Part shown: positions 1 to 64,000 of the stretch, in pieces | Layout of the letters: every line of letters starts with the position of its first letter | Numbering within the stretch: the stretch's first letter is position 1 | NCBI GenBank assembly: GCA_041499475.1 | Contig: JBGQKI010000001.1 | Coordinates: forward strand, 67,507 to 131,506 | DNA from: Thermoplasmata archaeon | GTDB taxonomy: Archaea; Thermoplasmatota; DTKX01; DATEUP01 | DNA length: 64,000 nucleotides | Direction of reading: 5' to 3' | Made by a program: the position numbers and the translations under genes | The notes under the pieces: generated by a model | Told to the model about the DNA's origin: nothing | Databases searched by the model: none | What the model saw: the letters and a program-made list of their open reading frames with translations, nothing else

Positions 1-1
1 T

Positions 2-886
2 GCGCGCCTGGAGGCGCCCGAGGCCCGGTTCCTCGGCGAGCAGGTCGCGGCGGCCGATGTGGAGGACGCACGGCACCTCGCGAAAGTGAAGCAGGCGGCC
101 GAAGGGTTGGCCAAGGCGGAGAAGGAGATCGCCTCGGCCGGCAAGATCAACCCCTGGCTCGAGCCCCAGACGATGAAGCTCACGGCCTCGCTCGCGCGCG
201 CCCGCAAGGCGCTTGAGCAGGTGGCGGCCCTCGTCGATGGCACCGTCGAGAAAGGAGCCGTCGTGCGCACGGAAGCGATCCGCGCGAACCTCGAAGTCGC
301 GCCGCACGGGCTGCGCGCGGTGTTGACGCCCGCCGACCCCGCCGCTCCCTCGAGGTCCCAGCCGCCGCGCAACCTCGCGCGCGATGGGACGGCGCTAAGC
401 GCTTCTGGAACCTCTGCCGGGACGACCAAGGGATCGGCGCCAACGTTGGTCAACGTCCCCGAAGGCGCCGACCATGTCTTCCAGGAGGTCGACTACTACA
501 ATTTCCCGCAGTCCGCGGCGGTTCGTTCGGCCGAGGCGGCCTCGGCAGTTTCCGCGCCGGTGGTCGACCTTGCGCCCCCGCCGCCGCCCCCGGCCGGGGC
601 CGTGGACGCCGAGATGCGCGCCAAGGCCTACGACCTGGAAATGCGCCTCAACGAGTACGAGCGCCGACTCTACTACATGGACAAGTACACCGAGATGCTC
701 CAGAAGCAGCAGCTTGACAAATTCAAGCTCATGCGCGAGCTCGTCAAGGTCGAGGGCAAGCGCAACCGCGCGCGCGCCTACGGGATCTCGGTCGCGGCCC
801 TCGCCGCGGCGCTACTTGCCCTTCTCGCGGTCTGGCCCGCCACCGTTGCCGCCATCAGCGCGTTCTTCCACGGGCTTGGCCTTTGA
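2..886 (+). CDS. hypothetical coiled-coil, tail-anchored membrane protein (5' end may lie outside the window)
   Basis: The frame is open from the window edge, and the first GTG is at 59. It has a Pro-rich stretch (APPPPPPAG) and a heptad-like segment (KAYDLEMRLNEYERRLYYMDKYTEMLQKQQLDKFKLMRE). A single C-terminal hydrophobic helix follows (VAALAAALLALLAVWPATVAAISAFF). Confidence 0.55.
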   Translation, partial: ARLEAPEARFLGEQVAAADVEDARHLAKVKQAAEGLAKAEKEIASAGKINPWLEPQTMKLTASLARARKALEQVAALVDGTVEKGAVVRTEAIRANLEVAPHGLRAVLTPADPAAPSRSQPPRNLARDGTALSASGTSAGTTKGSAPTLVNVPEGADHVFQEVDYYNFPQSAAVRSAEAASAVSAPVVDLAPPPPPPAGAVDAEMRAKAYDLEMRLNEYERRLYYMDKYTEMLQKQQLDKFKLMRELVKVEGKRNRARAYGISVAALAAALLALLAVWPATVAAISAFFHGLGL

Positions 887-3800
887 TGGCTCAGGGCCTT
901 TCGGTCCGGGGCCGCGCTTGCGTTTGCTAAACTCGCGGTCGGCCTTTTCCTCGCGTTCCCGCGCGCGGCGCCGCACCGCCCAGCGCCTGTGCATGAGGAA
1001 GTAATAGGCCGCGGTCACGGCCACGAGTGCTGCCATGAGCAGGTAGGGGGCGGTGAGGTCGAACTCGCCGCCGTTGCGCGAACGGACGAGGGTGACGCCT
1101 TGTACATCGGTCGCGGCCCCTGCCGTTACATTGGCGTTGACGACGAGGGGTTCAAACCCCGGCGCGGTCACACGGAGCCGCACCGCCCCTGGAAGTACGC
1201 CGCCCACCTCGATTACGCCCGACCCGTTTTTCAGGATGTTCTGGCCCTCGACGGCGACGGAAACCGAGGGAACGGGGACGCCCTGCGCGTCGAGGACGCG
1301 CAGGCGGACGGTGCCGTAAAGGGCGATGCGCACGCTAACGAAGGCCGGCGCCGAGTCGTGGCCGGCCGCGTCGTGCGCAACGACCCTGAACTGGTAGGAG
1401 CCTTCCTCGACGGCGAACGGTCCCGATCGGTTCGAGGTGGCGTCCTGCCAGCCCCGGAACGCTTGGCCCTGGAACGAGTAGTCGAGGTCGAAGGAGACCA
1501 CGCCGCTGCCCACGCCGTCGGAACCCGACCAGGCGAGCACCATGGGGCTTGCGAAGGCGACGGGGTCGAGGGCGGCAAAAGACACGGAAGGGGCCGTGAA
1601 ATCGACGGGCACTTCGAGCGTGCGGGGGGCCTCGGCGTTGCCCGCCTCATCGACTGCGTAGTACTCCACCTGGTCGCGCCCCTCGCTGACCAGCCGGACC
1701 GAGCCGGAGGCGGTCGAGTACTCGGTGTGCACCTGCGTCCAGGCGCCCCCGCCGAGGCGGAAAAATAGGGAGATGCCCGAGGCGCGGTCGTCGGTTGCGA
1801 GGAAGGTCACCGTGGGCGGCCCGACGAACCAATTCCCGAGCCCGCGCGGGCCCTCGGCCACGGCAACCGTGGTGGGCGTCAGGTTGTCGAGCTTCACGCC
1901 AAGGGCGGTGTACCGCGTGACGTTGAGGGAGGCGCGCGCTTTGCCAAGCAGGGGGTGGCGCGCGTCGACCTGTTCCGGCCCGAACCACTCGACGCGGCCG
2001 GCCGAGCGCACGACGCGCTCGACGATGGGCAGGAGCGGCGTGGCCCCACCGCTGCCTGTCGAGGCGTTTGCGACGGTCGCGCTCGTGCTGTTGGAGACGA
2101 GCACCGCCGTGAGAGGCGCCGGGTACCCAGCCGAGTCCTGGACGAGCACGCGCAGGTACCAGCCGATCCGCACGACGGCGCCGGCAAGCACCGTGGGCCC
2201 CTTGCCGGTGGAGTTCAGCAGGAGCGCGGTCGAATTGTCGGTGGCAAGCAGGCCGCTCACGTTCCCGGTGAGGGTCAGGTTGACCAGCGTGGCCCGCGCG
2301 TCGCCGGTGAGCACCACCGCGTAATCGGCGGGGGTCCGCAGCGACGAATTGGCCAGGGAAAGACCCACACCCGACTCGGCCCTTAGGCTGGCGCCGATGT
2401 CGTCCTCGAAGGTGACTTTCTCGATAGTGACTTGCGGCGAGCCGAGCGCGAGGAGCCCGAAGACATTGCTGAGCGCAATTCGCCCGCCGGTGAGGGCCGC
2501 CGACCCTACGCCGTGGAGTTCGATGCCGCTCCCGCCGTTGGCGTCGATGTCGAGGGCCGAGAGCGTTAGGCTGGCGACGTCCTGGAAGAGGGCGCCGGTC
2601 CCGCCGGAGTTCGAGTGGCTCGTGAGCCCTGCAACCGACACCGTGGCGCCCCCCGAAACGACGAGGCCTTGGCCCCCCGAGCTCGACACGCTGATGTCGA
2701 ATCCGCTCAAGTTCGAGTCGGTGGTGCGCAGGCCGGAAAGCGCGTTGCCAAGGGCGTCGAACCCGGTCAACCGCAGGTAGGCAATGGAGTCGAACACGGC
2801 GCCGTTCCCGAGGTTGAACCAGGCGGCGGAGCCCGTCGCCTGGACGAGCGTCGACCCCTGGACGGTCAGCCCGTCCAGGATGTTGTCGAGCGAAGCGAAG
2901 TCGATGAGCGTCACGGTGGCGCCCTGCAGCCAGGGCCCATTGTGGTTCTCCCGGTAGGTGCAGTTGCTGCAGTCGAAGGACCCGCCCGTGGCGTGGAGCG
3001 GAAAGTACCACCCGATGAAGTCGCTCGCCACGGCAAGGACGGAGGCGTTGGTGGCGTTGACCGACGAGGTGCTGTCATTGACGGCCCCTCCGGAGAGCAC
3101 CGCCTGGAACGCTTGGAGGAGGGCGCCCTCGAGGAGGCCGACGCTGTAGGGCAGCCTCGAGTCGCGGGGCGCGATGGCCGCGTGGTCGAGGGCGAGCGTG
3201 GCGTTCGGGCCGACCTCGATGCGCGCGAAGGGCTCGAGCGCGCGCCTCCTCGCGGTCTGCTCGACCGTGATGTTGGAGCGCGTGACGGTAAGGGCAGAGC
3301 CCGGCAAGAGCCGGAGGTCGCCCGTGAGGTCGATGCCCTCGTCGACGAGGCTCGCAATCCCCTCGATCGTCCAGTCGAGGCGGATCGAGGGGGCCACGGC
3401 GATGCCGGCCTGGCCGTTCGCGCTGATGTTGCCGTCGATCAGCCTCGTGCCGTTTGCCGAGACGAGGATTCCGTTCCAGAGGTTGGAGGAGGCGGTGATG
3501 TTGCGGAGCGTGACGCCGGGCGAGAGCAGGTCGGTGTAGACGCCGATCCCGCCGTTGAGGGAGGCGTTGAGGTCTTCGACGAGGAGGTTGGGGCTTGCAA
3601 GGACCTCAAGCCCGGAGAGGCCGCGCCTCGCCGAGACCTGGGAGATGGTGACGTTGCGCGGCGAATAGAGGACCCGGAGGCAGGCGCCGCTGGGGCCGTC
3701 GAGGTTGAGCCCCACGGCGCTCGTGTTGGCGAGGAAAAAGAAGAGCGCGCCGTCGCCGGCCGAGCCGCTTGCATCAATCGAGCGCAGGACGAACCCGTTG

Positions 3801-6541
3801 ACGTCCGTGGCCATGATCGCGGTGTCGGCCGCGCGTGAAAGGTCGGCATCGGTGACCTGCACATCGCTCGAGTCGGAGACGGTGAATGCCGAGCCCGTGA
3901 AGGTGCTGGCCATCCGCAGGTCCGTCACCTTGACAGAGTGCAGCGTCGCGAGAATGAAGCCTTCCCCGCAAAAGCTTGCAGCGAAGTGGGCGATGTCGAT
4001 GAAGCTCGAGAATTGGATTTGGGCGGCGAGCGTGCACCGCCCGGAAAAGCTCACCTGGGTCGCGGTCACATAAGTTCCGAAGGAGACCTGCAGGAAGGTG
4101 CCCGCGGTTTCGCCCGTGGGCGAAGACGCAGCAACCGGGCCAAGCGAAATTCGAGATGAACCCTGGCTAATGAGGATCCCTTGGCCCCGGAACTCGAGGC
4201 TCGAGTTCGAAAGCGTCCCCTGGCTCACGCCTAGGAACGCGACGCCTCCCCCGGAGTTGGTGGCCTCAAGCGCGTCAACGGTGACCTCAGAGGAAAGGGC
4301 GACGCGCACGGCCCAGGCGCTTGCCTGCGTGGAGATGTTGGCAAGGGTAAGCCGCTGGCAGCCCGTTGCGTCGACGGCGAAGCCGCCAACCGAGTGGAGC
4401 GTTTCGGCGGAGAGGTCCGAACATTGGTCGATGTGCAGGGCCGCGTAGGCGCCGCTGTGCGTGATGTTCTGCACGCGCGCGTTCGTGACCCCGTCGAACT
4501 CCACGCCCGTGCTCGATTCGGCGACGATGTCGGTGACTGAAGGCCCGCCGACAAGGGAGAGGTGCACGCCGACGGCGTCGGAAGCCCGGTAGCTCACGTT
4601 CGTGACGGTGAGGTTCCAGGCCGCGCCCTGCGACACGACGCGGACGCCATCGAGCTGGAGCGAATAGAGGCTCAGGTTCGCCACGGAAAGCGAGCCGCTA
4701 AGGGCGAAAGCTGCATAGACGCCGCCGCGGTTCGAGAGGTTCGCGGTAAAGCCTTCGACCACCGCGCTAAACGCCGTGCCCGGCTGGCTGCCGTTTGTTT
4801 GGCCGGTGGCGTCAAGGATAATCGAGGCCGGGGGCCCGGTCGGCGGCGGCTGGTTGCCCGTCGTGAGCGTGAGGTTTGAGATTCGGGCGCGAACGATGCT
4901 GCCGCCCTGCACGAACACGAGGATGCCGCTTGAGTTCGTGCTCGTTAAGTCGTGCACGGCAAGGTCGCTGACCCCGTTGGTTTCCAAGCGCACGAGCGCC
5001 TCCAAATGGAAATTGGCGGAGAACCCGGTGACCGTAACGTTGTCGAGCGCGGCGGCGGCGACGTGCAGCACGTCCAGCGTCGTGTTGTTGGACAAGAACC
5101 GGCTGAAGGCCAGGCGGCTCGCGTTCACCGAGGTGAGGTTGAAAACGTATTCCCCGACGGCCTCAGTGTCGAAGTCGCTCGCCGAAACGATGGAAACATT
5201 CGTGAACGAGGCGTCGATGACGCTGCGCGTGACTTGGCGCGCGACGACGCCGGTCACGGTCAGGCCCGACCCGTCTGTCAGCGTGAGGAGCACGCCGAAG
5301 GAGACGTTGGTGAGCGTCAGGTCCTGCAGGGTGGGGGCCGACGCGTTGCCCGTGAAGGTTGCAAGGCCGACAGAGTCGGTGGCCGATGCCCCGATGAGCG
5401 AGAACTGGCCGAAGCTTGCGCCTACATCGAGGGCTGACGAGGAGAGGTTTCGGGCAACGAGACCCCGGATAAGCACGTCCACAGAGCCGCGAAGCTGGAG
5501 ACCCGAGCGCTCGTTGGTGCCGTGGAAGTTGATGATGGTCACGTTGCTACACGACGAGATCTCAAGGGGCTGGTCGAAGTTCGTGGCGAACGTGTCGTTG
5601 AGGAATACGCTGGGGGATGCGAGGATATGACCGAGTGCGTCCCCCCAGCTGCCGGTGACATTGCTAAGGAAGACCCCCGTTGAATTCAGGACGAAGAAGC
5701 CAGTCAGGAACCGCGGCGCCGTGGCCCCTTGGACTCCGTCGACATGGAGGTCCGCGACCCACACCGTCGTGCTCAGTCCGATGGCGACCGCCGTGCCGCG
5801 CGGCGGGGCAAGGGGCGGGTCGTAGGCGGTTGCCGCCGTGGGGCCCGCCTGGACGTGCTGGACGAGGACGCTCGAGGACGAATTGATGCGCAGGCCGTAA
5901 GTGAAGTTCGCGAAGGTGAGGTTGGCGAACACGTCAAAACTGTCGCCACTCACGTTGACCGCGCTCACGGCCCCGTCGAAGCTGGAGTCGGTCACCCGAA
6001 CATAGGTCGCCCCCGTAATCACGAAAACCTCGAAGCCGCCTACAAAGGTCGAGCCGGAGATGTTCAGGGAGCCCGGCAGCTGGAGCAGGAAGCCGGGGCC
6101 CACCGCAAAGGGCGGTCCCGAAGACCAACCCGCGTTTTCGACGCGGGAGTTGGTGATGGTCAACCTCGCCCCCTGTCCGAAGGTGGAATTGAAGGGCAGC
6201 CCGTCGGTGCGGAGCACGCTTTGGTCGCCGGTGGTGCTCCGCAAGCTGTCGAAGTCTCGGAGGGTGAACGAGGCGTTTGCCCCAACGCGAAGGTAGTTTG
6301 TGCCGGGGCCATCGACGGTGAACAAGACGGTGGAATTAACTGCGGCGAAACTGCCCGACACGGAGATATTGCGGTCAATGCGGAGGGTGGAGTTGACGAA
6401 CGTAAGCGTGCCAAGCACGGTGACGTTTCCGCTCACGTTCACGCTCTCGGCGGTCACCGTCTCCGTTGTTGCCGGCCCGATCGACCAGTCGCCCGACCCG
6501 GAGTACGAAGAGGCCGAGGCGTGCGGCGAGAGCGCAAGCAC
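812..6541 (-). CDS. giant (1909 aa) secreted parallel beta-helix (PbH1/NosD-like repeat) glycoprotein with C-terminal TM anchor and basic tail
   Basis: Long uninterrupted ORF with very many N-x-S/T sequons (NVSGNVTV, NSTL, NISV, NASF...). Repetitive G/S/T/N/V-rich beta-helix-like units run throughout. The C-terminus is LLMAALVAVTAAYYFLMHRRWAVRRRAREREEK. The start is problematic (see findings). Confidence 0.8.
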   Translation of the reverse strand: MLALSPHASASSYSGSGDWSIGPATTETVTAESVNVSGNVTVLGTLTFVNSTLRIDRNISVSGSFAAVNSTVLFTVDGPGTNYLRVGANASFTLRDFDSLRSTTGDQSVLRTDGLPFNSTFGQGARLTITNSRVENAGWSSGPPFAVGPGFLLQLPGSLNISGSTFVGGFEVFVITGATYVRVTDSSFDGAVSAVNVSGDSFDVFANLTFANFTYGLRINSSSSVLVQHVQAGPTAATAYDPPLAPPRGTAVAIGLSTTVWVADLHVDGVQGATAPRFLTGFFVLNSTGVFLSNVTGSWGDALGHILASPSVFLNDTFATNFDQPLEISSCSNVTIINFHGTNERSGLQLRGSVDVLIRGLVARNLSSSALDVGASFGQFSLIGASATDSVGLATFTGNASAPTLQDLTLTNVSFGVLLTLTDGSGLTVTGVVARQVTRSVIDASFTNVSIVSASDFDTEAVGEYVFNLTSVNASRLAFSRFLSNNTTLDVLHVAAAALDNVTVTGFSANFHLEALVRLETNGVSDLAVHDLTSTNSSGILVFVQGGSIVRARISNLTLTTGNQPPPTGPPASIILDATGQTNGSQPGTAFSAVVEGFTANLSNRGGVYAAFALSGSLSVANLSLYSLQLDGVRVVSQGAAWNLTVTNVSYRASDAVGVHLSLVGGPSVTDIVAESSTGVEFDGVTNARVQNITHSGAYAALHIDQCSDLSAETLHSVGGFAVDATGCQRLTLANISTQASAWAVRVALSSEVTVDALEATNSGGGVAFLGVSQGTLSNSSLEFRGQGILISQGSSRISLGPVAASSPTGETAGTFLQVSFGTYVTATQVSFSGRCTLAAQIQFSSFIDIAHFAASFCGEGFILATLHSVKVTDLRMASTFTGSAFTVSDSSDVQVTDADLSRAADTAIMATDVNGFVLRSIDASGSAGDGALFFFLANTSAVGLNLDGPSGACLRVLYSPRNVTISQVSARRGLSGLEVLASPNLLVEDLNASLNGGIGVYTDLLSPGVTLRNITASSNLWNGILVSANGTRLIDGNISANGQAGIAVAPSIRLDWTIEGIASLVDEGIDLTGDLRLLPGSALTVTRSNITVEQTARRRALEPFARIEVGPNATLALDHAAIAPRDSRLPYSVGLLEGALLQAFQAVLSGGAVNDSTSSVNATNASVLAVASDFIGWYFPLHATGGSFDCSNCTYRENHNGPWLQGATVTLIDFASLDNILDGLTVQGSTLVQATGSAAWFNLGNGAVFDSIAYLRLTGFDALGNALSGLRTTDSNLSGFDISVSSSGGQGLVVSGGATVSVAGLTSHSNSGGTGALFQDVASLTLSALDIDANGGSGIELHGVGSAALTGGRIALSNVFGLLALGSPQVTIEKVTFEDDIGASLRAESGVGLSLANSSLRTPADYAVVLTGDARATLVNLTLTGNVSGLLATDNSTALLLNSTGKGPTVLAGAVVRIGWYLRVLVQDSAGYPAPLTAVLVSNSTSATVANASTGSGGATPLLPIVERVVRSAGRVEWFGPEQVDARHPLLGKARASLNVTRYTALGVKLDNLTPTTVAVAEGPRGLGNWFVGPPTVTFLATDDRASGISLFFRLGGGAWTQVHTEYSTASGSVRLVSEGRDQVEYYAVDEAGNAEAPRTLEVPVDFTAPSVSFAALDPVAFASPMVLAWSGSDGVGSGVVSFDLDYSFQGQAFRGWQDATSNRSGPFAVEEGSYQFRVVAHDAAGHDSAPAFVSVRIALYGTVRLRVLDAQGVPVPSVSVAVEGQNILKNGSGVIEVGGVLPGAVRLRVTAPGFEPLVVNANVTAGAATDVQGVTLVRSRNGGEFDLTAPYLLMAALVAVTAAYYFLMHRRWAVRRRAREREEKADREFSKRKRGPGPKGPEPSKAKPVEERADGGNGGGPDREKGK

Positions 6542-6730
6542 GCTCGCCGCAAGGATTGCGCAAAGAATCGCCGCTTGAGGGAGATGCCCGAAACGCCCCG
6601 TCCTTGCCGCCCCCTATCGCCCCGGGTTCAAACCCCTCGGCGGTTCCCTGGCTCATTCCGGGGAGCGCCTAAAAACACTTCCAAATGGGCCGAGCCTGCC
6701 CCGCCGAGGGGGGCGCCAGCATGACCGGCG

Positions 6731-7399
6731 CTATAGGCAGAATCCGCCGCCCGTGCTCGCGACGCGCACGCCTCCGTAGCCTTCGAGGCGGTGCGTCTCG
6801 GTCACTGTCAAGGGGCCACCGTACTGGTACTCGAGTTCGGGCGAGTACCCGCCTTTCATGTTCACGGTGTACGAAGTCACAACGTGCTGCCCTTGGGATT
6901 CGTCCGCGCGGCCCGGGATGAAGGGCGTGGGCGCGCCCGGCGCGAGCGTGTACAGCACGGTGGGTTCGTGGTACGCGGCCTTCACCTCGACCGTGCGGCC
7001 GTCGGCGAGGAACGAGACGAGCTGTTGCCCTTGACTTTGGTTGGAGGCCCCGCCCATACTCGTGTATTGGATGAGCACGACGTTGCGTGTATTCGCCGGC
7101 ATGCTCTGCCCGCCCAGGCTTAGCACGCGGGTCGCGGGGTCAAAGTTGGCGCCCCCGCAGGGATCGAACAGAATCGTGATCGGTTGGGCTTCGAATTCGC
7201 TGGAGTCATTCGTGGGGGCCGTCCGGACGTCAACGAACACCTCGACGAGTCCCATCGTGTCCGTTGGACCTTGCACGATGAGGTAGGCGATCCCCCCGCC
7301 GATTGCAACGAGTGCCGCAAGGCCCACGACCCCGGAAGTGCTTGCAAACACGGCGGCGCGGCTGTTGTGCGGGGCGGCGGCCGCTGGGGGAGTCGACAT
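6731..7399 (-). CDS. hypothetical membrane-anchored extracytoplasmic protein (222 aa)
   Basis: The internal ATG at 7399 gives MSTPPAAAAPHNSRAAVFASTSGVVGLAALVAIGGGIAYLIV (N-terminal TM). The longer ORF form (to 7588) would overlap the rpl12 stop and terminator. No family was recognised. Confidence 0.55.
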   Translation of the reverse strand: MSTPPAAAAPHNSRAAVFASTSGVVGLAALVAIGGGIAYLIVQGPTDTMGLVEVFVDVRTAPTNDSSEFEAQPITILFDPCGGANFDPATRVLSLGGQSMPANTRNVVLIQYTSMGGASNQSQGQQLVSFLADGRTVEVKAAYHEPTVLYTLAPGAPTPFIPGRADESQGQHVVTSYTVNMKGGYSPELEYQYGGPLTVTETHRLEGYGGVRVASTGGGFCL

Positions 7400-7507
7400 T
7401 TCGCACGGCCTGCCCAGCCACTCGACGGACTCAGAGATAGCGGTTGCGGTCTGATCAGGGGTGTTGCGCGCGCCCATTCGGGCCGCCTCGCCGCCCGCCC
7501 TTGGGGC

Positions 7508-7541
7508 GGGAAAAACCCGGGGCGGGGCCCTCTGGCCCCGC
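7508..7541 (-). terminator. hairpin plus T5 tract downstream of rpl12
   Basis: The minus strand reads CGGGGCC-agag-GGCCCCG (7-bp stem) followed by ccccgggTTTTTccc. The T5 run is the A5 at 7511-7515 on the plus strand. It lies about 30-60 nt after the rpl12 stop. Confidence 0.5.
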
Positions 7542-7568
7542 CCGCGGAAGGGACAACACGCGGGCGCT

Positions 7569-7883
7569 TCAGCCGAAGAGCGCGCCAAGGCCGGCGGCTG
7601 CCTCTTCCTCGGAGACGTCGGGCTCTTTCTTTTCTTCCTTCTTCTTGTCCTCGCCCTTGGCGGGGCCCGCGGCGTGGGCAGCAGCGGGTGCCGCGGCTGC
7701 CGGCGCTGCGATCGCCGTGGCGATCGCCTCGTCGATGTTCACGCCCTCGAGGGCGGCGGTCAGCGCCTTGACGCGGGTGGCGTCCACGGCGACATCCGCG
7801 GACTTGAGCACCTTGGTCACAGCCTCATCGGTCACTTTCTTGCCCGCAGAGTGCAAGAGCATCGCGGCGTACACGTATTCCAT
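7569..7883 (-). CDS. rpl12: 50S ribosomal stalk protein P1 (aL12)
   Basis: [29 protein letters not shown]... followed by an Ala-rich hinge. It carries the conserved stalk tail [25 protein letters not shown]. Confidence 0.95.
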
Positions 7884-7924
7884 GTGTTGTTCCTCCCGTT
7901 GGTTTTCTCATCGACTCGTGGTGA

Positions 7925-8938
7925 TCATCCAAAGAGCGCGCCAAGGCCCGAGGCCGCCTCGTCCTCGGAGACGTCGGGCTCCTTCTTCTCTTCCTTTTTC
8001 TTGTCGTCGCCCTTCGAAGGGGCCGCGGCCTGCGCAGCCGCCGGCGGCGCGGCGCCCTCGACCTTGGACTTTAGGTCGTCGTCGAGACCTCCCTTGAGGT
8101 GCGAGGCAAGGGCCAACATCTGGCCCTGCGCCTTTGCGACCATGAATTTGACTGTCGTCTTGTTCAAGATCCCTGCGTTGACCGCGAGGTTCATCGCCTT
8201 TTGACCCGCGACCGCCAGGATCGGGATGATCGTGACCTCGTTCGGGTAGGCCGAGTAAACCGCCAGGTTGAACGAGGATACCGCGCCGCGGCGCACCTCG
8301 CTTAGGATCGCGTCAACATCGACCCGCAGGACCTTCGGAGTGTAGATGAGGCCCTCTTCGATGAGCGCGTTGAGGTTCAGGCCGACCTCCACCGGGTAGA
8401 TCTCGAGTTTCGTAAGGACGGGGGCAAGCTCGCGGGAGATCGCATCCCCGGCCTTCACGAGCACCTTTTCCTTCTTGATCACGACTTTGCCCTGGTCGAT
8501 CGCCGCCGGGACGCCCACTTTCTGGAGCTCGCCCACGATGGGGCCCGGCTTGAACGGCGTGTCGCCGGCCTTCACCACAATGTCCTCGGTCGCGATCTCG
8601 CCGCCGCGGGCGGGCGCCTTGGACTTGGTGGCCTCGAGCTTTTGGAACAGCTTGAAGGGGTTGAGGTCCGAGGAGATGAACGCCGGCTGACCCGTGAGGT
8701 AGGGCTCGAGCTTCGAGACGTCGCCGGCCTTCGACTTCGCTTCCTTGAGCGCAAGGCGCACGAGCGTCTTCTTGGCCACGACGATGCTCGCGGTGCCGCG
8801 CAGGCCGCGCCGCATGACGTTGAGCTGGCCCGACGGGATGCCGCGGATGTCGAGCACGCCCACCACGCGCTTGGTCTCGAGCTCGCGCACGAGGCTGCCC
8901 ACGACGGTCTTCTTCTCTTCGGGGATCCGCTTCGACAA
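7925..8938 (-). CDS. rplP0: 50S ribosomal protein uL10 (acidic stalk protein P0)
   Basis: 337 aa with an L10-like N-terminal domain (VVGVLDIRGIPSGQLNVMRRGLRG). It has the same C-terminal stalk tail as P1 ([25 protein letters not shown]). Its position between rpl1 and rpl12 is the conserved one. Confidence 0.95.
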   Translation of the reverse strand: MSKRIPEEKKTVVGSLVRELETKRVVGVLDIRGIPSGQLNVMRRGLRGTASIVVAKKTLVRLALKEAKSKAGDVSKLEPYLTGQPAFISSDLNPFKLFQKLEATKSKAPARGGEIATEDIVVKAGDTPFKPGPIVGELQKVGVPAAIDQGKVVIKKEKVLVKAGDAISRELAPVLTKLEIYPVEVGLNLNALIEEGLIYTPKVLRVDVDAILSEVRRGAVSSFNLAVYSAYPNEVTIIPILAVAGQKAMNLAVNAGILNKTTVKFMVAKAQGQMLALASHLKGGLDDDLKSKVEGAAPPAAAQAAAPSKGDDKKKEEKKEPDVSEDEAASGLGALFG

Positions 8939-8949
8939 CGCATTCCCCC

Positions 8950-9588
8950 CTAGAGCATCCGCTCCGCCTTGCCCATGGTCGTCTTCACGTACACCGAGTG
9001 GATGTTGAGCTTGCCGCGCGCGAGCCTCGTCGTGATCCGCTTGATCACGGCGTCCGCGTTCTCCGCAATCTGCTCGGCGGTCATCGAGGTCGACCCGATG
9101 GGCGCGTGGAAGGTGGGCTTGTCGCGCGAGCGGACGCGCACGGTCGTGCGCATGGTCTCGACGATGGGCTTGGGGTCGGCGCCCGGCGCGATCGGCTTGG
9201 GCATCTTGCCCCGGGGGCCAAGCACCACACCGAGCCTGCGCCCGATCGTGGGCATGAGCGGCGCTTCCGAGAGGAAAAAGTCGGTCTGGTTCGCCAGGCG
9301 CTTCGCGCGGCGCTTGTCGCCCGCGATCTTTTCGATCTCCTCGGGCGGGATCACGACATCGGCCACGGGCTTGGCCCGCACGGCAAGTTCTCCCGAGGCG
9401 AACACGCCCACCTTGATCGGCTTGCCGCGCCCGTGCGGCAGCTGTACTTCCTCGTCGATGCGGTTGGCCGGGACGGCGAGGTCCACGTCCTTCAAATTGA
9501 TTGCAAGTTCGACGGTCTCGACAAACTTGCGCTGCGGGCGCTCGTCGAGCGCCTTCTTGACCGCCGCGAGCGTCTGTGCCTCAACCAT
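8950..9588 (-). CDS. rpl1: 50S ribosomal protein uL1
   Basis: 212 aa; FVETVELAINLKDVDLAVPANRIDEEVQLPHGRGK...; conserved operon position. Confidence 0.95.
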   Translation of the reverse strand: MVEAQTLAAVKKALDERPQRKFVETVELAINLKDVDLAVPANRIDEEVQLPHGRGKPIKVGVFASGELAVRAKPVADVVIPPEEIEKIAGDKRRAKRLANQTDFFLSEAPLMPTIGRRLGVVLGPRGKMPKPIAPGADPKPIVETMRTTVRVRSRDKPTFHAPIGSTSMTAEQIAENADAVIKRITTRLARGKLNIHSVYVKTTMGKAERML

Positions 9589-9651
9589 CGTCGTCGTGCC
9601 TCCGTAGTGCTGGCGGGAGTTTCCCCCCTCCTACGGCAAGGGCCCATGCGC

Positions 9652-10137
9652 CTACTGCGCACCTGCCCGGAGGGCCGCGTCATACTGGCCTCCACTTATC
9701 AACTTTTGTACCTCGCGCGGGTCCTTGCCGTCGATCGTAACGCCCATCGAAACGCAGGTGCCCGCGACCTCGCGCGCGCGGTCGCGCACGGACTTGCCAA
9801 GCAGGTCGGATTCCTTCATCGCCGCGACCTTCAGCACTTGGTCGAAGGTTAGGTTGCCCACAAACGCGGACTTCGGCTGGCCGGAGCCTTTTTCGATCTT
9901 CGCCTCGGCGATGATGAGCGCCGAGGTTGGAGGTGTCCCGACCGAGACGGTGAATGACTTGTCGGCCTGGATCACGATCTTGATGGGCACTTTCATGCCC
10001 TTGAACGCCGCCGTCTTCTTGTTGATCTCCGTGACGATGTTGATCACGTTCACGCCGAGCGGCCCGAGGGCCGGCCCGAGCGGCTGTCCGGGCGTTGCGG
10101 CCCCGCCCTCAATCATGACTTCTACGGTGTCTACCAT
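9652..10137 (-). CDS. rpl11: 50S ribosomal protein uL11
   Basis: 161 aa; GGAATPGQPLGPALGPLGVNVINIVTEINKKTAAFKGMKVPIKI... is a classical L11 N-terminal motif. Confidence 0.95.
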   Translation of the reverse strand: MVDTVEVMIEGGAATPGQPLGPALGPLGVNVINIVTEINKKTAAFKGMKVPIKIVIQADKSFTVSVGTPPTSALIIAEAKIEKGSGQPKSAFVGNLTFDQVLKVAAMKESDLLGKSVRDRAREVAGTCVSMGVTIDGKDPREVQKLISGGQYDAALRAGAQ

Positions 10138-10164
10138 GTTCGTGCCTCCTCATGCAAGCGCGAG

Positions 10165-10803
10165 CTACCCGGTGTTGCCGGGGCCTTCCTCGCCCTCTTC
10201 CTTTTCGAGCACGCGCACGGCGTCGCCGCGCACGGTAATCGGGATCGAGATCATCGCTTCGATGAGCTCAACCGTGATCTCTTCCTTGCCTTCGTCGATC
10301 TGCGTGACGCGGGCCTTCTCGCCCTTGAACGGCCCCTGCGTGATCTCGACTATGTTGCCCTCAACGATGCCCGAAACCAAGGGCTTGGGCTCGAGGAAGT
10401 GCTCGATCTCTTTGATTGGGATCGCCGACTCGGCCGGGTCATCGGAGCCGCGCCGCCGGACCATCCCGCGCGCGCGCTTTACCCCCTTGATGAGGTCGGC
10501 CAGGCGGTCCGGGTTCACCCCTTCGAGGTAGACGTAGCCGCGCATCGGGGCGGGGCAGAGGATCGAGTACACCTCGACCTTCTCCCGCTTCGCCTTGTAC
10601 GCGATGCCGTCGGCCACGGTCTTCTCGTGGCCGATCGAGGTCTTGACAGCGTAGATCGCCGGCGGGAAAACCGGCTCGGCGTCGTCGTATTCGACCTCCT
10701 TCGCTTTGCCCCTGCCGCGCTTGGGCGCTCTTGCCTGCTCGGCGGGCGCATTGGCCTGCGGTTCTCCGGCCGCGGTTTCGGGTTCCTCTTCGGTTTCGGA
10801 CAT
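10165..10803 (-). CDS. spt5: transcription elongation factor Spt5 (archaeal NusG), NGN+KOW, with N-terminal charged extension
   Basis: NGN core AIYAVKTSIGHEKTVADGI...VEVYSILCPAPMRGYVYLEG...VKRARGMV. KOW motif GNIVEITQGPFKGEKARVTQID. GGTGAT SD-like motif 5 nt upstream of the ATG at 10803. Located between secE and rpl11. Confidence 0.92.
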   Translation of the reverse strand: MSETEEEPETAAGEPQANAPAEQARAPKRGRGKAKEVEYDDAEPVFPPAIYAVKTSIGHEKTVADGIAYKAKREKVEVYSILCPAPMRGYVYLEGVNPDRLADLIKGVKRARGMVRRRGSDDPAESAIPIKEIEHFLEPKPLVSGIVEGNIVEITQGPFKGEKARVTQIDEGKEEITVELIEAMISIPITVRGDAVRVLEKEEGEEGPGNTG

Positions 10804-10830
10804 GGGGTATCACCAATCGCGGCAGCGGCT

Positions 10831-11073
10831 CTACGGGTGCAGCCAGCTTCCGAACCAATTTGTCAGGCCTGCGATTGCGCCTTGCATGAAAAATCCGGTG
10901 AGTCCAAGCACAAGGAGGCCTGCAAAGGCGAGCTTCAAGGTATTCATGTATTCGTCGTGCTCCGGCTTGACAGCGAGCCTAAGGACGCGCATGTACCGCC
11001 CGCGCCTGCGGTTGGAAAGCCATGTGTCGAGGCGGTCTTGGAGCGCCTGCGACCGCTCGAGGATGTCGACCAT
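10831..11073 (-). CDS. secE: preprotein translocase subunit SecE (Sec61 gamma)
   Basis: 80 aa with a single C-terminal TM (LKLAFAGLLVLGLTGFFMQGAIAGL). It has a preceding basic segment and sits in the conserved position upstream of spt5. Confidence 0.85.
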   Translation of the reverse strand: MVDILERSQALQDRLDTWLSNRRRGRYMRVLRLAVKPEHDEYMNTLKLAFAGLLVLGLTGFFMQGAIAGLTNWFGSWLHP

Positions 11074-11199
11074 CGGCCCGTCCCGCGTTTGGTGCCTGGC
11101 CGCATGACCCTCAGGGAGAGGGGGTCATCTGGAACAGATACAAATTCGGCCAAGCCTGCCCCCGGATATAATTGTTGCGGGGGTACGGAGGCGCAGACC

Positions 11200-11219
11200 G
11201 CGAGCGCTTGCCCGCTCGC
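11200..11219 (-). terminator. perfect 7-bp GC hairpin abutting the ftsZ-1 stop codon
   Basis: GCGAGCG-cttgcc-CGCTCGC at 11200-11219, overlapping the TAG stop by one nt. No T-run follows, so a terminator function is tentative. Confidence 0.35.
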
Positions 11220-12325
11220 TACCGGATGAACTCCATGCCCATCTCGGTGCGCCCGCGCCGCGCGGCCTCTTCCTTGCCAAGGATCTGCTTCGACTTGACA
11301 CCGGTCACCACGAGCATGACGCGGATCTTGCCTTCGAGCGACGGGTCGACGGCCGCGCCCCAGATGATGCGGGCCGTCGGCGAAATGCGGTCGTGGACCA
11401 TCTGCACGACGTCCTGGGCCTCGGTGATCGTCATGTCCGGGCCCCCGACCACGTTCACGAGCGCGCCGGTGGCTTCCGAGATGTCCAGGTCGATGAGCGG
11501 CGAGTTGATCGCTTCCTCGATCGCTTCCTTGGCACGCTCGTCGCCGTCGCTCTCTCCAAGGCCGATCATCGCGACCCCGCCACTCTTCATGATTGTCTTG
11601 ATGTCGTTGAAGTCGAGGTTCACGAGGCCGGGCTTGGTGATCGTCTCCGTGATGCCCTTGATCGCGCGCACGAGGATCTCGTCGGCGACCTTGAACGCCG
11701 CGTTGAGGGAGAGGCGCGGCACGAGTTCGAGGAGCTTGTCGTTGGGGATCACGATGACCGTGTCGGCGGTGTAGCGTAGCTGCTCGAGCCCGTACTCCGC
11801 GTTTTCCATGCGCACGGCGCCTTCCGAACGGAAGGGGAGCGTGACGACCGCGATGGTGAGGGCGCCCTGGTCCTTGGCGGCCTTGGCGAGCACCGAGATC
11901 GACCCGGTGCCCGTGCCGCCGCCCATCCCGCAAGTGAGGAACACCATGTCGGCGCCGCCCAGGCGCCGCTTGAGCTCGTCCTCGACTTCGCGGGCCGCTT
12001 CCTCGCCGACCTGGGGCTGGGCCCCGGCGCCGAGGCCGCGCGTGAGCCTGCGGCCGAGCAGGATCTTGTTGGGGGCGTGGATGGTAAGGAGGTGCTGGGC
12101 ATCGGTATTGGCAGCGTAGAGCTCTGCGCCGACGATGCCGGCCTCGACCATCCGGTTGATGGTGTTGCAGCCGCCGCCGCCGCAGCCGACGATCTTGATG
12201 TTGGTGCGCAGGCCCTCGAGCACTTTTTCGAGTTCCGCGTCGTCGGCGCGCGTGTCGAGCCCTTGGGGGGTCTGGAAGGCGTCCGGCGAAGATTTGTCCT
12301 GCAGTTCCTTGACGATCGATTTCAC
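11219..12325 (-). CDS. ftsZ: cell division GTPase FtsZ (copy 1, adjacent to secE)
   Basis: [13 protein letters not shown], tubulin signature [28 protein letters not shown]. The start was chosen at GTG 12325 (MKSIVKELQ) by homology with copy 2; GTG 12334 is an alternative. The 474-aa track ORF overlaps ftsZ-2 and was rejected. Confidence 0.9.
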
Positions 12326-12370
12326 GACAACCACATCCCACTTCTGTCTCGGGCCATCGAGGGGCGCGGC

Positions 12371-12378
12371 TAAAATAG
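12371..12378 (-). promoter_or_regulatory. TATA-box candidate for ftsZ-1
   Basis: The minus strand reads CTATTTTA, about 45 nt upstream of the chosen start. It is the only AT-rich octamer in the 128-nt intergenic region. Confidence 0.45.
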
Positions 12379-12406
12379 TTGACGGTGGAGCGTCGGCGCT
12401 GCAACT

Positions 12407-12440
12407 CGCGCGCGCGCATGCGCACGTGCGCGTGCGCGCG
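12407..12440. repeat. 34-nt perfect alternating pyrimidine-purine tract (Z-DNA-prone, nested palindromes)
   Basis: cgcgcgcgcgcatgcgcacgtgcgcgtgcgcgcg, containing the palindromes gcgcatgcgc and gcgcacgtgcgc. It lies between the ftsZ-2 stop and the ftsZ-1 TATA candidate. Confidence 0.7.
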
Positions 12441-12453
12441 ACCAGCGTTGCCG

Positions 12454-13617
12454 CTAGTGGCGCAGGAAGTCGATGCCCATTCCGGCCTTTGCAGCGGCCG
12501 GGATGGGTTTGGTCGGGGCCGCCTGCGTCTTCTCCGGCTTTGCGCCGGCAACAACAGGCTTGCTGTCGCGCGGCGTGACGCCGGTCAAAACGACCATGAC
12601 CTGCATCGTGTTCTGGAGCGAGGGGACCACCGAGGCGCCCCAAATGATGCGCGCTTGCGGGTGGACGTGCCTGCCGATTTCGGAGACGACGCTCTCGGCT
12701 TCCTGGATGGTCATGTCCTCGCCGCCGCGCACATCGACGAGCGCGCCGTGCGCGGTCGAGATGTCGACATCGATCAGCGGCGAGTTGAGGGCGCCCTGGA
12801 CGGCTTCCTTTGCCTTCTCGCGCGGGTCGCTCGACTCGCCGATGCCCACCATCGCCATCCCGCCGTTCTGCATGATCGTCTTGAGGTCGTTGAAGTCGAG
12901 GTTGACAAGGCCCGGCGTGGTGATCATTTCGGTGATCCCGCGGATCGCGCGCATCAGCACCTCGTCGGCCACCTTGAATGCCATGTCGAGCGGGAGCTTG
13001 GGCGCGATCTCCAGGAGTTTGTCGTTGGGGATCACGATGACCGTGTCGGCCACGCGCTTGAGCGCGTCGAGCCCGTACTGGGCGTTTTGCATCCGTGTGT
13101 GGCCCTCTGCGGAGAACGGGAGTGTGACGACCCCGATGGTGAGGGCGCCAGCGTCCTTGCAGATCTTCGCGACGAAGGGGGCCGAGCCCGTGCCCGTGCC
13201 GCCGCCCATGCCGCAGGTGACGAACGCGATGTCCGCGCCGCTCACGTGCCGCTTGATGTCGTCCTCGGCTTCTTTGGCTGCCTCCTCGCCGACCTGGGGG
13301 AGGGCGCCGGCGCCAAGGCCGCGTGTGAGCCGCTTGCCAAGCAAGATCTTGTGGGGCGAGTTCACGTGGAGCAGGTGCGAGGCGTCGGTGTTGAGCGCGA
13401 AGAGGTCGGCTCCGTGGATGCCCGATTCAACGAGGCGGTTGATCGTGTTGGACCCGCCGCCGCCGCAGCCGAAAATGCGAACATCGACGCGGAGCCCTTC
13501 GAGCATCTGCTCGAGTTCGGCGTCCTCTTGGCTGCCTGTGGCGCTGGCTGGCGCGCCCTGGGTGAGCTTGTTGTTCTCGTCGACCTGGCGAAGCGTGTCC
13601 GCGATGAATGATTTCAC
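12454..13617 (-). CDS. ftsZ: cell division GTPase FtsZ (copy 2, tandem paralog)
   Basis: [36 protein letters not shown]. The start was chosen at GTG 13617 ([11 protein letters not shown]). The TATA candidate at 13659-13666 would place the transcription start downstream of the track start at 13644. Confidence 0.9.
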
Positions 13618-13658
13618 CGTAATCCCCCTTCTGCTGGCGCGCACAGGGACGGTCGCGG

Positions 13659-13666
13659 TATAAAAG
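13659..13666 (-). promoter_or_regulatory. TATA-box candidate for ftsZ-2
   Basis: The minus strand reads CTTTTATACCGCG. The same TTTTATACC(G/C) context occurs upstream of sepF (23225) and radA (45574). Confidence 0.5.
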
Positions 13667-13719
13667 AGTACTCAGGTGCAGGAATCCGCGCGAAGTCGCG
13701 GTGAAATGCGCGGCGCTTT

Positions 13720-13741
13720 CGCGCGCGTGCGCGCGCGCGCG
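13720..13741. repeat. 22-nt alternating pyrimidine-purine tract upstream of ftsZ-2
   Basis: cgcgcgcgtgcgcgcgcgcgcg, about 55-80 nt upstream of the ftsZ-2 TATA candidate, in the divergent intergenic region. Confidence 0.6.
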
Positions 13742-13858
13742 TTGAAGTTCGCAAGGGCCCCGGGCCGGGCCGTCGGCGGGCGCTTGCGGCGCGCGCTTCT
13801 TGAGAATCGGGGGCCGGCAAACGAGGCAGGATAGGCGTCGGTAGGCGGGTGGCTACCC

Positions 13859-13866
13859 TTAAATAG
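13859..13866 (+). promoter_or_regulatory. TATA-box candidate (TTAAATAG) for the giant zinc-ribbon surface protein
   Basis: CCTTAAATAGA. The identical 8-mer recurs at 22746-22753(-), 32849-32856 and 32915-32922. Confidence 0.45.
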
Positions 13867-13986
13867 ACCCCCCCAAATCCGAACGACGCGCCTCCGAAAA
13901 CTGGATGAGTGATTTTCGCACCGCCAGTCGGAAGTCATTGCCTTAGAGGCAAGAATCGGTGGAGGGCGCTTGGGAACGGTCACCAG

Positions 13987-16900
13987 ATGGGCCCTCGAGG
14001 AGACGCGCAAGCCAGGCAGTTCCGCTTGAAGAGCCCGGGGCTCTTTGCCTTAGTCACCGCGGCCCTGCTGCTGCCGGTCCCCTCGGCTCCAGCGGGCGCT
14101 TTGCCCGTTCCGCTCGCGGTCCCGGGGGTCAGCCTGTCGGTCGCCTCGAGCGGGTTCGCCTTCTCTAGCGCCTACGTGGAGGCCGGCGACCTGGTCTGGG
14201 TCAATGTCACGGTCGCCAACGGGGGCCTCACCGCGGCGAACGCCTCGGTCGAAATGCTCGTTGGTGACGGCCCGCCGGTGGTTTTCGCCTCGCTTGCCGT
14301 AAATGTCGGGGGCGGCAGCACGGCGGTGGCCTCGGCGCGGCTCGACACCTCGGGGCTCGTGGGGATCGAAACGGTGACGCTGCGCATCATCGACTCTTCG
14401 CCCGGCGAGTCCGGGCCGCTCACGGACAATGAAGCGTCGGCGCCCCTGCGCGTCCACCACGCGATCGTCGACCAAGTGTGGCAGGGCAACCAAGTCGGCT
14501 CGATCAACACGACCTACCCGTTCACCGGCTTCGTCACCGTTCGCGACAACGCCTCGCTCACGATCGGGCCCGCGGGCCTCCTCATTTTCGAACAGCTCCG
14601 CAACGACCAGTTCGACATCCTCGTGGAAGGCAACGGCCTCCTGCGCGTCACCGGCGGCGAAGTCTTTTCGAACTTCTCGCTCTCCGTCGAGCTGCAAGGC
14701 GCCGGGAGCCTGGTGGTCGAGCGGGGGGCGCTGTTCAACGCGTCGGTGCGTTCCACTTCGACGGGGGCGGTCGTCGTCGACGGGGCCGCGGTGAACGCCG
14801 CGTCCTTCGACCTTGAAGGTGGAAGCCTTGCGCTCACCGGCGCGCAGCTCAACGCCGGGCGCGTCGCGCTTGGAGATGCGGCGGTCACGGTCGCGGGCTC
14901 GGCCGTGGCATCGATGGAGCCCGTGGCCCTTGGCGGCGCCTCGGGCGCGGCCTTCCGCGACAGCACCTTGCGCGTCGAGTCCCATTTCGACAACGCGCCT
15001 TCCGCCGAGGCCGTGTTCCCGGGTATCACCGGCGCCCTCTCGCAAGGCCAGGGCCCCTTCCAGCCGGCGGTGGCCCTCTCCGGGACCGCGACCGCGGAAT
15101 TCCGCGGCACCTCTGCGGTGTCGTTGGTTTGGGTGGGCGCTGTCTCCGTCTCCTCCACGACCCCGCTCCTTGCGGGCGGCGCCTCGAGCGGCACGCTCTA
15201 CCGGACCGCGCGCGTGCTGGTCACCGACCCCACCGGCGCTCCCGTCCCCAACGCGAGCGTCGAGGTGCGCCACCGGATCAACTCCACGCTTGTGGCAAGC
15301 GCCCTGGCGGCGAACGGTTCGGTCGACATCGAACTGCCTTCCACCGTGCTGCTCTCCGGCGCCGCGCTGATGGTCGGCCAATACAAGGTGACCGCCTGGC
15401 GCGCCAGCACGACCTCCGACGAGGTGCCGTTCAATTTCCCGCTCTATCCCGAACTTAGCCCGGCCTCGCTCGTGCAGGTAGTGCCGGTTGCGCTTGCCCT
15501 CAAACTCCCTGGCGGCCTCTACGGCGAGCCTCCGCTGCTCATCAATGTCACGCCGACCGTTGTCAGCGACTTGGTGCTCAACCGCAGCGTGGAAATCAGC
15601 GTGCCGCTGCTGCTCGGCGGCCACAACCTTACCCTCCTCCAATCGCGGCCCTTCGAGCGCTACATCCTCCTTACCGACAACGGCACGCTCGGGGCGCAGG
15701 GCGCCCTCATCCGCTCAGACTACCCCTTCAACCTGTACCTCATCAACGGAAGCCGCCTGCACCTGGAGAACAGCGCCGTCCTTGGCGGGAACCTCCTGCT
15801 CACAAGCGCGGGAGACCTCACGCTCACCAACTCGCGCATCGTGGGCTCGGTGATCGGCGACGCGGCTCGGCTCGACTGCACCGGGTCGTTCGTATGGTCG
15901 CGCCTCTTCGACCTCCAGGTCGGCTCGGTTGCGGCGACCGACTGCGTCTTCGCGGGCTCGCAGCTTGTGGCGCTGCGGTCAACCGGCCTGGCACAACTTT
16001 CCTCGGTTGGGCTGGGCACCACCTACGAGCCGATCGACGCCGCCAACCGCAGTTCGCTCTCCGCTTCCGAGTACGACGCGGCCGCGCAGGGCGGGGTCGG
16101 GGCCTCCGGGGCGCCCTCCGTACGCCTCTCTGCCGCGGGCCTTGACCTTGGCCCCGCAACGGTGTGGACCTCGCGGACTTTTGCCCTCGAGCTCGGCCCC
16201 GACAACTCGACGCTGGCCGGGCCCCGGATCTTGGCGGGCGCGGTCACCTTCAGCCTCACCGCCGCGAACGTAACCGTCGACCACGGCACGTTCGACCCCA
16301 GCGCCGCCTTGTCGTTCACCGGCACGGGCCAAGCGGTGCTGCGCGGGGACGACTCGGCGCCTCCAACGGCCGCGCCGGGCGTTACGCTGGACATCTTCGA
16401 GCCCGTGACGGTGCGCGTGCTTGACGCCCTTGGGCTGCCCGCGGCGGGCGCGGCGGTCGTCGCCGTCCCCCAGGCGGCCGGCGGGCGGACCGAGACGGCG
16501 ACAAGCGGGCCGCAGGGCGCGGCGGAAGTCCTGTTGCTTGTTTCCCACACGGAGGGCGGGGCGACCACGCCCGGCCCCCTGTACCGCATCAACGCGACGC
16601 GCGCGGGCTCGTCCTCGGCAACGATCACGTGGGACGCCACGCAGGCGGACTCGTTTGCGCTCACGCTCGGCGAAATCTTCGGTCAAGCGAGCGCCCAGGG
16701 CAGCTTCGCTCTGGTCACCCGGTTGGCCTCCGGGGTGTGGCGCCTGCTCGCCACCAACCTGCCGAACGCTTCGCTCGCGGTGTTCCTTACCTCGTTTGGC
16801 GCAGCGCTCGGCCCGCTGAACTTCACCGCGCCCGTGTTCCCGGGCGAGGATGCGACGGTCTATGTTGCCGCAGACTACGACTTCGAAGCGGGGGGCGAAC

Positions 16901-18555
16901 ACGCTTCCCTGCCCATCGCGGGCGAGGCCGGCACGGTGCGGATGGCGGGCGCGGTCGTGGGCTCGTTCGTGCAGGGCCCCGACGGCCTGGGCACCGCAAG
17001 CTTCAGCTTGCCTGCGAACCCCGGCCTCTTTGATGTGCTTGTCTCGGTCGGGGCCTCGCGCCTGCCCGGCCCGCTGGACATGAGCGGGTCCTTTTCGCTC
17101 ACGCCGCGCGCAAAACTCGTGATCCTCGCCTCGGTGGCCAAGCGGACATTCAAGCCCGCAGAGCAGGTCTCGCTGGTCGGCGTGGTCAAGGACGACGCCG
17201 GCCGGCCGATCGCCGGTGCCACCGTGACGCTCGAGACCTCGTCGGGTGCCGCGCCGCGGACGAACCGGACGAACGTGGACGGCAGCTTCCTGTTCCGCCT
17301 CCTTGCGCCCACGGTGGTGGGCAACTACGACCTGAGGCTCACCGCTTCCTTTGCCGGATCGGTCGATTCTGATACGGTGGCGTTCCCCTATGAGGTGAGC
17401 ACGCAGGTCGTGGCGCCGCCCAGTTCCCACGGCCCCACGATCAACCTCTTCGCGCTCCTGCTCGCCATCGTAATCGCCCTCGGCGGCGGTCTCGGGCTCG
17501 TGTATGCCTGGACTCAGTGGCGCGTGGGCCGCGGCGAGTTCGTCGTCTGCGGCCGCTGCGAGAAGCCCACCCTTGCCACCGACCGCAAGTGCCGCAATTG
17601 CGGGGTCGAGTTTGAGGTGACGGTCGCCAAGTGCAGCAAATGCGGGTCCTGGATCCAGCCCGACGCAAGCCAGTGCCCGCAGTGCAAGACGAAGTTCTCG
17701 ACCTCGGTCGTGCGTGAGGAGCGCGAGCAAGGGCCGACGATCCCCGAGCCCTCTGCGGGGGTTCCGGCCGGCTTCGACATCCCGGAGTCGATCCCGCTCA
17801 CCGCAAGGCGCGCCGACGGGGGGCGCCTGGAGGACATGGAGTTCCGCCTGCCCGGCACCACCGACACGCTCGACCTGGGCGAGAAGGGCAGCGCGCCGAC
17901 CTTCGGGGCGGCGGGCCCTTCCGCCGCGACGCGCGCGCCGCCGTCGAGGCCATCGGCCGACCGGCCGCTCGAACGCATGGAGCTCCCGCGCCACGAAGAG
18001 GCCGACTCGCCGGTGCGCGAAGTGTCGGCCCTCGAGGGCGGCGAGCCGACGAGGAGGGAGCCGGTCTCGCTCGGGACCGCGAACCTCGACTTGTCGCGTA
18101 CGACTGCGGCGGCGACCTCGACCAAGCCTGACCCCACCCCGGACGAAGAGATCCCGGAGGACGTGCTGCGCGAGCTGCTCATGAAGGCCGCGCCCGAGCT
18201 TGGCGGCGACGTGCTGCCGGGCGAAATCCGCAAGGAGCTGCAGGAGATTGCAAGGAGCGAAGCTCCCGTAGCAAGCGAGAAGCGGGCCGCCTCGTCGCCG
18301 AAGAGCGAACGCCCCGCGGGCGGGCTTTCGCCTGAGGAGCGGCCGGCCGAAGCGCCCGAGAAGTCGCGCAAGACGGCCTTCGATGTGTTCTCCAAGCCCG
18401 CGAAGAACATCCCGGTGGGGTACGAGAAGAAGGGCGCCCCCCCGGGGAAGGACGCGGGTGCGAAGGCCGCGCCGGTCTGCCCCAACTGCGGCGGCAACTG
18501 GGTGGTCCAGCGCGACGGCAAGAACTCGTGCCGCGTCTGCGGAACACGCTGGTAA
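13987..18555 (+). CDS. giant (about 1522 aa) surface protein: signal peptide, large extracellular region, one TM, cytoplasmic tail with three zinc ribbons
   Basis: The ATG at 13987 gives MGPRGDAQARQFRLKSPGLFALVTAALLLPVPSAPAGA (signal-like). TM helix INLFALLLAIVIALGGGLGLVYAW. It is followed by CGRCEKP..CRNCG and CSKCG..CPQCK (double zinc ribbon). After a disordered tail the protein ends CPNCGGNWVVQRDGKNSCRVCGTRW. The track start at 13909 is an alternative. Confidence 0.8.
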   Translation: MGPRGDAQARQFRLKSPGLFALVTAALLLPVPSAPAGALPVPLAVPGVSLSVASSGFAFSSAYVEAGDLVWVNVTVANGGLTAANASVEMLVGDGPPVVFASLAVNVGGGSTAVASARLDTSGLVGIETVTLRIIDSSPGESGPLTDNEASAPLRVHHAIVDQVWQGNQVGSINTTYPFTGFVTVRDNASLTIGPAGLLIFEQLRNDQFDILVEGNGLLRVTGGEVFSNFSLSVELQGAGSLVVERGALFNASVRSTSTGAVVVDGAAVNAASFDLEGGSLALTGAQLNAGRVALGDAAVTVAGSAVASMEPVALGGASGAAFRDSTLRVESHFDNAPSAEAVFPGITGALSQGQGPFQPAVALSGTATAEFRGTSAVSLVWVGAVSVSSTTPLLAGGASSGTLYRTARVLVTDPTGAPVPNASVEVRHRINSTLVASALAANGSVDIELPSTVLLSGAALMVGQYKVTAWRASTTSDEVPFNFPLYPELSPASLVQVVPVALALKLPGGLYGEPPLLINVTPTVVSDLVLNRSVEISVPLLLGGHNLTLLQSRPFERYILLTDNGTLGAQGALIRSDYPFNLYLINGSRLHLENSAVLGGNLLLTSAGDLTLTNSRIVGSVIGDAARLDCTGSFVWSRLFDLQVGSVAATDCVFAGSQLVALRSTGLAQLSSVGLGTTYEPIDAANRSSLSASEYDAAAQGGVGASGAPSVRLSAAGLDLGPATVWTSRTFALELGPDNSTLAGPRILAGAVTFSLTAANVTVDHGTFDPSAALSFTGTGQAVLRGDDSAPPTAAPGVTLDIFEPVTVRVLDALGLPAAGAAVVAVPQAAGGRTETATSGPQGAAEVLLLVSHTEGGATTPGPLYRINATRAGSSSATITWDATQADSFALTLGEIFGQASAQGSFALVTRLASGVWRLLATNLPNASLAVFLTSFGAALGPLNFTAPVFPGEDATVYVAADYDFEAGGEHASLPIAGEAGTVRMAGAVVGSFVQGPDGLGTASFSLPANPGLFDVLVSVGASRLPGPLDMSGSFSLTPRAKLVILASVAKRTFKPAEQVSLVGVVKDDAGRPIAGATVTLETSSGAAPRTNRTNVDGSFLFRLLAPTVVGNYDLRLTASFAGSVDSDTVAFPYEVSTQVVAPPSSHGPTINLFALLLAIVIALGGGLGLVYAWTQWRVGRGEFVVCGRCEKPTLATDRKCRNCGVEFEVTVAKCSKCGSWIQPDASQCPQCKTKFSTSVVREEREQGPTIPEPSAGVPAGFDIPESIPLTARRADGGRLEDMEFRLPGTTDTLDLGEKGSAPTFGAAGPSAATRAPPSRPSADRPLERMELPRHEEADSPVREVSALEGGEPTRREPVSLGTANLDLSRTTAAATSTKPDPTPDEEIPEDVLRELLMKAAPELGGDVLPGEIRKELQEIARSEAPVASEKRAASSPKSERPAGGLSPEERPAEAPEKSRKTAFDVFSKPAKNIPVGYEKKGAPPGKDAGAKAAPVCPNCGGNWVVQRDGKNSCRVCGTRW

Positions 18556-18565
18556 GTGGGCGCGT

Positions 18566-19453
18566 TCAGTCGACGCGAATCTGGATGAGCGCGAGGGTCA
18601 CCGTCAGCGTGTGGACGCCCGAAAGGCGCAGCGTGGCCGTCTCGGGGGCCGCCGCCGGGTACCTCGACACGTTGTAGAGGGTCGAGTTCACCGAGGAGCT
18701 GTTCATCGCATCGGGGAAGTACTGCGCCCAGGCGTCCACGAAGAACGTCGACACGTTGAGGGAGATGGTGTTGAGCCCGGGCCAGGTGTAGTTGAACGTC
18801 TGGGCGAGGGAGAGGCGCGAAGAGACCGTGTGGCTGTCGACGCCGCTCACGACCGAATTCGTGCCGTCAAGGGTAAACAAGGAAATGAACACGTCGAGCC
18901 CGCCCGTCCCGTTCTCGACGCGGAAGGGCGGCGTGAGGCGGACGGTCTGGCCGCCTCCCTGGGCCACGATGAGCGCGCCCGTCTCGTAGGACATCTTTTG
19001 GGGGACGAAGTAGCGGTTCTGCATTTTGTAGAATAGCGAACCGGTCGCCGAGAAGTTCACCTCGCCGTTGAGGTCGGTGAGGTTTGCCCGGAAGCGGACG
19101 CGCCCGCCCTCCAGGTACTGGTACGACAGCTGGCCGGGGGTCTCGGCGCCGAACAGCGGGACGCCGCTTACGCCGAGCGGGAAGCCCGTGGTGAGCAGCT
19201 GGTTGGAGTTCCCCTGGAGCGTCTGCAGCTCGACGGCGTTCTTGAATTCGGAAAAGGAATTGACGACCTGGCGCGAGTGCGCCACGTCGCTGTCGTAGCC
19301 CCAGGCCGGCACCCAAAACGTCACGACCATCCCGAGGAGGACGGAGATCAGCACGACGCCAAGCGAGGCGGCCACCACACCGGAGACCGCGCGTTCCTGG
19401 CGGCGCGGGAAGAGCACGGCAGTGGCCCGCAAGCGGCGTTTCGCTTCCGGCAA
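18566..19453 (-). CDS. archaeal type IV pilin-like protein (class III signal peptide), 295 aa
   Basis: The N-terminus ...RRQERAVSGVVAASLGVVLISVLLGMVV matches the archaeal pilin/flagellin-type RA-VS + hydrophobic helix motif. It lies immediately downstream of the 1070-aa pilin-like gene. Confidence 0.7.
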   Translation of the reverse strand: MPEAKRRLRATAVLFPRRQERAVSGVVAASLGVVLISVLLGMVVTFWVPAWGYDSDVAHSRQVVNSFSEFKNAVELQTLQGNSNQLLTTGFPLGVSGVPLFGAETPGQLSYQYLEGGRVRFRANLTDLNGEVNFSATGSLFYKMQNRYFVPQKMSYETGALIVAQGGGQTVRLTPPFRVENGTGGLDVFISLFTLDGTNSVVSGVDSHTVSSRLSLAQTFNYTWPGLNTISLNVSTFFVDAWAQYFPDAMNSSSVNSTLYNVSRYPAAAPETATLRLSGVHTLTVTLALIQIRVD

Positions 19454-19472
19454 GATTCACGCCTCCCCAGCC

Positions 19473-22400
19473 TTACGGCCAAATCGGAACTGCAGGGCTC
19501 GTGATGGGGAAGGTGCCCGAGGGGGTGATCCCGAGCCCGCTCGTGGCGCCGCTCGCCGTGAGGAAAGAGACCGAGGTAAGCTCGACGCCGACGGTCTTGT
19601 AGGCATAGGCCGACGAGGTGACCAGGATGCGGATGATGATGCGTTCGTTGCCGCCCGCGGCGATGTTGAGCAGCGGGCTGCCTGAGAAGGTCACATCGCC
19701 CGACCCGAAGGTCGAGAGTCCAAGCTGGGTGTCGGCGCCGGTCACGTCGTCGTCCTTGTTCACGTCCCACCACGCGGCGACGTTGATCACGGAGCCCGTC
19801 ACGTTTCCGAGCATATGCACCTTGAGGGCTGTGATGCCCACGCCTTCCACGGCCGCTGAAAAGGTGATCCGGATCATTTTGGCAAGGACGTTGTAGTTTA
19901 CATGGTCGCCGTTCTGGTTGATCGTGGCAAGCGAGAGCGTGCCGCGGTCGTAGACCGTGACGGGGGGCGTCTGGTAGATGAGCTGCGTGGGGTTGGTGAT
20001 CCCGACCTGGGTGTTCGGCGTGATCGTCGCGCCCGAATAGATTCCCCGGAATGTCGTGTTGCTCGTGTTCACGCGCGACTCCATCTGGAAGCCTGCGGCG
20101 CTGGGGGCAAAGTCGAACACGAAGAGGATGTTCGTGTCGCCCCCGATGTTCACGCCGTAGGCGGGCGCAAACGCTTTGAGCGCGTCGCTGCCAAACACCC
20201 CGGCATCGGCCGAGCCGATGTCGACGTCGTCGCCCTGGAGGACGGTCGTCGTGTCGTTGTTGGTGTCGCGGTACAGGTGCACGACGACGCCGGCCGGGGG
20301 CACGCCCTGGAGCGAACGCAGGAACACCTCGTCAAAGGTGAGGTTCTCGCCGACAGGCTTCAGCGTGAGCTTGAGCCAGGGCATGAGGTTTGCCGTGGCA
20401 AGCACCGTAGAAGGCGCGAGGTTCGTCCCGAAGATGAGGAGGTCCCCCTGGATGCGCCGGACGCCAAGGGATAGTTGGTAGGGCGCGCGCTCGGGGTCGG
20501 CATAGAGTGTCGAAAGCGAAGTCTTGCCGTACCCGCGCGCTCTAGTATTGTCGTTGAGGTACAGCGAGAATTGCTTGGCCTGCTGGCCCGTGGTGATGTT
20601 CGCGTAGACATCGAGCACCGCCTCCCCGGTGTTCGTCACGTTGATGGTAATCGCGAACAGCTTGCCGGTGACTCCGGCGTCCCAGGTCACCTTGCCGGCG
20701 AAGAAGGTGCCCGAGAGCCAAACGCCTGCGCGCACGCGCACGGTGATGGCCGTATACTGCGCGTCGGTGAGGTTGCCCGTCTGGACGAATTCGAGTTTGT
20801 TGAAGTCGATGTTCTCCCCGTGCGCTCGCAGCTTGAAGGTGTGCAGGTAGATGCCGGTCATCCCCGCGCGCACGGCGGTGGCAAGCCCGGTCTCGTTCCA
20901 CTCGTCGATCGACAGGTTGCCGGCGCTCGTGAGCGTGACCGTCCCCGAGTCGAGGGGGAACGGCTGGCTGGAGATCCCGCTGCGGCCCTTGGACGAAATC
21001 TGGCCCTGGGCAAAGCTCTCGGTGACAGCGGCGATTTGGACGCCCAGCGTCTGGCCGCTGTTGCCGGAGATGTTGAGGTAGACCTCGAGCGGGATCCATC
21101 CGGCGGTGTCGAGGATCTGGAAGCTGACGCTGAAGCGCGCGACGCGCGACGAGTCGAAGTTCTGCGCGGCGGAGATCATCGAACCGTTGATCTTCACGTA
21201 GGCGGAGGCGCTCGAGCGCGGGATCGTGCCGGTAAGGGTGACATTGAACTTCTTGAGGCTGAACGGCTCGCCGGCGGCCCTCACGGTGAATTCGAAGACG
21301 CGCACGTTCTTGGAGCCGGCGATCAGCCGGTCGGGCACGCCGGAGACGGGTTCGAGGCTGAGCTTCGAGCCGACCACGATGTCGGTCGTGGAGAACGGGA
21401 ACGCGCCGGTGGTATTGGCGGCCACCCCGCCGGGGACGCCCGTGCCCCGCACCGAGGAGGTCGCCTGGAGAGTGAAGGTGACGTTGGTGCCGTCGGTGGC
21501 CGAGATGAGGCCCATGACGAGGAAGACGGTGCTGGTGGTGCCGTTCTGCACCGTTGCGATGGGCACTGCAAAGACATTGGCCGAGCCTGCGACGAACCCG
21601 GCATCGGCAGTCACTTCCAGGTCGTCCGAGGGCGAGAAGGCGCCATTGCCGTTCACGTCGAGCCAAGCGGAGAGCGACGCCTGGCTGTCAGGGAGCGACC
21701 CGCTTTTGGTCACGATCAGCTGGCCCACGCTCGTGTCGCCGCCGGTCGAGGTCAAGTTGAGCCGCATGATGGCGACGCCCGACTGCGTCGAGTTGACCGA
21801 AATCGGCGCGACTGAGGCGGCATCGACCGAGAGCGTGGGCCCGCCGCTTGCGCCCATCGCGTCGATGATCAGGGGGAAGCGGTAGGTCGCCGTGCCCCCC
21901 GCGTTGTCTTGAGCCGTGACCGTCACGTAGTAGCTGCCGGCCGGGATCGAGGTGGCCACCACGAGGTCGGGCGACTGGAAGTGCGCGTCGTTGGTGTGGC
22001 TGAGGTTGTAGCGCCCGGCCCCGATCGCGTTCACCTGCAGCGTGGGCCCGGCGGCGACCACGGTGAGGTTCACGAAGACGCCGTTGGTCGCGTCGAGGTT
22101 CCCGTCGGTGTCAATGACGATGGCGTGGACACGGAAGGTCTGGATGCCGTTGCTGGTCACGTGCGCGGTGCCGTCGGAGGCTTGCGCGTAGGCCCAGGTG
22201 ATGATCGGCGGGAAACCGGCCGAGCCGGACTGGTAGCCGGCCTGCAGCTGAGCGAGGTAGAGCACTCTGTTGCTCGCGGTGGAGACGACGGTGACCACCA
22301 CGCGTGTGTCGGGCGAAACGGGCAGCGGGACGCTCGCGCGCCACTCTTTGCCCACCGCGAAGGTGTTCTGGCCGCCGAGGCCCTGCGAAACGTTGTAGGT

Positions 22401-22685
22401 TAGCGTGGTCTGGTTGACGGTGACGAGCACGATCGCGTTGCCCTGGGTGAGGTCCTCGCCGCCGAGGTGTACGATGACAATGTTGACGCTCGTGGGGCCG
22501 GTGCGTTCGATGGAGGCCTGCAGGTCGGCCGAGACGCCGGGGGTCGGCTTGGGCATCCCCTGGACGAGCACGAAGAGGACGGAGAAGGCGGCGACCGTGA
22601 TCGCAAGCAGGATGACCGAACCCACGACCTCGGAGACGGCGTCGCGCCTCGGCCGGAAGGGGGCGCGTGCTCGATGGTCTTCCAT
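19473..22685 (-). CDS. giant (1070 aa) protein with archaeal type IV pilin-like N-terminus and repeated Ig/CARDB-like beta domains
   Basis: The N-terminus MEDHRARAPFRPRRDAVSEVVGSVILLAITVAAFSVLFVLV carries a class III signal motif. The remainder is T/S/V/G/N-rich with many sequons. Confidence 0.8.
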   Translation of the reverse strand: MEDHRARAPFRPRRDAVSEVVGSVILLAITVAAFSVLFVLVQGMPKPTPGVSADLQASIERTGPTSVNIVIVHLGGEDLTQGNAIVLVTVNQTTLTYNVSQGLGGQNTFAVGKEWRASVPLPVSPDTRVVVTVVSTASNRVLYLAQLQAGYQSGSAGFPPIITWAYAQASDGTAHVTSNGIQTFRVHAIVIDTDGNLDATNGVFVNLTVVAAGPTLQVNAIGAGRYNLSHTNDAHFQSPDLVVATSIPAGSYYVTVTAQDNAGGTATYRFPLIIDAMGASGGPTLSVDAASVAPISVNSTQSGVAIMRLNLTSTGGDTSVGQLIVTKSGSLPDSQASLSAWLDVNGNGAFSPSDDLEVTADAGFVAGSANVFAVPIATVQNGTTSTVFLVMGLISATDGTNVTFTLQATSSVRGTGVPGGVAANTTGAFPFSTTDIVVGSKLSLEPVSGVPDRLIAGSKNVRVFEFTVRAAGEPFSLKKFNVTLTGTIPRSSASAYVKINGSMISAAQNFDSSRVARFSVSFQILDTAGWIPLEVYLNISGNSGQTLGVQIAAVTESFAQGQISSKGRSGISSQPFPLDSGTVTLTSAGNLSIDEWNETGLATAVRAGMTGIYLHTFKLRAHGENIDFNKLEFVQTGNLTDAQYTAITVRVRAGVWLSGTFFAGKVTWDAGVTGKLFAITINVTNTGEAVLDVYANITTGQQAKQFSLYLNDNTRARGYGKTSLSTLYADPERAPYQLSLGVRRIQGDLLIFGTNLAPSTVLATANLMPWLKLTLKPVGENLTFDEVFLRSLQGVPPAGVVVHLYRDTNNDTTTVLQGDDVDIGSADAGVFGSDALKAFAPAYGVNIGGDTNILFVFDFAPSAAGFQMESRVNTSNTTFRGIYSGATITPNTQVGITNPTQLIYQTPPVTVYDRGTLSLATINQNGDHVNYNVLAKMIRITFSAAVEGVGITALKVHMLGNVTGSVINVAAWWDVNKDDDVTGADTQLGLSTFGSGDVTFSGSPLLNIAAGGNERIIIRILVTSSAYAYKTVGVELTSVSFLTASGATSGLGITPSGTFPITSPAVPIWP

Positions 22686-22745
22686 GGAATGCAGCCCTTG
22701 ATTTGGGCCCCCAAAAAGGGGGATCGAACTCCAGCCAGAGGGCCG

Positions 22746-22753
22746 CTATTTAA
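22746..22753 (-). promoter_or_regulatory. TATA-box candidate (TTAAATAG on minus strand) for the pilin-like operon
   Basis: The minus strand reads CCTTAAATAGC, about 60 nt upstream of the ATG at 22685. Confidence 0.45.
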
Positions 22754-22795
22754 GGGTTGGCGGGTGGCGTTTGGGCCCGGAGAAAACCCGGGGCG

Positions 22796-23176
22796 CTAAA
22801 AGGGCCCGCGCATGACCTTTCGGTCGATCTGCATGCCCGCTGGCGTCACGACGAGCATGTTCTTGGCGATGCCCGCGACATCGCCCTTGACATCCCGAGC
22901 GACCGCCTTGAGTTCGTTCGACATCCGGCGCATGGCGCCGTCGTCGCTTGCAATCGCGCTGAAGTCGATGACGAGGATATTGCCCTTGTAGACGTGCGTC
23001 GTCACATTGGCGAGGTCTTCGAACCGGTGGAGCTCGGCGACCTTCACTTCGGCGCGGCCGCTGTCGCCCTCCAACTCGAAGTCGGAGGTGTCCATCTCGC
23101 CAAGGTCGATGAACTTGTCCGAGTCGGCTTCCGCCCGGCGGTCGTCGCGCATTTTCGAGAAAAGGCCCTTACCCAT
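22796..23176 (-). CDS. sepF: cell division protein SepF (FtsZ membrane anchor)
   Basis: 126 aa. The pattern ...VKVAELHRFEDLANVTTHVYKGNILVIDFSAIASDDGAMRRMSNELKAVARDVKGDVAGIAKNMLVVTPAGMQI matches archaeal SepF/DUF552. Confidence 0.85.
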   Translation of the reverse strand: MGKGLFSKMRDDRRAEADSDKFIDLGEMDTSDFELEGDSGRAEVKVAELHRFEDLANVTTHVYKGNILVIDFSAIASDDGAMRRMSNELKAVARDVKGDVAGIAKNMLVVTPAGMQIDRKVMRGPF

Positions 23177-23224
23177 GAGATCCCACCCGCTGCCGCGTGC
23201 ATCGAGGGGCGCGGTATAAAACCT

Positions 23225-23231
23225 TCTTGAG
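23225..23231 (-). promoter_or_regulatory. TATA-box candidate for sepF
   Basis: The minus strand reads GTTTTATACCGCG, about 50 nt upstream of the ATG at 23176. GGGTGGGAT SD-like motif 4 nt before the ATG. Confidence 0.5.
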
Positions 23232-23258
23232 CCGCGCGGGGGCGCGCGCTGCCCCGGC

Positions 23259-23747
23259 TCAGGGCGTTTCCTGGGTGAGCGCCCAAAGCTTGTCGCGCAG
23301 GTGGTGGACGGTGCGGACGGCCTTGCCCTTCTCGGCTGCCGCCATCTCGGGGCCGCTCATGATGGCGACGCCGACGGCGAGGGGCCGCAGGTGCTTTTCC
23401 TCGCGGATCCACACGGCATCGCCCGGCTGGACCTTCGGGTCGGCGGCCACCACCCCGGGCGCCATCACGTCGGCGCCGCGCAGGATGAAGTCGATTGCGC
23501 CTTCATCGACGGTGACGAACCGGTCCTTGGCGGGGAAGGCGAGCAGCCCCTTCACCGTGGGCATCACTCGCCCTTCAACGGAGAAGGCCATCGGGACGCC
23601 CTCGACGAAGAAGATGCGGAAGCCCTCGTCGTCGCCCTCTTCGACGAGCTTGCCCTCCCAGCGGACGGCCGAGCCGAAGACGTTGGCAAGGGCGTCGGCC
23701 ACCTCGCGCGCGTCCTTTTCCCGGATCGGGTGGCGGTTCTTGAGCAA
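23259..23747 (-). CDS. PUA-domain RNA-binding protein
   Basis: 162 aa. The C-terminal PUA-like segment is VTVDEGAIDFILRGADVMAPGVVAADPKVQPGDAVWIREEKHLRPLAVGVA. TTG start. Confidence 0.75.
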   Translation of the reverse strand: MLKNRHPIREKDAREVADALANVFGSAVRWEGKLVEEGDDEGFRIFFVEGVPMAFSVEGRVMPTVKGLLAFPAKDRFVTVDEGAIDFILRGADVMAPGVVAADPKVQPGDAVWIREEKHLRPLAVGVAIMSGPEMAAAEKGKAVRTVHHLRDKLWALTQETP

Positions 23748-23830
23748 GGGGGCCCTCGCGCCCCACGGGGGGCCGCCTCACATAAGCGTTTGCGGGGAGG
23801 CACAGGGCGCGGGGCCGCACAGGCGGCTTT

Positions 23831-26650
23831 TTGAAGGCGTGCCGTATCGGCGCGAATGTGGCGGCGACCCCGGCGCTCAAGGGCCACTTCGCAACGCTCC
23901 CAGAGCCGCTGCGGCGGTGGGTCGAGAGCAACGGGTTTACGCAGCCGTCGGCCCCCCAGTCGCTCGCGTTTGCCCCGATCGTCGAGGGCAAGCATGCGCT
24001 CCTCATCGCCCCGACGGGAATGGGCAAGACCGAAGCCGCCCTCTTGCCGCTCTTTGAGCGGATGCTTTCGGCAAAGCCGGTGGGGCACGGGTTCCGCCTC
24101 CTCTACATCACGCCGCTGCGGGCGCTCAACCGCGACATGCTCCGGCGGATGACCTCGCTTGGGGAGCAGACGGGCCTGCGCGTCGGGGTGAGGCACGGGG
24201 ACACCAAGCCGTCGGAGCGCGCGAAGCAGTCGAAAGACCCGCCCCCGGTCCTCATCACGACCCCGGAGAGCCTCCAGCTCCTCTTCACGGGCAAGAACCT
24301 GCGCAGCCACCTGAAGAGCGTCGAGGCGGTGGTCGTCGACGAGGTCCACGAACTTGCCGACGACGAGCGGGGTGCGCAGCTCTCCGTGGCGCTCGAGCGG
24401 CTCGTCGACCTCTCCTCCCGCGAATTCCAGCGGGTCGGGCTGTCGGCAACCGTGGGCGCGCCCGAGGAGGTCGCGGCATTCCTTGGCGGCACCGGCCGCG
24501 AAGTGATCGTCCTTCGCGTCGAGCTGCCCAAGGCCGTGGAAATCGAGGTGCGCGCACCCGTCGTCCCGCCGGAGGGAGACCCGCGCGTGGAGGCGCTGTG
24601 CGAGAGGCTCAAGGTGTCGCCCTCCGTGGTGGCGGCGCTCTTCGAGTGCGCCCGCGAGATCAAGAGCCACGACCAGGTGCTCCTCTTTGTCAACACCCGC
24701 GACACCGCCGAGCTTTTGGCCACACGGCTTGCGATCATCGAGCCGGCCCTTGCTGTGGGCATCCACCACGGCTCGCTGTCGCGCGATGTGCGAATTGAAA
24801 TGGAGAACGAGTTCAAGGCCGGCCGCCTGAAGGCGCTCATCTGCACTTCCTCCCTCGAGCTTGGGATCGATGTCGGCGCGGTCGACTTCGTGATGCAGTA
24901 CAACTCGCCAAGGGAAGTCGCCCGGCTCCTCCAGCGGGTGGGGCGGGCCTCGCACCGCATCGCGGAGACCTCGAGGGGGCTCGTGCTCACCTCGAACTTC
25001 GACGACACCGCCGAAAGCGCCGTCCTTGCCCTCCTTGCGAGCCGGGGCGCGATCGAGCGCAAGGGGGTGCGCGAGCGCCCGCTCGGCGTGCTTGCCAACC
25101 AACTCATCGCGATGGCGAATAGCGAGGGCCGGGTGGAACGCGCCCGGGCGCTTGCAACCGTGCGCCGCGCGTACCCGTTCCGGAACCTCTCCGAGCTCGA
25201 ATTCGACCGCACGCTGGGGCTCGTGGCCGACCTCGGAGCCGTACGCGACATGGGGCAGGCGTTTTCCAAGCGCGGGGGCACGCCGATCTACTTCTTCGAA
25301 AACATTTCGATGATCCCCGACGAACGCACCTACGCGGTGATCGACATCGTGTCGCGCCGCTTCATCGGCACGCTCGACGAGGCGTTCGTGTCGACCTTCG
25401 ACGAAGAGAATTCCAAGTTCATCGTGAAGGGCCGGTCGTGGAGGGTCGCGGAGGTCGGCGAAGATTCGGTGCTCGTCGAGCCCTCGGACGACTTGGGCGC
25501 GGTCCCGTCTTGGATCGGGGAAGATATCCCCGTCCCCTTCGAAGTCGCGCAAGGCGTCGGGGCCGCGCGCCGCGCGGGCGCGCTTGAAGGGCCCGGGCCC
25601 TCGAAGGACGCCAAGGCCCTATTCGCCGCCACCGTGGCCGAGCAGCGGGGGCGCGGGCTCGCCGTCCCGGACGACACGACCATCGCCCTCGAGCGCGAGG
25701 AGCGCACGGTGGTGCTCAACGCCTGCTTTGGGACCCGGGTCAACGAGACGCTGGGGCGCGCGCTCACGAGCCTGCTGACCCAGCGGCTGGGCGCCTCCGT
25801 CGGGCTCTTCGTCGACCCCTACCGGGTCGTGCTCACCCTCCCGCGCGTAGTGACGGAGCGCGAGGTCGAGGCGCTGTTGCGCAGCCTGCCTCCCGAAGGG
25901 CTCGAAGAATTCATGCGGCTGGTGCTGCGCACTTCGACGCTGCTCAAGTGGAACCTGCTGCACTCGGCCAAAAAATTCGGGGCGCTGCGCAAGGGGGCCG
26001 ACCACCGGTTCGTCTCGGCCAAGGCGATGCTCGAGCGCTTCAGGAGCACGCCGCTGGTCGACGACGCCATCGACCGCGCGCTGCACGACCGGCTGGATGT
26101 GGACGGCACCGAGAAGGTCCTTGCAGCCCTGCGCGCCGGGGCGATCACCGTCGTGCACCAGGGGCTCTCGCCGATCGGGCTTGCCGGCGGGCAGCGCATG
26201 CGCGAACTGGTGGCGCCCCAGCGGCCGGACGGCGCGATCCTTGCGGCCCTTCGAAGGCGCCTCGAAGACACGCGGGTCCTGTTGGTGTGCATGGCGTGCC
26301 ACAAGGCCCGCACGGTGACGGTGAGGGAATCGAAGCCGGAGGACGGCTGCCCGTACTGCAGGGGCAAGATGCTCGCGCTCCTGCACCCGCGTGAGCGCGA
26401 GGCCGTCTCGCTCCTTACGAGGAAGCCCCGTTCGCCCGCCGAGCAGAAGCGCCGGCGCCAGCTTTCCACGAGCGCTAGCCTCGTGGCTTGGCACGGGCAC
26501 CGCGCTGTCCTTGCCCTGGCCGCGCGCGGCGTGGGCCCCGACACCGCGGGCCGGATTCTGACCAAGCAACAGGAGTCGGATGAGGAGTTGCTGAAGGACA
26601 TCCTGGCCGCGGAGGTCCTCTACGCGCGGACCCGGCGGTTCTGGGGCTGA
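23831..26650 (+). CDS. lhr: Lhr-type (large helicase-related) ATP-dependent DEAD/DEAH-box helicase
   Basis: Motif I APTGMGKTEAA, YITPLRALNRDM, motif II DEVHELADDERG, and helicase C segment ICTSSLELGIDVGAVDFVMQYNSPREVARLLQRVGRASH. C-terminal Cys4 CMACHK...CPYCRGK. TTG start at 23831, with GTG 23858 as an alternative. Confidence 0.88.
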   Translation: MKACRIGANVAATPALKGHFATLPEPLRRWVESNGFTQPSAPQSLAFAPIVEGKHALLIAPTGMGKTEAALLPLFERMLSAKPVGHGFRLLYITPLRALNRDMLRRMTSLGEQTGLRVGVRHGDTKPSERAKQSKDPPPVLITTPESLQLLFTGKNLRSHLKSVEAVVVDEVHELADDERGAQLSVALERLVDLSSREFQRVGLSATVGAPEEVAAFLGGTGREVIVLRVELPKAVEIEVRAPVVPPEGDPRVEALCERLKVSPSVVAALFECAREIKSHDQVLLFVNTRDTAELLATRLAIIEPALAVGIHHGSLSRDVRIEMENEFKAGRLKALICTSSLELGIDVGAVDFVMQYNSPREVARLLQRVGRASHRIAETSRGLVLTSNFDDTAESAVLALLASRGAIERKGVRERPLGVLANQLIAMANSEGRVERARALATVRRAYPFRNLSELEFDRTLGLVADLGAVRDMGQAFSKRGGTPIYFFENISMIPDERTYAVIDIVSRRFIGTLDEAFVSTFDEENSKFIVKGRSWRVAEVGEDSVLVEPSDDLGAVPSWIGEDIPVPFEVAQGVGAARRAGALEGPGPSKDAKALFAATVAEQRGRGLAVPDDTTIALEREERTVVLNACFGTRVNETLGRALTSLLTQRLGASVGLFVDPYRVVLTLPRVVTEREVEALLRSLPPEGLEEFMRLVLRTSTLLKWNLLHSAKKFGALRKGADHRFVSAKAMLERFRSTPLVDDAIDRALHDRLDVDGTEKVLAALRAGAITVVHQGLSPIGLAGGQRMRELVAPQRPDGAILAALRRRLEDTRVLLVCMACHKARTVTVRESKPEDGCPYCRGKMLALLHPREREAVSLLTRKPRSPAEQKRRRQLSTSASLVAWHGHRAVLALAARGVGPDTAGRILTKQQESDEELLKDILAAEVLYARTRRFWG

Positions 26651-26703
26651 GCGCCCGTGCGATTCTCGCGCCGCGCCATCGATCACCGCCGTTTCAGAAA
26701 TGC

Positions 26704-26710
26704 TTAATAC
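26704..26710 (+). promoter_or_regulatory. TATA-box candidate for the HerA-like gene (near-leaderless)
   Basis: GCTTAATACGCG is centred about 30 nt upstream of the ATG at 26737. A similar TAATACGCG occurs upstream of the KaiC-like gene (42798-42804, minus). Confidence 0.4.
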
Positions 26711-26736
26711 GCGTCGAGGGCCAATGGCGCCTCGGG

Positions 26737-28206
26737 ATGGCACTCAAACCTATCGGCGCCGTTTTTGGCACCGTCGGTTCGGCCGCGTTTCGCATCGCGG
26801 TCTCCGACGCGGCGCTGCGCCGCAACGACTACGTGAAGGTCGAGCACCCCTCCTGCGGGTGGGTGCTCGGCCAGGTGGTCGACCTCCAGCGCGAGTCGGA
26901 CGTGAGTTACGAGAAGGCGTCGAGGATGCTCTCGGGCGAGCAGGTCACCGTCCAGGAAAAGATCATCGCCTCCATCCAGATGGCTGGGTACCGCGATGAG
27001 CGCGGGATCCTCCAGCAGCCCGAGACGCCCCTGCCGGCCGGCTCGCTCATCTTCCGCGCCGACGCGGACATCATCAAGAATGTCCTCGGGCTCGACCGCA
27101 AGGTGAAGGGCGGCGCCTACATCGGGCTCCTCAAGGGGCACCCCGACATCAAGGTCCTGCTCGACCTCAACACAATCGCTTCGTCGCACGTCTCGATCCT
27201 TGCAAAGACGGGCGGCGGGAAGAGCTACACGGTCGGCGTCTTCCTCGAAGAGATGATCAAGCGCGGGGTGCCCGCCGTGGTGGTCGACCCGCACGGCGAG
27301 TACGCGTCGCTCATGCACCCGAACAACTCGGAGCGCGACCAGGCGCTGATGGACACCTTCGATGTGAAGCCGCGGGGCTATGCGGACCACGTCGTAGAGT
27401 TCTCGCCCGACCGCAAGCTCAACCCGCAGGCGCTGCAGTTCGCATTCGACTCGGTGAACCTCACCATCGAAGACCTCGCCGAGTTCACGGGGATCCCCTT
27501 CTCGGGCCCGCAGATCACGGCCCTCGACACGATCATGAAGGACCTCAAGAAGGACACGCCGTTCTACACGCTTCGCAACCTGATCGACGCGATCAAGGCG
27601 TCGAGCTCGCCCGCGCGGTGGAGCCTGGTCGCGCCGCTCGAGCAGCTCGACTCGATGGGCCTCTTCTCGAAGAACCCCACGAAGATCTCCGACCTCGTGA
27701 AGCACAGCCAGGTCTCGATCGTGAACCTGAAGGGCGTGCCCCCCGAGGTGGGGGAGATGATTGTCGCGCGCCTGTGCACCAAGCTCTTCGACGCGCGCAA
27801 GATCGACAAGATCCCGGCGCTGATGCTCGTGATGGAGGAGGCGCACAACTTCTGCCCGCAGATCGGGGTGGCCAAGTCGACGAGCATCCTCAAGACGATC
27901 GCGGCGGAGGGCCGCAAGTTCGGCCTTGGCCTCTGCGTCGTGTCGCAGCGGCCGGCGAAGGTCGACAAGAACATCCTGTCGCAGTGCCACACGCAGATCA
28001 TCCTGAAGGTGACGAACCCGAACGACCTCAAGGCGATCTCGCAGTCCGTGGAGGGCCTCACCGAGGGGATGATGGAAGAGGTGCGCGAACTCGCCATCGG
28101 CGAGGCGCTCATCACGGGGGGCGCCGTCGCCGCGCCGATTGTGGTGAAGACGCGCGTTCGAGAGACCAAGCACGGCGGCGGAAGTGTGCAGGTCGTCCGG
28201 AGCTGA
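26737..28206 (+). CDS. HerA-like / DUF87 AAA ATPase (HAS-barrel + FtsK-HerA type P-loop)
   Basis: Walker A ILAKTGGGKSYTVG, Walker B ALMLVMEEAHNF, and VVSQRPAKVDKNILSQCHTQIILKVTNPNDL. N-terminal barrel-like segment GTVGSAAFRIAVSD...DYVKVEH. Confidence 0.85.
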   Translation: MALKPIGAVFGTVGSAAFRIAVSDAALRRNDYVKVEHPSCGWVLGQVVDLQRESDVSYEKASRMLSGEQVTVQEKIIASIQMAGYRDERGILQQPETPLPAGSLIFRADADIIKNVLGLDRKVKGGAYIGLLKGHPDIKVLLDLNTIASSHVSILAKTGGGKSYTVGVFLEEMIKRGVPAVVVDPHGEYASLMHPNNSERDQALMDTFDVKPRGYADHVVEFSPDRKLNPQALQFAFDSVNLTIEDLAEFTGIPFSGPQITALDTIMKDLKKDTPFYTLRNLIDAIKASSSPARWSLVAPLEQLDSMGLFSKNPTKISDLVKHSQVSIVNLKGVPPEVGEMIVARLCTKLFDARKIDKIPALMLVMEEAHNFCPQIGVAKSTSILKTIAAEGRKFGLGLCVVSQRPAKVDKNILSQCHTQIILKVTNPNDLKAISQSVEGLTEGMMEEVRELAIGEALITGGAVAAPIVVKTRVRETKHGGGSVQVVRS

Positions 28207-28213
28207 GGCAAGG

Positions 28214-28531
28214 GTGCCCGGAAGAAGCGCCGCGCGCAAGCGCGTGACCGTTACCCCCGAGCACCTGGAGCGTTACCTCGCGCTCACGGGGCGGGCCCTC
28301 AAGACCGTCAAGGTCGCGCCGCCCGCGCGCTCGCACCACAGGCGGCTCGCCGAGGACTTCCTGGGGATGGCCAAGGCCTACGAGGCCGACGCGCGCCACT
28401 TCCGTGACAAGGGGGACTTCGTCAACGCGCTCTCGTGCATCAACTACGCCCACGGGTGGCTCGATGCTGGCGCAAGGCTCGGCCTCTTCGATGTCGGCGG
28501 GGACGACCAGCTCTTCACGCTGGCCGATTAG
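28214..28531 (+). CDS. DUF357-family protein
   Basis: ...AEDFLGMAKAYEADARHFRDKGDFVNALSCINYAHGWLDAGARLGLFDV matches the DUF357 signature (Y-x-x-G-W-L-D-A). The GTG at 28214 is preceded by GAGG. The track start at 28184 overlaps the herA-like stop. Confidence 0.65.
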   Translation: MPGRSAARKRVTVTPEHLERYLALTGRALKTVKVAPPARSHHRRLAEDFLGMAKAYEADARHFRDKGDFVNALSCINYAHGWLDAGARLGLFDVGGDDQLFTLAD

Positions 28532-28534
28532 TCG

Positions 28535-28981
28535 CTACTTCGAGGCCACCGTCGCGCGCCGCAGCGCGTACCCGAGCGGGCACGGGATGACCTCGCCAAC
28601 ATGCAGCACCTTGTACGAATGGCCGATCCGCAGCGGCGCGCCCACGCAGTCCCCCCAGAATTGGCAGCCCCGATATTCGCACGAGCGCTCCGGGTAGAGC
28701 AAGGACTCCCCTTCGACCGTCCCTCGCGAGGGCAGGATCACCTCGTGCTGCGCGCGCTCGACCTCGACGACGCGCACGCGCCCCGACTCGTGGAGGAAGC
28801 ACGGGTGGTCCTTGTCGCGCACCGCGACGACTTCGTAGGACTCGCCGGGCTCAAGGGCAAAGCAGGTGCCCTTTAGCCGGCACGGCGTACACAAAGCCTC
28901 GGGGCCCTCGTTCGGGCCCTCGAAGCGAAACCTTTCCCCAACTTTGGCTTGCAGTTCTCCCAGAAGTGTGATCGTTGCCAT
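28535..28981 (-). CDS. UPF0179-family protein (Cys-rich, archaea-specific)
   Basis: MATITLLGELQAKVGERFRFEGP...CTPCRLKGTCFALEPGESYEVVAVRDKDHPCFLHE...VVEV. GGGAGGCGG SD 8 nt upstream. Confidence 0.7.
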   Translation of the reverse strand: MATITLLGELQAKVGERFRFEGPNEGPEALCTPCRLKGTCFALEPGESYEVVAVRDKDHPCFLHESGRVRVVEVERAQHEVILPSRGTVEGESLLYPERSCEYRGCQFWGDCVGAPLRIGHSYKVLHVGEVIPCPLGYALRRATVASK

Positions 28982-29008
28982 GGTTTGCCGCCTCCCGTCT
29001 TGCTAGGT

Positions 29009-30100
29009 TCACGCCGAGACCCCCGTCAATTCCATGAGGCGCTCGGCCGCCTCCGCCGTTATGCCCTGGTCGCCGAGGATCGTGTAGCGGTCGGGACGGA
29101 TCCGGTGGGCCGTCGTGAGCGCCTCGACCATCTGCTCTTTGGTGATGCCAAGCTGGCGGATCGTGACGGGGGCACCCACCTTCTCGAGCGCCGTGCGGAT
29201 CTTCTTCCACTCCCCGCCGTGGAGCGCCATCATCATGATTGTGCCCACGCCGCACTGCTCGCCGTGGAGCGCTTTGCCGGGCGCGATGGCATCGAGCGCG
29301 TGGGAGATCAGGTGCTCCGAGCCCGACGCCGGCCTCGACGAGCCGGCGATGGCCATCGACACGCCCGAGACGATGATGGGGCGCACGATCATCCATGCGC
29401 TCTCTTCGAGGTTGCGCTTGAGGAACTCCGACTCGCCGATGATGGCGTCGGCGCTCATCTCGGAGATCGTCGCGGCCGACGAGGAGAATTCCTCGTTGCG
29501 AAGGCGGTGCGCGAGGCGCCAGTCGAGGATGGCCGTCTTGTTGGAGATCACGTCCGCGCAGCCGGCGGCGAGGAACCGCCAGGGCGACTTGATGAGCACG
29601 GCGGTGTCCGCGAGCACCCCGAGCGGCACCTGCGCGTCGAACGACTTGATCTTGCCATCCACCTTGATCGTCGCGCGCGGGGAGGCGACTCCGTCGTGGG
29701 CGCAGCTCGTGGGGATGGAGATGAATGGGATGGAGAGGTCGCTTGCCGCGAGCTTGGCGATGTCGATCTTCGTGCCCCCGCCAACGCCCACGAGGAAGGT
29801 CGCCTTCGACTCGCCCGCGATCTCCTTCACATCGGCAACGCTCTGGGCGGTGGCGTCGCCCGCTTCGTAGGTCTGCAGGTCGTAGCCGGCGTCGGAGAGG
29901 GACTGCGCGACCGCGTCGCCTGCAAGGGGGCGGGTGTGCGGGCCCCAGACGATCACGCCCGTCCCTTTGAGGCCGAAGTCGCGCGCCATCTGCGCCACCT
30001 GGGGGAGCACGCCGTGGCCCGCGACAATCTCGCGCGGCAGCTGCATCCCTCGGGTCTTCTTGAAGGACGGGTTCACGCCGCGCCATCTGGACGAGGACAC
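29009..30100 (-). CDS. egsA: NAD(P)-dependent glycerol-1-phosphate dehydrogenase
   Basis: LPREIVAGHGVL..., VGVGGGTKIDIAKLAA, PTSCAHDGVASP, SGSEHLISHALD. This is the archaeal lipid-backbone enzyme family. GTG at 30100; the internal ATG at 30046 (MQLPREIV) is an alternative start. Confidence 0.88.
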   Translation of the reverse strand: MSSSRWRGVNPSFKKTRGMQLPREIVAGHGVLPQVAQMARDFGLKGTGVIVWGPHTRPLAGDAVAQSLSDAGYDLQTYEAGDATAQSVADVKEIAGESKATFLVGVGGGTKIDIAKLAASDLSIPFISIPTSCAHDGVASPRATIKVDGKIKSFDAQVPLGVLADTAVLIKSPWRFLAAGCADVISNKTAILDWRLAHRLRNEEFSSSAATISEMSADAIIGESEFLKRNLEESAWMIVRPIIVSGVSMAIAGSSRPASGSEHLISHALDAIAPGKALHGEQCGVGTIMMMALHGGEWKKIRTALEKVGAPVTIRQLGITKEQMVEALTTAHRIRPDRYTILGDQGITAEAAERLMELTGVSA

Positions 30101-30195
30101 TTTACCCTTTCGGACGGCAGGCGACGGTGAAGCACGAGGGCTCCCGGCGAAAGGATTAACGTGGGGTACCCGGCTCCTCGCAGCGGGCGCGGGCT

Positions 30196-31884
30196 GTGAG
30201 CGGACCGAACGGCGATGCCCCTCAGTCCGCGGGCGACAAACCGCCGCCGAAGATTTTTGCCGTTCGCGCGACGGAAGGCTTCGAGCAAGAAGTCGCCGAG
30301 GGAATTCGGGAGCGCGCGGCCAAGGAACGGGTCGAGGTCCGCAGCGTGGTGGTGCCGGCCGAGCCCTCGGGCACGGTCTTCGTGGAGGCCGACGACCTCA
30401 ACCGGCTCAGCAACCTCGTGGCCGTCGTAAAGCACGCGCGCGGTGTCGCGCCGGAAGCCGCCGCCTCCATGGCCTCGATCGGCGGCCCGTTTGGCGCAGG
30501 CGGCGCGGAGGGCGTTGCAAGACAGGCAGCGGCGGCGAGGCCTGCACCCGCCAAGGTTGTCGAGGCGGAGGCGGAAACACAGGGGCCCAAGAATGGGGCG
30601 GCGCCCAGGGCCGGCCGAGACGGAGCAGCGGCGGCCGATGCCGAGGAGGGCGGGGCGCGCAAGCCGCTTGGCGCCGAGCTGCCCCCCGTAAGCGAGCGCA
30701 CCGGTCGGCTCCTCAACGTCGCGATGCTCCTGCCCGTGGCGATCGTCGCCGTCGGGCTGCTCGTCGCGCCCCGGATTTTCTGGGACGGGTTCCTCTACCC
30801 ATACTTCTGGCGCTCGATCGAAGCCGACGCCAACAATGTGGGCGGTCCGGCCGAGGCTTACAATGTCGTGGACACCCTGTCGTATGCGCTCATCCTCGTC
30901 CCTGCGGTCATTCTGATTTACCGCGTGCTCGAACGGCTCAAGATCAAAGTCGACGCCCGCTTCCTCCTCATGCTGACGCCTTTCCTCATCCTTGGCGGCG
31001 CGGCGCGCGCCCTCGAGGACGCCCAGTACTTCGGCAAGCCCCTCACTTTCGCGTTCATCTCGCCGATCATCTACGTCGCCGAGGGCCTGCTTGTTGTCCT
31101 GCTTGTTGTCTCGTCGTGGTGGGTGGTGCGCGAGCAAAAGGACCACGGGCCGGCCAGGGGCGCGCTCGCCTGGAGCGCCGCCTTTGCGCCGGGCGCCGCC
31201 ACGCTCCTCTACTTCCAAGCCGTCGACACGCGCTTTGTTGCCGCGCCGATCCCCCTGCCGATCCTCCTCAGCGCACTGGCCTGCGCGTACCTTGCGGGCC
31301 TCGTGCTCGTCAGCCGCGCGAAGGCCGGCGAGGTGCACGGCTTCGTCCTCATCGCCGGCTTGCTGCTCCTTGCGCTCACGGCCTACCTCATCGCGCGCTG
31401 GACCGCCCTCGGGGGCTGGTGGCCCCTGCCTGCTTCACCGGTCGCCACCCGTGCCGGCGAAGTGGGCGCCATCGTGGGGCTCGCCACACTTGCGACCGCG
31501 CTTACCCTCGCCGGGATCTACTTCGCGTCGTGGCGCTTCGAGCGCCTCGCCCTCTTGCTCACGCCGATCAACGTCCTCGTCTTCTTTGGCCAGTTCCTCG
31601 ACGGCGCGGCGACGTTTTGGGGCATCGACATGTTCCACTATGAAGAAAAACACGTCCTGCCCGGCTTCCTCATCCAGCACACGGGCACCGCCGCGGTGAT
31701 GTTCCCCCTCAAGCTGGGGTTCGTCTTGGTCGTCCTGCTCGTGACGGATGTGGTTTACCGCAACGACCTCTACGATGAGGAGGGGCACATGAGTTCGTTC
31801 GCAGGCCTGCTCAAACTCACCGTGGCCGCGCTCGGCATGGGCCCGGGCACGCGCGACATGCTGCGTCTAGCTATGGGCGTCTGA
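30196..31884 (+). CDS. fusion protein: Spt5/NusG NGN-like domain + low-complexity linker + DUF63 polytopic membrane domain
   Basis: Residues about 17-85 (KIFAVRATEGFEQEVAEGIRERAAKERVEVRSVVVPAEPSGTVFVEADDLNRLSNLVAVVKHARGV) align ungapped with the Spt5 NGN at 10165-10803. An A/G/P-rich linker follows. The body has multiple TM helices with DUF63-like FHYEEKHVLPGF and a C-terminal GPGTRDMLRL. Confidence 0.8.
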   Translation: MSGPNGDAPQSAGDKPPPKIFAVRATEGFEQEVAEGIRERAAKERVEVRSVVVPAEPSGTVFVEADDLNRLSNLVAVVKHARGVAPEAAASMASIGGPFGAGGAEGVARQAAAARPAPAKVVEAEAETQGPKNGAAPRAGRDGAAAADAEEGGARKPLGAELPPVSERTGRLLNVAMLLPVAIVAVGLLVAPRIFWDGFLYPYFWRSIEADANNVGGPAEAYNVVDTLSYALILVPAVILIYRVLERLKIKVDARFLLMLTPFLILGGAARALEDAQYFGKPLTFAFISPIIYVAEGLLVVLLVVSSWWVVREQKDHGPARGALAWSAAFAPGAATLLYFQAVDTRFVAAPIPLPILLSALACAYLAGLVLVSRAKAGEVHGFVLIAGLLLLALTAYLIARWTALGGWWPLPASPVATRAGEVGAIVGLATLATALTLAGIYFASWRFERLALLLTPINVLVFFGQFLDGAATFWGIDMFHYEEKHVLPGFLIQHTGTAAVMFPLKLGFVLVVLLVTDVVYRNDLYDEEGHMSSFAGLLKLTVAALGMGPGTRDMLRLAMGV

Positions 31885-32824
31885 GCCTGCGTGCCCAGAC
31901 TGCGGCGACCGCGGCAATGCCCGTTGCGCCAACCGCTGCTGCGCCTTCAAACCCAGGGAGGAAGCCTTTTCCGGAGGGCGTTACGGCGGGGGGCGGCCCG
32001 GTGCTCGTGCCCTGGTCGGGCGGAGTCGCCGAGAAGTGTTTCAAGGCCGAGGCGGCGACCGTCAGCCCCTTTGCGGCCGCGCCCGTCGAGAGCGCGACGA
32101 TTGAGAGGGTGAAGTTCCCCTCGGTGACGCTCGTAGGGACGCTCACGTTGCCGTTCACGTTCGCCGTAACTTTCGCCGCAACGGAAACCGGCGAAGGCAG
32201 GTACACGCTAATCCCGCGGGACTGGAGCTCGGCGAGGTTGTCAAGGTGCAGCTCGAAGGAGTCGCGCCCGTTGCCGAGGTTCTGCAGGCGGAAGGCAAAT
32301 GGCGTGTCTTTGCCGGCCTGCGCCGTGAAGTTCTCGTTGCTCGTCGAGGTGCGCGGGGTGATATCGAGTCCGAAATACTGCAAGACGGGCAGCGCCGTCT
32401 CTCCCCAGAACAGTTTTCCAAATCCCGGCGGGACCGAGACGTTTGCCTGCACGGAGATCACCGCGTTTGCGTCGACCGCGGAGCGACCCGGAACGGAAAC
32501 GCTCACCGTGAAAGGCACATCGCCCGAGCCATTGAGCGACGAGGTCATCGGGCTGATGGTGGCGGGCCAATAGGAGTTGTTGATCGTCACATTGAGGTAG
32601 ATGTGGGTGCCGACCGTGGCCCACGAGGGCAGGGTCACGTTGACCGTGCCGTTTGCAACGACCGCGGTCTCGTTGTCCTTGTCAACGTCGACGGCGGCGA
32701 CCGGGTTGACGGTGACGCGTACCTGGGGGACTACGGGCGGGGAGGGCGCCGCCCCCGCGACCGGTACTGCGGCGGTGGCTCCGAGCAGGAGCACCACAGC
32801 CAGGCCGACGAGTTTGGCCTTCAT
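31871..32824 (-). CDS. secreted cell-surface (S-layer/CARDB-like) glycoprotein with PGF-CTERM sorting signal
   Basis: Signal peptide MKAKLVGLAVVLLLGATAAVPVAGA. C-terminus GKGFLPGFEGAAAVGATGIAAVAAVWARRLRRP (PGF motif + TM + basic tail). Many sequons. Confidence 0.8.
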   Translation of the reverse strand: MKAKLVGLAVVLLLGATAAVPVAGAAPSPPVVPQVRVTVNPVAAVDVDKDNETAVVANGTVNVTLPSWATVGTHIYLNVTINNSYWPATISPMTSSLNGSGDVPFTVSVSVPGRSAVDANAVISVQANVSVPPGFGKLFWGETALPVLQYFGLDITPRTSTSNENFTAQAGKDTPFAFRLQNLGNGRDSFELHLDNLAELQSRGISVYLPSPVSVAAKVTANVNGNVSVPTSVTEGNFTLSIVALSTGAAAKGLTVAASALKHFSATPPDQGTSTGPPPAVTPSGKGFLPGFEGAAAVGATGIAAVAAVWARRLRRP

Positions 32825-32848
32825 GGGTTGGGGAGCCCGCGCGGCGCC

Positions 32849-32856
32849 TTAAATAG
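32849..32856 (-). promoter_or_regulatory. TATA-box candidate for the PGF-CTERM protein gene (near-leaderless)
   Basis: CCTTAAATAGG, centred about 28 nt from the ATG at 32824. Confidence 0.45.
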
Positions 32857-32914
32857 GTATTCCGGTCGGTCAAGGAACGGTGGGCCGTGCTGGATGGAGA
32901 GAGTGAGCGACGTG

Positions 32915-32922
32915 TTAAATAG
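32915..32922 (+). promoter_or_regulatory. TATA-box candidate for grpE-dnaK-dnaJ
   Basis: TGTTAAATAGC, about 40 nt upstream of the grpE ATG at 32959. Confidence 0.45.
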
Positions 32923-32958
32923 CGGGCAAGCCCATACAAACCCACTGGTATACAACTA

Positions 32959-33609
32959 ATGGTTACCTTGTGGGGATCTGGCGAGTTGGCAGGAGGAAGC
33001 GTTCCGGGCAAAGATGGCGCGGCCGAAGCGGCGGCGCAGCCGTCCGTGGAACCCCAACCGCCCGCCGGCCCGGGTCCCGATTACAAGGACCTCTTCCTGC
33101 GGGCGGCCGCCGAACTCGAGAACTACCGCAAGCGCGTCGAGCGGGAGCGCCAATCGCTCCTCATGTCGGCCTCCGAGGGCGTGGTGCGCCGGCTCCTCGA
33201 GCCCTACGACTCTTTTGGCCGCGCCATCGCCGACCTCGTGCGCGTGCAGGCCGAAGCGCCGCGCGAGCTAAAGGCGGCCCTCAACCGGACCCTCGAGGGG
33301 CTCCGCGCACTCCAGCGACAATTCGCCGAGCTGCTTGCGGCCGAAGGCGTCGAGACGATCGATGCGCAGGGCGCCGAATTCGACCCGGCCTACCACGAAG
33401 CGCTCGTGCGCGTGCCGCACGCGACCGCGCCCTCAGGCACCGTGGTCGAAGTGCTCCAGCCGGGCTACACGCAGCGCGGCCGGTTGCTTCGCCCGGCAAG
33501 GGTCGCCATTTCGGCGGGCCCTGGAGAACCCGCGCCTGCGGCGTCCGCCGACCCTAACTTTTCTAGCCCAACCCCGAAAGGGGCCGGCCAGAATCATTCG
33601 AAACCATAG
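32959..33609 (+). CDS. grpE: nucleotide exchange factor GrpE
   Basis: [25 protein letters not shown]..., [36 protein letters not shown]. Confidence 0.92.
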
Positions 33610-33623
33610 AAGGAGGAACAACA

Positions 33624-35498
<1,875 letters not shown>

Positions 35499-35597
35499 GT
35501 TTGCCAAGCGCGCGGGGCTACCGCCCGTGAGCGCGCGGAGCGCACGCTGAAATAGGCGGCGCTTGGATCGGCCACGTCCTCGAGGAGGCGGTCACCG

Positions 35598-36767
35598 GTG
35601 GCGCAGAAGCGGGACTACTACGAGGTCCTCGGGGTGGCTCGAGGCGCTAGCCCCGAGGAGGTCAAGAAGGCCTTCCGCAGGCTTGCAAAAGAGCACCACC
35701 CGGACATGCACAAGGAGAACAAGAAGGCCGCGGAGGAGCGCTTCAAGGAGGTCTCCGAGGCCTATGAGGTGCTCGCCGACCCCGAGAAGCGCCGGCGCTA
35801 CGACGCGAGCGGCTTCCAGGGGGTGGCCACCGACTTCGGGGGCGAAGGGTTCCGTTGGGAGAACTTCTCGCATCAAGCCGACGTCGCCGACATCTTCGGT
35901 GACATCTTCGGCCGCGGCGGCACCTCGTTTGGCGGTTCGATCTTCGACGACATGTTCGGCGCAGCGCGCGGCGGCCCCGGCCGCGCAGGTCCCCGCCAAG
36001 GCGACCACCTGCAGGTCGTCGTGCCAATCACGCTCCAGGAGGCCGCGACCGGCGTCGAGCGCGAGATCACGCTGCGCCGCCAGGAGCCCTGCGAGTCTTG
36101 CGGCGGCACGGGCGCAAAGCGCGGGACGAAGCCCGAGACCTGCCCGAATTGCCAGGGCACGGGGCAGCTGCGACAGGTCCAGCAGCGCGGCGTGGCGCGG
36201 ATGATCACCGTCGCCGGCTGCGGGCGCTGTGGCGGGGTCGGGGAGATTGTGAAGGAAAAGTGCCCCGCCTGCGGCGGGGAAGGGACGCGCGAGCACCGCC
36301 CGAAGATCAAAGTCAAGATCCCCTCCGGTGTGGACGACGGCGTGCGCCTTCGCATCCCGGAGGAGGGCGAGGCGGGGATGAACGGCGGCCCCCGCGGCAA
36401 CCTCTACGTAGTCGTGGAGGTGGTCCCCGACGGCCGGTTTCGCCGCGAAGGCGACGACCTCCACGTCGACGCGCTCGTGCCCTTCCCGGTCGCGGCGCTG
36501 GGGGGCGAGGTCGAGGTGCCCACGGTCACCGGCGAGACCGCCCGGGTAAAGGTGCCCCGCGGCGCGCCCTCCAACACGATGCTCCGTCTGCCCGGCCTTG
36601 GCATGCCGAGGATGGGCAGCGCCTCGCGCGGGGACATGATGGTGCGCGTGGTGGTGGAGGTGCCCAAGGACATCTCGAAGGAAGAGGAGGAGCTGTTGCG
36701 CCGCCTTGCCGAGCACCGGGGCATGAACGTGGGCGGCAAGCGCGGCGTGTTCACAAAGTTCCGGTGA
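35598..36767 (+). CDS. dnaJ: co-chaperone DnaJ (Hsp40)
   Basis: J domain [31 protein letters not shown]. Four CxxCxGxG zinc motifs ([32 protein letters not shown]). GAGGAGG SD upstream of the GTG. Confidence 0.97.
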
Positions 36768-36840
36768 GCCACGGGCGCGGCAATCCAAATCGCAGTGCCG
36801 TCGCCCACCTCGCAAAGTATAAGTCGGCCGCGCAGGGGTC

Positions 36841-37782
36841 TTGGACGCCGTGCTCGCTCAACCCGACGCATCCGCCGAGGCGAACATCCTGCTCCTCAGC
36901 GAGAAGAAGGCGCAGTTCAAGCTCGTCCGGCGCGTCGGGTACACGGCGCTTTCGTTCCTCGTGCTCGCGCTCATCTATGTCGCATGGGTGAAGGGCGGCG
37001 GCTCGACCGACCCGCTCTTCATCCCGCTGCCGCAGATCATGTTCGTGATGCTCCTCGGGGCATTCCTGCTCAACCTGACCTCGGTCCTCTTTGGCGTGTT
37101 CGAGGTGCAGGCGGCCTCGGGCGGCGAGACCCGCTACCTCATCGCGCGCCACGGCTACAGCACGGGGCTTGTGACGGCGGCGTTCGCGGCCTTTTTCCTC
37201 GTGATCATCGCGGCCTTGGGCCCCGTCATCGATGCGCAGATCGACTACGACAACACGCTGGGGCTCGGCGTGCGATCCCCTGGAAATACGGTGACCGCGC
37301 CTTTCAACGTCACCGCCGACTACACCGGGTCGAGCTACCTGAACTGGGTCGAGGTGAACTCGCGCAACGGGGTCCCCTTCAGCATCTTCGTCTACCAGCA
37401 GCAAGACTACTCGGCGCTTGAAGACACCGCGGCCCAAGCGAACCGGGAGATCGTGAATGCCTCGTATGTGACCCATTTCCGCGTTTCGTTTGTGGATAGG
37501 ACGGTCGAGGTCGATCGAGAGCATCCCGGCAACCTCAGCAAGCCCGATTGGACGCGCGTGAAGGCGGCCTCGCCCGAAGACGACCGGTACATGATCGTGC
37601 TCGAGAACAAGGAGTTGAACCTCGCGGACATCAACTACCACCAGGACCGCCAGCTTGACCCCGCCTTCGTGGGGTCCGTTTACGCGCTGCTCTTCGGCCT
37701 AATCGGGCTCAACATTGCTGCTGCCGTCTACAACCGTTTTGTGCGCCAGAAGTGGCGCGCCTACGGCGAGAAAAACTACTAG
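36841..37782 (+). CDS. hypothetical integral membrane protein (about 4 TM with large extracytoplasmic loop)
   Basis: TM segments YTALSFLVLALIYVAWV, IMFVMLLGAFLLNLTSVLFGVF, LVTAAFAAFFLVIIAALGPVI, VYALLFGLIGLNIAAAVY. No family was recognised. TTG start. Confidence 0.6.
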   Translation: MDAVLAQPDASAEANILLLSEKKAQFKLVRRVGYTALSFLVLALIYVAWVKGGGSTDPLFIPLPQIMFVMLLGAFLLNLTSVLFGVFEVQAASGGETRYLIARHGYSTGLVTAAFAAFFLVIIAALGPVIDAQIDYDNTLGLGVRSPGNTVTAPFNVTADYTGSSYLNWVEVNSRNGVPFSIFVYQQQDYSALEDTAAQANREIVNASYVTHFRVSFVDRTVEVDREHPGNLSKPDWTRVKAASPEDDRYMIVLENKELNLADINYHQDRQLDPAFVGSVYALLFGLIGLNIAAAVYNRFVRQKWRAYGEKNY

Positions 37783-37796
37783 GCCGGCTACGCGCC

Positions 37797-39302
37797 CTAG
37801 AACTGGACGAGGGAGACCTCGCGCGTGCGCAAGTTCACGACCGGCACCCGCGCCGGATCGGGGACGAGGTTCATCATCTTCTGGTATTCGGTCTGCGACT
37901 GCCACGCCGAGTCGTGGACCATCGTGACCGACTTGTAGGGGCGCGCGCCGGTGAGGTGGACGTGCCCCGTCACAAAGATGTCGGGCACCTCATCGATCAC
38001 GAGCCAGTCGCGGTGCTCGGGCGCAAGGGGCGTCTTGTCGCCGTAGATGGGCGCGAGGTGGCGCTTCTTCAGGAGGATCTCCATCATGTCGAGCGGTGCG
38101 CGGTAGCTCATTCCCTGGATATTGGTGACCAGGTCGTCGAAGCTGCGCCCGTGGTAGGCAAGCGTGCGCACCCCGTGCAGCGAGAATTCGGACGGGTTGC
38201 CAAGGAAGGTAATGTTCGAATCGAACGAGCGGCGGGCGCGCGAGGGCAGGGCCGGCTGCGGCTCGGCGGGGCGCACCCCGTCGTGGTTCCCGGGCAGCAT
38301 GATCACCTTGATGTGGTCGGGCAACTCGGCCATGAAGCCCGCAAGCGTGGAGTACTGCTCTTCGAGGTCCGAGATGGCAAGCGCGTGCTCCTGGTTCGGG
38401 AAGACGCCCACACCGTCGACGAGGTCGCCGGAGATGACGAGGTACTTGACGCGTTTTGCAAGCTCGTTGCCTTTGTCGTAGTCGCCCGACAACCACCGGA
38501 GGAACCGCTGCCAGTTCGGCCCGAGGAACGTCTTGGAGCCGACATGGATGTCGGAGATGAACGCGGCCGCCACATCGTCGTCGGCGCGCCGCGAGGGCAC
38601 GCCCGAGGGGACGTCGGGCCGCACGATCTCGTCGACGAACAGGGCCGGGTCTGCGCCGCCCGCCATGTTGCCGATGACGAGGACGACTTCGTCGTTGACG
38701 AGGTCGGCGGGTGCGGCGGCGCGCTTGCCGCACACGCAGCGCACGGACCCGGTCTCGTCCTCGAGGTCGAAGTAGGTGGCGCCGGTCGAGGCCCGGTGCA
38801 CGTCGCCCACCATGCCGATGGCGCGCACGCCGCCCGCCCGAGCCTTGAGGCGCGCGACTTCCTGGGCGCCAGACGCCTCGCGGCGCCCGCGCAGGATCCG
38901 GCGAAGGCGCTTGAGCCTGTCTTGGAAGTAGCGGGTGAAATCGTCGATGCGGCCCTCGCAGGTCGACTCGCCGGTGGGGTCTTTGTGGATTTCGACCTGC
39001 GCGTCGACATCGGCTCCGGGCCGGATGGTCGAGGCGCGTGAGGTCGTGGGGGTTGCCGCCGCCGCGGAGAGGCCCCTTGCCAGGATCTGTTCCACTTCGA
39101 GGAGGGTCAGCGACATGGGGGGATCCGGGAGGCCCTTAAGGTGCACGAGCACCTTGGAGAGCGCGCTTTCGGGGTCGCTCGCGTGTTCGATCGCGTCCAC
39201 CGCATCGGGTTGGGCGAGCACGCCGAGGCGAGCGATCGATTGGACAACTTCAAACCGCACCACGAGTCCCCGCACACGCACACCGAGCCTTGGCAAAAAC
39301 AT
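37797..39302 (-). CDS. polB: DNA polymerase II (PolD) small subunit DP1
   Basis: Calcineurin-like phosphoesterase motifs FISDIHVGS, ISGDLVDG, LPGNHD and VTGHVH, preceded by an OB-fold-like region. About 500 aa, typical of DP1. Confidence 0.9.
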   Translation of the reverse strand: MFLPRLGVRVRGLVVRFEVVQSIARLGVLAQPDAVDAIEHASDPESALSKVLVHLKGLPDPPMSLTLLEVEQILARGLSAAAATPTTSRASTIRPGADVDAQVEIHKDPTGESTCEGRIDDFTRYFQDRLKRLRRILRGRREASGAQEVARLKARAGGVRAIGMVGDVHRASTGATYFDLEDETGSVRCVCGKRAAAPADLVNDEVVLVIGNMAGGADPALFVDEIVRPDVPSGVPSRRADDDVAAAFISDIHVGSKTFLGPNWQRFLRWLSGDYDKGNELAKRVKYLVISGDLVDGVGVFPNQEHALAISDLEEQYSTLAGFMAELPDHIKVIMLPGNHDGVRPAEPQPALPSRARRSFDSNITFLGNPSEFSLHGVRTLAYHGRSFDDLVTNIQGMSYRAPLDMMEILLKKRHLAPIYGDKTPLAPEHRDWLVIDEVPDIFVTGHVHLTGARPYKSVTMVHDSAWQSQTEYQKMMNLVPDPARVPVVNLRTREVSLVQF

Positions 39303-39362
39303 TGCGACCCGAAGGCCCCCAGTTGCAAGGAGCGCGGGCGCGCTCGCGCCGCCCCGCGCGGC

Positions 39363-39369
39363 TTATATA
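39363..39369. promoter_or_regulatory. palindromic TATA element (GCTTATATAGC) shared by divergent polB and tRNA-Gly
   Basis: TTATATA is centred about 30 nt upstream of the tRNA 5' end and about 64 nt upstream of the polB ATG on the other strand. Confidence 0.5.
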
Positions 39370-39397
39370 GCGATTCCTCGGTGCAACGATTCCCGTT

Positions 39398-39470
39398 GCG
39401 GGAGTAGTATAGCTGGTTAGTACGTGGGCTTGCCAAGTCTACAACGCGGGTTCAAATCCCGTCTCTCGCA
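39398..39470 (+). tRNA. tRNA-Gly (anticodon GCC), 73 nt, CCA not encoded
   Basis: Hand-folded cloverleaf. Acceptor GCGGGAG/CTCTCGC with one G-U. D arm GTAT-AGCTGGTTA-GTAC. Anticodon arm TGGGC-TTGCCAA-GTCTA (U33, GCC, A37). T arm GCGGG-TTCAAAT-CCCGT. Discriminator A. Confidence 0.88.
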
Positions 39471-39540
39471 CTCCTCCTTGGTGAGCGGGAGCGCCGCGGC
39501 GAGGGCGCCCGCGCCCGGACTGCGAGGCACGACATTTCAA

Positions 39541-39795
39541 ATGCCGCCGCGCCACCTTACCTGCGGAGCCGTGCTTCGCGTGACGCTTCCGCTCCAAGCC
39601 CTCGAAAAGGCGCTTGGCCAGCGCGTCGTGCTTGCCCTCAAAGACCTGCGCGTCCTTGAAGGCACCCTGTCTGGCTTTGATGAGCACATGAACCTCGTGC
39701 TCACTGAGGCCGAGGAGCGTGTTTCGGACGCGCAGAAGAAGCTCGGGACCGTCGTGCTGCGGGGCAATAACGTCGTGAGCATCGCCCCGAAGTGA
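39541..39795 (+). CDS. Sm-like archaeal protein (SmAP/LSm)
   Basis: Sm1/Sm2-like VVLALKDLRVLEGTLSGFDEHMNLVLTEAEE...LGTVVLRGNNVVSI. The ATG at 39541 was chosen because the longer track ORF overlaps the tRNA. GTG 39580 is an alternative. Confidence 0.8.
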   Translation: MPPRHLTCGAVLRVTLPLQALEKALGQRVVLALKDLRVLEGTLSGFDEHMNLVLTEAEERVSDAQKKLGTVVLRGNNVVSIAPK

Positions 39796-39805
39796 GCCCC
39801 CTCCG

Positions 39806-40876
39806 GTGACGCCCTTGAAAGCCGCAATCCTTGCCGGCGGACTCGGCACGCGGATGCGCCCGCTCACCTTCACGACGCCCAAGCCCCTCCTGCCGGTCCT
39901 CAACGTGCCGATGCTCGTGCGCACGATCGAACGTCTGCCAAAGGGCGTGGACGGCGTGGTTCTCGCGGTGAATTACCTCGCCGACCAGATCGCGGCTTAC
40001 CTCAAAGAGAACCCGATGCCGCTGCCGGTCAAACTCGTCCAGGAGGACGAGCCGCTGGGGACCGCCGGCGCGGTGCGCAACCTCGAGCGCGACCTCGGCG
40101 GCGAGCGGTTCTTTGTGCTCAACGGGGACGTCATCACCTCGGTCGACCTGGGCGCGATGGTCGATTTCCACCGGCGGCGGGGCGGGGTTGGCACGCTCCA
40201 CCTTTGGCCGGTCGAAGACCCCACGCGCTTCGGCATCGCGCGCGTCGATGACGACGGGCGCATCCTCGAATTCAAAGAGAAGCCGCGCTTAGAGGAGGCC
40301 TTTTCCAACCTCATCAACGCAGGCACGTACATCCTCGAGCCGGAGGTCCTCGACACGATTCCAAAAGGCCGGGCCGTCTCGATCGAGCGGGAGATCTTCC
40401 CCCAGCTCATCGACCGCGGCCTTTACGGGTACACCTCGGGGGAATTCTGGATCGACGCCGGCAAGCCGCTCGACTACATCGAAGCGCACCGGCTCCTCAT
40501 GAACGTCGACCGCGCGCGCTACCGGCCGAGGCGCAAGCTGCCAGGCGTCGAGGTGGAGCCGCCGTGCCTCATCCCGGCGAGCGCCGAGCTTGCGCCGGGC
40601 GTCCGCATCGGCCCCAATGTGAGCCTCGGCGAGCGGGTCGTGATCGGTGAGGGTGCGCAGGTGGCAGACAGCGTGCTCCTCGACGGCGTGCGCGTGGGCG
40701 CGCGCGCGCGAATCGAGATGTCGGTCGTCGGCAATGGCGCGTTCATTGGCGACGGAGCGAGGCTTTCGCGCGGCACCGTTGTCGCCGACGGCGGCGAGGT
40801 TGGACCGGGCAGGCGCACGGCGAACTTCGAAGGGGTGGAGGCCAAGGGCGCGCGCGCCGGGCAACGCCACGGCTAA
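39806..40876 (+). CDS. sugar-1-phosphate nucleotidyltransferase with C-terminal left-handed beta-helix domain
   Basis: KAAILAGGLGTRMRPLTFTTPKPLLPV signature. C-terminal hexapeptide repeats (VRIGPNVSLGERVVIGEGAQVADSVLLDGVRVGARARIE...). Confidence 0.88.
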   Translation: MTPLKAAILAGGLGTRMRPLTFTTPKPLLPVLNVPMLVRTIERLPKGVDGVVLAVNYLADQIAAYLKENPMPLPVKLVQEDEPLGTAGAVRNLERDLGGERFFVLNGDVITSVDLGAMVDFHRRRGGVGTLHLWPVEDPTRFGIARVDDDGRILEFKEKPRLEEAFSNLINAGTYILEPEVLDTIPKGRAVSIEREIFPQLIDRGLYGYTSGEFWIDAGKPLDYIEAHRLLMNVDRARYRPRRKLPGVEVEPPCLIPASAELAPGVRIGPNVSLGERVVIGEGAQVADSVLLDGVRVGARARIEMSVVGNGAFIGDGARLSRGTVVADGGEVGPGRRTANFEGVEAKGARAGQRHG

Positions 40877-41046
40877 GCGGGGATTCTTCGCGACGGGCCC
40901 CGGAACATCGGGCAGAAGGGGTTTTGACATTCCTCCTCGGCGTTGCGGAGGTTGCCGCAGGTCGTGCAGCGGTTCTCGCGGGTGCGCGTCCGGTACTTCC
41001 GCCGCCGCCTCTTGGTCACGTCCCTTTGCTTGGGCAAAGCCGGCAT
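40873..41046 (-). CDS. small (57 aa) highly basic zinc-ribbon protein
   Basis: MPALPKQRDVTKRRRRKYRTRTRENRCTTCGNLRNAEEECQNPFCPMF... (CxxC-x10-CxxxxC). GAAGG 6 nt upstream of the ATG. AT-rich TTAAAGTTCGATAATTG lies about 30-45 nt upstream. High GC3. Confidence 0.5.
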   Translation of the reverse strand: MPALPKQRDVTKRRRRKYRTRTRENRCTTCGNLRNAEEECQNPFCPMFRGPSRRIPA

Positions 41047-41069
41047 ATAGCCTTCGTGGCGGGGCCCGT

Positions 41070-41822
41070 TCAATTATCGAACTTTAACCGGGCGCGCGCT
41101 TCGGGGCGCAGGGGCGCGTCCGCACGCATCTGGAATTCCCGCCGGCTCCCGCGCCGGCCCACGTGGAATGCGATTTCGCCCTTGGCCCGGTGGGTGACCT
41201 GCGGCCGCTCCCCGGCCGACACAAGGGCCGACTCCACCCGTGCGTAAGCGCCAGGTAGCCCAGTCGTGCGCCGGGCGAGGAACCGGGAAAGTTCATCGGC
41301 CGGGTAGCTCCGCGTCTCACGCCCCTCCCGCTGGCCTTCGATGAGGCCGAGTCGCAGGAGCGGCTCCCGGGCGCGCAGGACTGCCTGGGACGAGCCCCCG
41401 GCGTGCGCGGCCAGTTCGCGGATCGAGAGGCCTGGTGTCTGGACGACGGCGCTCAACACGGGCAGCGCGCGCCGGCCCCGCAGCACCGCAAGTACCGCCC
41501 GCGAGGTCTCGTCCACCGTCCCCACGACGAAGTAACGGACCTCGCGAGAGGTCCGTGCCGACTGGACAAGGCCTGCCGCGGAGAGGGCTTTCAGGTGCCA
41601 GCGCACCGACGGGGAGCGCAGGCGGCAGGAGCGGGCGAGCGCGGCGGTGTGCGACATGGGCCGGTCGAGCAGGCACTGGAAAACGCGGGCGCGCATTTCG
41701 TTCGAGAGCAGGCCCGCACCAGGCGCACGGTCCTCGGCGGTGGGGTGGACCGCGAGCTTGCCGGTGAGCGCCTGCTGGAGGGCGGCACCCAGCCTCCGCT
41801 TTGACCGTGGCGCGTGCGGCAC
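41070..41822 (-). CDS. transcriptional regulator with two winged-helix (ArsR/TrmB-like) domains
   Basis: RARVFQCLLDRPMSHTAALARSCRLRSPSVRWHLKALSAAGLV, and a second domain LSAVVQTPGLSIRELAAHAGGSSQAVLRAREPLLRLGLIE. It lies 12 nt downstream of the KaiC-like gene. Confidence 0.7.
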   Translation of the reverse strand: MPHAPRSKRRLGAALQQALTGKLAVHPTAEDRAPGAGLLSNEMRARVFQCLLDRPMSHTAALARSCRLRSPSVRWHLKALSAAGLVQSARTSREVRYFVVGTVDETSRAVLAVLRGRRALPVLSAVVQTPGLSIRELAAHAGGSSQAVLRAREPLLRLGLIEGQREGRETRSYPADELSRFLARRTTGLPGAYARVESALVSAGERPQVTHRAKGEIAFHVGRRGSRREFQMRADAPLRPEARARLKFDN

Positions 41823-41834
41823 CGGTGAACCACC

Positions 41835-42752
41835 CTACACCCGCCGGCCGGCGTCTTCAAGGATGAGGTCGAGGAGGTCCTGGGGCGACATGCCAAGCAG
41901 CGGTTCCGGGTCGATGTCCTTGAAAAGCTGGCGCACGCGCGCAGCGGTGGGGGCCGACAGCTCCTTCTCGTTGACGCGCTCGCGCACGAGCCGCTTCCAC
42001 TCGACGTCGAAGTCGAGGCCCGCTTCCGCAGGCAATTGCCCGCGCACGGAGGGGCGCACGACGACGCCGAGGCCGCGCCGGATTTCGTACGGCGCGATCA
42101 GGTTGCTGTGCTTGGAAGAGCGGGTCTTCAGCACGCGCACCGCGCGCGAGACCATTTCGCCGGTGACGCGGTACTGGAGGTGGATGATGTTGTCGGCAAG
42201 GTACATCGGGATCACGCTTTCCTGCGCCGACATCGTCGGGTCGGCGGTGTGCTCTTCGAGGGTGGCAAGCAGCGTCCCTATGCGCTTCGCCTGCTTGAAG
42301 AGGAACGACAAGAGCTCGCGCTGCTCGTAGCGCGTGGGCGTCGCCCAAAGGACGGGGGTGAGCGGGTCGATGACGATGCGCGCGTCCGACGAACCCCACG
42401 AGGACACGAAGTCGGCAAGCTCCTTGAGGATGAACTCCCGGAACTGCTTGCCCGACGCGTCGATGAAGATGAACTGCTCCTCCTTGAGGGCCTCTTGGAT
42501 GTCCTCGAAGCCCATCATCTCGGCTTCGCGGATGATCTGCTCGGGCGGCTCATCGAGGGTGATGTAGATGCCTTCCTGCCCGTCGGCAAGGCCCCGGCGC
42601 AGGAACTGGGTGGCGAGCGTGGTCTTGCCGGCCCCCGAGGCGCCGATGACCACCGTGCTCGAGTGTTCGTTGAGCCCGCCGTCGAGCATCGGGTTGAGCC
42701 CGTAGATCCCGCTCTTGATCTTGGGGTGGGTTGCCATCGCAAACGACCGCAC
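41835..42752 (-). CDS. KaiC-like / RecA-superfamily ATPase (single domain) with C-terminal extension
   Basis: IKSGIYGLNPMLDGGLNEHSSTVVIGASGAGKTTLATQFLRRGLADGQEGIYITLDEPPEQI (Walker A), and VIDPLTP (Walker B-like). Alternative start MATHPK at 42737. Confidence 0.8.
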   Translation of the reverse strand: MRSFAMATHPKIKSGIYGLNPMLDGGLNEHSSTVVIGASGAGKTTLATQFLRRGLADGQEGIYITLDEPPEQIIREAEMMGFEDIQEALKEEQFIFIDASGKQFREFILKELADFVSSWGSSDARIVIDPLTPVLWATPTRYEQRELLSFLFKQAKRIGTLLATLEEHTADPTMSAQESVIPMYLADNIIHLQYRVTGEMVSRAVRVLKTRSSKHSNLIAPYEIRRGLGVVVRPSVRGQLPAEAGLDFDVEWKRLVRERVNEKELSAPTAARVRQLFKDIDPEPLLGMSPQDLLDLILEDAGRRV

Positions 42753-42797
42753 GCGTCGGCGTGAGCCGCGCCGCGGGCCGCGCGATCGGGGCGGCGC

Positions 42798-42804
42798 GTA
42801 TTAG
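42798..42804 (-). promoter_or_regulatory. TATA-box candidate for the KaiC-like gene
   Basis: The minus strand reads CTTCTAATACGCG, about 45-60 nt upstream of the candidate starts. Confidence 0.4.
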
Positions 42805-42828
42805 AAGTTGCCAGATCAAAGTTGGAAT

Positions 42829-43206
42829 CTATCCGCGCCGCTTGGACGGTGCGGACTTCTTTTTGGAAGGTTGGGCGAAATCGACCTTCACTTCCTTTGC
42901 GCGGGAGGGCGGCCGTTTGCTGGCCATCCCTTCGACCCCCCGCACGGCCATCCGGGCCGCGCGGATGGCTTCGTGCTCCGCCCGGTCGAGGTGCTCCTGC
43001 GCTTCTGCCGAGAGCGGGAGCGAACGCACCACCGCCCGCGCGGCCAGCAGGAGCTCGACGCCCGATGTGATTGCCGCCTCCAGGGCCTCGGCACTATCGA
43101 GATTGAGGGCTTTGGCGAGCGCAGGGGCCGCCTCGCGGCGCAGCCGGCCAACCACTTCGTCGATCTCCAGTTCCGTTTGCCGCTTAGAGCCCGATTTCTT
43201 GGCCAT
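42829..43206 (-). CDS. hypothetical helical protein with basic N- and C-terminal tails (125 aa)
   Basis: The ATG at 43206 is preceded by a strong SD GGAGGAGGGG (6-nt spacer). N-terminus [10 protein letters not shown]..., C-terminus ...SKRPPSRAKEVKVDFAQPSKKKSAPSKRRG. It overlaps the arsA-like stop by 23 nt. No family was recognised. Confidence 0.6.
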   Translation of the reverse strand: MAKKSGSKRQTELEIDEVVGRLRREAAPALAKALNLDSAEALEAAITSGVELLLAARAVVRSLPLSAEAQEHLDRAEHEAIRAARMAVRGVEGMASKRPPSRAKEVKVDFAQPSKKKSAPSKRRG

Positions 43207-44608
43207 GTTGCTCCCCTCCTCCGATCCCCGATTCGTCCGCCTCGTCATCCGCCTCGCCGGCTTCCGGCGCCGGCACGTGGTGCACTTTGTCGCCGAAGGA
43301 AATGGTGAGCCGGCGGTCGGCGTAGCGTGCGCTCTTTACTTCGCGCCCGGCGAGCGTGTAGGGCAAAAGCAGGGACCGCTTGAAGTTGCCGTAGCGCACG
43401 ATCACCTCGCCGCCCTTGGAATAGACGTCGAACTTCTCCGACTCGAGGAATGGCATGTGGAGCGACACGCGCACCTCGTCCTTCGAATCGAGCTCGACGC
43501 GGATGGGGTCGGGCACGGCCACAAAGGTAAGGGGGTCGTGAGCCCCGTAGAGCGCCGCAGCGTACATCCTCAGCGCGTCGGGCCCCAGAACCTCGCGCCG
43601 GAACACGGGCGCAAGCCTGACGGGGATGCCGAAGAACTCCTGGTCAATGGTCTTGAGGTAGGCCACCTGGTCGGCCTTCATCTTCTTGAAGTACGGGTCC
43701 GAGACCTCGTCGGGCAGCACCTTGTTCACGACGACCTCGTCGACGAAGAAGCCGAAGAGGCAGAGGTACGAGAGCGTCCGCTGCGCCTCCTTGATTACCA
43801 TCTTCTCGGGGTTCACCACGATGCGGACGCTCGTGAGCTTCGGGTCGGTCAAGATCGCGTTGATGTCGCGGACGCGCTCGTGAAGCATGCCGATGGTGTC
43901 CACGACCATGTCGGTGGGGAACGGGATCGACATCACGCGGCCGACGGTCCCGCGCCCCACTTTGACCGCGCGGCGGAACGTCTTGAAGAAGCGGCGGTAG
44001 TACCAGTCCAGGGCATCGGGGATGGAGAGCAGGCGCAGCGTGTCGGCCGTGGGCGCCGTGTCGAGGATGAGCACATCGAATTTGCGTTCTCGGTGGATGT
44101 GCTGCACCTCGAAGAGCCCGGCGAGCAGCTCGAAGCCGGGGATGTAGGCGAGCTCCTTGGCCGTGAGCGCGTCGAGCCCCTGCGCCTCGAAGAAGGAGAC
44201 GAGGTAGGCCTCGACCTCCTTCCAATGGGTCTCGATCTCGTGCTGCAGGTCGATCTCGAGGGCGAACAGGTTCTCCGCGACGCGCGTGGGCTCGCCGGTG
44301 AGCTCTTGGTCGTAGGCGTCGCCAAGCGAGTGCGCGCTGTCGGTGGACATCACGAGCGTGCGCTTGCCTTGGGCCGCCACGTGCAGCCCGGTTGCCGCGG
44401 CGGTGGTGGTCTTGCCCACCCCGCCCTTGCCCGTGTAGAGCAAGATGCGCTCAAGCCCGCCTGGGGGCGCCGCGTGTTTCTTCTTTGCAAATGCCACCTT
44501 GCCGCGCGTCCTTGGGCGCAGTTTGGACTTTTCGCGCGCGGGCACGCCACGGCGAGGGGCCGCGGCCCATTTCAAGTCTGCGCCATTACGCGCTGTCGCC
44601 CACGCCAT
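43184..44608 (-). CDS. ArsA/Get3-family ATPase with C-terminal HSP20/alpha-crystallin-like domain
   Basis: Deviant Walker [17 protein letters not shown]. Family signature present as [12 protein letters not shown] (canonical DTAPTGHTLRLL). C-terminal beta-sandwich-like [60 protein letters not shown]. The start is uncertain (ATG 44608 or GTG 44497). Confidence 0.8.
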
Positions 44609-45530
44609 CTTCCGTGACGCTGAACACGGCTTCGCCTTCAGGCAGGCTCGGCGAATCGATGAGGCGCGCGATGCGCTTGGGCACCTTCGACTTGCGCAGG
44701 TACAGCCGGTAGGTCGCCATGTGTCCGACGATGTGGCCGCCGACCGGCCGGGTCGGGTCGCCGAAGAACGTGTCGGGCTTCGACTGCACTTGGTTCGTGA
44801 CGTAGATGACGGCGTTGGCTTGGTCGCCGAACTTGAGGAGCGTGTGCATGTGGGTGTTCAGCTTCTGCTGGCGGTTGGCGAGCGTGCCGCGGCCGACGAA
44901 TTCGGCCCGGAAGTGCGCGGTGAGCGAATCGACGATGAGCAGCTTGATGGGGTGCTCCTTGGCAAGCTCGAAGGCCTTCTCGGCGAGCAGCATCTGGTGG
45001 TGCGAGTTGAACGCGCGCGCCACGCGGATCTTCTTCAGCACCTCGCGGCCGTCGAGGCCCTTGTGCTCGGCCATCTGCAGGATGCGCTCCGGGCGGAAGG
45101 TGTTCTCGGTGTCGATGAAGAGCGCTTCGCCTCCGAGGCCGCCGTCGTCCTCGGAGAGCGTCACGTTCACGGCGAGCTGGTGCGCCAGCTGCGTCTTGCC
45201 CGATCCGAATTCGCCGAACGCCTCGGTGATAGCTTGGCACTCCACGCCGCCCCCGAGCAGTTCGTCGAGGGCCTTGGAGCCGGTGAGGATCTTCTTCAAG
45301 CCCCGCCGGCGCTCGAGCAAGACATCTCCGGTCTCGAAGCCGCCGACGTCGGCGGCCTTGCGCGCCGCCACGATCAGCTTCTGCGCCGTGGTGATGCCGA
45401 TGTCGACGCTCTCGGCCAGGTCGCCTGGCGAGGCGACGGCGATCGACAGCAGGTCGTCGTAGCCGGCTTCCTTCAGCTTGTCCAGCGTCGCCGGGCCAAC
45501 TCCCGGCAGTTCTTCGAGTGCAACGCCCAT
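44586..45530 (-). CDS. radA: DNA repair and recombination protein RadA
   Basis: N-terminal Hh[28 protein letters not shown]. Walker [34 protein letters not shown]. 314 aa. Confidence 0.95.
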
Positions 45531-45573
45531 CTTCTATCTCCTGCGGAGGCGAACGTTGCCTACGCGAACCGGG

Positions 45574-45580
45574 TATAAAA
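45574..45580 (-). promoter_or_regulatory. TATA-box candidate for radA operon
   Basis: The minus strand reads CTTTTATACCCGG, about 45 nt upstream of the ATG at 45530, with a GGAG SD-like motif in between. Confidence 0.5.
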
Positions 45581-45615
45581 GCAAAAGTGGGGGGTGAGCG
45601 AAAGCCCGATGCGCG

Positions 45616-46293
45616 TCAGTGCTCGCGGCCGAGCGAGTGGAAGAGGATTTTGCGCTCCGCGCGGCGGAGCTTCTTCGAAACGGCGGCTTTGCTCACACCC
45701 GTGTACCTTGCGAGCTGTGTGAGGTTCACCCGCGCGGGCACCTCGTAATGGCCGAGGTCGAGGGCAAGGCGCAGGAGCGCGCGCTGCTCGCGGGTGAGGC
45801 CGTCGGCGCGGCTCTCGCGCGGACCTTTCCGCACCTCCTTGATCTCGTAGGGGATTTGGAACTGGTCGAGCAGCTCGATCGGCTTCTCGCCGCCGCCGAG
45901 CACAACGAAAGACAGCGACGTATTTTCGGGAGTGATCTGAATCGGGCCGTCGAGGAAGGCCTGCGACCCCACGTCGGCCCACGCCTCGGCAAGCTCGTCG
46001 GGGATCCGGGCGCGCAGGAGCACGGTGTACACTTTGCGGTCCTCGTCCACGTCGACGACTTCGAAGTGCTCGAGGTTGTAGCGTTGGAGCAACTCCTTGC
46101 GCATCTTCTCGATGGCCCGCCGGTTGTAGAGCGCGTCCGTCCGGTGGATCTCGGCGATGAGGATGGCGGACTTTTGCGCGACGGCAAAGACGCGAAGCAC
46201 ATCGAGCCTGCGGTTGTGTGCGAAGAACCGGCGGGGGATGACGCCGCCCTTGACGAGGGTGCTTGTGGGGAGGGTCAGCCGAATCTGCTTCAC
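45616..46293 (-). CDS. HTH_10 (bacterio-opsin activator-type) transcriptional regulator
   Basis: C-terminal LTREQRALLRLALDLGHYEVPARVNLTQLARYTGVSKAAVSKKLRRAERKIL is the HTH_10 signature. GTG start. Confidence 0.8.
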   Translation of the reverse strand: MKQIRLTLPTSTLVKGGVIPRRFFAHNRRLDVLRVFAVAQKSAILIAEIHRTDALYNRRAIEKMRKELLQRYNLEHFEVVDVDEDRKVYTVLLRARIPDELAEAWADVGSQAFLDGPIQITPENTSLSFVVLGGGEKPIELLDQFQIPYEIKEVRKGPRESRADGLTREQRALLRLALDLGHYEVPARVNLTQLARYTGVSKAAVSKKLRRAERKILFHSLGREH

Positions 46294-46328
46294 GGGAAGA
46301 AACCTGCCGATGGCGCGAAGGGGCCTTG

Positions 46329-46344
46329 GGTTAACATGTTAACC
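46329..46344. promoter_or_regulatory. perfect 16-bp AT-rich palindrome GGTTAACATGTTAACC in divergent promoter region (operator/TATA candidate)
   Basis: Read directly from the sequence. It lies 36-51 nt upstream of the HTH_10 regulator start and 45-60 nt upstream of the cupin ATG. Confidence 0.6.
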
Positions 46345-46388
46345 ATCACTTTAAGGCTGGCGCTGGCGATTTAGCGTCGGTAATCCCC

Positions 46389-46820
46389 ATGCCCGAAGGC
46401 ACCCACCTTGACCTTGGCGCGATGGACTGGAAGCCGGGGATCGGCCCCGGGATCGTCAACAAGTACCTCGTCGCGGGGCAGGACACGAAGACCTCGGGCG
46501 AGCACTTCCTTGTGAGCATCGCGAAAATGGGCCCGGGCGTAAAGTCGCCGCCGCACCACCACAACTACCCGCAGGTTTTCTACATCATCGAGGGCTCGGG
46601 CCGGGCCATCATCGCGGGCAACGAATTCAAGTTCGCTCCGGGGCACGTGCTGCGCCTGCTGAATTGCGAGGACCACACGATCATCAACGACGGGCCAGGC
46701 GAGGTGACGCTCATGGAGATCCGCGTGTTCTCGACACCGCGCAACAAGGGTGAGGTCGATGAGGAATCCGCCCGCATCGAGGCGATGCGCAAGGCGAAGG
46801 CGGAAGGAAAGGCCGCGTGA
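46389..46820 (+). CDS. cupin-domain protein
   Basis: GVKSPPHHHNYPQVFYIIEGSGRAIIAGNEFKFAPGHVLRLLNCEDHTIIN matches the two cupin motifs (H-H-H ... H). Confidence 0.8.
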   Translation: MPEGTHLDLGAMDWKPGIGPGIVNKYLVAGQDTKTSGEHFLVSIAKMGPGVKSPPHHHNYPQVFYIIEGSGRAIIAGNEFKFAPGHVLRLLNCEDHTIINDGPGEVTLMEIRVFSTPRNKGEVDEESARIEAMRKAKAEGKAA

Positions 46821-46842
46821 CGGTACGCTTCGGGAGCGCGCC

Positions 46843-47784
46843 ATGGCCGGGCTCAAGGTATGGCTGAGGGCCACCCAGGCGCAGTCGTTCGTCGTGTCCG
46901 TGATTCCGGTGCTCGTTGGCGCAGCGGTGGCGGTGTTCCAAGGCGCGCCGCTTTCGCCGCTGCTGCTCCTGTTAACGCTTGCCGGCGTGCTCGCGATCCA
47001 CGCCGCGACGAACATGAGCAACGACTGGGTCGACTACAAGACTGGCGTTGACAACCAGCCGCCGGAGATCATCTCGCCTTTCACGGCGGGCTCGCGCGTG
47101 CTCCCCGACAAGATGCTTACGCCCGACCAGCACAAGCGGGTGTGGCTCGCCCTGTACGCCGTGGGGGCCGCCATCGGCCTATTTTTGGCGCTCACGGTCC
47201 CCGACGGTTGGGTGATCCTCGCGCTGGGGGCATCGATGGGCTTGCTTTCGCTGTTCTACACCTACCCACCGCTGAAGCTGCAGTACCACGGGTTTGGCGA
47301 GGTGCTCGTGGGCGCGATCTTTGGCCCGGTGCTCGTGTTGGGCTCGTATTTCGTTCAGGCGCACCGGCTCGAGGTACAGCCGTTGCTGGTCTCGGTCCCC
47401 TTCGGGATTTTCGTGGCCGCGTTCCTGCTCGTGAACGAGATGCCGGAATGGCAAAGCGACCCCAAGGGCGGCAAGGTGACGGTCCCGGCGCGCGTCGGCC
47501 TCGAGAAGTCGATGAAGATCTACGTGGCGATGATGGTCGCCGGGTACGGTTGGATCGCTGCGGTGGTGGCGCTCGGCTTCTTGCCCTATTTCGTGGCGTT
47601 CGGGTTCGCGTCACTGCCGCTTGGCGCCAAGGGGATCTCGGTGCTTCGCAGGGACTACGCTAGTTTCCCGAAGCACATTCCAGCCAACGCCTCGACGCTC
47701 CTGACCGTGCTTGTGACAGGCCTGGGCTTGCTGATCGGTTATGCACTGGCCGTCCTGCAGATCATCCCGGCGCGCCTCCTATGA
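46843..47784 (+). CDS. UbiA-superfamily prenyltransferase, MenA-like (1,4-dihydroxy-2-naphthoate prenyltransferase family)
   Basis: The ATG at 46843 avoids overlap with the cupin gene. First Asp-rich motif NMSNDWVDYKTGVD. Second motif region NEMPEWQSDPKGGKVTV. About 8-9 TM. Confidence 0.8.
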   Translation: MAGLKVWLRATQAQSFVVSVIPVLVGAAVAVFQGAPLSPLLLLLTLAGVLAIHAATNMSNDWVDYKTGVDNQPPEIISPFTAGSRVLPDKMLTPDQHKRVWLALYAVGAAIGLFLALTVPDGWVILALGASMGLLSLFYTYPPLKLQYHGFGEVLVGAIFGPVLVLGSYFVQAHRLEVQPLLVSVPFGIFVAAFLLVNEMPEWQSDPKGGKVTVPARVGLEKSMKIYVAMMVAGYGWIAAVVALGFLPYFVAFGFASLPLGAKGISVLRRDYASFPKHIPANASTLLTVLVTGLGLLIGYALAVLQIIPARLL

Positions 47785-48717
47785 GGGCGCCCCTGCAAGT
47801 CCAATGAAGCCCAAGGCGGCCATGTAGACTGAAAATCCGTAGTGGAGGAGCACCGTTGTCCGCACACCTCCTTCGACCTTACGCGGGTCGGTGGACCGGA
47901 GTTGCTTGACGACGAATCCCGATGTCAATGCGATCAGAAACGTCGCCAGGAGGTTTGGGTCCATGGGCGACCAGGGCGGATTCCAGGGGAAGCGGGCCGC
48001 CACGAACAACATCAGGAAGACCGCGCCAAGCAGGAGAGCGTCAAGCACCAGACCGGCAGGGCGCGCGCCCATCCGCACGACGGGAGTGCGCTTCCCCTTC
48101 AGCGCGTCCTCGGCGGCGGGCGGAAAATAGCGCGCGAAGGAAATGGCGGCTGCGAAGAACCCAAACAGGGACCCAAGCAGAATGGTATTGGCGTAGAATG
48201 CGGGGTCCTGCGCATAGAACGCGCCAATGAACATGAGGGGCCCAAACGCGAGGAAAGTGGAAACCTCGCCGGCGCCTCGATAGGAGAGCTTGAAGGGCGC
48301 GCCGCTGTACGAGTAGGCGGCGACAAATCCGCCCAGTCCAAGAACGAGCAAAATGAGGTCCATGCGGACAGCGACGACCGCAAGGCCAAGGGCTGCCCCG
48401 AGGCCGAAGGCCCCGATCGTGAGCCGTTTTAGGGCTCGTTCCTCGAGTCCTAGGCGGCGCACGGCGCCGGCGTCGAAGACGAAGGTAGACCGCGGCGTTG
48501 CCGGTGCGGCCGCCAGGTCGCCCGACTCGATAAGCCCCTTCTGGATATTTGCCGCGACTTGAATGGCCAGAACGCTTGCAAGGACCAGCGCCATTACCAA
48601 CGCATCGAGGTGACCGCCGTTGCTTGCGGCCCCGAAGAGCGAGCCGGCGATGACCGGCCCGGCGCTCACCGGCAGCACGGGCACCTGCAGCGCCCGGAAC
48701 CAGTCGCGCGCCGCCAT
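47779..48717 (-). CDS. UbiA/MenA-like membrane protein with degenerate first Asp-rich motif
   Basis: Similar length and TM pattern to its neighbour, with APFKLSYRGAGEVSTFLAFGPLMF (compare PPLKLQYHGFGEVLVGAIFGPVLV). The catalytic motif position reads ANIQKGLIESGD. Confidence 0.7.
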   Translation of the reverse strand: MAARDWFRALQVPVLPVSAGPVIAGSLFGAASNGGHLDALVMALVLASVLAIQVAANIQKGLIESGDLAAAPATPRSTFVFDAGAVRRLGLEERALKRLTIGAFGLGAALGLAVVAVRMDLILLVLGLGGFVAAYSYSGAPFKLSYRGAGEVSTFLAFGPLMFIGAFYAQDPAFYANTILLGSLFGFFAAAISFARYFPPAAEDALKGKRTPVVRMGARPAGLVLDALLLGAVFLMLFVAARFPWNPPWSPMDPNLLATFLIALTSGFVVKQLRSTDPRKVEGGVRTTVLLHYGFSVYMAALGFIGLAGAPS

Positions 48718-48838
48718 CGCGCTCTCACCGGGGCGCCCCGTCTAAAGCCTATCGAGGCCCCCTTGAAGGCTCCGCGAGCCCACCCTTCGAAGGTCGTTTA
48801 TCAAAGAGTAAATACGGAGGTCTGGCATCGCGGGGCTG

Positions 48839-51800
48839 ATGTCGAAAGCAAGGCCGTTGGTGGCGCTTGGACTCCTCGGGCTGATGCTCTCTGCCTTGAC
48901 TCCCGTTGGCGCCGCTCCAGGCCAAGGCGCGCCTGCGCCGACATCGATCGAGCCGCTCTCGTTTTCATTGCCGTTTGTTTACCGCACGATGGAGGGCCTG
49001 CAAACGAACCTCATCAGTCCTTCGCCCACCTACGACCACCTCCACGATGTCGCCTGGGCGCCCGACGGGCACATGGCGCTCGCGGTGGGGAGCCACAACA
49101 CGCTCGTCGCCTTCGACCCGGCCGGCCCCTCCGCGCGCATCTTGCGCAACGGCACGCTTGGAAACCTCTACGGGGTCGCCTGGTCGGACGACTCGCAGAG
49201 CGCCCTTGCCGTAGGGTGGAATGGGGCGCTTGTGACCTATACTTCGCTCGGCGTGCAGGACCTGCCCAGCCAAGGGTTCACCGAGTGGCACGCCGCGGCG
49301 TTCGTCCCTGGCAGCGGGTTCCTTGTCGTTGGGCTCGGCGGCGCGATGTTCTTCCTCAATGGCACGACGCGCACGCCTGTGAGCTCCCCCACGACGAACG
49401 ACCTACTGGGCGTCGCCTACAACCCCGTCCTTGGCCGCGCCCTTGCCGTTGGCCGGGCGGGGACGGCGGTCGAGGTTTCCCCGACGGGCACGGCATCCCT
49501 TGTCGCCTCGCCGGTTGCCGACGACCTTCGCTCCGTGGGCTTCGAGTCGGACACGGGCAAGGGCCTGGTCGCTGGCGGGGCAGGCGTCCTGCTCTCCTAC
49601 CTCGGCGGCGCGCTTGCCAACGAGACGCACAACGCGACCGACGGCGGCTACTACGACATCTCGGTGAGCCGCTCGGGCGAGCCGGCCGTCGTGGCGATCC
49701 GCAACGGCAGCGTGGGCTCCCTCCTCTTCACGAATGCCTCGTACTCCAATTGGCTGACGGGCCGGATTTCTCTCGGCGGCGTGGAAGCCGTCGCGCGCGC
49801 GCCGTCCCAAGGTTACGTGCTCGCCACCGGCTTCTTCGGGGTTTTCGTACTCGCCTACCAAAACGGGACGCTTACGAATTTCTCCAACCCTTACCGCCCG
49901 ACGCTCACCGACGCATCTTGGCGCTCCACAGGCGACTTGGCCCTCCTCGTCGGGTTCAACGGCACGGTCATCCTATTCAACCGGACCTCGAACATGACAA
50001 ACGCGGTTCCGGTGCCGAGCGTGAACGCCAGCTTGCGGGGCGTCTCGTGGGCCGCCAACGGTTCGGAGGCGATCATCGTCGGTGGCTCGACCTTATGGCG
50101 CTACGATGCCGCGTCGGGCAACGTCTCGGAGCCGATCGGCCCCACCGCCTTAGACCTCTACGGCGTGGCCTTCAGGCCGGGCGCCACGGAGGCCGTCGTG
50201 GTGGGCTCCGCCGGGTTCGTCGGCGTGTGGAACGGATCGTCGCTCTTGCGCGTCTCCTCCACCTCGATTACGCAAGGGATCTTCACGGTCCGATGGCACC
50301 TCGACGCCGGCGGCAGCGGCGACTATGCGTACGCGGCGGGCGCCAACATCGCCGCGCGCTTCGACCCGCCGAACGCGGTTTCGACCGTAACCCGCATCGG
50401 GTCCTTCTTCGGCGTCGGGTTCATCGGCGACGACGTGTGGCTCGCCGGCAACGCCCACCAGATCCAGCGGTACGATTCTTCCAACGGGATTTGGGACAAC
50501 CTCTCGCTCCCCTCCGCGCTCTCCACCGTCCGCTTCACGCGCGCAGTCCCGCTGCCCTCCGGGGAAGGCTTGCTCCTCGTGGGCAACCAGTCTTTCAGCG
50601 GGTACCTCAACCTAACCCGTATGCTCCGCTTCGACACGGGGTTCCTTGCAGATTTCAACGGCGTCGAGTTCAACCCGGTGACGCGGGAGCCGCTCTTGTT
50701 CGGGGCATTCAGCCTCGCGTTTGACATGCGCGAGGGCACTTTCCCCAACCTGGCTCCTTTCGTCGTCCTCTCAAGCCCGACCAACGGCACCAACTGGACG
50801 TCCGCCGACACGATCACTTTCGACGCCTCGTCGTCGTACGACCTCGACGGCGACCCGATCACCACCACCTGGTGGGACAACATCACAGGGTACCTCACCG
50901 CCGCGCCCTCGTTTGCGACCCAATTGCCGGCCGGCCTCCACACGGTCACCGTGTTCGTCGACGACGGCCGGGGCCACAACGTCTCCGCTTCGGTGAACCT
51001 CTTCGTGGCGGTTGCCCAGTACGCGCCCGTACCGGTCATCGGCTCGCCGTCCGCCTCGTCGAACTATTCCGATGACGACAACATCACCTTCAGCGGCGCG
51101 ACCTCGTACGACCCCAACCCCACCGACACGCTCTCCTACCGCTGGACGCTCGACGGCTCGGAAGTCCTTGCCAATTCGTCGATCGTGGTGACCAAGCTGC
51201 GCACGGGGACCCACGTGGTGACGCTCAATGTGACCGACCAAACCCGGCTCTCCGCCGAGGCGACCGTCGTCCTCGTCATCCACCAGGGCGACGCGCCGCC
51301 CTTCCCGACCGTGGTGTCGCCCCAGGAGTCCGGGAGCTACGCCTCCAACATCCCCATCCTCTTCGACTCTACAGGCACCTTCGACAACGACTCCGCTTGG
51401 CTCACCTATGTTTGGCTTGTGGACGGCGCCGAGATCGGCCGGCTCCCCATCATGAACGCGACGCAACCTGCCGGAGCGCATACCGTGACCCTGCAAGTGA
51501 GCGACGGGGCCAAGACCTCGCAGATCGTCGTAAACATCCAGGTCGGCGGCCCCGTCGACCTGCCGCCGAAGTTCCTCTCCATCAACCCGCCGAACGGGAC
51601 CGTCCTTGTCGGTACCGTGGTTTTCAACGGCACCGTCGAGGCCGACCCTCAGGGGCCGGTGCGCTTCATCCGGTTCAGCATCAATGGCGGAAACCTCGAG
51701 ACCGCGGCCGGGTCCTCGTCGTCCTGGTCGGCGACCGTTGACACCACGCTGCTGCCCAACGGCACCATCATCGTCACGTTTCAAGCGATTGACAACGCCC

Positions 51801-52240
51801 ACGCCACGTTTGAAACTCGGTCGTACATCGTCGCCAACCCGTTTGTCGATGTGGTGCCCACCGTCGACTTCCTCACGCCTTCGTCCGGGTCGTACCTGCG
51901 CGGGACTGTGACGCTCGCGGGGTCGGTCAGCGACCCCGACACGCCGGTCGCCACGGTCGAGTACCGCATTGGCCAAGGGCCGTGGACGGCGGCGACGATC
52001 CAGGGGACTACCTGGACCGCGACGCTCGACACCGCCGGGCTCCCCGACGGCCCGGTGATCATCGAGCTGCGCGCCTTCGACGGCTACAACTACAGCAGTT
52101 CCTCGTTCGTAACGGTGAATGTCGACAATGGCGTGGTCGCCGAAGCGGGCCTGCCGCTCGAAACGCTCGCCCTTGCGGTCTTGGCCCTCGCGGCCGTCGC
52201 GGGAATTGCGTTCGTCCTGCTGAAGCGCAGGCGCGCCTAA
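48839..52240 (+). CDS. giant (1133 aa) surface protein: signal peptide, beta-propeller-like repeats, three PKD-like domains, Ig-like domains, C-terminal TM anchor
   Basis: Signal peptide MSKARPLVALGLLGLMLSALTPVGAAPG. Repeats of the type LYGVAWSDDSQSALAVGWNGALV. PKD-like DASSSYDLDGDPITTTWW, SYDPNPTDTLSYRWTLDG and FDNDSAWLTYVWLVDG. C-terminus LALAVLALAAVAGIAFVLLKRRRA. Confidence 0.85.
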   Translation: MSKARPLVALGLLGLMLSALTPVGAAPGQGAPAPTSIEPLSFSLPFVYRTMEGLQTNLISPSPTYDHLHDVAWAPDGHMALAVGSHNTLVAFDPAGPSARILRNGTLGNLYGVAWSDDSQSALAVGWNGALVTYTSLGVQDLPSQGFTEWHAAAFVPGSGFLVVGLGGAMFFLNGTTRTPVSSPTTNDLLGVAYNPVLGRALAVGRAGTAVEVSPTGTASLVASPVADDLRSVGFESDTGKGLVAGGAGVLLSYLGGALANETHNATDGGYYDISVSRSGEPAVVAIRNGSVGSLLFTNASYSNWLTGRISLGGVEAVARAPSQGYVLATGFFGVFVLAYQNGTLTNFSNPYRPTLTDASWRSTGDLALLVGFNGTVILFNRTSNMTNAVPVPSVNASLRGVSWAANGSEAIIVGGSTLWRYDAASGNVSEPIGPTALDLYGVAFRPGATEAVVVGSAGFVGVWNGSSLLRVSSTSITQGIFTVRWHLDAGGSGDYAYAAGANIAARFDPPNAVSTVTRIGSFFGVGFIGDDVWLAGNAHQIQRYDSSNGIWDNLSLPSALSTVRFTRAVPLPSGEGLLLVGNQSFSGYLNLTRMLRFDTGFLADFNGVEFNPVTREPLLFGAFSLAFDMREGTFPNLAPFVVLSSPTNGTNWTSADTITFDASSSYDLDGDPITTTWWDNITGYLTAAPSFATQLPAGLHTVTVFVDDGRGHNVSASVNLFVAVAQYAPVPVIGSPSASSNYSDDDNITFSGATSYDPNPTDTLSYRWTLDGSEVLANSSIVVTKLRTGTHVVTLNVTDQTRLSAEATVVLVIHQGDAPPFPTVVSPQESGSYASNIPILFDSTGTFDNDSAWLTYVWLVDGAEIGRLPIMNATQPAGAHTVTLQVSDGAKTSQIVVNIQVGGPVDLPPKFLSINPPNGTVLVGTVVFNGTVEADPQGPVRFIRFSINGGNLETAAGSSSSWSATVDTTLLPNGTIIVTFQAIDNAHATFETRSYIVANPFVDVVPTVDFLTPSSGSYLRGTVTLAGSVSDPDTPVATVEYRIGQGPWTAATIQGTTWTATLDTAGLPDGPVIIELRAFDGYNYSSSSFVTVNVDNGVVAEAGLPLETLALAVLALAAVAGIAFVLLKRRRA

Positions 52241-52348
52241 TCGGCGTTTCCCGACAATAAGGCCCCTGGGCCCCCCGGCCGCCCGAGTCCTCGTTTCACC
52301 AATCACTACAAAACTCTTAACACCTGACGCCGGCCACGTTGAGGCGCG

Positions 52349-53473
52349 ATGAAGACCGTCGTATTCTGCATCGACCGCGACAACGATGTCGGCGAGAAGG
52401 CTGGCGTCAAGGGCCCGATCATCGGGCGCAAGGACAACCTTGCGGCTGCGATGCGGCTCGCGCTTGCAGACCCGGAGGACACCGACCTCAACACGATCTT
52501 CATGGCCGTCAAGATCCACGACCAGATGAAGCGCGACGGGCGGGACGTCGAGGTCGTCACGCTGCTCGGCGACCGCGACGTTGGGCTCACCTCCGACGAG
52601 AAAATTTCCCACCAGATCGACGCCGTGCAACAGGTCCTGAAGGCCGAGGCCGCCGTCATCGTCACCGATGGGGCGGAAGATGAGTTCGTCCTGCCGCTCA
52701 TCCAGAGCCGGATGAAGATCATCTCGATCAACCGCGTCATCGTCAAGTCGCTCCCGACCGGAAAGGAGACCGTCTCGATCCTGCGCCGGTACATGCAGGA
52801 GGAGCGCTTCAAGATTCAACTGCTCCTGCCGCTGTCGCTCGTCGTGCTCTCTTACGCCATCTTCGGCGTATTCCGAGTGACCGAGTTTTGGCCGATCGCG
52901 CTCGCGTTCGTGGTCGGCGGCTACCTGGCGATGAACGCCCTCAACGTCGAGGAGGGCGTGCGCAACCTGATGCGCAATGTGCGCGTCGGCGTGGCGACTT
53001 CGAGGCTCACGCTTGCCGGCAACGCGGTGGCCGCGATCATCGTGGCGATCGGCGCAATCGTGTCGGCCCAGTTCATCCTCTCGGGCAGCTCGCCGCTGGG
53101 CATCGTCCTCAAGCGGGGCCAGGCTCCGGCCGATGTGCCGGGCATGCTGATCGCCTTCGCGCTCCTTTTTGCCCCCGTGATTTACACGGCGCTGCTCGTG
53201 CGCCTCACCTTCCGCGTGCTCGACTTCCGCCTCCGCCGGGGCAAGCACGCGGGCGGCCTGACGCTGCGCTTCCTGCCGCTCACGGGCTACGCCCTGCTGG
53301 GCTGGGGCGCGGCCGGCGTCTTCTCGGTAATCTTGGGGATGGCCTACGGGTTTGGCCTGTGGGCCTCGTTCGCCATCGGCGCGCTTGGCCTTGTCATCGT
53401 GTTTGCAGGCGCCCTTGTCGACCGCCGCTTCAAGGACCGCGTCTCGGCGGAAGCCGAAGAAGCGGGCGCCTAA
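52349..53473 (+). CDS. DUF373-family archaeal membrane protein
   Basis: N-terminal soluble domain MKTVVFCIDRDNDVGEKAGVKGPIIGRKDNLAAAMRLALADPEDTDLN...VTDGAEDEF, followed by about 6 TM helices. Confidence 0.75.
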   Translation: MKTVVFCIDRDNDVGEKAGVKGPIIGRKDNLAAAMRLALADPEDTDLNTIFMAVKIHDQMKRDGRDVEVVTLLGDRDVGLTSDEKISHQIDAVQQVLKAEAAVIVTDGAEDEFVLPLIQSRMKIISINRVIVKSLPTGKETVSILRRYMQEERFKIQLLLPLSLVVLSYAIFGVFRVTEFWPIALAFVVGGYLAMNALNVEEGVRNLMRNVRVGVATSRLTLAGNAVAAIIVAIGAIVSAQFILSGSSPLGIVLKRGQAPADVPGMLIAFALLFAPVIYTALLVRLTFRVLDFRLRRGKHAGGLTLRFLPLTGYALLGWGAAGVFSVILGMAYGFGLWASFAIGALGLVIVFAGALVDRRFKDRVSAEAEEAGA

Positions 53474-54207
53474 GCGAGCTTGCGGGCAAAAGTCAAGTAG
53501 CCCGTGTGGGCGAGCATTTCGAAGCTCGGGCGGCTCGCGCCCTCCCTTATCGCATGCTCGCGCTCCAGCACCTCGACGGTGCGCACGTCGGAAAAGTGGG
53601 CGGCCTCGAGGGCGGTCACCGTTTTCTCGGTCTGGTTCACCGTCGGGGAAAACGAGGCGAGGCGCCCGCAAGGCTTGAGCAGCCGCTGCGCGGGGGGCAC
53701 CGCTTGCCACGGGTCGGAAATGTCGATCACCACGGCGTCGGCGCCGGTCTCGGCGATGCCCGCCGTGCAGTCGCCCTCTCGCATTTCCCACCAGCCGCCC
53801 CACGGCGTGCGCGCCACGTTCTTCCGCGCGACCTCGATGTGGCGGGGGTTGATGTCGAGGGAGATGACGCGCCCCTCGGGGCCCACCGCGTGCAGCAGCG
53901 CAAGGGTAAGCGCGCCCGACCCCACGCCGAACTCCACGACAAAGGCGCCGGCGCCCACGGCGGTGTTCGCAAGGATCACCGCCGCGTCTTTGAGCGTGAT
54001 AATCTGCGCGCCCCGCCGCAGCAGGCGGATGAAGTCCGGCAGCGAAGGCCGCAGGAGGTGGACCGTCTGCGCGCCCACCGTAACAAATCCGCCCCACGGC
54101 GTGCCGACGAGCGTTTCGAGCTTGAACACGCCAAGGCCCTCCACCTTGGCGCCCTTCTCCGTCACCTCGGCAAGCGCCTCGTGGCGGTCCCAGCGGAAGA
54201 GCACCAT
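53470..54207 (-). CDS. trmI: tRNA (adenine-N1)-methyltransferase TrmI (Gcd14 family)
   Basis: LLRPSLPDFIRLLRRGAQIITLKDAAVIL, SAM motif VVEFGVGSGALTLALLHAVGPEGRVISLDI, and DAVVIDISDPW. The internal ATG at 54207 gives the typical length of about 245 aa. Confidence 0.85.
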   Translation of the reverse strand: MVLFRWDRHEALAEVTEKGAKVEGLGVFKLETLVGTPWGGFVTVGAQTVHLLRPSLPDFIRLLRRGAQIITLKDAAVILANTAVGAGAFVVEFGVGSGALTLALLHAVGPEGRVISLDINPRHIEVARKNVARTPWGGWWEMREGDCTAGIAETGADAVVIDISDPWQAVPPAQRLLKPCGRLASFSPTVNQTEKTVTALEAAHFSDVRTVEVLEREHAIREGASRPSFEMLAHTGYLTFARKLA

Positions 54208-54460
54208 GTCCCCCGAGGAAACGGAACTGGAGTGGCGACGAGCAGCCCCACCGGAAGGCGCGCTGGCTAGCCTTTCAGTTGAAGGGTCGCCTTTTCCCCT
54301 CTGTGAATCCACGCTTTTGTTCACTCCTCGTGTACGCATCGCGAGGGTCTATTATAACGCCTCACCCCAATGGGTTCTTCATGAACGTCCGCACCGTGCG
54401 AGACGCAGTGGAAGAACCTGAGATTCCGGCCGGGGATAGCCGCCGGCTGGAGGAGGGGCA

Positions 54461-54613
54461 ATGGCTTCTTTGACCGAAGGCCTCGAAAGCGTGCCGTGGC
54501 ACATCGTGATCCGCCCCGACTCGCGCCTGTGGTCGTTCCGCCTCTCGGCAGGGATGAGCGTGAGCACCTTCATGCGGACGCTCGCCCCGCCGGAGCCCCG
54601 GCCGCAGGATTGA
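54461..54613 (+). CDS. small ORF (50 aa) of unknown function with strong SD and downstream hairpin
   Basis: GGAGGAGGGGCA-ATG. MASLTEGLESVPWHIVIRPDSRLWSFRLSAGMSVSTFMRTLAPPEPRPQD. 44 of 50 codons end in G/C. It is too short for the ORF track. Confidence 0.45.
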   Translation: MASLTEGLESVPWHIVIRPDSRLWSFRLSAGMSVSTFMRTLAPPEPRPQD

Positions 54614-54621
54614 GCCGCTTC

Positions 54622-54667
54622 CCGACCGCGCGCCCCTCCGATCAAGCGCGGTCGGCTTTCTCCTTTC
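54622..54667 (+). terminator. 10-bp perfect hairpin followed by pyrimidine/T-rich tract
   Basis: CCGACCGCGC-(14 nt)-GCGCGGTCGG, then CTTTCTCCTTTC. It begins 9 nt after the small-ORF stop. Confidence 0.5.
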
Positions 54668-54721
54668 AAGAAAACTTCAAGTGGCCTGCGGCAAGTCCCT
54701 TTCCGAAAGGAAGGGCTTGCG

Positions 54722-55861
54722 ATCGACTTCGACCTCACCGACGAGCAACAGATGGTGCGCAAGGTCGCGCGGGACTTCGCCGAGACGCGTGTCAAGCCGA
54801 TTGCGGCGGAGATCGACCGGACCGCCAGGTGGCCCGCCGAGACCGTGGAAGGCCTGGCGGAGCTCGGGCTGCTTGGGATGATGGTGCCCGCGCAGTGGGG
54901 GGGCGCGGGCGCCGACTACGTGTCGTATGTGGGGGTCGTCGAGGAGCTGTCACGCGTTTGCGCTTCGACCGGGGTGATCCTCTCGGTCAACAACTCGCTC
55001 TTCGCATACCCCGTGTCGTCCTTCGGGACGCCTGAGCAGAAGGAAAAATACCTGCGCCCGATCGGAGAAGGCAAGAAACTCGGCTCCTACGCGCTATCGG
55101 AGCCCGCCGCCGGTTCCGACCCGGGGGCGCTCAAGGCTACCGCCAGGCCCGACGGCGAGTTCTACATCCTCAACGGCACGAAGCACTTCATCACGAACGG
55201 GCCCGCCTCGGACTTCTGCGTCGTCTATGCCAACGAAGACCTCTCGAAGGGGCACCGCGGAATCTCAGCGTTCATCCTCGAAAAGGGGATGAAGGGCTTT
55301 GATGTGGGCTCCGAGGAAGAAAAGCTAGGGATCCGCGCCTCCGGTTCCTGCGAAATGGTGTTCCACGACTGCGCGGTGCCTAAGGCGAACCGGCTGGGCC
55401 CCTCCGGGGAGGGGTTCAAGATCGCGCTGAAAACGCTCGACGCCGGCCGCATCGGGATCGCGGCGCAGGCGACGGGAATCGCGCAAGGGTCTCTGGACGC
55501 GGCCTGCGAATACGCGAAGAACCGCACGCAATTTGGCCAGAAGATCGGCAACTTCCAGGCGATCCAGTGGAAGCTTGCGGACATGGCGGTCGGCATCGAG
55601 GCCGCACGGCTGCTCACGCAGCGTGCGGCCTGGCTGAAGGACCGGGGCGAGCCGCACAGCTTAGAGGCCTCGGTCGCCAAGCTCTTCGCGTCGAACGTGG
55701 CGATGCAGGCCTCGACCGACGCCGTGCAGGTCTTCGGCGGAGTCGGCTACACGAAGGACTACCCCGTCGAGCGGTTCTATAGGGACGCGAAAATCACGGA
55801 GATCTACGAAGGCACGAGCGAGGTGCAGCACATCGTGATCTCGCGCGCGGTGCTGAAGTGA
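54722..55861 (+). CDS. acyl-CoA dehydrogenase (short/butyryl-chain type)
   Basis: The full ACAD pattern is present (PIAAEIDRTARWP, YALSEPAAGSD, GSCEMVFHDCAVP, QFGQKIGNFQAIQWKLADM, YEGTSEVQ). The conserved N-terminus IDFDLTDEQQ lies in frame upstream of the first ATG (54752). The start is provisionally set at the ATC at 54722, which is preceded by AGGAAGGG; 54752 is the fallback. Confidence 0.9.
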   Translation: MDFDLTDEQQMVRKVARDFAETRVKPIAAEIDRTARWPAETVEGLAELGLLGMMVPAQWGGAGADYVSYVGVVEELSRVCASTGVILSVNNSLFAYPVSSFGTPEQKEKYLRPIGEGKKLGSYALSEPAAGSDPGALKATARPDGEFYILNGTKHFITNGPASDFCVVYANEDLSKGHRGISAFILEKGMKGFDVGSEEEKLGIRASGSCEMVFHDCAVPKANRLGPSGEGFKIALKTLDAGRIGIAAQATGIAQGSLDAACEYAKNRTQFGQKIGNFQAIQWKLADMAVGIEAARLLTQRAAWLKDRGEPHSLEASVAKLFASNVAMQASTDAVQVFGGVGYTKDYPVERFYRDAKITEIYEGTSEVQHIVISRAVLK

Positions 55862-55946
55862 GCCGCTTTCGCTCTACCCCCCCACACCCTATACTACACG
55901 CGCGAGAATAGGGTGGGCGGGCGGGACGAAAAACGGAGGGGCGAGC

Positions 55947-56378
55947 GTGGAACACCACCGCGAAGGCGACCTGATCCTGGTGCGGCTCGACCGCGGCGAG
56001 GACCTGATCGGGAGCCTGCTTTCGGCGCTCAAGGCGAGCGGCGCACGGGGAGCCGCGGTGATGACCGGGCTTGGCGCCGTCGAGGATGTCGAGTTCGCAT
56101 ACTATGACCCCAAGGCGCGAACCTACGACCGAAAAGTCCTCGAGGTCTCCCACGAAATCCTCGGGCTCTCGGGCATTGTGGCAAGCGCCCCCGACGGCTC
56201 CTACCAGCCGCACTTCCACATCACGCTGGGGGGCCCCGACCACCGGGCCTATGGGGGCCACCTCTTCCGCGCACGCATCGCCGTGCTTGCGGAATTCGCC
56301 CTGCGGGTCGTCGACAACCCGAAGATGAGGCGCGAAAAGGAGCCGCAGTTCGGGCTGAACGCGCTGCGGCTCAATTGA
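55947..56378 (+). CDS. PPC / DUF296 domain protein
   Basis: LILVRLDRGEDLIGSLLSALKASGARGAAVMTGLGAVEDVEFAYYD...HFHITLGGPDHRAYGGHL matches the PPC fold signature. GTG start. Confidence 0.75.
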   Translation: MEHHREGDLILVRLDRGEDLIGSLLSALKASGARGAAVMTGLGAVEDVEFAYYDPKARTYDRKVLEVSHEILGLSGIVASAPDGSYQPHFHITLGGPDHRAYGGHLFRARIAVLAEFALRVVDNPKMRREKEPQFGLNALRLN

Positions 56379-56614
56379 GCCGTCCGGAGTGGGACGCGCC
56401 CGCTTAGCGTTGAAATTGCGTCTGCCGCAGGAAAGCAGCGTGAATTCCGCGCCGCACGCAATGGGCGGGCAGCTGCTCCGCCTGAAACACGTGATCGTGC
56501 GTTTCGTCCGCCCTTGGAGCGGCTGGGGAGTGTCGCCAGCATGTTCAATTCGCAACCCCGGTTGCGCGCGGCGAGGGACGGGCCACGATCCTCCTGCTTG
56601 CCGCCTTCGCCCTG

Positions 56615-58573
56615 ATGCTCGGGGGGGGCTGCTTGGCCTTGACCCTTCAGCGCGACTCCAAGCGCGCGAGCGCCGCGGGCGCCCTTGGCGTGGTGGTCGG
56701 AGGCTCGTTGGGGCTCGTCGATGTTGCCCTCCGTTTCCTTTCGGGCACCGAGGACTCCCTGCGGTTCGAGTGGGGTTTCCCGGGCAACACCTTCTACCTC
56801 GAAGTCGACGCCCTTTCCGCCTTCTTCCTGGTGGTCATCTTTGCGGTGGCGATCGCAAGCGCCGTCTTCGGCGCGCCCTACCTTCGCGGCCACGCCCCCA
56901 ACCGCCCGCTTGGCGCCGTGTGGTTCCACTACAGCGCCCTCGTCGTCTCGATGGCGCTCGTCGTCGTCGCCCGCAACGGGCTCCTCTTCCTGATCGGGTG
57001 GGAATCCATGGCGCTGACCTCGTTCTTCCTCGTCATGTTCGACGGACGGGAAGCGCGCGTTCGCCGGGCCGGCTGGACTTACTTCGTCGCCTCTCACTTC
57101 GGGACCGGCTGCGTCCTCGCCTTTTTCGCGGTGCTTGGTGCCCACGCCGGCTCTCTCGACTTCGACCGGATCGCGGCCGCTCCGCCGCTCACCCCCGCGA
57201 CCTCATCGCTCCTGTTTCTCCTTGCCATCGCGGGGTTCGGCACGAAAGCGGGATTCATTCCGCTCCATGTGTGGCTCCCCGAGGCGCACCCGGCCGCTCC
57301 GGCCCATGTCTCCGCCCTGATGTCGGGCGCGATGATCAAACTTGGAATCTACGGGATCCTGCGCGCGCTCACCTTCCTTGGGGCCGCCCCTGCCTGGTGG
57401 GGGTGGCTGCTCGTTGCCGTCGGGGCGACCTCGGGCGTGCTCGGCGTCCTCTTCGCGCTGGCGCAGCACGACCTCAAGCGATTGCTTGCCTACCACAGCG
57501 TGGAGAACATCGGCATCATCGCCCTGGGCCTCGGGGTGGGGCTGCTCGGGACAACGGCAGGCGATCCCGCGGTCGCGTTCCTCGGGTTCTCCGGCGCGCT
57601 CCTCCACGTCCTCAACCACGCGCTCTTCAAGTCCCTGCTCTTCCTCGGCGCCGGGGCCGTGTCCACCGCCGCCCATGCGCTCGACCTCGAGCACCTCGGC
57701 GGGCTCCTGCGGCGGATGCCGCGCACCGGCGCCTCGTTCTTGGTGGGTTCGGCCGCCATCAGCGGCCTGCCGCCCCTCAACGGCTTTGCAAGCGAGTTCC
57801 TGATTTTCGCCGGGGCGCTTGCCGGGGCCACCACGCTTGGGCCAACCTTTGCCATTCCGCTTGCGGCGTGCGCCGGCGCGCTCGCGCTCATCGGCGGCCT
57901 TGCGGCCGCCTGCTTTGTGAAGGCGTGCGGGGTGGCTTTCCTCGGCGAGCCGAGGACTCCGAACGCGCGGGACGCGCGGGAGGTTGCGCCCCTGATGGCC
58001 GCCCCCCAGGTCGCGCTTGCCGCCCTTTGCGTCGCCCTCGGCGTCGGCGCCCCCCTTGTGGTCCCGCTCCTTTTGCCGGCCGCCGCGCCGGTACTTGGCA
58101 CCACGCTTGCCGGTGCGTCGCAAGCCGCCGGTTTCGCATCGGGCGCGCTGGCATCGATCTCGGTCGCCTTCGCCCTGGTCGTTGGCCTGGCGCTCGCCCT
58201 CATCGTGCTCCGCCGTGGACTTGGAAGGGGGGCCCCCATCCGGACGGGTCCCACTTGGGACTGCGGGTTTGCGGCGCCTTCACCGCGGATGCAGTACACC
58301 GCCTCGTCGTTTGCCGCCCCGCTCACAGGGTACTTCCGGAGTTTGCTGCGCACGCGCGCCGAAGTTGCAGCCCCTTCGGGGCCGTTCCCCGGCCGCGCAT
58401 CACTCGAAACCGAGAGCCCCGACTTCTTCCTTGAAGGCGTGTTCGAGACCGCCATCCTTGGAGCTCGACGCGCGCTCTCGGGGGTGCTGCGCCTCCAAAA
58501 CGGGCGGGTCCAGTTCTACGTCCTCTACCTCGTGGCCACTTTGATCGGGCTGCTAATCTGGAGGCTGATTTGA
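56615..58573 (+). CDS. HyfB/NuoL-like proton-conducting antiporter-type membrane subunit
   Basis: About 15 TM, with GWESMALTSFFLV, FGTKAGFIPLHVWLPEAHPAAPAHVSALMSGAMIKLGIYG and LAYHSVENIGII. The true start is probably upstream (see findings). Confidence 0.88.
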   Translation: MLGGGCLALTLQRDSKRASAAGALGVVVGGSLGLVDVALRFLSGTEDSLRFEWGFPGNTFYLEVDALSAFFLVVIFAVAIASAVFGAPYLRGHAPNRPLGAVWFHYSALVVSMALVVVARNGLLFLIGWESMALTSFFLVMFDGREARVRRAGWTYFVASHFGTGCVLAFFAVLGAHAGSLDFDRIAAAPPLTPATSSLLFLLAIAGFGTKAGFIPLHVWLPEAHPAAPAHVSALMSGAMIKLGIYGILRALTFLGAAPAWWGWLLVAVGATSGVLGVLFALAQHDLKRLLAYHSVENIGIIALGLGVGLLGTTAGDPAVAFLGFSGALLHVLNHALFKSLLFLGAGAVSTAAHALDLEHLGGLLRRMPRTGASFLVGSAAISGLPPLNGFASEFLIFAGALAGATTLGPTFAIPLAACAGALALIGGLAAACFVKACGVAFLGEPRTPNARDAREVAPLMAAPQVALAALCVALGVGAPLVVPLLLPAAAPVLGTTLAGASQAAGFASGALASISVAFALVVGLALALIVLRRGLGRGAPIRTGPTWDCGFAAPSPRMQYTASSFAAPLTGYFRSLLRTRAEVAAPSGPFPGRASLETESPDFFLEGVFETAILGARRALSGVLRLQNGRVQFYVLYLVATLIGLLIWRLI

Positions 58574-58575
58574 GC

Positions 58576-59487
58576 ATGGAGCCCGCCTCCCTGCTGCAGG
58601 CCGGCCTTGCCGCCTCGCTGTCTCCCCTCTTGCTTGGCATCATCAACCGCGTCAAGTCCGTCGTTGCCGGCCGCACCGGGCCACCGCTCGTCCAGCCCTA
58701 CCGCGACCTTGCAAAACTCATGCGAAAGGGCTCGGTGTACAGCGAAACCACCACATGGGTTTTCCGCACGGGCCCCGCCTTTGGGCTCGCCGCGCTCTTC
58801 GGGGCCGTGCTGCTCCTGCCGCTTGGCCCCTCGGCCGCTCCCCTTGGCTTTGCAGGTGACCTGTTCCTGCTTGCCGGCCTCTTCTCGCTCCAGCGATTTT
58901 GCCTCATGCTCTGCGCGCTCGACACCGGATCGAGCTTTGAAGGGATGGGCGCAAGCCGCGAGGCTTTTTTTGCGGCGATCGGCGAGCCGGCGCTCCTCAT
59001 CGGCCTGCTCGTGGCGGCGCGCGGCGCCCTCAGCCTCTCGCTTACCGGGCTGCTCGGGGCGACCACCCTTGCAACCGCGGTGGCTGCCGGCCCCGCCCTG
59101 CTGCTCGTTGCCGTTGCGCTCTTCCTCCTCCTGCTCGCCGAGAACGCGCGCATCCCCGTAGATGACCCGAGCACGCACCTCGAGCTCACGATGATCCACG
59201 AGGTCATGGTGCTCGACAACAGCGGCGTTGACCTCGCGTACATCACGTACGCCTCCGCCCTGAAGCTGTGGGTCTTTGGGGCGCTCGTCGTCGGCCTCCT
59301 GCTGCCGACCGGCGGCCTGCCCATCGAGGCCGTCGTGCCGCTGTTTGTGCTCTCGATGGTCGGGCTTGCCGTCGCCGTGGGCGTCGTGGAATCCACGATG
59401 GCGAGGGTGCGCCTCTCGCGCGTGCCTCGTCTGCTGGTCGGCGCCGGCGGCCTCACCGCGCTCGCGCTCCTGCTCTCTGTATTCTAG
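58576..59487 (+). CDS. HyfC/HycD (NuoH-like) membrane subunit
   Basis: LLLGIINRVKSVVAGRTGPPLVQPYRDLAKLMRKGSV is the HycD/NuoH N-terminal signature. ENARIPVDDPSTHLELTMIHEVMVLD. ATG at 58576 (TTG at 58570 is an alternative), overlapping or abutting the previous stop. Confidence 0.88.
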   Translation: MEPASLLQAGLAASLSPLLLGIINRVKSVVAGRTGPPLVQPYRDLAKLMRKGSVYSETTTWVFRTGPAFGLAALFGAVLLLPLGPSAAPLGFAGDLFLLAGLFSLQRFCLMLCALDTGSSFEGMGASREAFFAAIGEPALLIGLLVAARGALSLSLTGLLGATTLATAVAAGPALLLVAVALFLLLLAENARIPVDDPSTHLELTMIHEVMVLDNSGVDLAYITYASALKLWVFGALVVGLLLPTGGLPIEAVVPLFVLSMVGLAVAVGVVESTMARVRLSRVPRLLVGAGGLTALALLLSVF

Positions 59488-59490
59488 GAG

Positions 59491-60141
59491 GTGCCTCGCT
59501 TGTCCTCGCTTGCCGACTCGGTGCTCGTCCTCGTCGTGCTTTCCAACTTGGCAATGCTCGGCACCAACAACCTTGGCAACTCGATCCGGCTGCTTGCGCT
59601 GCAGGGGTTCGCGATCGGCGCGCTCGTACTCCTGCTCGCCCCCGAGGCCGACCTGCGCACGCTCCTGCTCGCCGCCGGGGTGGCCGGCCTCAAGGGGCTC
59701 GTTTACCCGTGGGCGCTCGTGCGCGTGTTGCGCAAGGTGAAGGTCGTAAGCGAGGACGAGCCCCTGGTGGGCTACTCGGTCACCTTCATCACGGGGATCC
59801 TCGCCCTTGCGGTCGCCTTCATCGTGGCCCCGCGCCTCGCGCCGGTGGGGCCCGCGCCGCCCCCGCTTGCACTCGCCGTCGCGCTTTCCACGATGATCGC
59901 CGGACTCACCCTCACGATCACGCGCCGCACCGCGCTTGCCCAGGTCCTTGGATATGTAGTCCTTGAGAACGGGATCTTCCTCTTCGCGCTCACCCTCGTC
60001 GGCGGCCTACCGCTGCTGCTCGAGCTCGGCGGCCTGCTTGAGGTATTCTTTGCGGTGTTCGTGATGGGCATCGCGGTCGACCGCATCAGCCGGGAGTTTT
60101 CGACGATCGACGTCGACGCGCTCGACCGGCTCCGGGGGTGA
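59491..60141 (+). CDS. HyfE-like membrane subunit
   Basis: 216 aa and about 7 TM, with AQVLGYVVLENGIFLFAL typical of HyfE. AGGAGG precedes the gene; TTG 59500 is an alternative start. Confidence 0.8.
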   Translation: MPRLSSLADSVLVLVVLSNLAMLGTNNLGNSIRLLALQGFAIGALVLLLAPEADLRTLLLAAGVAGLKGLVYPWALVRVLRKVKVVSEDEPLVGYSVTFITGILALAVAFIVAPRLAPVGPAPPPLALAVALSTMIAGLTLTITRRTALAQVLGYVVLENGIFLFALTLVGGLPLLLELGGLLEVFFAVFVMGIAVDRISREFSTIDVDALDRLRG

Positions 60142-60145
60142 AGCG

Positions 60146-61627
60146 ATGGACGGCTCCTTGGAGTTCCTCCTGCTGCTCGGGTTGCCCCTCCTTGGGGCAA
60201 GCGTATCGCTTACGCTCGGCCATCCGCGCAGCGTGCTGGCCTGGAGCGGCGCTTGGGTCGGCGCCTGGGCGCTCGTCGCCTTCGAGGCCGCCTCCAGGGT
60301 TTTCGCCGGGGAGGCGCTCGACGGCGCTTCCGGATGGCTCATGCTCGACGCGCTTTCCGCCTACCACATCTGCGTGATGGCAGTCGTGTTTGTCCTTGCC
60401 ACGGCGTTTGCGTATTTTTACTTCGGGCGCGAGGTCGACGAGGGCAAGCTTTCGCCCCGCATCGCCCGCCGCTTTGGGATGCTCTGGGCCGGCGCCCTGT
60501 TTGCCATGACGCTCGTCCTTTCGTCCAACAACCTCGGCATCATGTGGGTCGGCGTCGAGTTCACCACCCTTTCGACCGCGTTCCTGATCCGCCTCCACGT
60601 TACGCACGAGTCGCTCGAAGCCACGTGGAAGTACCTCGTGATCTGCTCCGTCGGCGTCGCGCTCGCCTTCCTCGGAGTCGTGTTCATTGCGGCCTCGGCC
60701 CGCGCCGTGCTCCCCAACGGCGAGGAGGCGACGATGTGGACGAGCCTCCTGGCGGTTTCCGCCAAGCTCGACCCAGGCCTTGCAAAGGCCGGCTTCTTGT
60801 TTGTCCTTGTCGGCTTCGGTACGAAGGCCGGGCTTGCGCCCATGCACACCTGGCTCCCCGACGCGCACAGCCAGGCGCCGGGTCCTGTGTCGGCGGTGTT
60901 CTCCGGCTCGCTGCTCAACGCGGCGCTCTACTGCATCCTGCGCTACGTGCCTATCGTCGAAGGGGCGACCGGCCGCTCGGGTTTTGCGCTCTCGCTGCTC
61001 ATCGTGTTCGGACTGGGCTCCCTGCTGCTTGCGGCCGCGTTCATGGTTTTCCAGCGGGACATCAAGCGCCTGCTTGCGTATTCGAGCGTCGAGCACATCG
61101 GGATCATCACGCTCGGAATCGGGCTCGGGCCCCTCGGGGCCTTTGCGGCCCTCTTCCACGTGTTGAACCACTCCGTGTCGAAGTCGGTCGCGTTCTTGGC
61201 GGCCGGCCGGCTGAGCGAGGCCTACGGCGGAAGCGAGATCGCGCGCCTGCGCGGGGCCGCGCGCGCTCAACCGCTCTGGGGAGGCGCGCTCGTCGCGAGC
61301 TTGCTTTCGCTTGTCGGGGCCGCCCCCTTTGCCGTGTTCCTCAGCGAGTTCTTGGTGCTGCAGGCCGCGGCCGCGGCAGGCGCCTGGGCGGTGGTCGGCC
61401 TCCTTGTCCTCGGCCTGGGTATCGTGTTCGCAGGCGTCCTCGTGCACCTCGTGGCCATCGGCTGGGGCGAGCCGACCTCGCCGAGCCAAATCACCCGCGC
61501 GGGGCCCTTCGAGGCCGCCACGGTCGTGGTGCCGCTTACCGCCCTTCTAGTCCTCGGCCTTTTCATGCCGGGGGCCCTGCGCGACGCGCTCGAACAGGCG
61601 GTCCGTGTCGTGGGAGGCGGACTCTGA
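60146..61627 (+). CDS. HyfF/HycC (NuoM/N-like) antiporter-type membrane subunit
   Basis: GFGTKAGLAPMHTWLPDAHSQAPGPVSAVFSGSLLNAALY, LAYSSVEHIGIITLGIG; 493 aa. Its stop overlaps the next start (TGATG). Confidence 0.88.
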   Translation: MDGSLEFLLLLGLPLLGASVSLTLGHPRSVLAWSGAWVGAWALVAFEAASRVFAGEALDGASGWLMLDALSAYHICVMAVVFVLATAFAYFYFGREVDEGKLSPRIARRFGMLWAGALFAMTLVLSSNNLGIMWVGVEFTTLSTAFLIRLHVTHESLEATWKYLVICSVGVALAFLGVVFIAASARAVLPNGEEATMWTSLLAVSAKLDPGLAKAGFLFVLVGFGTKAGLAPMHTWLPDAHSQAPGPVSAVFSGSLLNAALYCILRYVPIVEGATGRSGFALSLLIVFGLGSLLLAAAFMVFQRDIKRLLAYSSVEHIGIITLGIGLGPLGAFAALFHVLNHSVSKSVAFLAAGRLSEAYGGSEIARLRGAARAQPLWGGALVASLLSLVGAAPFAVFLSEFLVLQAAAAAGAWAVVGLLVLGLGIVFAGVLVHLVAIGWGEPTSPSQITRAGPFEAATVVVPLTALLVLGLFMPGALRDALEQAVRVVGGGL

Positions 61628-63114
61628 TGTCTTCACAGACAGCGGTTCTTCGTTCCGCATTGCCGCTCGGCAACGGCCAGGCCGCGAGCGTCTCGGAGGT
61701 CCCGACCCTCGACTTCGGCTCGTTCCGGGCGCTCATCGAGTCGGCGGTCGAGGCCGGCGGCCGTGTTGCAGCGCTCTACGCCTCGGCGGGGCAGGGCGGC
61801 GGGCCGATGCTGACCGTGGTGCTCGCGCTCGGCGCCGAAGGGGTGCTTGGCGTTGCCTCGACGCCGGTGGGCGCCACTTTCCCTTCGATGACCGTGGAAA
61901 TCCCGCAGCTGCACCTCTTCGAGCGCGAGATCTACGAGGGAGGCCTCACCGCGCCCGTCGGCCACCCGTGGCTGAAACCCGTCCGGCTCTTGGCGGGCGG
62001 CGGGAAGGCCCCGTTCTACAAAGTCGAGGGGAAGGAAGTCCACGAGGTGGCGGTCGGCCCTGTCCACGCCGGCGTGATCGAGCCGGGCCACTTCCGCTTC
62101 CAGGCCCACGGCGAAGAGGTCCTCCACCTCGAGATTGCCCTCGGCTACCAGCACCGGGGGGTCGAGCGCGCGATGGTGGGCGGCCCCCATGCGCGCAGCG
62201 CGCTCCTTGCCGAAACGCTCGCGGGCGATTCGAGCGTCGCGCACGCGACCGCCTACGCGCGGGCCGTGGAGGCGCTTGCCCACGCCACCAACTCGCCGCG
62301 CGCCCGCGTGCTTCGCGGAGTTGCCCTCGAACTCGAGCGGATGGCCAACCACACGGGCGACCTCGGGGCCCTTGCCGGTGACATCGGCTTCCTTCCGACG
62401 GCCGCGTTCTGTGGACGGGTGCGCGGCGACTTCCTGAACCTCACCTTGGCGCTCACTGGCAGCCGGATGGGCCATGCGTTCGTGGTCCCGGGCGGGGTGC
62501 GCGCCGACGCCGACGCGCCGCTCGTGGAGGCGCTGCGGGCGGGCACGAAGCGGGCGCTTGGCGATGCCCGGCAGGGCGCCGACCTCCTCTGGAGCACCGC
62601 CTCCGTGCGCGGCCGACTTGGCGGGACGGGCACCCTCAGCCGCGAGACCTGCGAGGAGATGGGCATCGTCGGGGTCGCCGCCCGCGCCTCCGGCCTGCCC
62701 CGCGATGTGCGGCGCGAGTTCCCCTGGGGGGTGTTCCTCGACCGCGCGATCGAAGCCCGCCTCTGGCCCACTGGCGACGTGTACGCCCGCGCGCGGGTGC
62801 GCTGGATGGAGGTCGAGCAGTCGGCCGGTTGGGTCGATGGCCTGCTTGCCAAGCTCCCGGAAGGCGTCCTTGAGCACCCGAGGGGACCCCTTGCCCCCGA
62901 TTCCCTTGCGGTCTCGCTCGTCGAGGGTTGGCGCGGCGAGATTTGCCATGTCGCGCGGACGGGCAGGGACGGGCGGTTCGTCGACTACAAAGTCGTTGAC
63001 CCGTCCTTCCACAATTGGACGGGCCTTGCGCTCGCGATGCGCGGTGCGGCGATCTCCGACTTCCCGCTCATCAACAAGAGTTTCAACCTCTCCTATGCGG
63101 GCCACGACCTCTGA
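61627..63114 (+). CDS. HycE/HyfG-like (NuoC+NuoD fused) large subunit lacking all four NiFe-ligand cysteines
   Basis: GPVHAGVIEPGHFRF, LGYQHRGVE and LELERMANH are conserved. The L1 position reads ETLAGDSSVAH (HycE DRVCGICGFAH). The C-terminus reads SFNLSYAGHDL-stop (HycE SLDPCYSCTDR...). The ATG at 61627 was chosen; the upstream part of the 953-aa track ORF was rejected. Confidence 0.88.
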   Translation: MSSQTAVLRSALPLGNGQAASVSEVPTLDFGSFRALIESAVEAGGRVAALYASAGQGGGPMLTVVLALGAEGVLGVASTPVGATFPSMTVEIPQLHLFEREIYEGGLTAPVGHPWLKPVRLLAGGGKAPFYKVEGKEVHEVAVGPVHAGVIEPGHFRFQAHGEEVLHLEIALGYQHRGVERAMVGGPHARSALLAETLAGDSSVAHATAYARAVEALAHATNSPRARVLRGVALELERMANHTGDLGALAGDIGFLPTAAFCGRVRGDFLNLTLALTGSRMGHAFVVPGGVRADADAPLVEALRAGTKRALGDARQGADLLWSTASVRGRLGGTGTLSRETCEEMGIVGVAARASGLPRDVRREFPWGVFLDRAIEARLWPTGDVYARARVRWMEVEQSAGWVDGLLAKLPEGVLEHPRGPLAPDSLAVSLVEGWRGEICHVARTGRDGRFVDYKVVDPSFHNWTGLALAMRGAAISDFPLINKSFNLSYAGHDL

Positions 63115-63123
63115 GGGAAACCC

Positions 63124-63924
63124 ATGATCCGAATCATCGAGGCGCGGCGCCACCAGGGCCACAAAACCACGCCGTTCCCGTACGGCAACCCCGGTCTGCC
63201 CGGCCGGTTCCGGGGCCTGCCGGTCATCCAACCGGGGAAGGTCACGCAAGGGTGCAGCGCTTGCGTCGAGGCCTGCCCCACCGGCGCGCTCACGATGGAG
63301 GCCGGCGCGCTTTCGCTTGACCTAGGCAAGTGCATTTTCTGCGGTGACTGCGCGCGCGCCTGCCGCTCGGGCGCGGTGACCTTGAGCAATGGGTTCCGCC
63401 TCTCGTCGCGCAGCCGCGAGGGGCTCACCTTGAAGGACTCGGAGGTCCCGCGCGTGGAGGCGCTCGACCGGAAGGCCCGCCGCCTCTTCGGGCGCTCGCT
63501 GCGCCTGCGCCAAGTGAGCGCCGGGGGGTGCAACGGCTGTGAAGTGGAACTCGCGGCGCTGCAAAACGTCGTCTTCGACTTCCAGCGGTTCGGGATCCAG
63601 TTCGTCGCTTCGCCGCGCCACGCCGACGGCCTGCTGGTGACCGGCCCCGTAACACGCAACATGGAGCTCGCCCTGCGCAAGACCTACGCCGCCGTCCCCG
63701 AGCCCAAGATCGTCATTGCCGCGGGGGCCTGCGCAATCTCCGGCGGGCCGTTTGCCCTCAACCCCGAAGTGATGGGGGGCGCGGCCGCTGTCGTCCCGGT
63801 CGACCTCTACATCGCTGGCTGCCCGCCCCACCCGATAACGCTGCTCGATGGGCTCCTGCGGCTCCTCGGGCGCATCGAAGGTGGGGATGCGCGCGGCGAA
63901 GGCCCTGCGCCGCCCTCGCCCTAG
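63124..63924 (+). CDS. fusion of ferredoxin-like (HycF/NuoI-type) domain and HycG/NuoB-like small subunit
   Basis: N-terminal CSACVEACP and CIFCGDCARAC. The C-terminal NuoB-like part has GGCNGCEVE, SPRHADGLLVTGPVT, GACAISGG and AGCPPHP. GAGGGAAA SD upstream. Confidence 0.88.
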   Translation: MIRIIEARRHQGHKTTPFPYGNPGLPGRFRGLPVIQPGKVTQGCSACVEACPTGALTMEAGALSLDLGKCIFCGDCARACRSGAVTLSNGFRLSSRSREGLTLKDSEVPRVEALDRKARRLFGRSLRLRQVSAGGCNGCEVELAALQNVVFDFQRFGIQFVASPRHADGLLVTGPVTRNMELALRKTYAAVPEPKIVIAAGACAISGGPFALNPEVMGGAAAVVPVDLYIAGCPPHPITLLDGLLRLLGRIEGGDARGEGPAPPSP

Positions 63925-64000
63925 AACTCGAGCGGCGCTGCGTACTCGCGGAACGACTTGAGGATGACGATGACCTCCTCGTCCTTCAGGCGCAGCCTGG
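63921..64000 (-). CDS. 3' end of an unidentified minus-strand CDS running off the window
   Basis: The reverse strand reads ...RLRLKDEEVIVILKSFREYAAPLEF-TAG. It is open to the window edge with high GC3, but too short to identify. Confidence 0.3.
   Translation of the reverse strand, partial: RLRLKDEEVIVILKSFREYAAPLEF

Follow-up and report, generated by a model that had tools for sequence, protein, structure and literature searches.

An NGN–AliA fusion protein in a narrow clade of Thermoplasmata: a Spt5-derived NGN domain on a candidate archaeal lipoprotein-lipidation enzyme

To our knowledge, Spt5/NusG is the only transcription factor common to all life, and the paralogues of it that we know of are all soluble and all still act on RNA polymerase (RNAP). 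A gene of a Thermoplasmata archaeon raises the question of what a Spt5-type NGN domain does on a polytopic membrane protein. The gene was analysed within a window, the whole stretch of 64,000 nucleotides from contig JBGQKI010000001.1 (positions 67,507 to 131,506), and its features and those of the relevant window genes are listed in Table 1. The initial annotation, made from the sequence letters, had described an NGN domain, a low-complexity linker and a polytopic body with no KOW domain; Pfam and AlphaFold2 (AF2) showed that this description was correct. It had also taken the arrangement to be a new one, and no mention of an NGN-AliA architecture was found in the literature searched, including the papers on AliA, the enzyme to which the body is related (Hong et al., Nat Commun 2025, PMC12462473; JBC 2026, PMC13631571). 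The NGN-AliA fusion is a conserved, undescribed architecture.

Table 1. Features of the fusion gene, its neighbours and the canonical spt5 gene (positions are those of the window; res, residues)
Feature	Position	Strand	Details and evidence
NGN-linker-AliA fusion gene	30196..31884	+	562 aa, GTG start, stop 31882-31884; ORF list, Pfam PF03439 and PF01889
Variable N-terminal tail, res 1-18	30196..30249	+	pLDDT <50; closest-homologue identity 33%, dN/dS ~1
Spt5-derived NGN core, res 19-85, β1-α1-β2-β3-α2-β4, without α3	30250..30450	+	Pfam, AF2, Foldseek
Disordered Ala/Gly/Pro-rich linker, res 86-166	30451..30693	+	pLDDT <50; 58% A+G+P
AliA-type PF01889 (ex-DUF63) membrane body, ~11 helices, res 167-562	30694..31881	+	PF01889, AF2
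EgsA, NAD(P)-dependent glycerol-1-phosphate dehydrogenase	29009..30100	-	NF002022 477.5 bits (cut-off 413); divergent
95-bp divergent intergenic region, EgsA gene/fusion gene	30101..30195	.	Same arrangement upstream of stand-alone aliA of other archaea
Secreted 'choice-of-anchor T' protein, PGF-CTERM-like tail	31871..32824	-	NF041740 88.1 bits (cut-off 70)
Canonical Spt5 (NGN+KOW), secE-spt5-L11-L1 cluster	10165..10803	-	TIGR00405 158 bits (cut-off 70); Pfam NGN and KOW

The fusion of NGN to AliA is genuine. The ORF ran through 562 codons without interruption, and codon-position GC was coding-like in all segments (GC3: NGN, 0.84; linker, 0.77; body, 0.87). A protein with 99.8% identity to the window protein (P0001) was found, and the same two domains occurred in 18 further protein clusters (51-83% identity), giving about 19 clusters in total, which shared their gene order across independent assemblies. 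An artefact, whether a chimera made during assembly or a pair of genes run together by a frameshift or an overlooked stop, has a virtually nil probability as an explanation. The low-complexity, GC-rich linker is of a kind that is error-prone for assemblies and gene callers; however, the same fusion was present in JGI, ENA, Logan and NCBI assemblies on contigs of up to 134 kb, the linkers of homologues varied in length with the frame preserved, and synteny was conserved. The independent assemblies thus excluded the chimera, stop or frameshift that the initial annotation had named as a possible source of error.

All fusion clusters fell within one 50%-identity cluster, and the fusion was found in 4 of 185,579 GTDB species, which showed that it was restricted to one narrow clade. 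One aliA locus was found in each of the four GTDB fusion genomes (DATEUP01, JBGPNV01, JBGPJF01 and CBEUCC01) among 80 listed loci of 99 relatives, and no second PF01889 gene was found within the window; the fusion is probably the sole aliA copy of its genomes.

Pfam analysis of the fusion protein revealed the Spt5-NGN domain PF03439 at residues 19-87, with 47.1 bits (cut-off 22.4; E 2e-12) over profile positions 1-73 of 84, and PF01889 with 200.8 bits (cut-off 25), with no match to KOW (PF00467). The initial annotation had aligned the domain without gaps to the window Spt5 and counted 29 of 68 identical residues by hand; the computed alignment of residues 17-84 with residues 47-114 of Spt5 gave 30/68 (44%; E 3e-14). 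AF2 predicted a β-α-β-β-α-β fold for residues 19-85 (pLDDT 80-89). The top Foldseek matches in the PDB were all Spt5/NusG NGN domains (3lpe_A, rmsd 1.3 Å over 68 residues; 3ewg, TM 0.84), the rmsd to solved NGN domains was 1.1-1.3 Å, and a PDB profile search also matched 3lpe (E 5e-14). The HMM and fold predictions that had been proposed as a check on the domain therefore bore it out, by a significant Pfam match and an NGN fold in AF2 and Foldseek. The TIGR00405 model gave 30 bits on the fusion protein (cut-off 69.95) and covered profile positions 1-66 only. The LoaP, UpxY and NusG models of NCBIfam had no match to the fusion protein and weak matches to the window Spt5. When proteins were searched by a word index with a profile of the fusions' NGN alone, the search returned only canonical Spt5 proteins (NGN+KOW) of 145-167 aa and missed the fusion proteins themselves; it is therefore uninformative on other NGN-X fusions.

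The initial annotation had called the domain a paralogue of the Spt5 encoded in the same window, and this was right, that protein being a bona fide Spt5 by TIGR00405 and Pfam. In the fusion protein P0005, the first 123 residues aligned with residues 48-170 of the window Spt5 at 48% identity (E 2e-35), across an 'RGSDDPAxS' insert and a 'GPFKGEKxRV' segment. The window Spt5 carries the lineage-specific insert 'RRRGSDDPAES', which is common to the fusion proteins, whereas 112 of 116 other archaeal Spt5 proteins had short spacing and lacked the full insert. The insert common to the fusions and the lineage's Spt5 shows direct descent, and the alignments showed that the fused NGN was copied from the resident spt5 by duplication. 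The Spt5-like segment 'RGSDDPAxSxIPxxxLxxFL' persisted in P0003, P0004, P0005, P0006, P0008 and P0011, and a KOW relic 'GPF(K/R)' in P0004, P0005 and P0011 (in P0005, 'GPFKGEKRRV'). The linker, described earlier as rich in Ala, Gly and Pro and about 90 residues long, has the composition claimed (Table 1) and appears to be the decayed remnant of NGN helix α3, the NGN-KOW linker and the KOW domain. A tblastn search of 76 loci found no NGN-coding ORF beside stand-alone aliA as a precursor of fusion by adjacency. The spt5 duplicate may have inserted between the divergent genes egsA and aliA and then have been fused in frame to aliA, after which the KOW domain and helix α3 would have decayed to an 80-residue disordered tether and the β-α-β-β-α-β core would have been retained.

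For the membrane body, the initial annotation had given DUF63 as a family of unknown function, which is outdated. PF01889, formerly DUF63, is now AliA_AliB in Pfam, an archaeal lipoprotein-lipidation family. Hong et al. (2025, PMC12462473) showed that lipobox proteins depend on its Haloferax members for their thioether-archaeol lipidation. The body of the window protein was identical at 34 of the 35 family-conserved positions (at least 80% in 92 stand-alone representatives) and kept the conserved polar residues R271, E274, D275, D469, Y482, E484, K485, H486, K506, R553, D554 and R557. The family hallmarks that had been quoted earlier were thereby found to be conserved family-wide (Y482, E484, K485, H486, G551, R553, D554 and R557). 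Position 271 was Arg in the window protein and in 86 of the 92 representatives, and His in 6. The AliA type has two pocket Arg residues, and the AliB type, with His, occurs in Halobacteria only (PMC12462473); the host is a Thermoplasmata archaeon, and Arg271 of its protein may be one of the two diagnostic Arg residues of the AliA type. A profile search of the family aligned stand-alone members to residues ~170-562 of the fusion. The 1215 matches of an exhaustive search are not a clean family size, as they may include Spt5 proteins that match the NGN part only. No extra N-terminal domain was found among the other PF01889 members listed, and none of the ten unusually long PF01889 proteins scanned with Pfam had an NGN or any other extra domain.

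The topology was derived by taking the AF2 helices as spans and assuming a cytoplasmic N-terminus. The loops then carried 10 Lys+Arg facing the cytoplasm and 6 facing outwards, and the invariant polar residues all lay on the outside half. The cytoplasmic N-terminus that had been expected is supported by the positive-inside rule and by the grouping of all the conserved polar residues on the other side of the membrane. By these simple topology rules the NGN is predicted to lie on the cytoplasmic side, and the putative active-site residues would lie on the extracytoplasmic side.

The gene neighbourhood was conserved. The EgsA gene stood beside the fusion in eleven loci (L001-L010 and L087), and at least 18 further loci had it next to a stand-alone aliA; a linkage of arCOG02177 to 'GldA' has been reported (PMC12462473). 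The choice-of-anchor T gene, convergent with the fusion gene and overlapping its 3' end by 14 bp, was present in all fusion loci, and the protein sequence ends '...GFLPGFEGAAAVGATGIAAVAAVWARRLRRP'. A search of the window genes for lipobox proteins gave no credible candidate, which carries no information on the rest of the genome; two lipobox-like matches lay in antisense frames.

The dN/dS ratio was 0.07 in the body, 0.12 in the NGN core, 0.62 in the linker and about 1 in the N-terminal tail, which showed purifying selection on both the NGN core and the enzyme body. Across 12 full-length NGN sequences, 20 positions were invariant. Residues E44, D67, R70, N73 and H80 (window numbering) were fixed in the fusions and not in canonical Spt5, and residues fixed only in the fusions suggest new constraints. 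These data bear on the possibility that the NGN is an evolutionary leftover, a functionless appendage heading for loss, while AliA works as elsewhere in archaea. Decay of KOW, α3 and many Spt5-specific sites would be expected of such a remnant, as would its restriction to one narrow clade and the lack of an N-terminal domain in any other listed family member; nevertheless we regard it as improbable, given the contrast in dN/dS of the core with the linker and tail, the invariant and newly fixed positions, and the presence of the NGN in every member of the clade though the bodies have diverged to 51% identity. A 'D-F-D-R-L-T-N-L' helix, considered as a brand-new surface, was dropped as a candidate; lineage-matched Spt5 proteins have 'N-P-D-R-L-x-(E/D)-L' there, and only D67, F/L68, T/S72 and N73 are newly fixed within this motif.

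The initial annotation had proposed that the tethered NGN still binds the clamp coiled-coil of RNAP, either coupling transcription to the membrane in a transertion-like manner or competing with canonical Spt5 and sequestering RNAP. The residues of the domain do not support RNAP clamped at the membrane here, and this reading is rather unlikely. The RNAP-pocket Tyr (MjSpt5 Tyr42-equivalent) was present in 116 of 121 lineage-matched Spt5 proteins and in 7 of 18 fusions; it is Thr60 in the window protein, and the non-Tyr fusions (11/18) had T, I, V, L, Q, R, A, H or F. At least four separate losses of the Tyr occurred, alongside those of α3 and the KOW relic, and these repeated losses indicate that RNAP binding is not what maintains the NGN. 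Half of the near-invariant NGN-core sites of canonical Spt5 (10/20) were no longer conserved in the fusions, which kept 0 of 8 canonical conserved sites in α3 and the linker and 1 of 36 in KOW, and the conserved basic residues equivalent to Spt5 R88 and K106 were lost. In gel shifts, a Y42A change left MjSpt4/5 unable to bind RNAP; however, when elongation was assayed by a sensitive method, MjSpt5 Y42A retained 60% of the wild-type activity (PMC2896526), so that a Thr need not remove all RNAP affinity. Several further observations favour RNAP tethering. The NGN fold is intact and under purifying selection, and the 80-residue flexible linker would give it reach. The Ala4-equivalent of the RNAP pocket, a hydrophobic Leu44-equivalent (Phe62 in the window protein) and the H-x-R-G motif, at positions reported to contact upstream DNA in Pfu, were invariant in all fusions. 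In addition, the Tyr is ancestral and was retained in the seven members despite long divergence. These invariant residues, the equally invariant Glu46-equivalent of the Spt4 contact and the retained Tyr count against a repurposed domain. That the NGN of the Tyr-bearing members, and possibly of all members, still engages the RNAP clamp or Spt4 is hardly probable; if true, elongation complexes or the Spt4 pool would be physically linked to a lipid-anchoring membrane enzyme. Docking of Spt4 itself, with the NGN recruiting or sequestering this zinc-ribbon protein at the membrane and modulating the available Spt4/5, is quite improbable. In MjSpt4/5, Glu46 of Spt5 hydrogen-bonds Spt4 Ser39 and helix α3 contributes to the interface. 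The equivalent Glu (Glu64 in the window protein) was invariant in 18/18 fusions, and edge strand β2 and helix α1 are present; however, every NGN domain examined had this Glu, which may have a structural role, α3 is absent from the window protein and from most non-Tyr members, and no Spt4 gene was found in the window or beside the fusion at any locus.

The explanation that we consider moderately probable is an AliA enzyme carrying a cytoplasmic NGN from an spt5 duplicate, with the NGN repurposed and not an RNAP clamp-binder. The gene would encode the AliA-type lipoprotein-lipidation enzyme of the lineage, a candidate prolipoprotein archaeol transferase of the outer membrane face, and the fusion protein would still perform the housekeeping role of AliA. 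Its NGN core, tethered at the cytoplasmic face, may have been repurposed as a module that binds proteins or regulates. An RNAP clamp-binding elongation factor is disfavoured by the Thr in place of the pocket Tyr, by the missing basic surface residues and by the loss of both α3 and KOW. A recruited protein-protein module, which the initial annotation had offered as its fallback, fits better since the NGN is under purifying selection; a repurposed binding module is what elimination would leave.

RfaH, LoaP, UpxY and others are specialised bacterial NusG duplicates that took on lineage-specific roles while the housekeeping copy stayed; they are soluble, keep KOW and act on RNAP. The fusion protein likewise derives from a duplicate of the elongation factor, with the housekeeping spt5 retained, but lacks KOW and is membrane-bound. 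Compared with archaeal Spt5 (M. jannaschii 3LPE; P. furiosus 3P8B, 3QQC and 8OKI), it has the NGN fold and sequence in common, but it is without KOW and α3, has Thr for the pocket Tyr and has changed half of the near-invariant NGN sites; its NGN is membrane-anchored and its gene lies outside the ribosomal-protein cluster. An NGN that is separated from KOW, held at the membrane and maintained by selection is unlike the known Spt5/NusG paralogues.

On the enzyme side, the body is a full-length PF01889 domain, like those of H. volcanii AliA (HVO_2859, arCOG02177) and AliB (HVO_2611), with the conserved residues given above, and the divergent linkage to glycerol-1-phosphate dehydrogenase is in common with AliA (arCOG02177, PMC12462473). 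Among the listed representatives, only the fusion has a 166-residue, predicted cytoplasmic NGN extension. Lipidation activity has been demonstrated for the Haloferax AliA/AliB proteins alone (PMC12462473). The bacterial prolipoprotein diacylglyceryl transferase Lgt is the proposed functional analogue of AliA; it is a polytopic enzyme with conserved Arg residues and attaches lipid to the lipobox Cys at the outer face, and the HHpred probability for AliA and Lgt is only 29% (PMC12462473). Foldseek found no structural match for the membrane body, Lgt included. Unlike the fusion, Lgt has no transcription-factor-derived domain. The lipidation role of AliA was discovered only in 2025, and the fusion hints that the enzyme may have a cytoplasmic partner or regulatory input.

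In ToxR, CadC and the transertion concept, a cytoplasmic domain of the gene-expression machinery is held at the membrane. The folds of ToxR and CadC are unrelated to those of the NGN-AliA protein, and the likeness is in concept only. The significance of the fusion is limited by its narrow, uncultured clade and by the residue evidence that disfavours RNAP tethering. The family nevertheless offers a natural test of the roles open to an NGN fold after its RNAP-binding constraints relax, and it holds graded intermediates, from members with the Tyr, α3 and the KOW relic to members that have lost all three.

The fusion gene comprised 562 codons with a GTG start and an uninterrupted frame, and its codon-position G+C was coding-like in every segment (window G+C 67%). 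Pfam analysis of the product revealed PF03439 (Spt5-NGN) at residues 19–87 with 47.1 bits (cut-off 22.4) and PF01889 with 200.8 bits (cut-off 25), and gave no match to a KOW domain. BLASTP against the canonical Spt5 of the window gave 30/68 identities without gaps (E 3e-14). No NGN beyond these two proteins and no second PF01889 gene were found in the window. The initial annotation had described an NGN domain without KOW joined to a DUF63 (PF01889) membrane protein, and at sequence level it was right in every detail. An AlphaFold2 model (19 homologues as input; mean pLDDT 71.9) showed a beta-alpha-beta-beta-alpha-beta domain at residues 19–85 (pLDDT 80–89), an unstructured segment at 89–163 (pLDDT below 50) and, between 167 and 559, some eleven long helices. 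In Foldseek, all 33 best PDB matches were NGN domains of Spt5 or NusG (3lpe_A, rmsd 1.3 Å over 68 residues; 3ewg, TM 0.84; also 3qqc_D and 8oki_G), bearing out the NGN fold of the N-terminus; the membrane part had no match.

Table. Coordinates of the fusion gene and other features of the window
Feature	Position	Strand	Remarks
Very large ORF	812-6541	-	1909 aa
Canonical spt5	10165..10803	-	TIGR00405 158 bits; NGN plus KOW; directly upstream of L11 and L1 ribosomal-protein genes
Very large ORF	13909-18555	+	1548 aa; several CxxC zinc-ribbon-like motifs at end, after a transmembrane segment (17548-17643, 18478-18540)
Very large ORF	19473-22685	-	1070 aa; homologue at fusion locus L001 carries Pilin_N
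Conserved block	23831-28981		Lhr-type helicase (939 aa), HerA-like ATPase (DUF87, 489 aa), DUF357, UPF0179; directly upstream of the G1P dehydrogenase gene; identical order at all fusion loci (L001-L006, L087)
Glycerol-1-phosphate (G1P) dehydrogenase	29009..30100	-	NF002022 477.5 bits (cut-off 413); divergent, upstream of fusion
NGN-PF01889 fusion	30196..31884	+	562 aa
Choice-of-anchor T family protein	31871-32824	-	NF041740, 88 bits; convergent neighbour of fusion
Very large ORF	48839-52240	+	1133 aa; signal peptide

A search of 5.8 billion proteins revealed P0001, a protein 99.8% identical to the window protein, and 18 more clusters of 51–83% identity. P0001 was labelled by JGI as [quoted passage not shown]; both halves had already been picked up by this automatic annotation. 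Nearly all fusion clusters, from JGI, ENA, Logan and NCBI assemblies, carried both PF03439 and PF01889, and the absence of the first NGN residues in a few homologues looks like late start-codon calls. The gene order was the same across fusion loci on contigs up to 134 kb: Lhr helicase, HerA, DUF357, UPF0179, G1P dehydrogenase (-), fusion (+), a secreted protein of 300–320 aa (-) and grpE-dnaK-dnaJ. With independent assemblies carrying the fusion in this order, the probability of an artefact is practically negligible. When 1.84 billion representatives at 50% identity were searched exhaustively by HMM, P0005 was the only one of the 150 best matches that spanned both domains; the others began at profile position about 170–190 and were therefore stand-alone membrane proteins. 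Ten unusually long PF01889 proteins had no additional Pfam domain. Among 185,579 GTDB species, the fusion was present in 4 (one genome each; loci L007-L010), all Thermoplasmata or Thermoplasmatota MAGs; the next relatives shared 35–37% identity and aligned only to residues about 170–562. The fusion is real, conserved and limited to one narrow clade.

PF01889 is named AliA_AliB in the gene tables. Hong et al. (Nat Commun 2025, PMC12462473) used co-occurrence with predicted lipoproteins to select arCOG02177 (AliA) together with arCOG02178 (AliB), its paralogue in halobacteria. Lipoprotein maturation in Haloferax volcanii needs both aliA and aliB, and the diphytanylglyceryl thioether was gone from lipoprotein extracts of the double mutant (PMC12462473). 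The divergent pair of G1P dehydrogenase and PF01889 genes seen in the window recurred where aliA stands alone in Thermoplasmata, Halobacteriales and Methanosarcinales. This divergent egsA-aliA pair occurred in at least 18 fetched loci, including L012, L017, L019, L025, L049, L051 and L054. The egsA-aliA linkage reported by Hong et al. is thus independently confirmed, and the arrangement suggests a shared bidirectional promoter region joining lipid-backbone synthesis and protein lipidation.

Alignment with 92 stand-alone family representatives showed that the window protein had the consensus residue at 34 of 35 positions conserved at ≥80%, including R271, E274, D275, D469, Y482, E484, K485, H486, K506, R553, D554 and R557. 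The R271 position was His in 6/92 representatives. AliB carries histidine in place of two arginines that sit in the AliA pocket (PMC12462473). The six His-bearing proteins (P0180, P0230, P0256, P0272, P0282 and P0286) tended to be longer (443–512 aa) and could be of AliB type or form another subfamily. Within the 80 loci listed of 99 relatives, a single aliA locus was seen for each of the four GTDB genomes. Because of the conserved residues, the G1P dehydrogenase pair, a dN/dS of 0.07 against the closest homologue gene (L087) and the single locus, the body is most likely the working AliA of these organisms, and probably their only copy. The fusion agreed with the AliA/AliB family in every feature that could be tested.

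For topology, AlphaFold2 helices were taken as membrane spans and the N-terminus was assumed to be cytoplasmic. Under this rule, the loops contained 10 Lys+Arg on the cytoplasmic side vs 6 outside, a gap that grew when charged helix ends were included. The family-invariant polar residues (D211, R271/E274/D275, D469, Y482-H486, K506, R553-R557) all lay in outer helix halves or outer loops, the expected active-site side for an enzyme acting on a translocated lipobox cysteine. No signal peptide preceded the NGN. These simple rules predict a cytoplasmic NGN carried on a flexible tether of 80 residues, as the initial annotation had presupposed.

As to the origin of the NGN, the N-terminal 123 residues of P0005 matched residues 48–170 of the window's Spt5 with 48% identity (E 2e-35). 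The alignment passed through an insertion, R-x-RGSDDPA-x-S-x-IP, and reached GPFKGEK-x-RV, the first KOW strand. The spacing from H-x-R-G to GPFKG was 34 residues in 112/116 other archaeal Spt5, 43 in the window's Spt5 and 41 in P0005, and only a minority of 121 Thermoplasmatota Spt5 had the full insert. Because this lineage-specific insert is common to both, the fused module is a duplicate of the lineage's own spt5, and the paralogy proposed earlier held. The two genes coexist with certainty in the window, and very probably on the JGI contig of P0002, another fusion, since its closest Spt5, P0288, was on a contig also of 25,449 bp. No NGN-coding ORF lay beside stand-alone aliA in 76 other loci; therefore, the spt5 copy apparently entered the egsA-aliA interval first and fused afterwards. 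The window's Spt5 was unusually long (212 aa): its N-terminus carried a charged extension (about 45 residues), and NGN strand beta4 was followed by an RRRGSDDPAES insert. Numerous other Spt5 of Thermoplasmata (among P0288-P0407) measured about 300–360 aa, vs about 150–165 aa in most archaea.

Against L087, dN/dS was 0.12 in the NGN core, 0.62 in the linker and about 1 in the N-terminal tail; the NGN domain is therefore maintained by selection. Site conservation was then examined in 18 fusions relative to 121 canonical Spt5 matched by lineage. Of the sites ≥95% conserved in the canonical set, the fusions kept 10 of 20 in the NGN core, 0 of 8 in alpha3 and the inter-domain linker, and 1 of 36 in KOW. 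GGPFGAGG in the linker of the window protein and P0002 may be the sole echo of the KOW motif. Basic R88 and K106 of canonical Spt5 were lost, and N97 to D, R110 to H, E at position 74 and N at position 103 were newly fixed. In M. jannaschii Spt5, Ala4, Tyr42 and Leu44 line the RNAP-binding pocket, and A4R and Y42A abolished RNAP binding in gel shifts (Hirtreiter et al., PMC2896526). The Ala4 equivalent was invariant across fusions and that of Leu44 still hydrophobic; the pocket Tyr was present in 7/18 fusions vs 116/121 canonical Spt5, and was Thr60 in the window protein. In a neighbour-joining tree of enzyme bodies, every major subclade held Tyr-bearing members with non-Tyr members (T; I/V/L; Q/R; F/A/H) nested beside them, so Tyr was ancestral and lost at least four times. 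Each time, alpha3 and the KOW relic disappeared with it. The most reduced forms were the window protein and P0002 (Thr, no alpha3), the NGN match in the former ending at profile position 73 of 84. Lacking KOW and the pocket Tyr, the fusion would not belong functionally to the Spt5/NusG elongation factors, only its domain being derived from them; specialised NusG paralogue models did not match it.

The fusion is best read as an AliA enzyme whose Spt5-derived NGN domain has probably been exapted. It would lipidate lipobox proteins as AliA does, with the NGN core serving as a binding or regulatory module, a reading that we consider reasonably probable. The initial annotation had named anchoring or sequestration of RNAP at the membrane first. 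The H-x-R-G motif and part of the pocket persist, as does Tyr in some fusions, and Thr may leave some affinity, given that the elongation assay still showed 60% of wild-type activity for Y42A (PMC2896526). However, the domain was always kept while its RNAP-binding determinant was repeatedly lost and alpha3 and KOW decayed; RNAP binding is thus not what keeps the NGN in the family as a whole, and tethering or sequestration of RNAP is unlikely.

The same decay bears on docking to Spt4. Glu46 of M. jannaschii Spt5 makes a conserved hydrogen bond to Spt4 Ser39 and its equivalent is invariant in the fusions, but alpha3 is gone, making this very unlikely. That the NGN is a functionless leftover is quite unlikely, being contradicted by its dN/dS. 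The same purifying selection fits the initial annotation's fallback, a putative protein-protein module. The fusions offer an unusual architecture and a graded natural series of NGN decay, within a narrow uncultured clade and with RNAP tethering disfavoured. The architecture is undescribed in the literature searched: the AliA papers mention no NGN, Spt5, NusG or fusion, full-text literature on NGN with transmembrane segments or paralogues gave nothing relevant, and two reviews or analyses of how NusG/Spt5 evolved are silent on any membrane-anchored version.

With its Sec-type signal peptide, numerous N-x-S/T sequons and a tail resembling PGF-CTERM (PGFEG...AVWARRLRRP), the choice-of-anchor T product is likely to be an archaeosortase substrate. 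Every fusion locus carried its gene, as did, weakly, L012, the nearest stand-alone aliA locus; the pairing of a C-terminally lipid-anchored family with an enzyme for N-terminal lipidation may go beyond synteny. The four very large ORFs probably encode surface or adhesion proteins. The 3' end of the choice-of-anchor T gene overlapped the fusion gene by 14 bp, as in fusion loci L001 and L004.

Follow-up and report, generated by a model that had tools for sequence, protein, structure and literature searches.

The window, a stretch of 64,000 nucleotides (64 kb) from a high-GC archaeon of the Thermoplasmatota, harbors six densely packed genes on the + strand (56615–63924) which constitute the full ehr operon of this organism, in the order EhrA-B-C-D-L-S (Table 1). 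Consistent with the original prediction of a six-gene Hyf/Hyc-like membrane complex, all six products match Hyf/Hyc/Nuo families. The stop codon of EhrD and the start codon of EhrL overlap within the TGATG at 61625–61629, as had been noted and as direct sequence inspection confirms; the remaining intergenic gaps, previously given as 3–9 nt, are actually 2–12 nt, varying with the choice of start codons, and the internal starts are preceded by GGAGG-like Shine–Dalgarno motifs. The operon begins slightly downstream of position 56588, which had been proposed as its start: the earliest possible start in the EhrA frame is the ATG at 56615, which is also the start used in the annotation of public contigs of identical sequence. 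In L084 and L085, whose EhrS is identical, a convergent AsnC-type gene of 154 aa on the opposite strand shares 4 nt with the end of the EhrS gene, an arrangement also seen in L001–L003 and in L087, a 73%-identical archaeal relative. Because this convergent regulator comes next, the operon ends at the NuoB-like gene. Beyond the window, where missing complex I/Fpo subunits could have been encoded adjacently, the identical-sequence contigs carry instead the AsnC regulator, a hypothetical gene and topoisomerase VI. The six-gene operon is real, intact and complete.

Table 1. Genes of the ehr locus and its immediate neighbors
Feature	Coordinates	Strand	Matches and remarks
Acyl-CoA dehydrogenase (butyryl-CoA/acryloyl-CoA type)	54752..55861	+	Pfam ACAD domains; NF042972 (1.3e-141, below cut-off)
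PCC/DUF296 protein	55947..56378	+	PF03479 (5.9e-25)
EhrA, HyfB/HycC/NuoL-like antiporter-type membrane subunit, 652 aa	56615..58573	+	NF005086 (hydrogenase-4 subunit B, 2.4e-188); PF00361 (Proton_antipo_M)
EhrB, HycD/NuoH-like, 303 aa	58576..59487	+	PF00146 (4e-27); alternative TTG start 58570
EhrC, HyfE-like small membrane subunit, 213 aa	59500..60141	+	NF008556 (hydrogenase-4 membrane subunit, 1.4e-26); PF00420 (weak); alternative GTG start 59491
EhrD, HyfF/NuoN-M-like antiporter-type subunit, 493 aa	60146..61627	+	NF005044 (hydrogenase-4 subunit F, 3e-119)
EhrL, NuoC-NuoD/HycE-like large subunit, 495 aa	61627..63114	+	PF00346 (Complex1_49kDa)
EhrS, HycF/NuoI-like ferredoxin + HycG/NuoB-like fusion, 266 aa	63124..63924	+	Fer4; PF01058 (Oxidored_q6)
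AsnC/Lrp-type regulator, 3′ end	63921..64000	-	Convergent; remainder beyond the window

Among solved chains, EhrA is nearest to HycC (7z0s_C, 3.5e-70) and EhrD to MbsH (6u8y_H, 7e-34) and MbhH (6cfw_H). Both antiporter-type subunits keep the TM5 Glu, TM7 Lys, TM8 His/Lys and TM12 Glu (≥90%, 56–71 sequences), the conserved residues being E130, K211, H218, H331, H335, K339 and E394 in EhrA (≥90% in 56 sequences) and E138, K227, H234, K346 and E401 in EhrD. EhrB, which joins the membrane and peripheral parts and matches HycD (7z0s_D, 4.3e-29), displays an almost invariant loop, AENARIPVDDPSTHLELTMIHE, and many of its acidic residues are also kept (67 sequences). EhrC has a NuoK-like C-terminal half and conserves E159 and E178; a search by sequence found no solved homolog for it. 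These two NuoK-like glutamates and, in EhrB, some 20 charged residues reach ≥90% conservation (56–71 sequences), and the charges of the ion pathway are intact. Neither a separate NuoA/J nor MrpE/F/G-type small subunits are present among the six ehr genes or the downstream genes on identical contigs.

The large subunit, EhrL, carries a NuoC-like N-terminal domain and matches E. coli HycE (7z0s_E) at 6.8e-39. It had been predicted to lack the NiFe ligands, and residue-level alignment to HycE and to MbhL of P. furiosus (6cfw_L) supports this: the four ligand positions are changed from Cys to Ala, Ser, Ser and Gly, with RVCGICGFAH of HycE lying opposite TLAGDSSVAH, and DPCYSC opposite NLSYAG. All four cysteines are missing in the best 120 homologs of EhrL too, and a canonical NiFe large subunit, which was looked for in the operon, is absent. 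Since the C-terminus (...GHDL) aligns with the end of mature HycE, EhrL has no cleavable processing extension. Judging from these alignments, the complex cannot be a [NiFe] hydrogenase. With regard to the quinone site of complex I, the quinone-ligating Y87 of Nqo4 lies opposite an invariant glycine (G200), and D139, the partner of the quinone-site His, opposite the invariant D252; measured against the Tyr87/His38 quinone ligands of NuoD, D252 alone is retained. The β1–β2 loop is hydrogenase-like, unlike that of complex I. The AF2 model (pLDDT 91) has HycE as its top Foldseek match (TM 0.89), and the fold compares to E. coli NuoCD with a TM of 0.82. Moreover, the pocket motifs VGPVHAGIIEPGHFRFQ, AGD(S/T)(S/T) and NKSFNLSYxGHDL are invariant over two subfamilies with only 36–38% overall identity, suggesting a specific site unlike both the NiFe and the complex I sites. 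Archaeal EhrL proteins have two to three cysteines in total, C440 being the only family-conserved one, and six cysteines conserved in bacteria are substituted in the window copy.

EhrS combines a 2×[4Fe–4S] ferredoxin domain (residues 1–100), which has seven of its eight cysteines, with a NuoB part containing C136xxC139, C203 and C233; it matches HycG (7z0s_G, 1.7e-34) and HycF (7z0s_F, 4.9e-13). The four NuoB-type cysteines are conserved in 93–96% of 72 sequences; the proximal cluster is intact, as is the second motif of the ferredoxin domain. Over the same sequences, the first ferredoxin-domain Cys corresponds to V40 in the window. The proximal-cluster motif, GGCNGCE, is of the CxxC type as in hydrogenases, in contrast to CC of quinone-reducing complex I, and the dN/dS of the NuoB domain is 0.08–0.12. 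The archaeal clade retains one to three of the four ligands of one ferredoxin-type cluster, implying that a long input wire is non-essential.

The same A-B-C-D-L-S order is found in at least 80 bacterial loci from many phyla (the 80 compared loci are bacterial only, among the matches listed from a profile search of genome contigs), and at least 599 GTDB species representatives carry an Ehr relative. Because gene set and order recur in these loci, including those of Geobacterales that correspond to the published Geobacter Ehr cluster, the locus can be assigned by its genes to the known Ehr (energy-converting-hydrogenase-related) family, as the original prediction had it. Indeed, it combines the absence of NiFe ligands with a four-Cys NuoB-type subunit and NuoH-, HyfE- and NuoL/M/N-like subunits in one operon. 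The family spans aerobes and anaerobes, its carriers including Geobacter, Nitrospira, Planctomycetota, Verrucomicrobiota, ammonia-oxidising archaea and the M. tuberculosis complex. The second clusters in L038 and L046, considered as candidate true hydrogenases for reference, turned out to lack the NiFe cysteines too. The literature up to 2025 calls the function of Ehr unknown, in line with what had been stated for this locus, and we found no biochemical assay of any Ehr in it, a search hampered by the use of the same abbreviation for electronic health record. That the window is archaeal, a point absent from the original prediction, follows from its RadA, 93% identical to a ‘Candidatus Thermoplasmatota archaeon’ protein, and from archaeal marker genes. 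The archaeal Ehr nests inside the bacterial radiation, and the whole respiratory module was probably transferred from Bacteria to Archaea. The dN/dS of the archaeal copy is 0.14–0.19; it is thus functional and under purifying selection. That selection persists despite the near-total loss of the bacterial-conserved cysteines from EhrL argues against a hidden Cys-ligated metal or disulfide site. What is new here is the archaeal host, the nesting of its Ehr among bacterial ones, the near-total loss of the bacterial-conserved EhrL cysteines, the decaying ligands of a ferredoxin-type cluster and the conservation pattern of the two upstream neighbors.

The two genes noted earlier upstream of ehr, for an acyl-CoA dehydrogenase and a PCC/DUF296 protein, are indeed there, on the same strand, but the suggestion that they hint at the electron source is not upheld. 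The dehydrogenase is missing beside ehr in L087 and in all 80 bacterial loci listed and, not being a conserved neighbor, was rejected as electron source. The PCC protein is encoded upstream of ehr in L001, L002, L084 and L087 and is absent from the 80 bacterial loci listed; it is a conserved neighbor within the archaeal Ehr clade only. Its role is possibly regulatory: its PDB relatives are ‘hypothetical / putative DNA-binding’ proteins, and neither PDB nor the literature, which deals with plant AHL proteins, offers an informative annotation or a redox role. The sole recurrent ehr neighbor is an HTH_17 + PTS_EIIA_2 regulator, located upstream in 20 of the 80 bacterial loci listed. In the flanks of these 80 loci no electron-donor partner is conserved, and genes for FDH, NuoEFG, Hyp proteins or ferredoxin do not recur. 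Since the gene order is kept in at least 80 bacterial loci with no conserved dehydrogenase partner, Ehr is a self-contained unit. Pfam scans of about 45 further ORFs of the 64-kb window detected neither a formate dehydrogenase nor hyp or hycI, as anticipated, and no nif or carbon-fixation genes were found near ehr in the window. Rfam and tRNA scans of the window returned a single tRNA-Gly. That a quinone is available to the host is implied by two genes for MenA-like prenyltransferases, located 8 kb upstream of ehr.

We tentatively favor a mechanism in which Ehr couples ferredoxin-to-menaquinone electron transfer, or its reverse, to ion translocation. As to donor, acceptor and direction, we infer that electrons, supplied by a soluble carrier of low potential that is most likely ferredoxin, would enter at the ferredoxin-like domain of EhrS and pass from there to the NuoB-type [4Fe–4S] cluster and then to an acceptor in the remodelled cysteine-free pocket of EhrL, EhrS and EhrB. 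In this menaquinone-making host, the acceptor would most likely be a membrane naphthoquinone. The redox reaction would drive translocation of H+ or Na+ via EhrB/EhrC and the antiporter-like EhrA and EhrD, and might be reversible. By analogy, the Fd–N6a–N6b–N2–quinone precedent of NDH-1 and the invariant D252 count for a quinone, as do the MenA-like genes, whereas the invariant Gly at the position of Tyr87, the hydrogenase-like β1–β2 loop and the CxxC motif count against it, as does the reported presence of Ehr in Riflemargulisbacteria, in which the full quinone pathway was not found. The absence of the ferredoxin domain from the sister Hyq subfamily and the cluster decay in the archaeal clade also speak against the proposed mechanism.

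The same architecture and ion coupling might also serve an acceptor other than quinone, namely, a small molecule, for instance the sulfane sulfur used by MBS or some different soluble oxidant. We consider this unlikely, although the lack of Tyr87, the invariance of the pocket motifs across the two divergent subfamilies, the reported occurrence of Ehr in apparently quinone-less lineages and the place of MBS among the closest solved relatives of EhrD all point that way. Against it, the flanks of the 80 loci listed indicate no candidate substrate, MBS has 13 subunits with Mrp-type extras that this Ehr lacks, and a family spanning aerobes and anaerobes disfavors a niche-specific acceptor. Rather doubtful is operation in reverse in vivo, with the ion gradient pushing quinol electrons up to ferredoxin to yield a low-potential reductant. 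The Azorhizobium hyq operon is under NifA control and its deletion slows diazotrophic growth only, about half of the Nitrospirales, nitrite-oxidising chemolithoautotrophs with a high-potential donor, carry Ehr, and the HTH + PTS-EIIA regulator in 20 of the 80 loci listed is of Ntr type. However, the present archaeal host gives the impression of a heterotroph, and heterotrophs of this kind usually make, rather than require, reduced ferredoxin; moreover, nif and carbon-fixation genes are both lacking near ehr in the window. A bolder hypothesis, which we hold to be just as doubtful, is that Ehr and Hyq are gradient-driven quinol:ferredoxin oxidoreductases feeding nitrogenase, the reductive TCA cycle or 2-oxoacid synthases. 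The Azorhizobium phenotypes would then reflect reductant supply, the conserved, cysteine-free Asp/His/Glu/Asn/Lys/Tyr pocket would add a third type of coupling site to the NiFe site and the quinone site of complex I, and the archaeal clade would represent a natural minimal version needing the medial and N2-type clusters only.

Quite improbably, Ehr might not turn over as an oxidoreductase at all and be an Mrp-like cation/proton transporter, its Fe–S module being a structural relic or a redox sensor gating transport. The input clusters are indeed evolutionarily dispensable, given Hyq and the archaeal clade with its one to three of four ligands, conservation within the membrane part is highest in the antiporter modules, and PTS-Ntr-type regulators are classically linked to ion homeostasis. 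Yet the most conserved elements of all are the N2-type ligands, the pocket of EhrL and the coupling loop of EhrB, and together with the dN/dS of 0.08–0.12 of the NuoB domain this makes a relic status hard to explain. That Ehr is a cryptic hydrogenase, an H2:quinone oxidoreductase as claimed for the Azorhizobium Hyq ‘endo-hydrogenase’, which has the same gene layout and whose mutants were reported with genetic and physiological H2 phenotypes, is very improbable: NiFe ligands are lacking in an archaeal EhrL with hardly any cysteines, hyp and hycI are absent from the window, HydDB leaves out Ehr as not metabolising H2, H2 does not induce Nitrospira Ehr, and the Hyq authors themselves call the catalytic site speculative. 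Finally, although every subunit is a Nuo homolog, it is barely conceivable that the operon is a fragment of an ordinary complex I/Fpo with other subunits encoded elsewhere, since the convergent regulator closes the operon, at least 80 genomes conserve the six genes as a unit, Hyf/Hyc rather than Nuo families give the best matches, and complex I shows neither the CxxC motif and the loss of Tyr87 nor the NuoI-NuoB fusion and the HyfE-type subunit.

To our knowledge, the substrate of Ehr, which occupies an evolutionary position between membrane hydrogenases and complex I, is still without assignment 20 years after the family was named. The archaeal copy, an apparent bacteria-to-archaea transfer of an entire respiratory module that works without a complete ligand set for one ferredoxin-type cluster, narrows this problem without solving it.

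Complex I, cyanobacterial NDH-1 and Fpo resemble the window in their Q- and P-modules, and D139 is kept as D252; the three-cluster wire of Ehr resembles that of NDH-1. They differ in that Ehr has no Tyr87 equivalent, CxxC in place of CC in its NuoB-like part, no separate NuoA/J and six subunits versus at least 11. Pyrococcus MBH and MBS (6cfw, 6u8y), which include the nearest solved chains of EhrD, are ferredoxin-dependent, ion-translocating relatives, and in MBS the same scaffold serves a non-H2 reaction; however, they comprise 13–14 subunits with Mrp modules, and MBH retains the NiFe site. For EhrA, B, L and S, the nearest solved chains are those of E. coli formate hydrogenlyase (Hyc, 7z0s). 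Hyc/Hyf share with the window the Hyf-type membrane arm (HyfB/C/E/F), the CxxC proximal motif and the β1–β2 loop, whereas the window lacks the NiFe cysteines, C-terminal extension, HycB/FdhF partner and HyfA/D/H/J, and fuses HycF to HycG. The ‘hyc’ genes of Mycobacterium tuberculosis, Rv0081–Rv0087, are described in the literature as EHR-type and very unlikely to encode a hydrogenase. In that cluster the small subunit presumably comes first.

Hyq of Azorhizobium caulinodans (hyqRBCEFGI) has its six structural genes (B, C, E, F, G, I) arranged as in the window and a NuoC::D protein without canonical NiFe ligands. Its small subunit of ~170–180 aa has no ferredoxin domain, in contrast to the 266-aa EhrS with Fer4, and large subunits of the Hyq subfamily share 36–38% identity with the window EhrL, so that the window belongs to a sister, Ehr subfamily. 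The second cluster of L046 is Hyq-like and matches the published Cys55, Cys58 and Cys152. Ehr of Geobacter sulfurreducens (GSU0739–0745; EhrA-1, EhrC, EhrL and EhrS; the ‘Ehr’ class of Marreiros et al. 2013) shares with the window its subunit set, order and fused ferredoxin-NuoB protein. Geobacterales loci (L015, L026, L029, L046 and L076) are arranged A-A-B-C-D-L-S, and their EhrL proteins are 50–54% identical to that of the window and also lack the NiFe cysteines. Whereas Geobacter Ehr has two EhrA and an HTH-EIIA regulator, the window has one EhrA, PCC and AsnC neighbors and an archaeal host, with six EhrL cysteines replaced and the first ferredoxin-domain Cys lost.

Searches against Pfam and NCBIfam resolve six consecutive genes on the + strand at 56615-63924, encoding EhrA, EhrB, EhrC, EhrD, EhrL and EhrS in that order. 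The original prediction placed the operon start at 56588, slightly early, as the first start codon in frame is the ATG at 56615. The tight packing it described is borne out: EhrD and EhrL overlap by TGATG at 61625-61629, the other gaps measure 2-12 nt, and the internal starts are preceded by GGAGG-like ribosome-binding motifs. The operon is complete. On two public contigs with an EhrS identical to that of the window, L084 (GCA_041481855.1) and L085, the gene of an AsnC/Lrp-type regulator converges on the EhrS gene and overlaps its stop codon; beyond it come a hypothetical gene and the topoisomerase VI A/B genes, and no further Nuo/Hyc-type subunit genes adjoin the operon. This gene content past EhrS removes the possibility, raised earlier, of an ordinary complex I/Fpo with its missing subunits encoded beyond the window. 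Between a divergent methyltransferase gene and the EhrA start, the region 54340-56620 contains a sole AT-rich TATA-like box, TATTATAA, with a 50-aa ORF and the gene for the acyl-CoA dehydrogenase (ACAD) downstream of it. As it is the only such box, ACAD, PCC and ehr may form a single transcript from a shared promoter there.

Positions of the features discussed (window coordinates unless a locus is named)
Feature	Position	Strand	Match or remark
EhrA, HyfB/NuoL-like antiporter-type subunit	first gene	+	NF005086, 2.4e-188
EhrB, NuoH/HycD-like subunit	second gene	+	PF00146
EhrC, HyfE-like subunit	third gene	+	NF008556, 1.4e-26; NuoK match weak
EhrD, HyfF-like antiporter-type subunit	fourth gene	+	3e-119
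EhrL, large subunit	61627-63114	+	Complex1_49kDa; NuoC-like domain N-terminal
EhrS	63124-63924	+	Fer4 domain N-terminal, NuoB domain C-terminal; 3/4 ligands of affected cluster kept (first replaced by V40)
EhrS of archaeal locus L001	8818-9600		1/4 ligands kept
EhrS of archaeal locus L087	10300-11079		1/4 ligands kept
ACAD	54752-55861	+	upstream of ehr, same strand
PCC/DUF296 protein	55947-56378	+	upstream of ehr, same strand
TATA-like box	54350-54357
UbiA-family genes, convergent, slightly overlapping	46708-47784; 47779-48741	+; -	MenA-like
Archaeal marker genes, e.g.	7569-10809, 12454-13671, 19473-22745, 29009-30397, 37797-39362, 44586-45533
HTH_17 + PTS_EIIA_2 genes, examples	L008 4284-4994; L012 4197-4907; L022 4241-4951		bacterial loci
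Second six-gene cluster	L046 13362-20566; L038 2538-9953		Geobacteraceae; Verrucomicrobia
Very large predicted surface proteins (four)	812-6613, 13909-18555, 19473-22745, 48812-52240	-, +, -, +	1090-1933 aa
Spt5-NGN/DUF63 ORF	30160-31884	+	start uncertain
Canonical Spt5	10165-10809
GrpE-DnaK-DnaJ operon	32923-36767	+

In a residue-level alignment of EhrL with E. coli HycE (7z0s_E, 6.8e-39) and P. furiosus MbhL (6cfw_L), HycE 'RVCGICGFAH' lies opposite 'TLAGDSSVAH' and 'DPCYSC' opposite 'NLSYAG'. Thus, all four metal-ligating cysteines are replaced, as had been predicted for the catalytic subunit, and the four are present in none of the 120 closest EhrL homologs. EhrL ends in ...GHDL, level with the C-terminus of mature HycE, and so carries no extension for a maturation protease. 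Pfam scans of ~45 other ORFs of the window likewise agree with the earlier reading: none of these matched formate dehydrogenase, hyp or hycI. Judged by its sequence, the complex cannot be a [NiFe] hydrogenase, and it is almost certainly an energy-converting-hydrogenase-related (Ehr) complex. The AlphaFold2 model of EhrL (pLDDT 91, pTM 0.92) matches HycE best (TM 0.89) and E. coli NuoCD next (TM 0.82); a search of the PDB up to April 2026 gave no Ehr structure. Only residues 146-153 (VHAGVIEP loop) and 491-495 (C-terminal AGHDL) fall below a model confidence of 50. They belong to the two best conserved motifs, an invariant loop at the active site and the motif at the C-terminus, and presumably need partner subunits for folding.

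Ehr complexes, named in 2005 and 2013, are defined in the literature as relatives of group 4 hydrogenases without NiFe ligands; HydDB leaves them out of the hydrogenases, and their function is still termed unknown in publications of 2023-2025. Every Ehr feature that can be assessed from sequence is found at the window locus, which is apparently the first Ehr noted in Thermoplasmatota in the literature searched. Scanning of GTDB species genomes with the peptide patterns IEPGHFRF and [SA]LGYQHRG[VI] yielded at least 600 stretches, 599 of those listed encoding relatives. The best 80 of at least 599 relatives are all bacterial loci, with EhrL 47-58% identical to that of the window, from Planctomycetota, Verrucomicrobiota, Geobacterales/Desulfuromonadales, Acidobacteriota, Spirochaetota, Elusimicrobiota, Riflebacteria, Chlamydiota, Gemmatimonadota and Alphaproteobacteria. 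The order EhrA(-A)-B-C-D-L-S is kept in essentially all sufficiently long loci among these 80, about one third of which have two tandem EhrA genes. The Geobacterales loci have seven genes and match the published Geobacter cluster GSU0739-45, which includes subunits of NuoL-like and HyfE-like type as well as the large and the small one. In 20 of the 80, a co-oriented gene for a ~235-aa HTH_17 + PTS_EIIA_2 protein lies directly upstream of ehr; it is the only recurrent neighbour in the flanks of these loci and likely encodes a dedicated ehr regulator linked to signalling of the PTS(Ntr) type.

Mean column identity across the family is unusually high, 67-68%. The invariant EhrL residues gather at the former active site: H147, E152, H155, Q159, G200, D201, D252 and the C-terminal N483-K484-S485-F486...S489-Y490-G492-D494. 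Judged by its conserved residues, the ion-translocation apparatus is intact, with E130, K211, H218, H331, H335, K339 and E394 in EhrA, E138, K227, H234, K346 and E401 in EhrD, the NuoK-like E159 and E178 in EhrC, and ~20 conserved charged residues in EhrB, including its loop AENARIPVDDPSTHLELTMIHE. Conservation of the four NuoB-type cysteines of EhrS reaches 93-96%, and bacterial members also keep all eight ferredoxin-type cysteines.

The window is archaeal. At ~67% GC, it encodes ribosomal proteins P1, L1 and L11, Spt5, FtsZ, SepF, the PolD small subunit, glycerol-1-phosphate dehydrogenase, a protein whose N-terminus is of archaeal pilin type, and a RadA that shares 93% identity with a protein labelled 'Candidatus Thermoplasmatota archaeon'. 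Several other features were observed. One ORF joins an Spt5-NGN domain to a DUF63 membrane domain, separate from canonical Spt5; it overlaps a neighbouring gene, and the fusion may be an ORF-calling artefact. The four very large surface proteins carry beta-helix/NosD, CarboxypepD_reg/Big_1, archaeal pilin N-terminal and PKD/Big_7 domains. A GrpE-DnaK-DnaJ chaperone operon is also present, a gene set in archaea generally held to be bacterial in origin.

The window Ehr and its relatives at 70-80% identity form an archaeal clade. In a neighbour-joining tree without support values, this is a derived branch within the bacterial radiation, beside intermediates of 59-65% identity, and the nesting suggests acquisition from bacteria. 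The median number of cysteines in bacterial EhrL is 10, ~8 of them conserved; archaeal EhrL has 2-3, of which only C440 is family-conserved. In archaeal EhrS, one ferredoxin-type [4Fe-4S] cluster, ligated by motif-1 Cys I-III and motif-2 Cys IV, is losing its ligands stepwise; the relatives that keep a single one are 80% and 73% identical to the window. The ligands of the other ferredoxin-type cluster and of the NuoB cluster are untouched in the clade. By analogy with Nqo9, the affected cluster would correspond to the distal N6a. The archaeal ehr genes are under purifying selection: dN/dS lies at 0.14-0.19 across the six genes, is lower in the NuoB domain (0.08-0.12) and higher in the ferredoxin domain (~0.29). 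Within the clade, the neighbours conserved beside ehr are the convergent AsnC regulator and the PCC protein, which is often present twice. ACAD is absent beside ehr in L087, and neither ACAD nor PCC occurs near ehr in any of the 80 bacterial loci.

In two bacterial loci, L038 and L046, a second, paralogous six-gene cluster adjoins the Ehr operon. Its large subunit shares 36-38% identity with the window EhrL, also lacks the NiFe cysteines and shares the Ehr pocket motifs VGPVHAGIIEPGHF, SGD(S/T)(S/T)VAH and NKSFNxSYSGxD. The ~170-aa small subunit in L046 has no ferredoxin domain, and its Cys55, Cys58 and Cys152 are exactly the positions published for Azorhizobium HyqI. Thus, the Hyq 'endo-hydrogenase' of Azorhizobium caulinodans, described in 2009-2012, appears to be the subfamily of these second clusters, a sister of Ehr; the window complex, by its domain content, belongs to the ferredoxin-domain (Ehr) subfamily. 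Azorhizobium hyqRBCEFGI is NifA-regulated, and its deletion slowed only diazotrophic growth.

The best supported model, a tentative one, is an oxidoreductase of the Ech/MBH/NDH-1 type that depends on ferredoxin and translocates ions; its acceptor would be not the proton but, most plausibly in this host, a naphthoquinone. Electrons would enter through the surface ferredoxin-like domain and follow a three-cluster wire (in the window perhaps two), with an intact coupling subunit and the two antiporter-like subunits as pumps. These components, together with the lack of a dedicated dehydrogenase module in the complex, point to an oxidoreductase of this kind. The naphthoquinone is favoured by the precedent of NDH-1, where Fd-N6a-N6b-N2-quinone runs on the same scaffold, and by the UbiA-family pair, whose best NCBIfam matches are all MenA (1,4-dihydroxy-2-naphthoate polyprenyltransferase), below curated cut-offs; this suggests that the organism makes a menaquinone-type quinone. 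Against a quinone stand the missing Tyr87 equivalent, the CxxC form of the proximal-cluster motif and the reported presence of Ehr in Riflemargulisbacteria without a full quinone pathway. A non-quinone acceptor of unknown identity, to which these points lend weight, is nevertheless unlikely.

Physiological operation in reverse, from quinol to ferredoxin, is somewhat less probable still. A transporter, redox-gated or non-redox, would accord with the intact ion path and is improbable given the conserved cluster ligands. A cryptic hydrogenase is highly improbable with all four ligands replaced, and a complex I fragment is hardly credible for a complete operon. The value of the window locus is natural variation in Ehr. 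A functional Ehr without nearly all EhrL cysteines argues against a cryptic Cys-ligated cofactor or a redox-active disulfide in the pocket. The erosion of one input cluster, which is wholly absent in Hyq, shows that the conserved core comprises the N2-type cluster, the pocket and the membrane arm. Such variation is useful, though unsurprising to a specialist, and is not in itself enough to make the function testable.

Among solved complexes, the chains of E. coli formate hydrogenlyase are the closest homologs (HycC, 3.5e-70; HycD, 4.3e-29; HycE; HycG, 1.7e-34; HycF, 4.9e-13), except for EhrD, which is closest to Pyrococcus MBS/MBH. The EhrB loop is three residues longer than the corresponding loop of HycD and differs from it. 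The EhrL beta1-beta2 loop (HAGVIEPGHFRF) is of hydrogenase type, and the CxxC proximal cluster motif of EhrS (GGCNGCE) is shared with HycG and MbhJ, whereas NuoB has a tandem CC. The quinone-ligating Tyr87 of T. thermophilus Nqo4 aligns with the invariant Gly200 of EhrL, and of the Nqo4 residues compared only Asp139 is kept, as the invariant Asp252. On these residues, the window complex is not an ordinary complex I.

Follow-up and report, generated by a model that had tools for sequence, protein, structure and literature searches.

What does a hydrogenase-type large subunit do when the ligands of its metal site are missing? This question is raised by a gene located at positions 61627-63114 (+) of the window, the whole 64-kb stretch of DNA that was analysed. 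The host is an archaeon: the window carries genes for RadA and for archaeal ribosomal proteins, and a syntenic relative has Topo VI genes. The earlier note had described the protein as a HycE-like large subunit that has lost its NiFe cysteines while retaining the fold, as in NuoD. We consider it probable that this gene codes for EhrL, the large subunit of an Ehr complex, in an archaeon and with the mechanism proposed below. The Ehr complex is reportedly to be credited to Coppi 2005 and Marreiros et al. 2013. Ehr stands for 'Ech-/energy-converting-hydrogenase-related' and designates complexes without CxxC motifs and of unknown function (PMC10284858, PMC6349859, PMC10432482, PMC6728331, PMC4758237). 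Within the complex I/group-4 hydrogenase superfamily, few members without known function are as widespread as these. The loss of the NiFe site in EhrL is that of this already published family and not a new loss.

The large subunit, its lost NiFe site and the residues kept around it

The translation of 61627-63114 (+) is a protein of 495 aa, a NuoC-NuoD fusion of the HycE/HyfG type, in which the three conserved blocks listed in the earlier note (GPVHAGVIEPGHFRF, LGYQHRGVE and LELERMANH) are all present. The start codon ATG 61627 overlaps the stop codon of the preceding gene EhrD (TGATG) and coincides with the starts of the orthologues; a longer open frame of 953 aa over the gene was therefore rejected as an artefact of the 67% GC DNA. 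The stop codon TGA (63112-63114) lies immediately 3' of the codon of L495. Among PDB chains, the best phmmer match is HycE (7z0s_E, E = 6.8e-39), MbhL and MbsL (6u8y_L) being matched with E values of 6.9e-34 and 2.2e-20, respectively. By this measure EhrL is closest to the Hyc/Hyf proteins and not to MbsL. The Pfam family Complex1_49kDa also matches the protein (1.7e-34).

EhrL was aligned by phmmer and, together with E. coli HycE, HyfG and NuoCD, P. furiosus MbhL and T. thermophilus Nqo4, by MAFFT. Both alignments place the HycE ligands C241, C244, C531 and C534 at the EhrL residues A199, S202, S489 and G492. The remnant of the L1 motif, E196-Y210 (ETLAGDSSVAHATAY; 62212-62256, +), is paired by phmmer as HycE 'drvcgicgfahstay' with EhrL 'aetlagdssvahatay' and displays A199 (GCG, 62221-62223) and S202 (TCG, 62230-62232) in place of the CxxC cysteines. 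In the L2 remnant, which forms the C-terminus S485-L495 (SFNLSYAGHDL; 63079-63114 with the TGA, +), they are replaced by S489 (TCC, 63091-63093) and G492 (GGC, 63100-63102). The whole protein contains only three cysteines (262, 342 and 440) and none at L1 or L2. The manual alignment of the earlier note, in which all four NiFe cysteines were gone, is borne out by these formal alignments, with the codons exact. As read from the aligned sequences, the loss is a deterministic property of the protein, based on a confident homology, and a chance pattern is ruled out.

The last residue, L495, aligns with HycE R537. HycI cleaves HycE after R537, the last residue of the mature protein, so that the terminus of EhrL corresponds to that of mature HycE; the protein does end without the extension removed by the protease, as had been proposed. 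The hydrogenase-like part of HycE comprises residues 182-537 in the FHL structure paper (PMC9474812).

The conservation of the replaced residues was determined in an alignment of 123 family sequences. S489 and G492 are found in 123/123 of them, whereas position 199 is mostly Ala (A 107, C 12, S 4) and position 202 mostly Thr (T 104, S 16, A 3). T197 and D201 of the L1 remnant are invariant as well, and A491 of the window protein is a Cys in most bacterial members. About 130 positions of EhrL are at least 97% invariant. A decaying hydrogenase gene, that is a pseudogene or a relic nearing its loss, would explain the disappearance of all catalytic cysteines and the lack of hyp/hycI homologues, since no homologue of HypA, HypB, HypC, HypD or HycI was found within the 64-kb window. 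We give this reading practically no chance and regard it as refuted by the tests of selection and conservation: EhrL has a dN/dS of 0.145 when compared with its 80%-identical orthologue in an archaeal relative (L084), all six genes of the operon (0.14-0.19) are under purifying selection, the reading frames are uninterrupted and their starts translationally coupled, and the replacement residues (S489, G492, D201 and T197) are invariant across phyla.

Around the lost site, several residues have been kept. The block of the beta1-beta2 loop, G144-F158 (the first of the three conserved blocks; 62056-62100, +), is (near-)invariant across the 123 sequences and contains I151 and E152, the latter corresponding to HycE E193 and MbhL E21. 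E152 is invariant, as are the canopy arginine R436 (HycE R478), the L1 histidine H206 (HycE H248) and D252, which corresponds to Nqo4 D139. The His and Tyr that bind quinone in NuoD were looked for at the positions of Nqo4 H38 and Y87: these are occupied by Ile151 and, in the L1 remnant, by Gly200, both invariant in the 123 sequences. The likeness to NuoD is only partial: it holds for the loss of the NiFe cysteines and of the extension, but the quinone ligands are absent, and hydrogenase-type residues and a CxxC-type proximal cluster are kept.

The retention of the fold is confirmed by an AlphaFold2 model of EhrL (pLDDT 88.9, pTM 0.91). In a Foldseek comparison this model matches HycE 7z0s_E best, along its entire length (TM 0.88/0.82), with E. 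coli NuoCD in second place. Residues 145-153 form the segment of lowest confidence in this model of the isolated subunit, as expected where a loop packs against other subunits.

Operon, partner subunits and distribution

EhrL belongs to a six-gene operon (56615-63924) that encodes HyfB-, HyfC-, HyfE- and HyfF-like proteins, the large subunit and the small subunit. EhrA (56615-58573, +; 652 aa), the first gene in the order shared by related loci, is an antiporter-type membrane subunit similar to HyfB/NuoL (Pfam Proton_antipo_M, 1.1e-52; top NCBIfam model 'hydrogenase 4 subunit B', 2.4e-188). It has the full NuoL/M/N set of TM5 Glu, TM7 Lys, TM8 Lys, TM11 His and TM12 Glu, arranged as in HyfB. 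EhrB (58570-59487, +) is a HycD/HyfC/NuoH-like membrane anchor (Pfam NADHdh, 4.1e-27) that may start at TTG 58570 or, more likely, at ATG 58576. The HycD E-channel residues R108, E130, E138, E189 and E206 are kept in EhrB and are (near-)invariant in 60 family members, in which HycD E201 is replaced by an invariant His; HycD E199 is a Ser in the window protein and an Asn in most members. EhrC (59491-60141, +) is a small HyfE-like membrane subunit, matched over its full length by the NCBIfam model 'hydrogenase 4 membrane subunit' (HyfE, 1.4e-26) and weakly by the NuoK-type Pfam family Oxidored_q2. EhrD (60146-61627, +) is a HyfF/NuoN-like antiporter-type membrane subunit (NCBIfam 'hydrogenase 4 subunit F', 3.1e-119; Pfam Proton_antipo_M, 1.7e-46), the key charged residues of which follow the HyfF pattern.

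EhrS (63124-63924, +; 266 aa) is a fusion of an N-terminal HycF/NuoI-like 2x[4Fe-4S] ferredoxin domain (about 63241-63375, +) with a HycG/NuoB-like domain (about 63526-63885, +). It is matched by Fer4 families and Oxidored_q6 (3.7e-31) in Pfam and, in NCBIfam, by 'formate hydrogenlyase iron-sulfur subunit' over residues 1-104 and by NuoB over residues 135-254. Its Cys motifs correspond to three Fe-S clusters, two ferredoxin-like and one proximal, and the twelve ligand cysteines are conserved at 92-100% across the family. Those of the proximal cluster (C136, C139, C203 and C233) reach 97-99% and include a hydrogenase-type CxxC in the motif GGCNGCE. Of the two ferredoxin motifs, motif 2 is intact, whereas motif 1 has Val40 in place of its first Cys, which is present in 92% of 75 sequences; in the window clade the distal cluster may therefore be modified or absent.

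These partner subunits bear on the possibility that EhrL is the NuoCD subunit of a complex I/NDH-1-type quinone reductase. Complex1_49kDa of Pfam and the NuoD models of NCBIfam match EhrL below their cut-offs, E. coli NuoCD is its second-best structural match, and one homologue is annotated as 'NADH-quinone oxidoreductase subunit C'. We nevertheless find this identity very improbable and consider it refuted on four counts. Invariant Ile and Gly stand in place of the two quinone ligands; EhrS has a CxxC and not the tandem Cys-Cys ligation of cluster N2, which is a feature of NuoB in complex I (PMC8165549); neither a NuoA/J/K-type set nor a NuoEFG electron-input module was found in the six-gene cluster, whose membrane subunits match best as HyfB, HyfE and HyfF; and every NuoD model scores far under its curated cut-off (178.6 vs 360 bits). 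EhrL homologues carry public labels such as 'Ni,Fe-hydrogenase III large subunit', 'hydrogenase' and 'NADH-quinone oxidoreductase subunit C', and metabolic reconstructions in which they count as complex I or as H2-evolving hydrogenases would be wrong.

The homology search for EhrL gave at least 8000 candidates, all with E <= 1e-10, and a genome scan confirmed at least 553 EhrL-encoding stretches. The order EhrA-B-C-D-L-S is consistent in 80/80 related loci, from many bacterial phyla including Geobacteraceae, and complete wherever the locus spans the whole cluster. EhrL is 50-58% identical to members of many bacterial phyla, Geobacteraceae MAGs included. Identities of 52-53% are observed in MAG loci of Geobacteraceae, Pelobacteraceae and Desulfuromonadales (L055, L082, L062 and L056), and it is only through the Geobacteraceae MAGs at this identity that a putative orthology to the name-giving cluster of G. 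sulfurreducens is drawn. Two of these loci (L055 and L082, Geobacteraceae) contain seven genes with two copies of EhrA, a layout that matches G. sulfurreducens GSU0739-45, where EhrA-1, A-2, B, C, D, L and S have been named (PMC7894505). Other published Ehr complexes are those of M. tuberculosis (Rv0082-87), comammox Nitrospira and ammonia-oxidising archaea.

The neighbours differ between the two domains. In bacteria, a regulator gene of the HTH + PTS-EIIA2 type lies upstream of the operon; acyl-CoA dehydrogenase (ACAD) and PCC genes stand there in the archaeal clade. This type of regulator is often linked to ion homeostasis. The window PCC (DUF296) gene (55947-56378, +; Pfam PCC, 5.9e-25) is separated from EhrA by a gap of 237 nt and its membership in the Ehr system is uncertain; with the ACAD gene it occupies the same position in L084 and L085, the archaeal relatives at 80% identity, and it was not found in the bacterial loci compared. 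EhrS is the last gene of the operon in the archaeal relatives, and a divergent AsnC-type regulator follows it. No conserved downstream partner gene was found in the bacterial loci.

Such a context might suit a redox-independent Mrp-like cation/proton antiporter, in which the peripheral arm would be a structural or regulatory cap, sensing redox state or metabolites, rather than a catalytic unit. The regulator gene of the bacterial operons, the intact antiporter residues, the lack of a recognisable acceptor site in EhrL and the lack of a conserved partner oxidoreductase nearby all agree with this. We consider it unlikely, because the high conservation of the twelve Fe-S cysteines of EhrS and the invariance of the second-sphere residues E152, H206, R436 and D252 are difficult to account for unless electrons are transferred and proton-coupled chemistry takes place at the old active site.

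Proposed mechanism

For an Ehr complex of this composition, the following mechanism is proposed. A soluble low-potential carrier, most likely ferredoxin, would dock on the ferredoxin-like domain of EhrS, and electrons would cross the three EhrS clusters to a chamber enclosed by EhrL, EhrS and EhrB. An acceptor that would be neither H+/H2 nor a canonically bound quinone would be reduced in this chamber (or the reverse reaction would occur). The change in redox or protonation state would then be transmitted by the beta1-beta2 loop of EhrL and the E-channel of EhrB to EhrA and EhrD, which would translocate ions. EhrL would act as a scaffold and a coupling element and not as a metal-containing catalyst. 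Beyond the cofactor motifs, we infer each of these steps. We favour, as a guess, a membrane-soluble acceptor that enters through EhrB, since the neighbouring genes encode neither a dehydrogenase nor an acceptor module; the missing His and Tyr of NuoD weaken the guess of a membrane quinone.

Two other proposals concern formate: an FDH-Ehr supercomplex has been proposed in Margulisbacteria (PMC6349859) and Ehr is more abundant on formate in Geobacter (PMC7894505). These published hypotheses differ from the mechanism proposed here. No formate dehydrogenase gene was found beside the window operon or among the recurring neighbours of related loci.

The acceptor could also be reduced as in MBS (Mbx), the sulfane-sulfur reductase of P. 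furiosus, a group-4 relative without the NiFe site and without Nqo4 H38/Y87. A non-quinone substrate, for example polysulfide, would then react at the proximal [4Fe-4S] cluster, and EhrL would only shape a hydrophobic chamber. MBS indeed catalyses at its proximal cluster without NiFe, the two residual NiFe-site cysteines of MbsL (C85 and C385) being dispensable (PMC7684303), and Ehr too has neither NiFe nor quinone ligands. MBS has however lost the Glu equivalent to MbhL E21 and the proton pathway (PMC7684303), whereas E152 is invariant in Ehr, and EhrL is far closer in sequence to HycE than to MbsL. The presence of all four proximal-cluster cysteines in EhrS also speaks against this reading; it is not decisive, since the MBS sequence has the fourth Cys too, and its displacement, which leaves three Cys ligands and an open Fe site, is seen only in the structure. 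Taken as a whole, we find an MBS-like reductase quite improbable.

A further possibility, to which we assign a small chance, is that Ehr is a respiratory enzyme class of its own, with a remodelled pocket and, bound in it, a cofactor or substrate that has no counterpart in the complex I superfamily. The candidate pocket may comprise the invariant T197, D201, E152, H206, N241, D252, R436, N487 and S489 and the free C-terminal HDL. Four family-specific cysteines conserved in bacterial EhrL (262, 440, 482 and 491) might be ligands of a new metal site; they are lost or variable in the window clade, in which, according to the alignment, no large-subunit Cys is strictly conserved. If this reading were true, the archaeal clade would be a natural thiolate-free variant: the core chemistry would need no large-subunit thiolate and would rely on the proximal cluster or on ligands with oxygen/nitrogen.

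The window adds nothing categorically new, and what is particular to this copy is its archaeal host, the loss or variability of the bacterial EhrL cysteines and the replacement of one Cys in a ferredoxin motif of EhrS. It supplies an archaeal, Cys-depleted member of Ehr, which narrows the candidate essential residues. What is conserved is a set of polar residues in the pocket, the chain of three clusters, and the residues of the E-channel and of the antiporter subunits.

Comparison with known systems

The window complex shares with Ehr a group-4-like large subunit without CxxC and the same subunits in the same order (NuoL-like, NuoH-like, HyfE-like, NuoN-like, large and small). It differs from Geobacter Ehr by its single EhrA and its archaeal host, and from bacterial Ehr by the Val in motif 1 of EhrS and by ACAD and PCC genes upstream instead of the HTH-EIIA2 gene.

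Concerning the group 4a hydrogenases, the gene order parallels hyfB-C-(D)-E-F-G-H-I of E. coli hydrogenase 4 (HyfBCDEFGHI), and HycE of hydrogenase 3/formate hydrogenlyase (HycBCDEFG; PDB 7Z0S), also a NuoC-NuoD fusion, is the best match in sequence and fold. The beta1-beta2 Glu, the canopy Arg, the L1 His, the CxxC-type proximal cluster and the E-channel residues of Hyc/Hyf are kept. Contrary to these enzymes, EhrL has neither the four cysteines that ligate the NiFe(CN)2CO cofactor nor the 32-residue C-terminal extension, and HycE D529 is an Asn; HycD E199 and E201 are Ser/Asn and His. The operon has no HyfA/HycB, HyfD or FdhF, and its HyfH-like and HyfI-like proteins are fused as EhrS.

MBS (MbsL, PDB 6U8Y) is, as Ehr, a complex-I-like system with neither the NiFe site nor Nqo4 H38/Y87. 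The window EhrL has lost all four cysteines (about 10% of Ehr members keep the first) and keeps the E152 Glu, and MBS has an Mrp-type membrane arm with numerous small subunits. Finally, NuoD/Nqo4/NDUFS2 of complex I (also NdhH and FpoD) have likewise lost the four NiFe cysteines, have no extension, adopt the same fold and share D139 (D252 in EhrL). Ehr differs from them by the absence of His38 and Tyr87, by a canopy Arg versus the Lys of complex I, by the CxxC of EhrS versus a tandem CC, and by a gene cluster without an NADH-dehydrogenase module.

Metal site, chain end and fold of the large subunit

Translation of positions 61627 to 63114 (+) yields the 495 residues of the large subunit EhrL, including the conserved blocks described in an earlier note, and the four codons listed there (GCG, TCG, TCC and GGC) are exact and encode A199, S202, S489 and G492. 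The alignment to HycE, the large subunit of E. coli hydrogenase 3, which had been made by eye, was reproduced by two formal alignments. With phmmer, the top match of EhrL among all PDB chains is E. coli HycE (7z0s_E, E = 6.8e-39), and this alignment pairs 'aetlagdssvahatay' of EhrL with 'drvcgicgfahstay' of HycE and '...sfnlsya' with '...sldpcys'. With MAFFT, using as references E. coli HycE, HyfG and NuoCD, P. furiosus MbhL and T. thermophilus Nqo4, the residues A199, S202, S489 and G492 correspond to C241, C244, C531 and C534 of HycE, respectively. No cysteine is placed by these alignments at the positions of the CxxC motifs L1 and L2, so that all four NiFe ligands are absent, as had been proposed. 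The whole of EhrL contains three cysteines (262, 342 and 440), none of them in L1 or L2.

A TGA stop codon directly follows L495, and this last residue is aligned with R537 of HycE, after which the protease HycI cleaves HycE. EhrL therefore terminates at the end of mature HycE, and the claim that the C-terminal extension is lacking holds. According to the structure paper of the FHL complex, the hydrogenase-like part of HycE comprises the residues 182 to 537 (PMC9474812). The stop codon of EhrL and the ATG of the small subunit EhrS share the same reading frame and are 9 nt apart (63112-63126), as is also observed in L084, a locus of a close archaeal relative. Bacterial loci display other spacings and frames, and the shared frame is probably a coincidence. 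A read-through of the TGA codon, or its decoding as selenocysteine, was also considered and rejected, since all family members end with ...GHDL and the bacterial loci differ in frame and spacing.

The retention of the fold, also claimed in the earlier note, agrees with an AlphaFold2 model built from an alignment of 61 sequences (pLDDT 88.9, pTM 0.91). Low confidence is confined to the beta1-beta2 loop (145-153) and to the last five residues, two regions that contact the small subunit and the membrane anchor in homologous complexes. The first-ranked Foldseek match of this model is again HycE (7z0s_E, TM 0.88/0.82, over 533 columns that take in the N-terminal NuoC-like domain), followed by E. 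coli NuoCD, then by mitochondrial 49-kDa subunits, MbhL and Nqo4.

The ehr operon and its family

The EhrL gene is the fifth of six tightly packed co-directional genes (56615-63924, +), whose neighbouring start and stop codons overlap or stand a few bases apart. From Pfam and NCBIfam, the first four genes, all on the + strand, encode a HyfB/NuoL-like antiporter subunit (EhrA), a HycD/HyfC/NuoH-like anchor (EhrB), a HyfE-like protein (EhrC) and a HyfF/NuoN-like antiporter subunit (EhrD); the sixth (63124-63924, +) encodes EhrS, a HycF/NuoI-like two-cluster ferredoxin domain fused to a HycG/NuoB-like domain. The gene order is identical to that of the E. coli hyf operon, minus hyfA and hyfD. The start of EhrB is ambiguous (58570-58578): the TTG at 58570 overlaps the EhrA stop codon, and the ATG at 58576 gives a protein of 303 residues, which is the length of the orthologue called in L084. 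Between the window and L084, dN/dS is comprised between 0.14 and 0.19 across all six ehr genes (0.10 for the adjacent acyl-CoA dehydrogenase). Judged by these values the operon is functional and not a relic, and they leave a negligible probability to EhrL being a pseudogene.

In the membrane subunits, the TM5 Glu, TM7 Lys, TM11 His and TM12 Glu of NuoL/M/N are kept in both EhrA and EhrD, and the TM8 Lys is kept in EhrA; the pattern of charged residues is that of HyfB in EhrA and that of HyfF in EhrD. The E-channel residues R108, E130, E138, E189 and E206 of HycD are conserved in EhrB, while in the loop E199 gives way to Asn/Ser and E201 to an invariant His. The EhrS family displays eight cysteines in two ferredoxin-type motifs and four cysteines of the proximal cluster, conserved at 92-100%. 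The latter (C136, C139, C203 and C233) form a hydrogenase-type CxxC...C...C motif, where the small subunit of complex I has a tandem CC instead of CxxC (PMC8165549).

The homology search detected at least 8000 candidate homologues of EhrL, every one at E <= 1e-10, and at least 553 encoding stretches were confirmed in one-genome-per-species contigs. The best 80 of these loci (EhrL identity 49-58%) are spread over Planctomycetota, Verrucomicrobiota, Myxococcota, Desulfuromonadales/Geobacteraceae, Elusimicrobia, Omnitrophota, Methylomirabilota and further groups. None of them contradicts the order EhrA-B-C-D-L-S, which is complete wherever the locus spans the whole cluster. Two Geobacteraceae loci (L055 and L082) contain two EhrA copies and thus seven genes, a layout matching the Ehr cluster GSU0739-45 of G. 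sulfurreducens, the subunits of which include EhrA-1, EhrC, EhrL and EhrS (PMC7894505). One Phycisphaerales MAG (L031) also carries, 6 kb downstream of ehr and on the opposite strand, a second and far more divergent cluster of NuoB-, NuoH- and NuoD-like genes (17836-21243, -; 29-43% identity).

The Ehr complexes have been described as related to group 4 (4f/4a) [NiFe]-hydrogenases, without the CxxC motifs for the NiFe centre and with an unknown function, in many bacteria, ammonia-oxidising archaea, comammox Nitrospira and M. tuberculosis (Rv0082-87) (PMC10284858, PMC6349859, PMC10432482, PMC6728331, PMC4758237). On the basis of identity levels, synteny and motifs, we assign EhrL of the window to this family as an archaeal member. 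The overall interpretation of the earlier note is supported. Since the absence of CxxC motifs was already described, the finding is a rediscovery of this family, now in a new host.

The archaeal copy and its surroundings

The host is archaeal, as RadA and archaeal ribosomal proteins are encoded in the window. The GC content is 67%, and this high value explains long spurious ORFs, among them antisense ones (e.g. 50771-54097 and 61633-63249, both -) and one of 953 aa that runs from 60253 into EhrL. Four large predicted surface proteins of 1070 to 1909 aa are encoded at 812-6541 (-; N-x-S/T sequons in the portion inspected), 13909-18555 (+), 19473-22685 (-) and 48839-52240 (+), the last being rich in N-x-S/T sequons, with a membrane anchor at its C-terminus and PKD/Big_7 domains. 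A haloarchaeon is an unlikely host, since the proteome is not acidic. This proteome is also poor in cysteine (0.5% in 26 non-ehr genes); the scarcity of cysteine in EhrL was thus rejected as a trait specific to this protein.

Four cysteines other than the NiFe ligands (262, 440, 482 and 491 in window numbering) are family-specific and highly conserved in bacterial EhrL, with all four occurring in over 100 of 123 sequences; if near one another in the folded protein, they might make up a new metal site. In the clade of the window (proteins P0001-P0006 and P0121), Cys482 is replaced by Ile and Cys491 by Ala, and positions 262 and 440 vary among close relatives. Because the proteome is Cys-poor, these changes look like a shedding of non-essential cysteines, and they mean that no cysteine of the large subunit is strictly required in this clade. 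In EhrS, the first cysteine of ferredoxin motif 1 (Cx3Cx2Cx3CP), found in 92% of 75 sequences, is a Val in the window (residue 40, 63241-63243) and in close relatives, which leaves one distal cluster of the pair with just three Cys ligands in the clade.

For the DNA past the window end, we used the relative P0002 (80% identical, loci L084-L086). Its loci contain the same six ehr genes; acyl-CoA dehydrogenase and PCC-domain genes lie upstream of them, and an AsnC-type regulator in divergent orientation and the Topo VI A/B genes lie downstream. This continuation indicates that the operon stops at EhrS, without an attached dehydrogenase module. The acyl-CoA dehydrogenase and PCC (DUF296) genes precede the operon at 54752-56378 in the window, at 443-2068 in L084 and at 989-1420 (PCC) in L085; a second, weaker PCC gene lies just downstream of the operon in L085 (9702-10019) and in L086. 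The acyl-CoA dehydrogenase is kept as a neighbour only in close archaeal relatives and was for this reason not counted into the Ehr system. Among the 80 loci, no conserved partner oxidoreductase adjoining the operon was found. The sole recurrent neighbour, in 39 bacterial loci within L004-L083, is an upstream gene fusing the DNA-binding domain HTH_17 to PTS_EIIA_2, on the ehr strand and usually directly before EhrA (e.g. L053 3922-4626, L055 1980-2792). Its product is likely a dedicated ehr regulator; the gene is absent from archaeal ehr loci, including the window. Homologues of hyp and hycI were not found in the 64-kb window, a piece too small to be informative for the genome.

The former active site compared with hydrogenases, MBS and complex I

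Over 123 family members, the replacements of the NiFe ligands are themselves conserved: position 199 is Ala in 107 sequences, Cys in 12 and Ser in four, the counts at position 202 are 104 Thr, 16 Ser and three Ala, and Ser489 and Gly492 are invariant. On these sequence grounds H2 chemistry by EhrL is excluded, because the site offers no thiolate ligand. The likeness to NuoD put forward in the earlier note stands for the loss of the metal site and fails for the quinone ligands: in the alignment of the 123 members, H38 and Y87 of Nqo4 (the NuoD of T. thermophilus) are replaced by the invariant Ile151 and Gly200, and second-sphere residues of the hydrogenases are kept. Invariant residues are the Glu of the beta1-beta2 loop (E152, i.e. 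HycE E193 and MbhL E21), the L1 His (H206), the canopy Arg (R436, i.e. HycE R478, mostly Lys in complex I) and the equivalent of Nqo4 D139 (D252). Canonical quinone binding is not supported, and that EhrL is a subunit of a true complex I is very improbable.

At other positions Ehr departs from every reference protein in the comparison. The invariant Thr197 stands in place of the L1 Arg (Nqo4 R84), and an invariant Asp201 lies between the two former L1 cysteine positions. The position of HycE D529, a residue termed strictly conserved within the superfamily (PMC9474812), is occupied by Asn487 in 120 of the 123 sequences.

We propose that electrons would enter from a soluble carrier of low potential, ferredoxin being the most likely one, at the pair of clusters in the ferredoxin domain of EhrS, and would pass from there to the proximal cluster, located at the chamber between EhrL, EhrS and EhrB. 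An acceptor would be reduced in this chamber, or the reaction would run in reverse, and this change could drive ion translocation by EhrA and EhrD, with the E-channel and the invariant beta1-beta2 loop providing the coupling. A redox-independent antiporter carrying a sensing cap is unlikely, considering the cluster cysteines conserved in EhrS and the invariant second-sphere residues of the former site. Slightly less likely again is an MBS-like catalyst working at the proximal cluster. MBS retains two cysteines of the NiFe site and has lost the Glu (PMC7684303), whereas Ehr retains this Glu (E152). Redox chemistry at the chamber remains our preferred reading, and the pattern of site residues, as read from the alignments, sets Ehr apart from both MBS and complex I.
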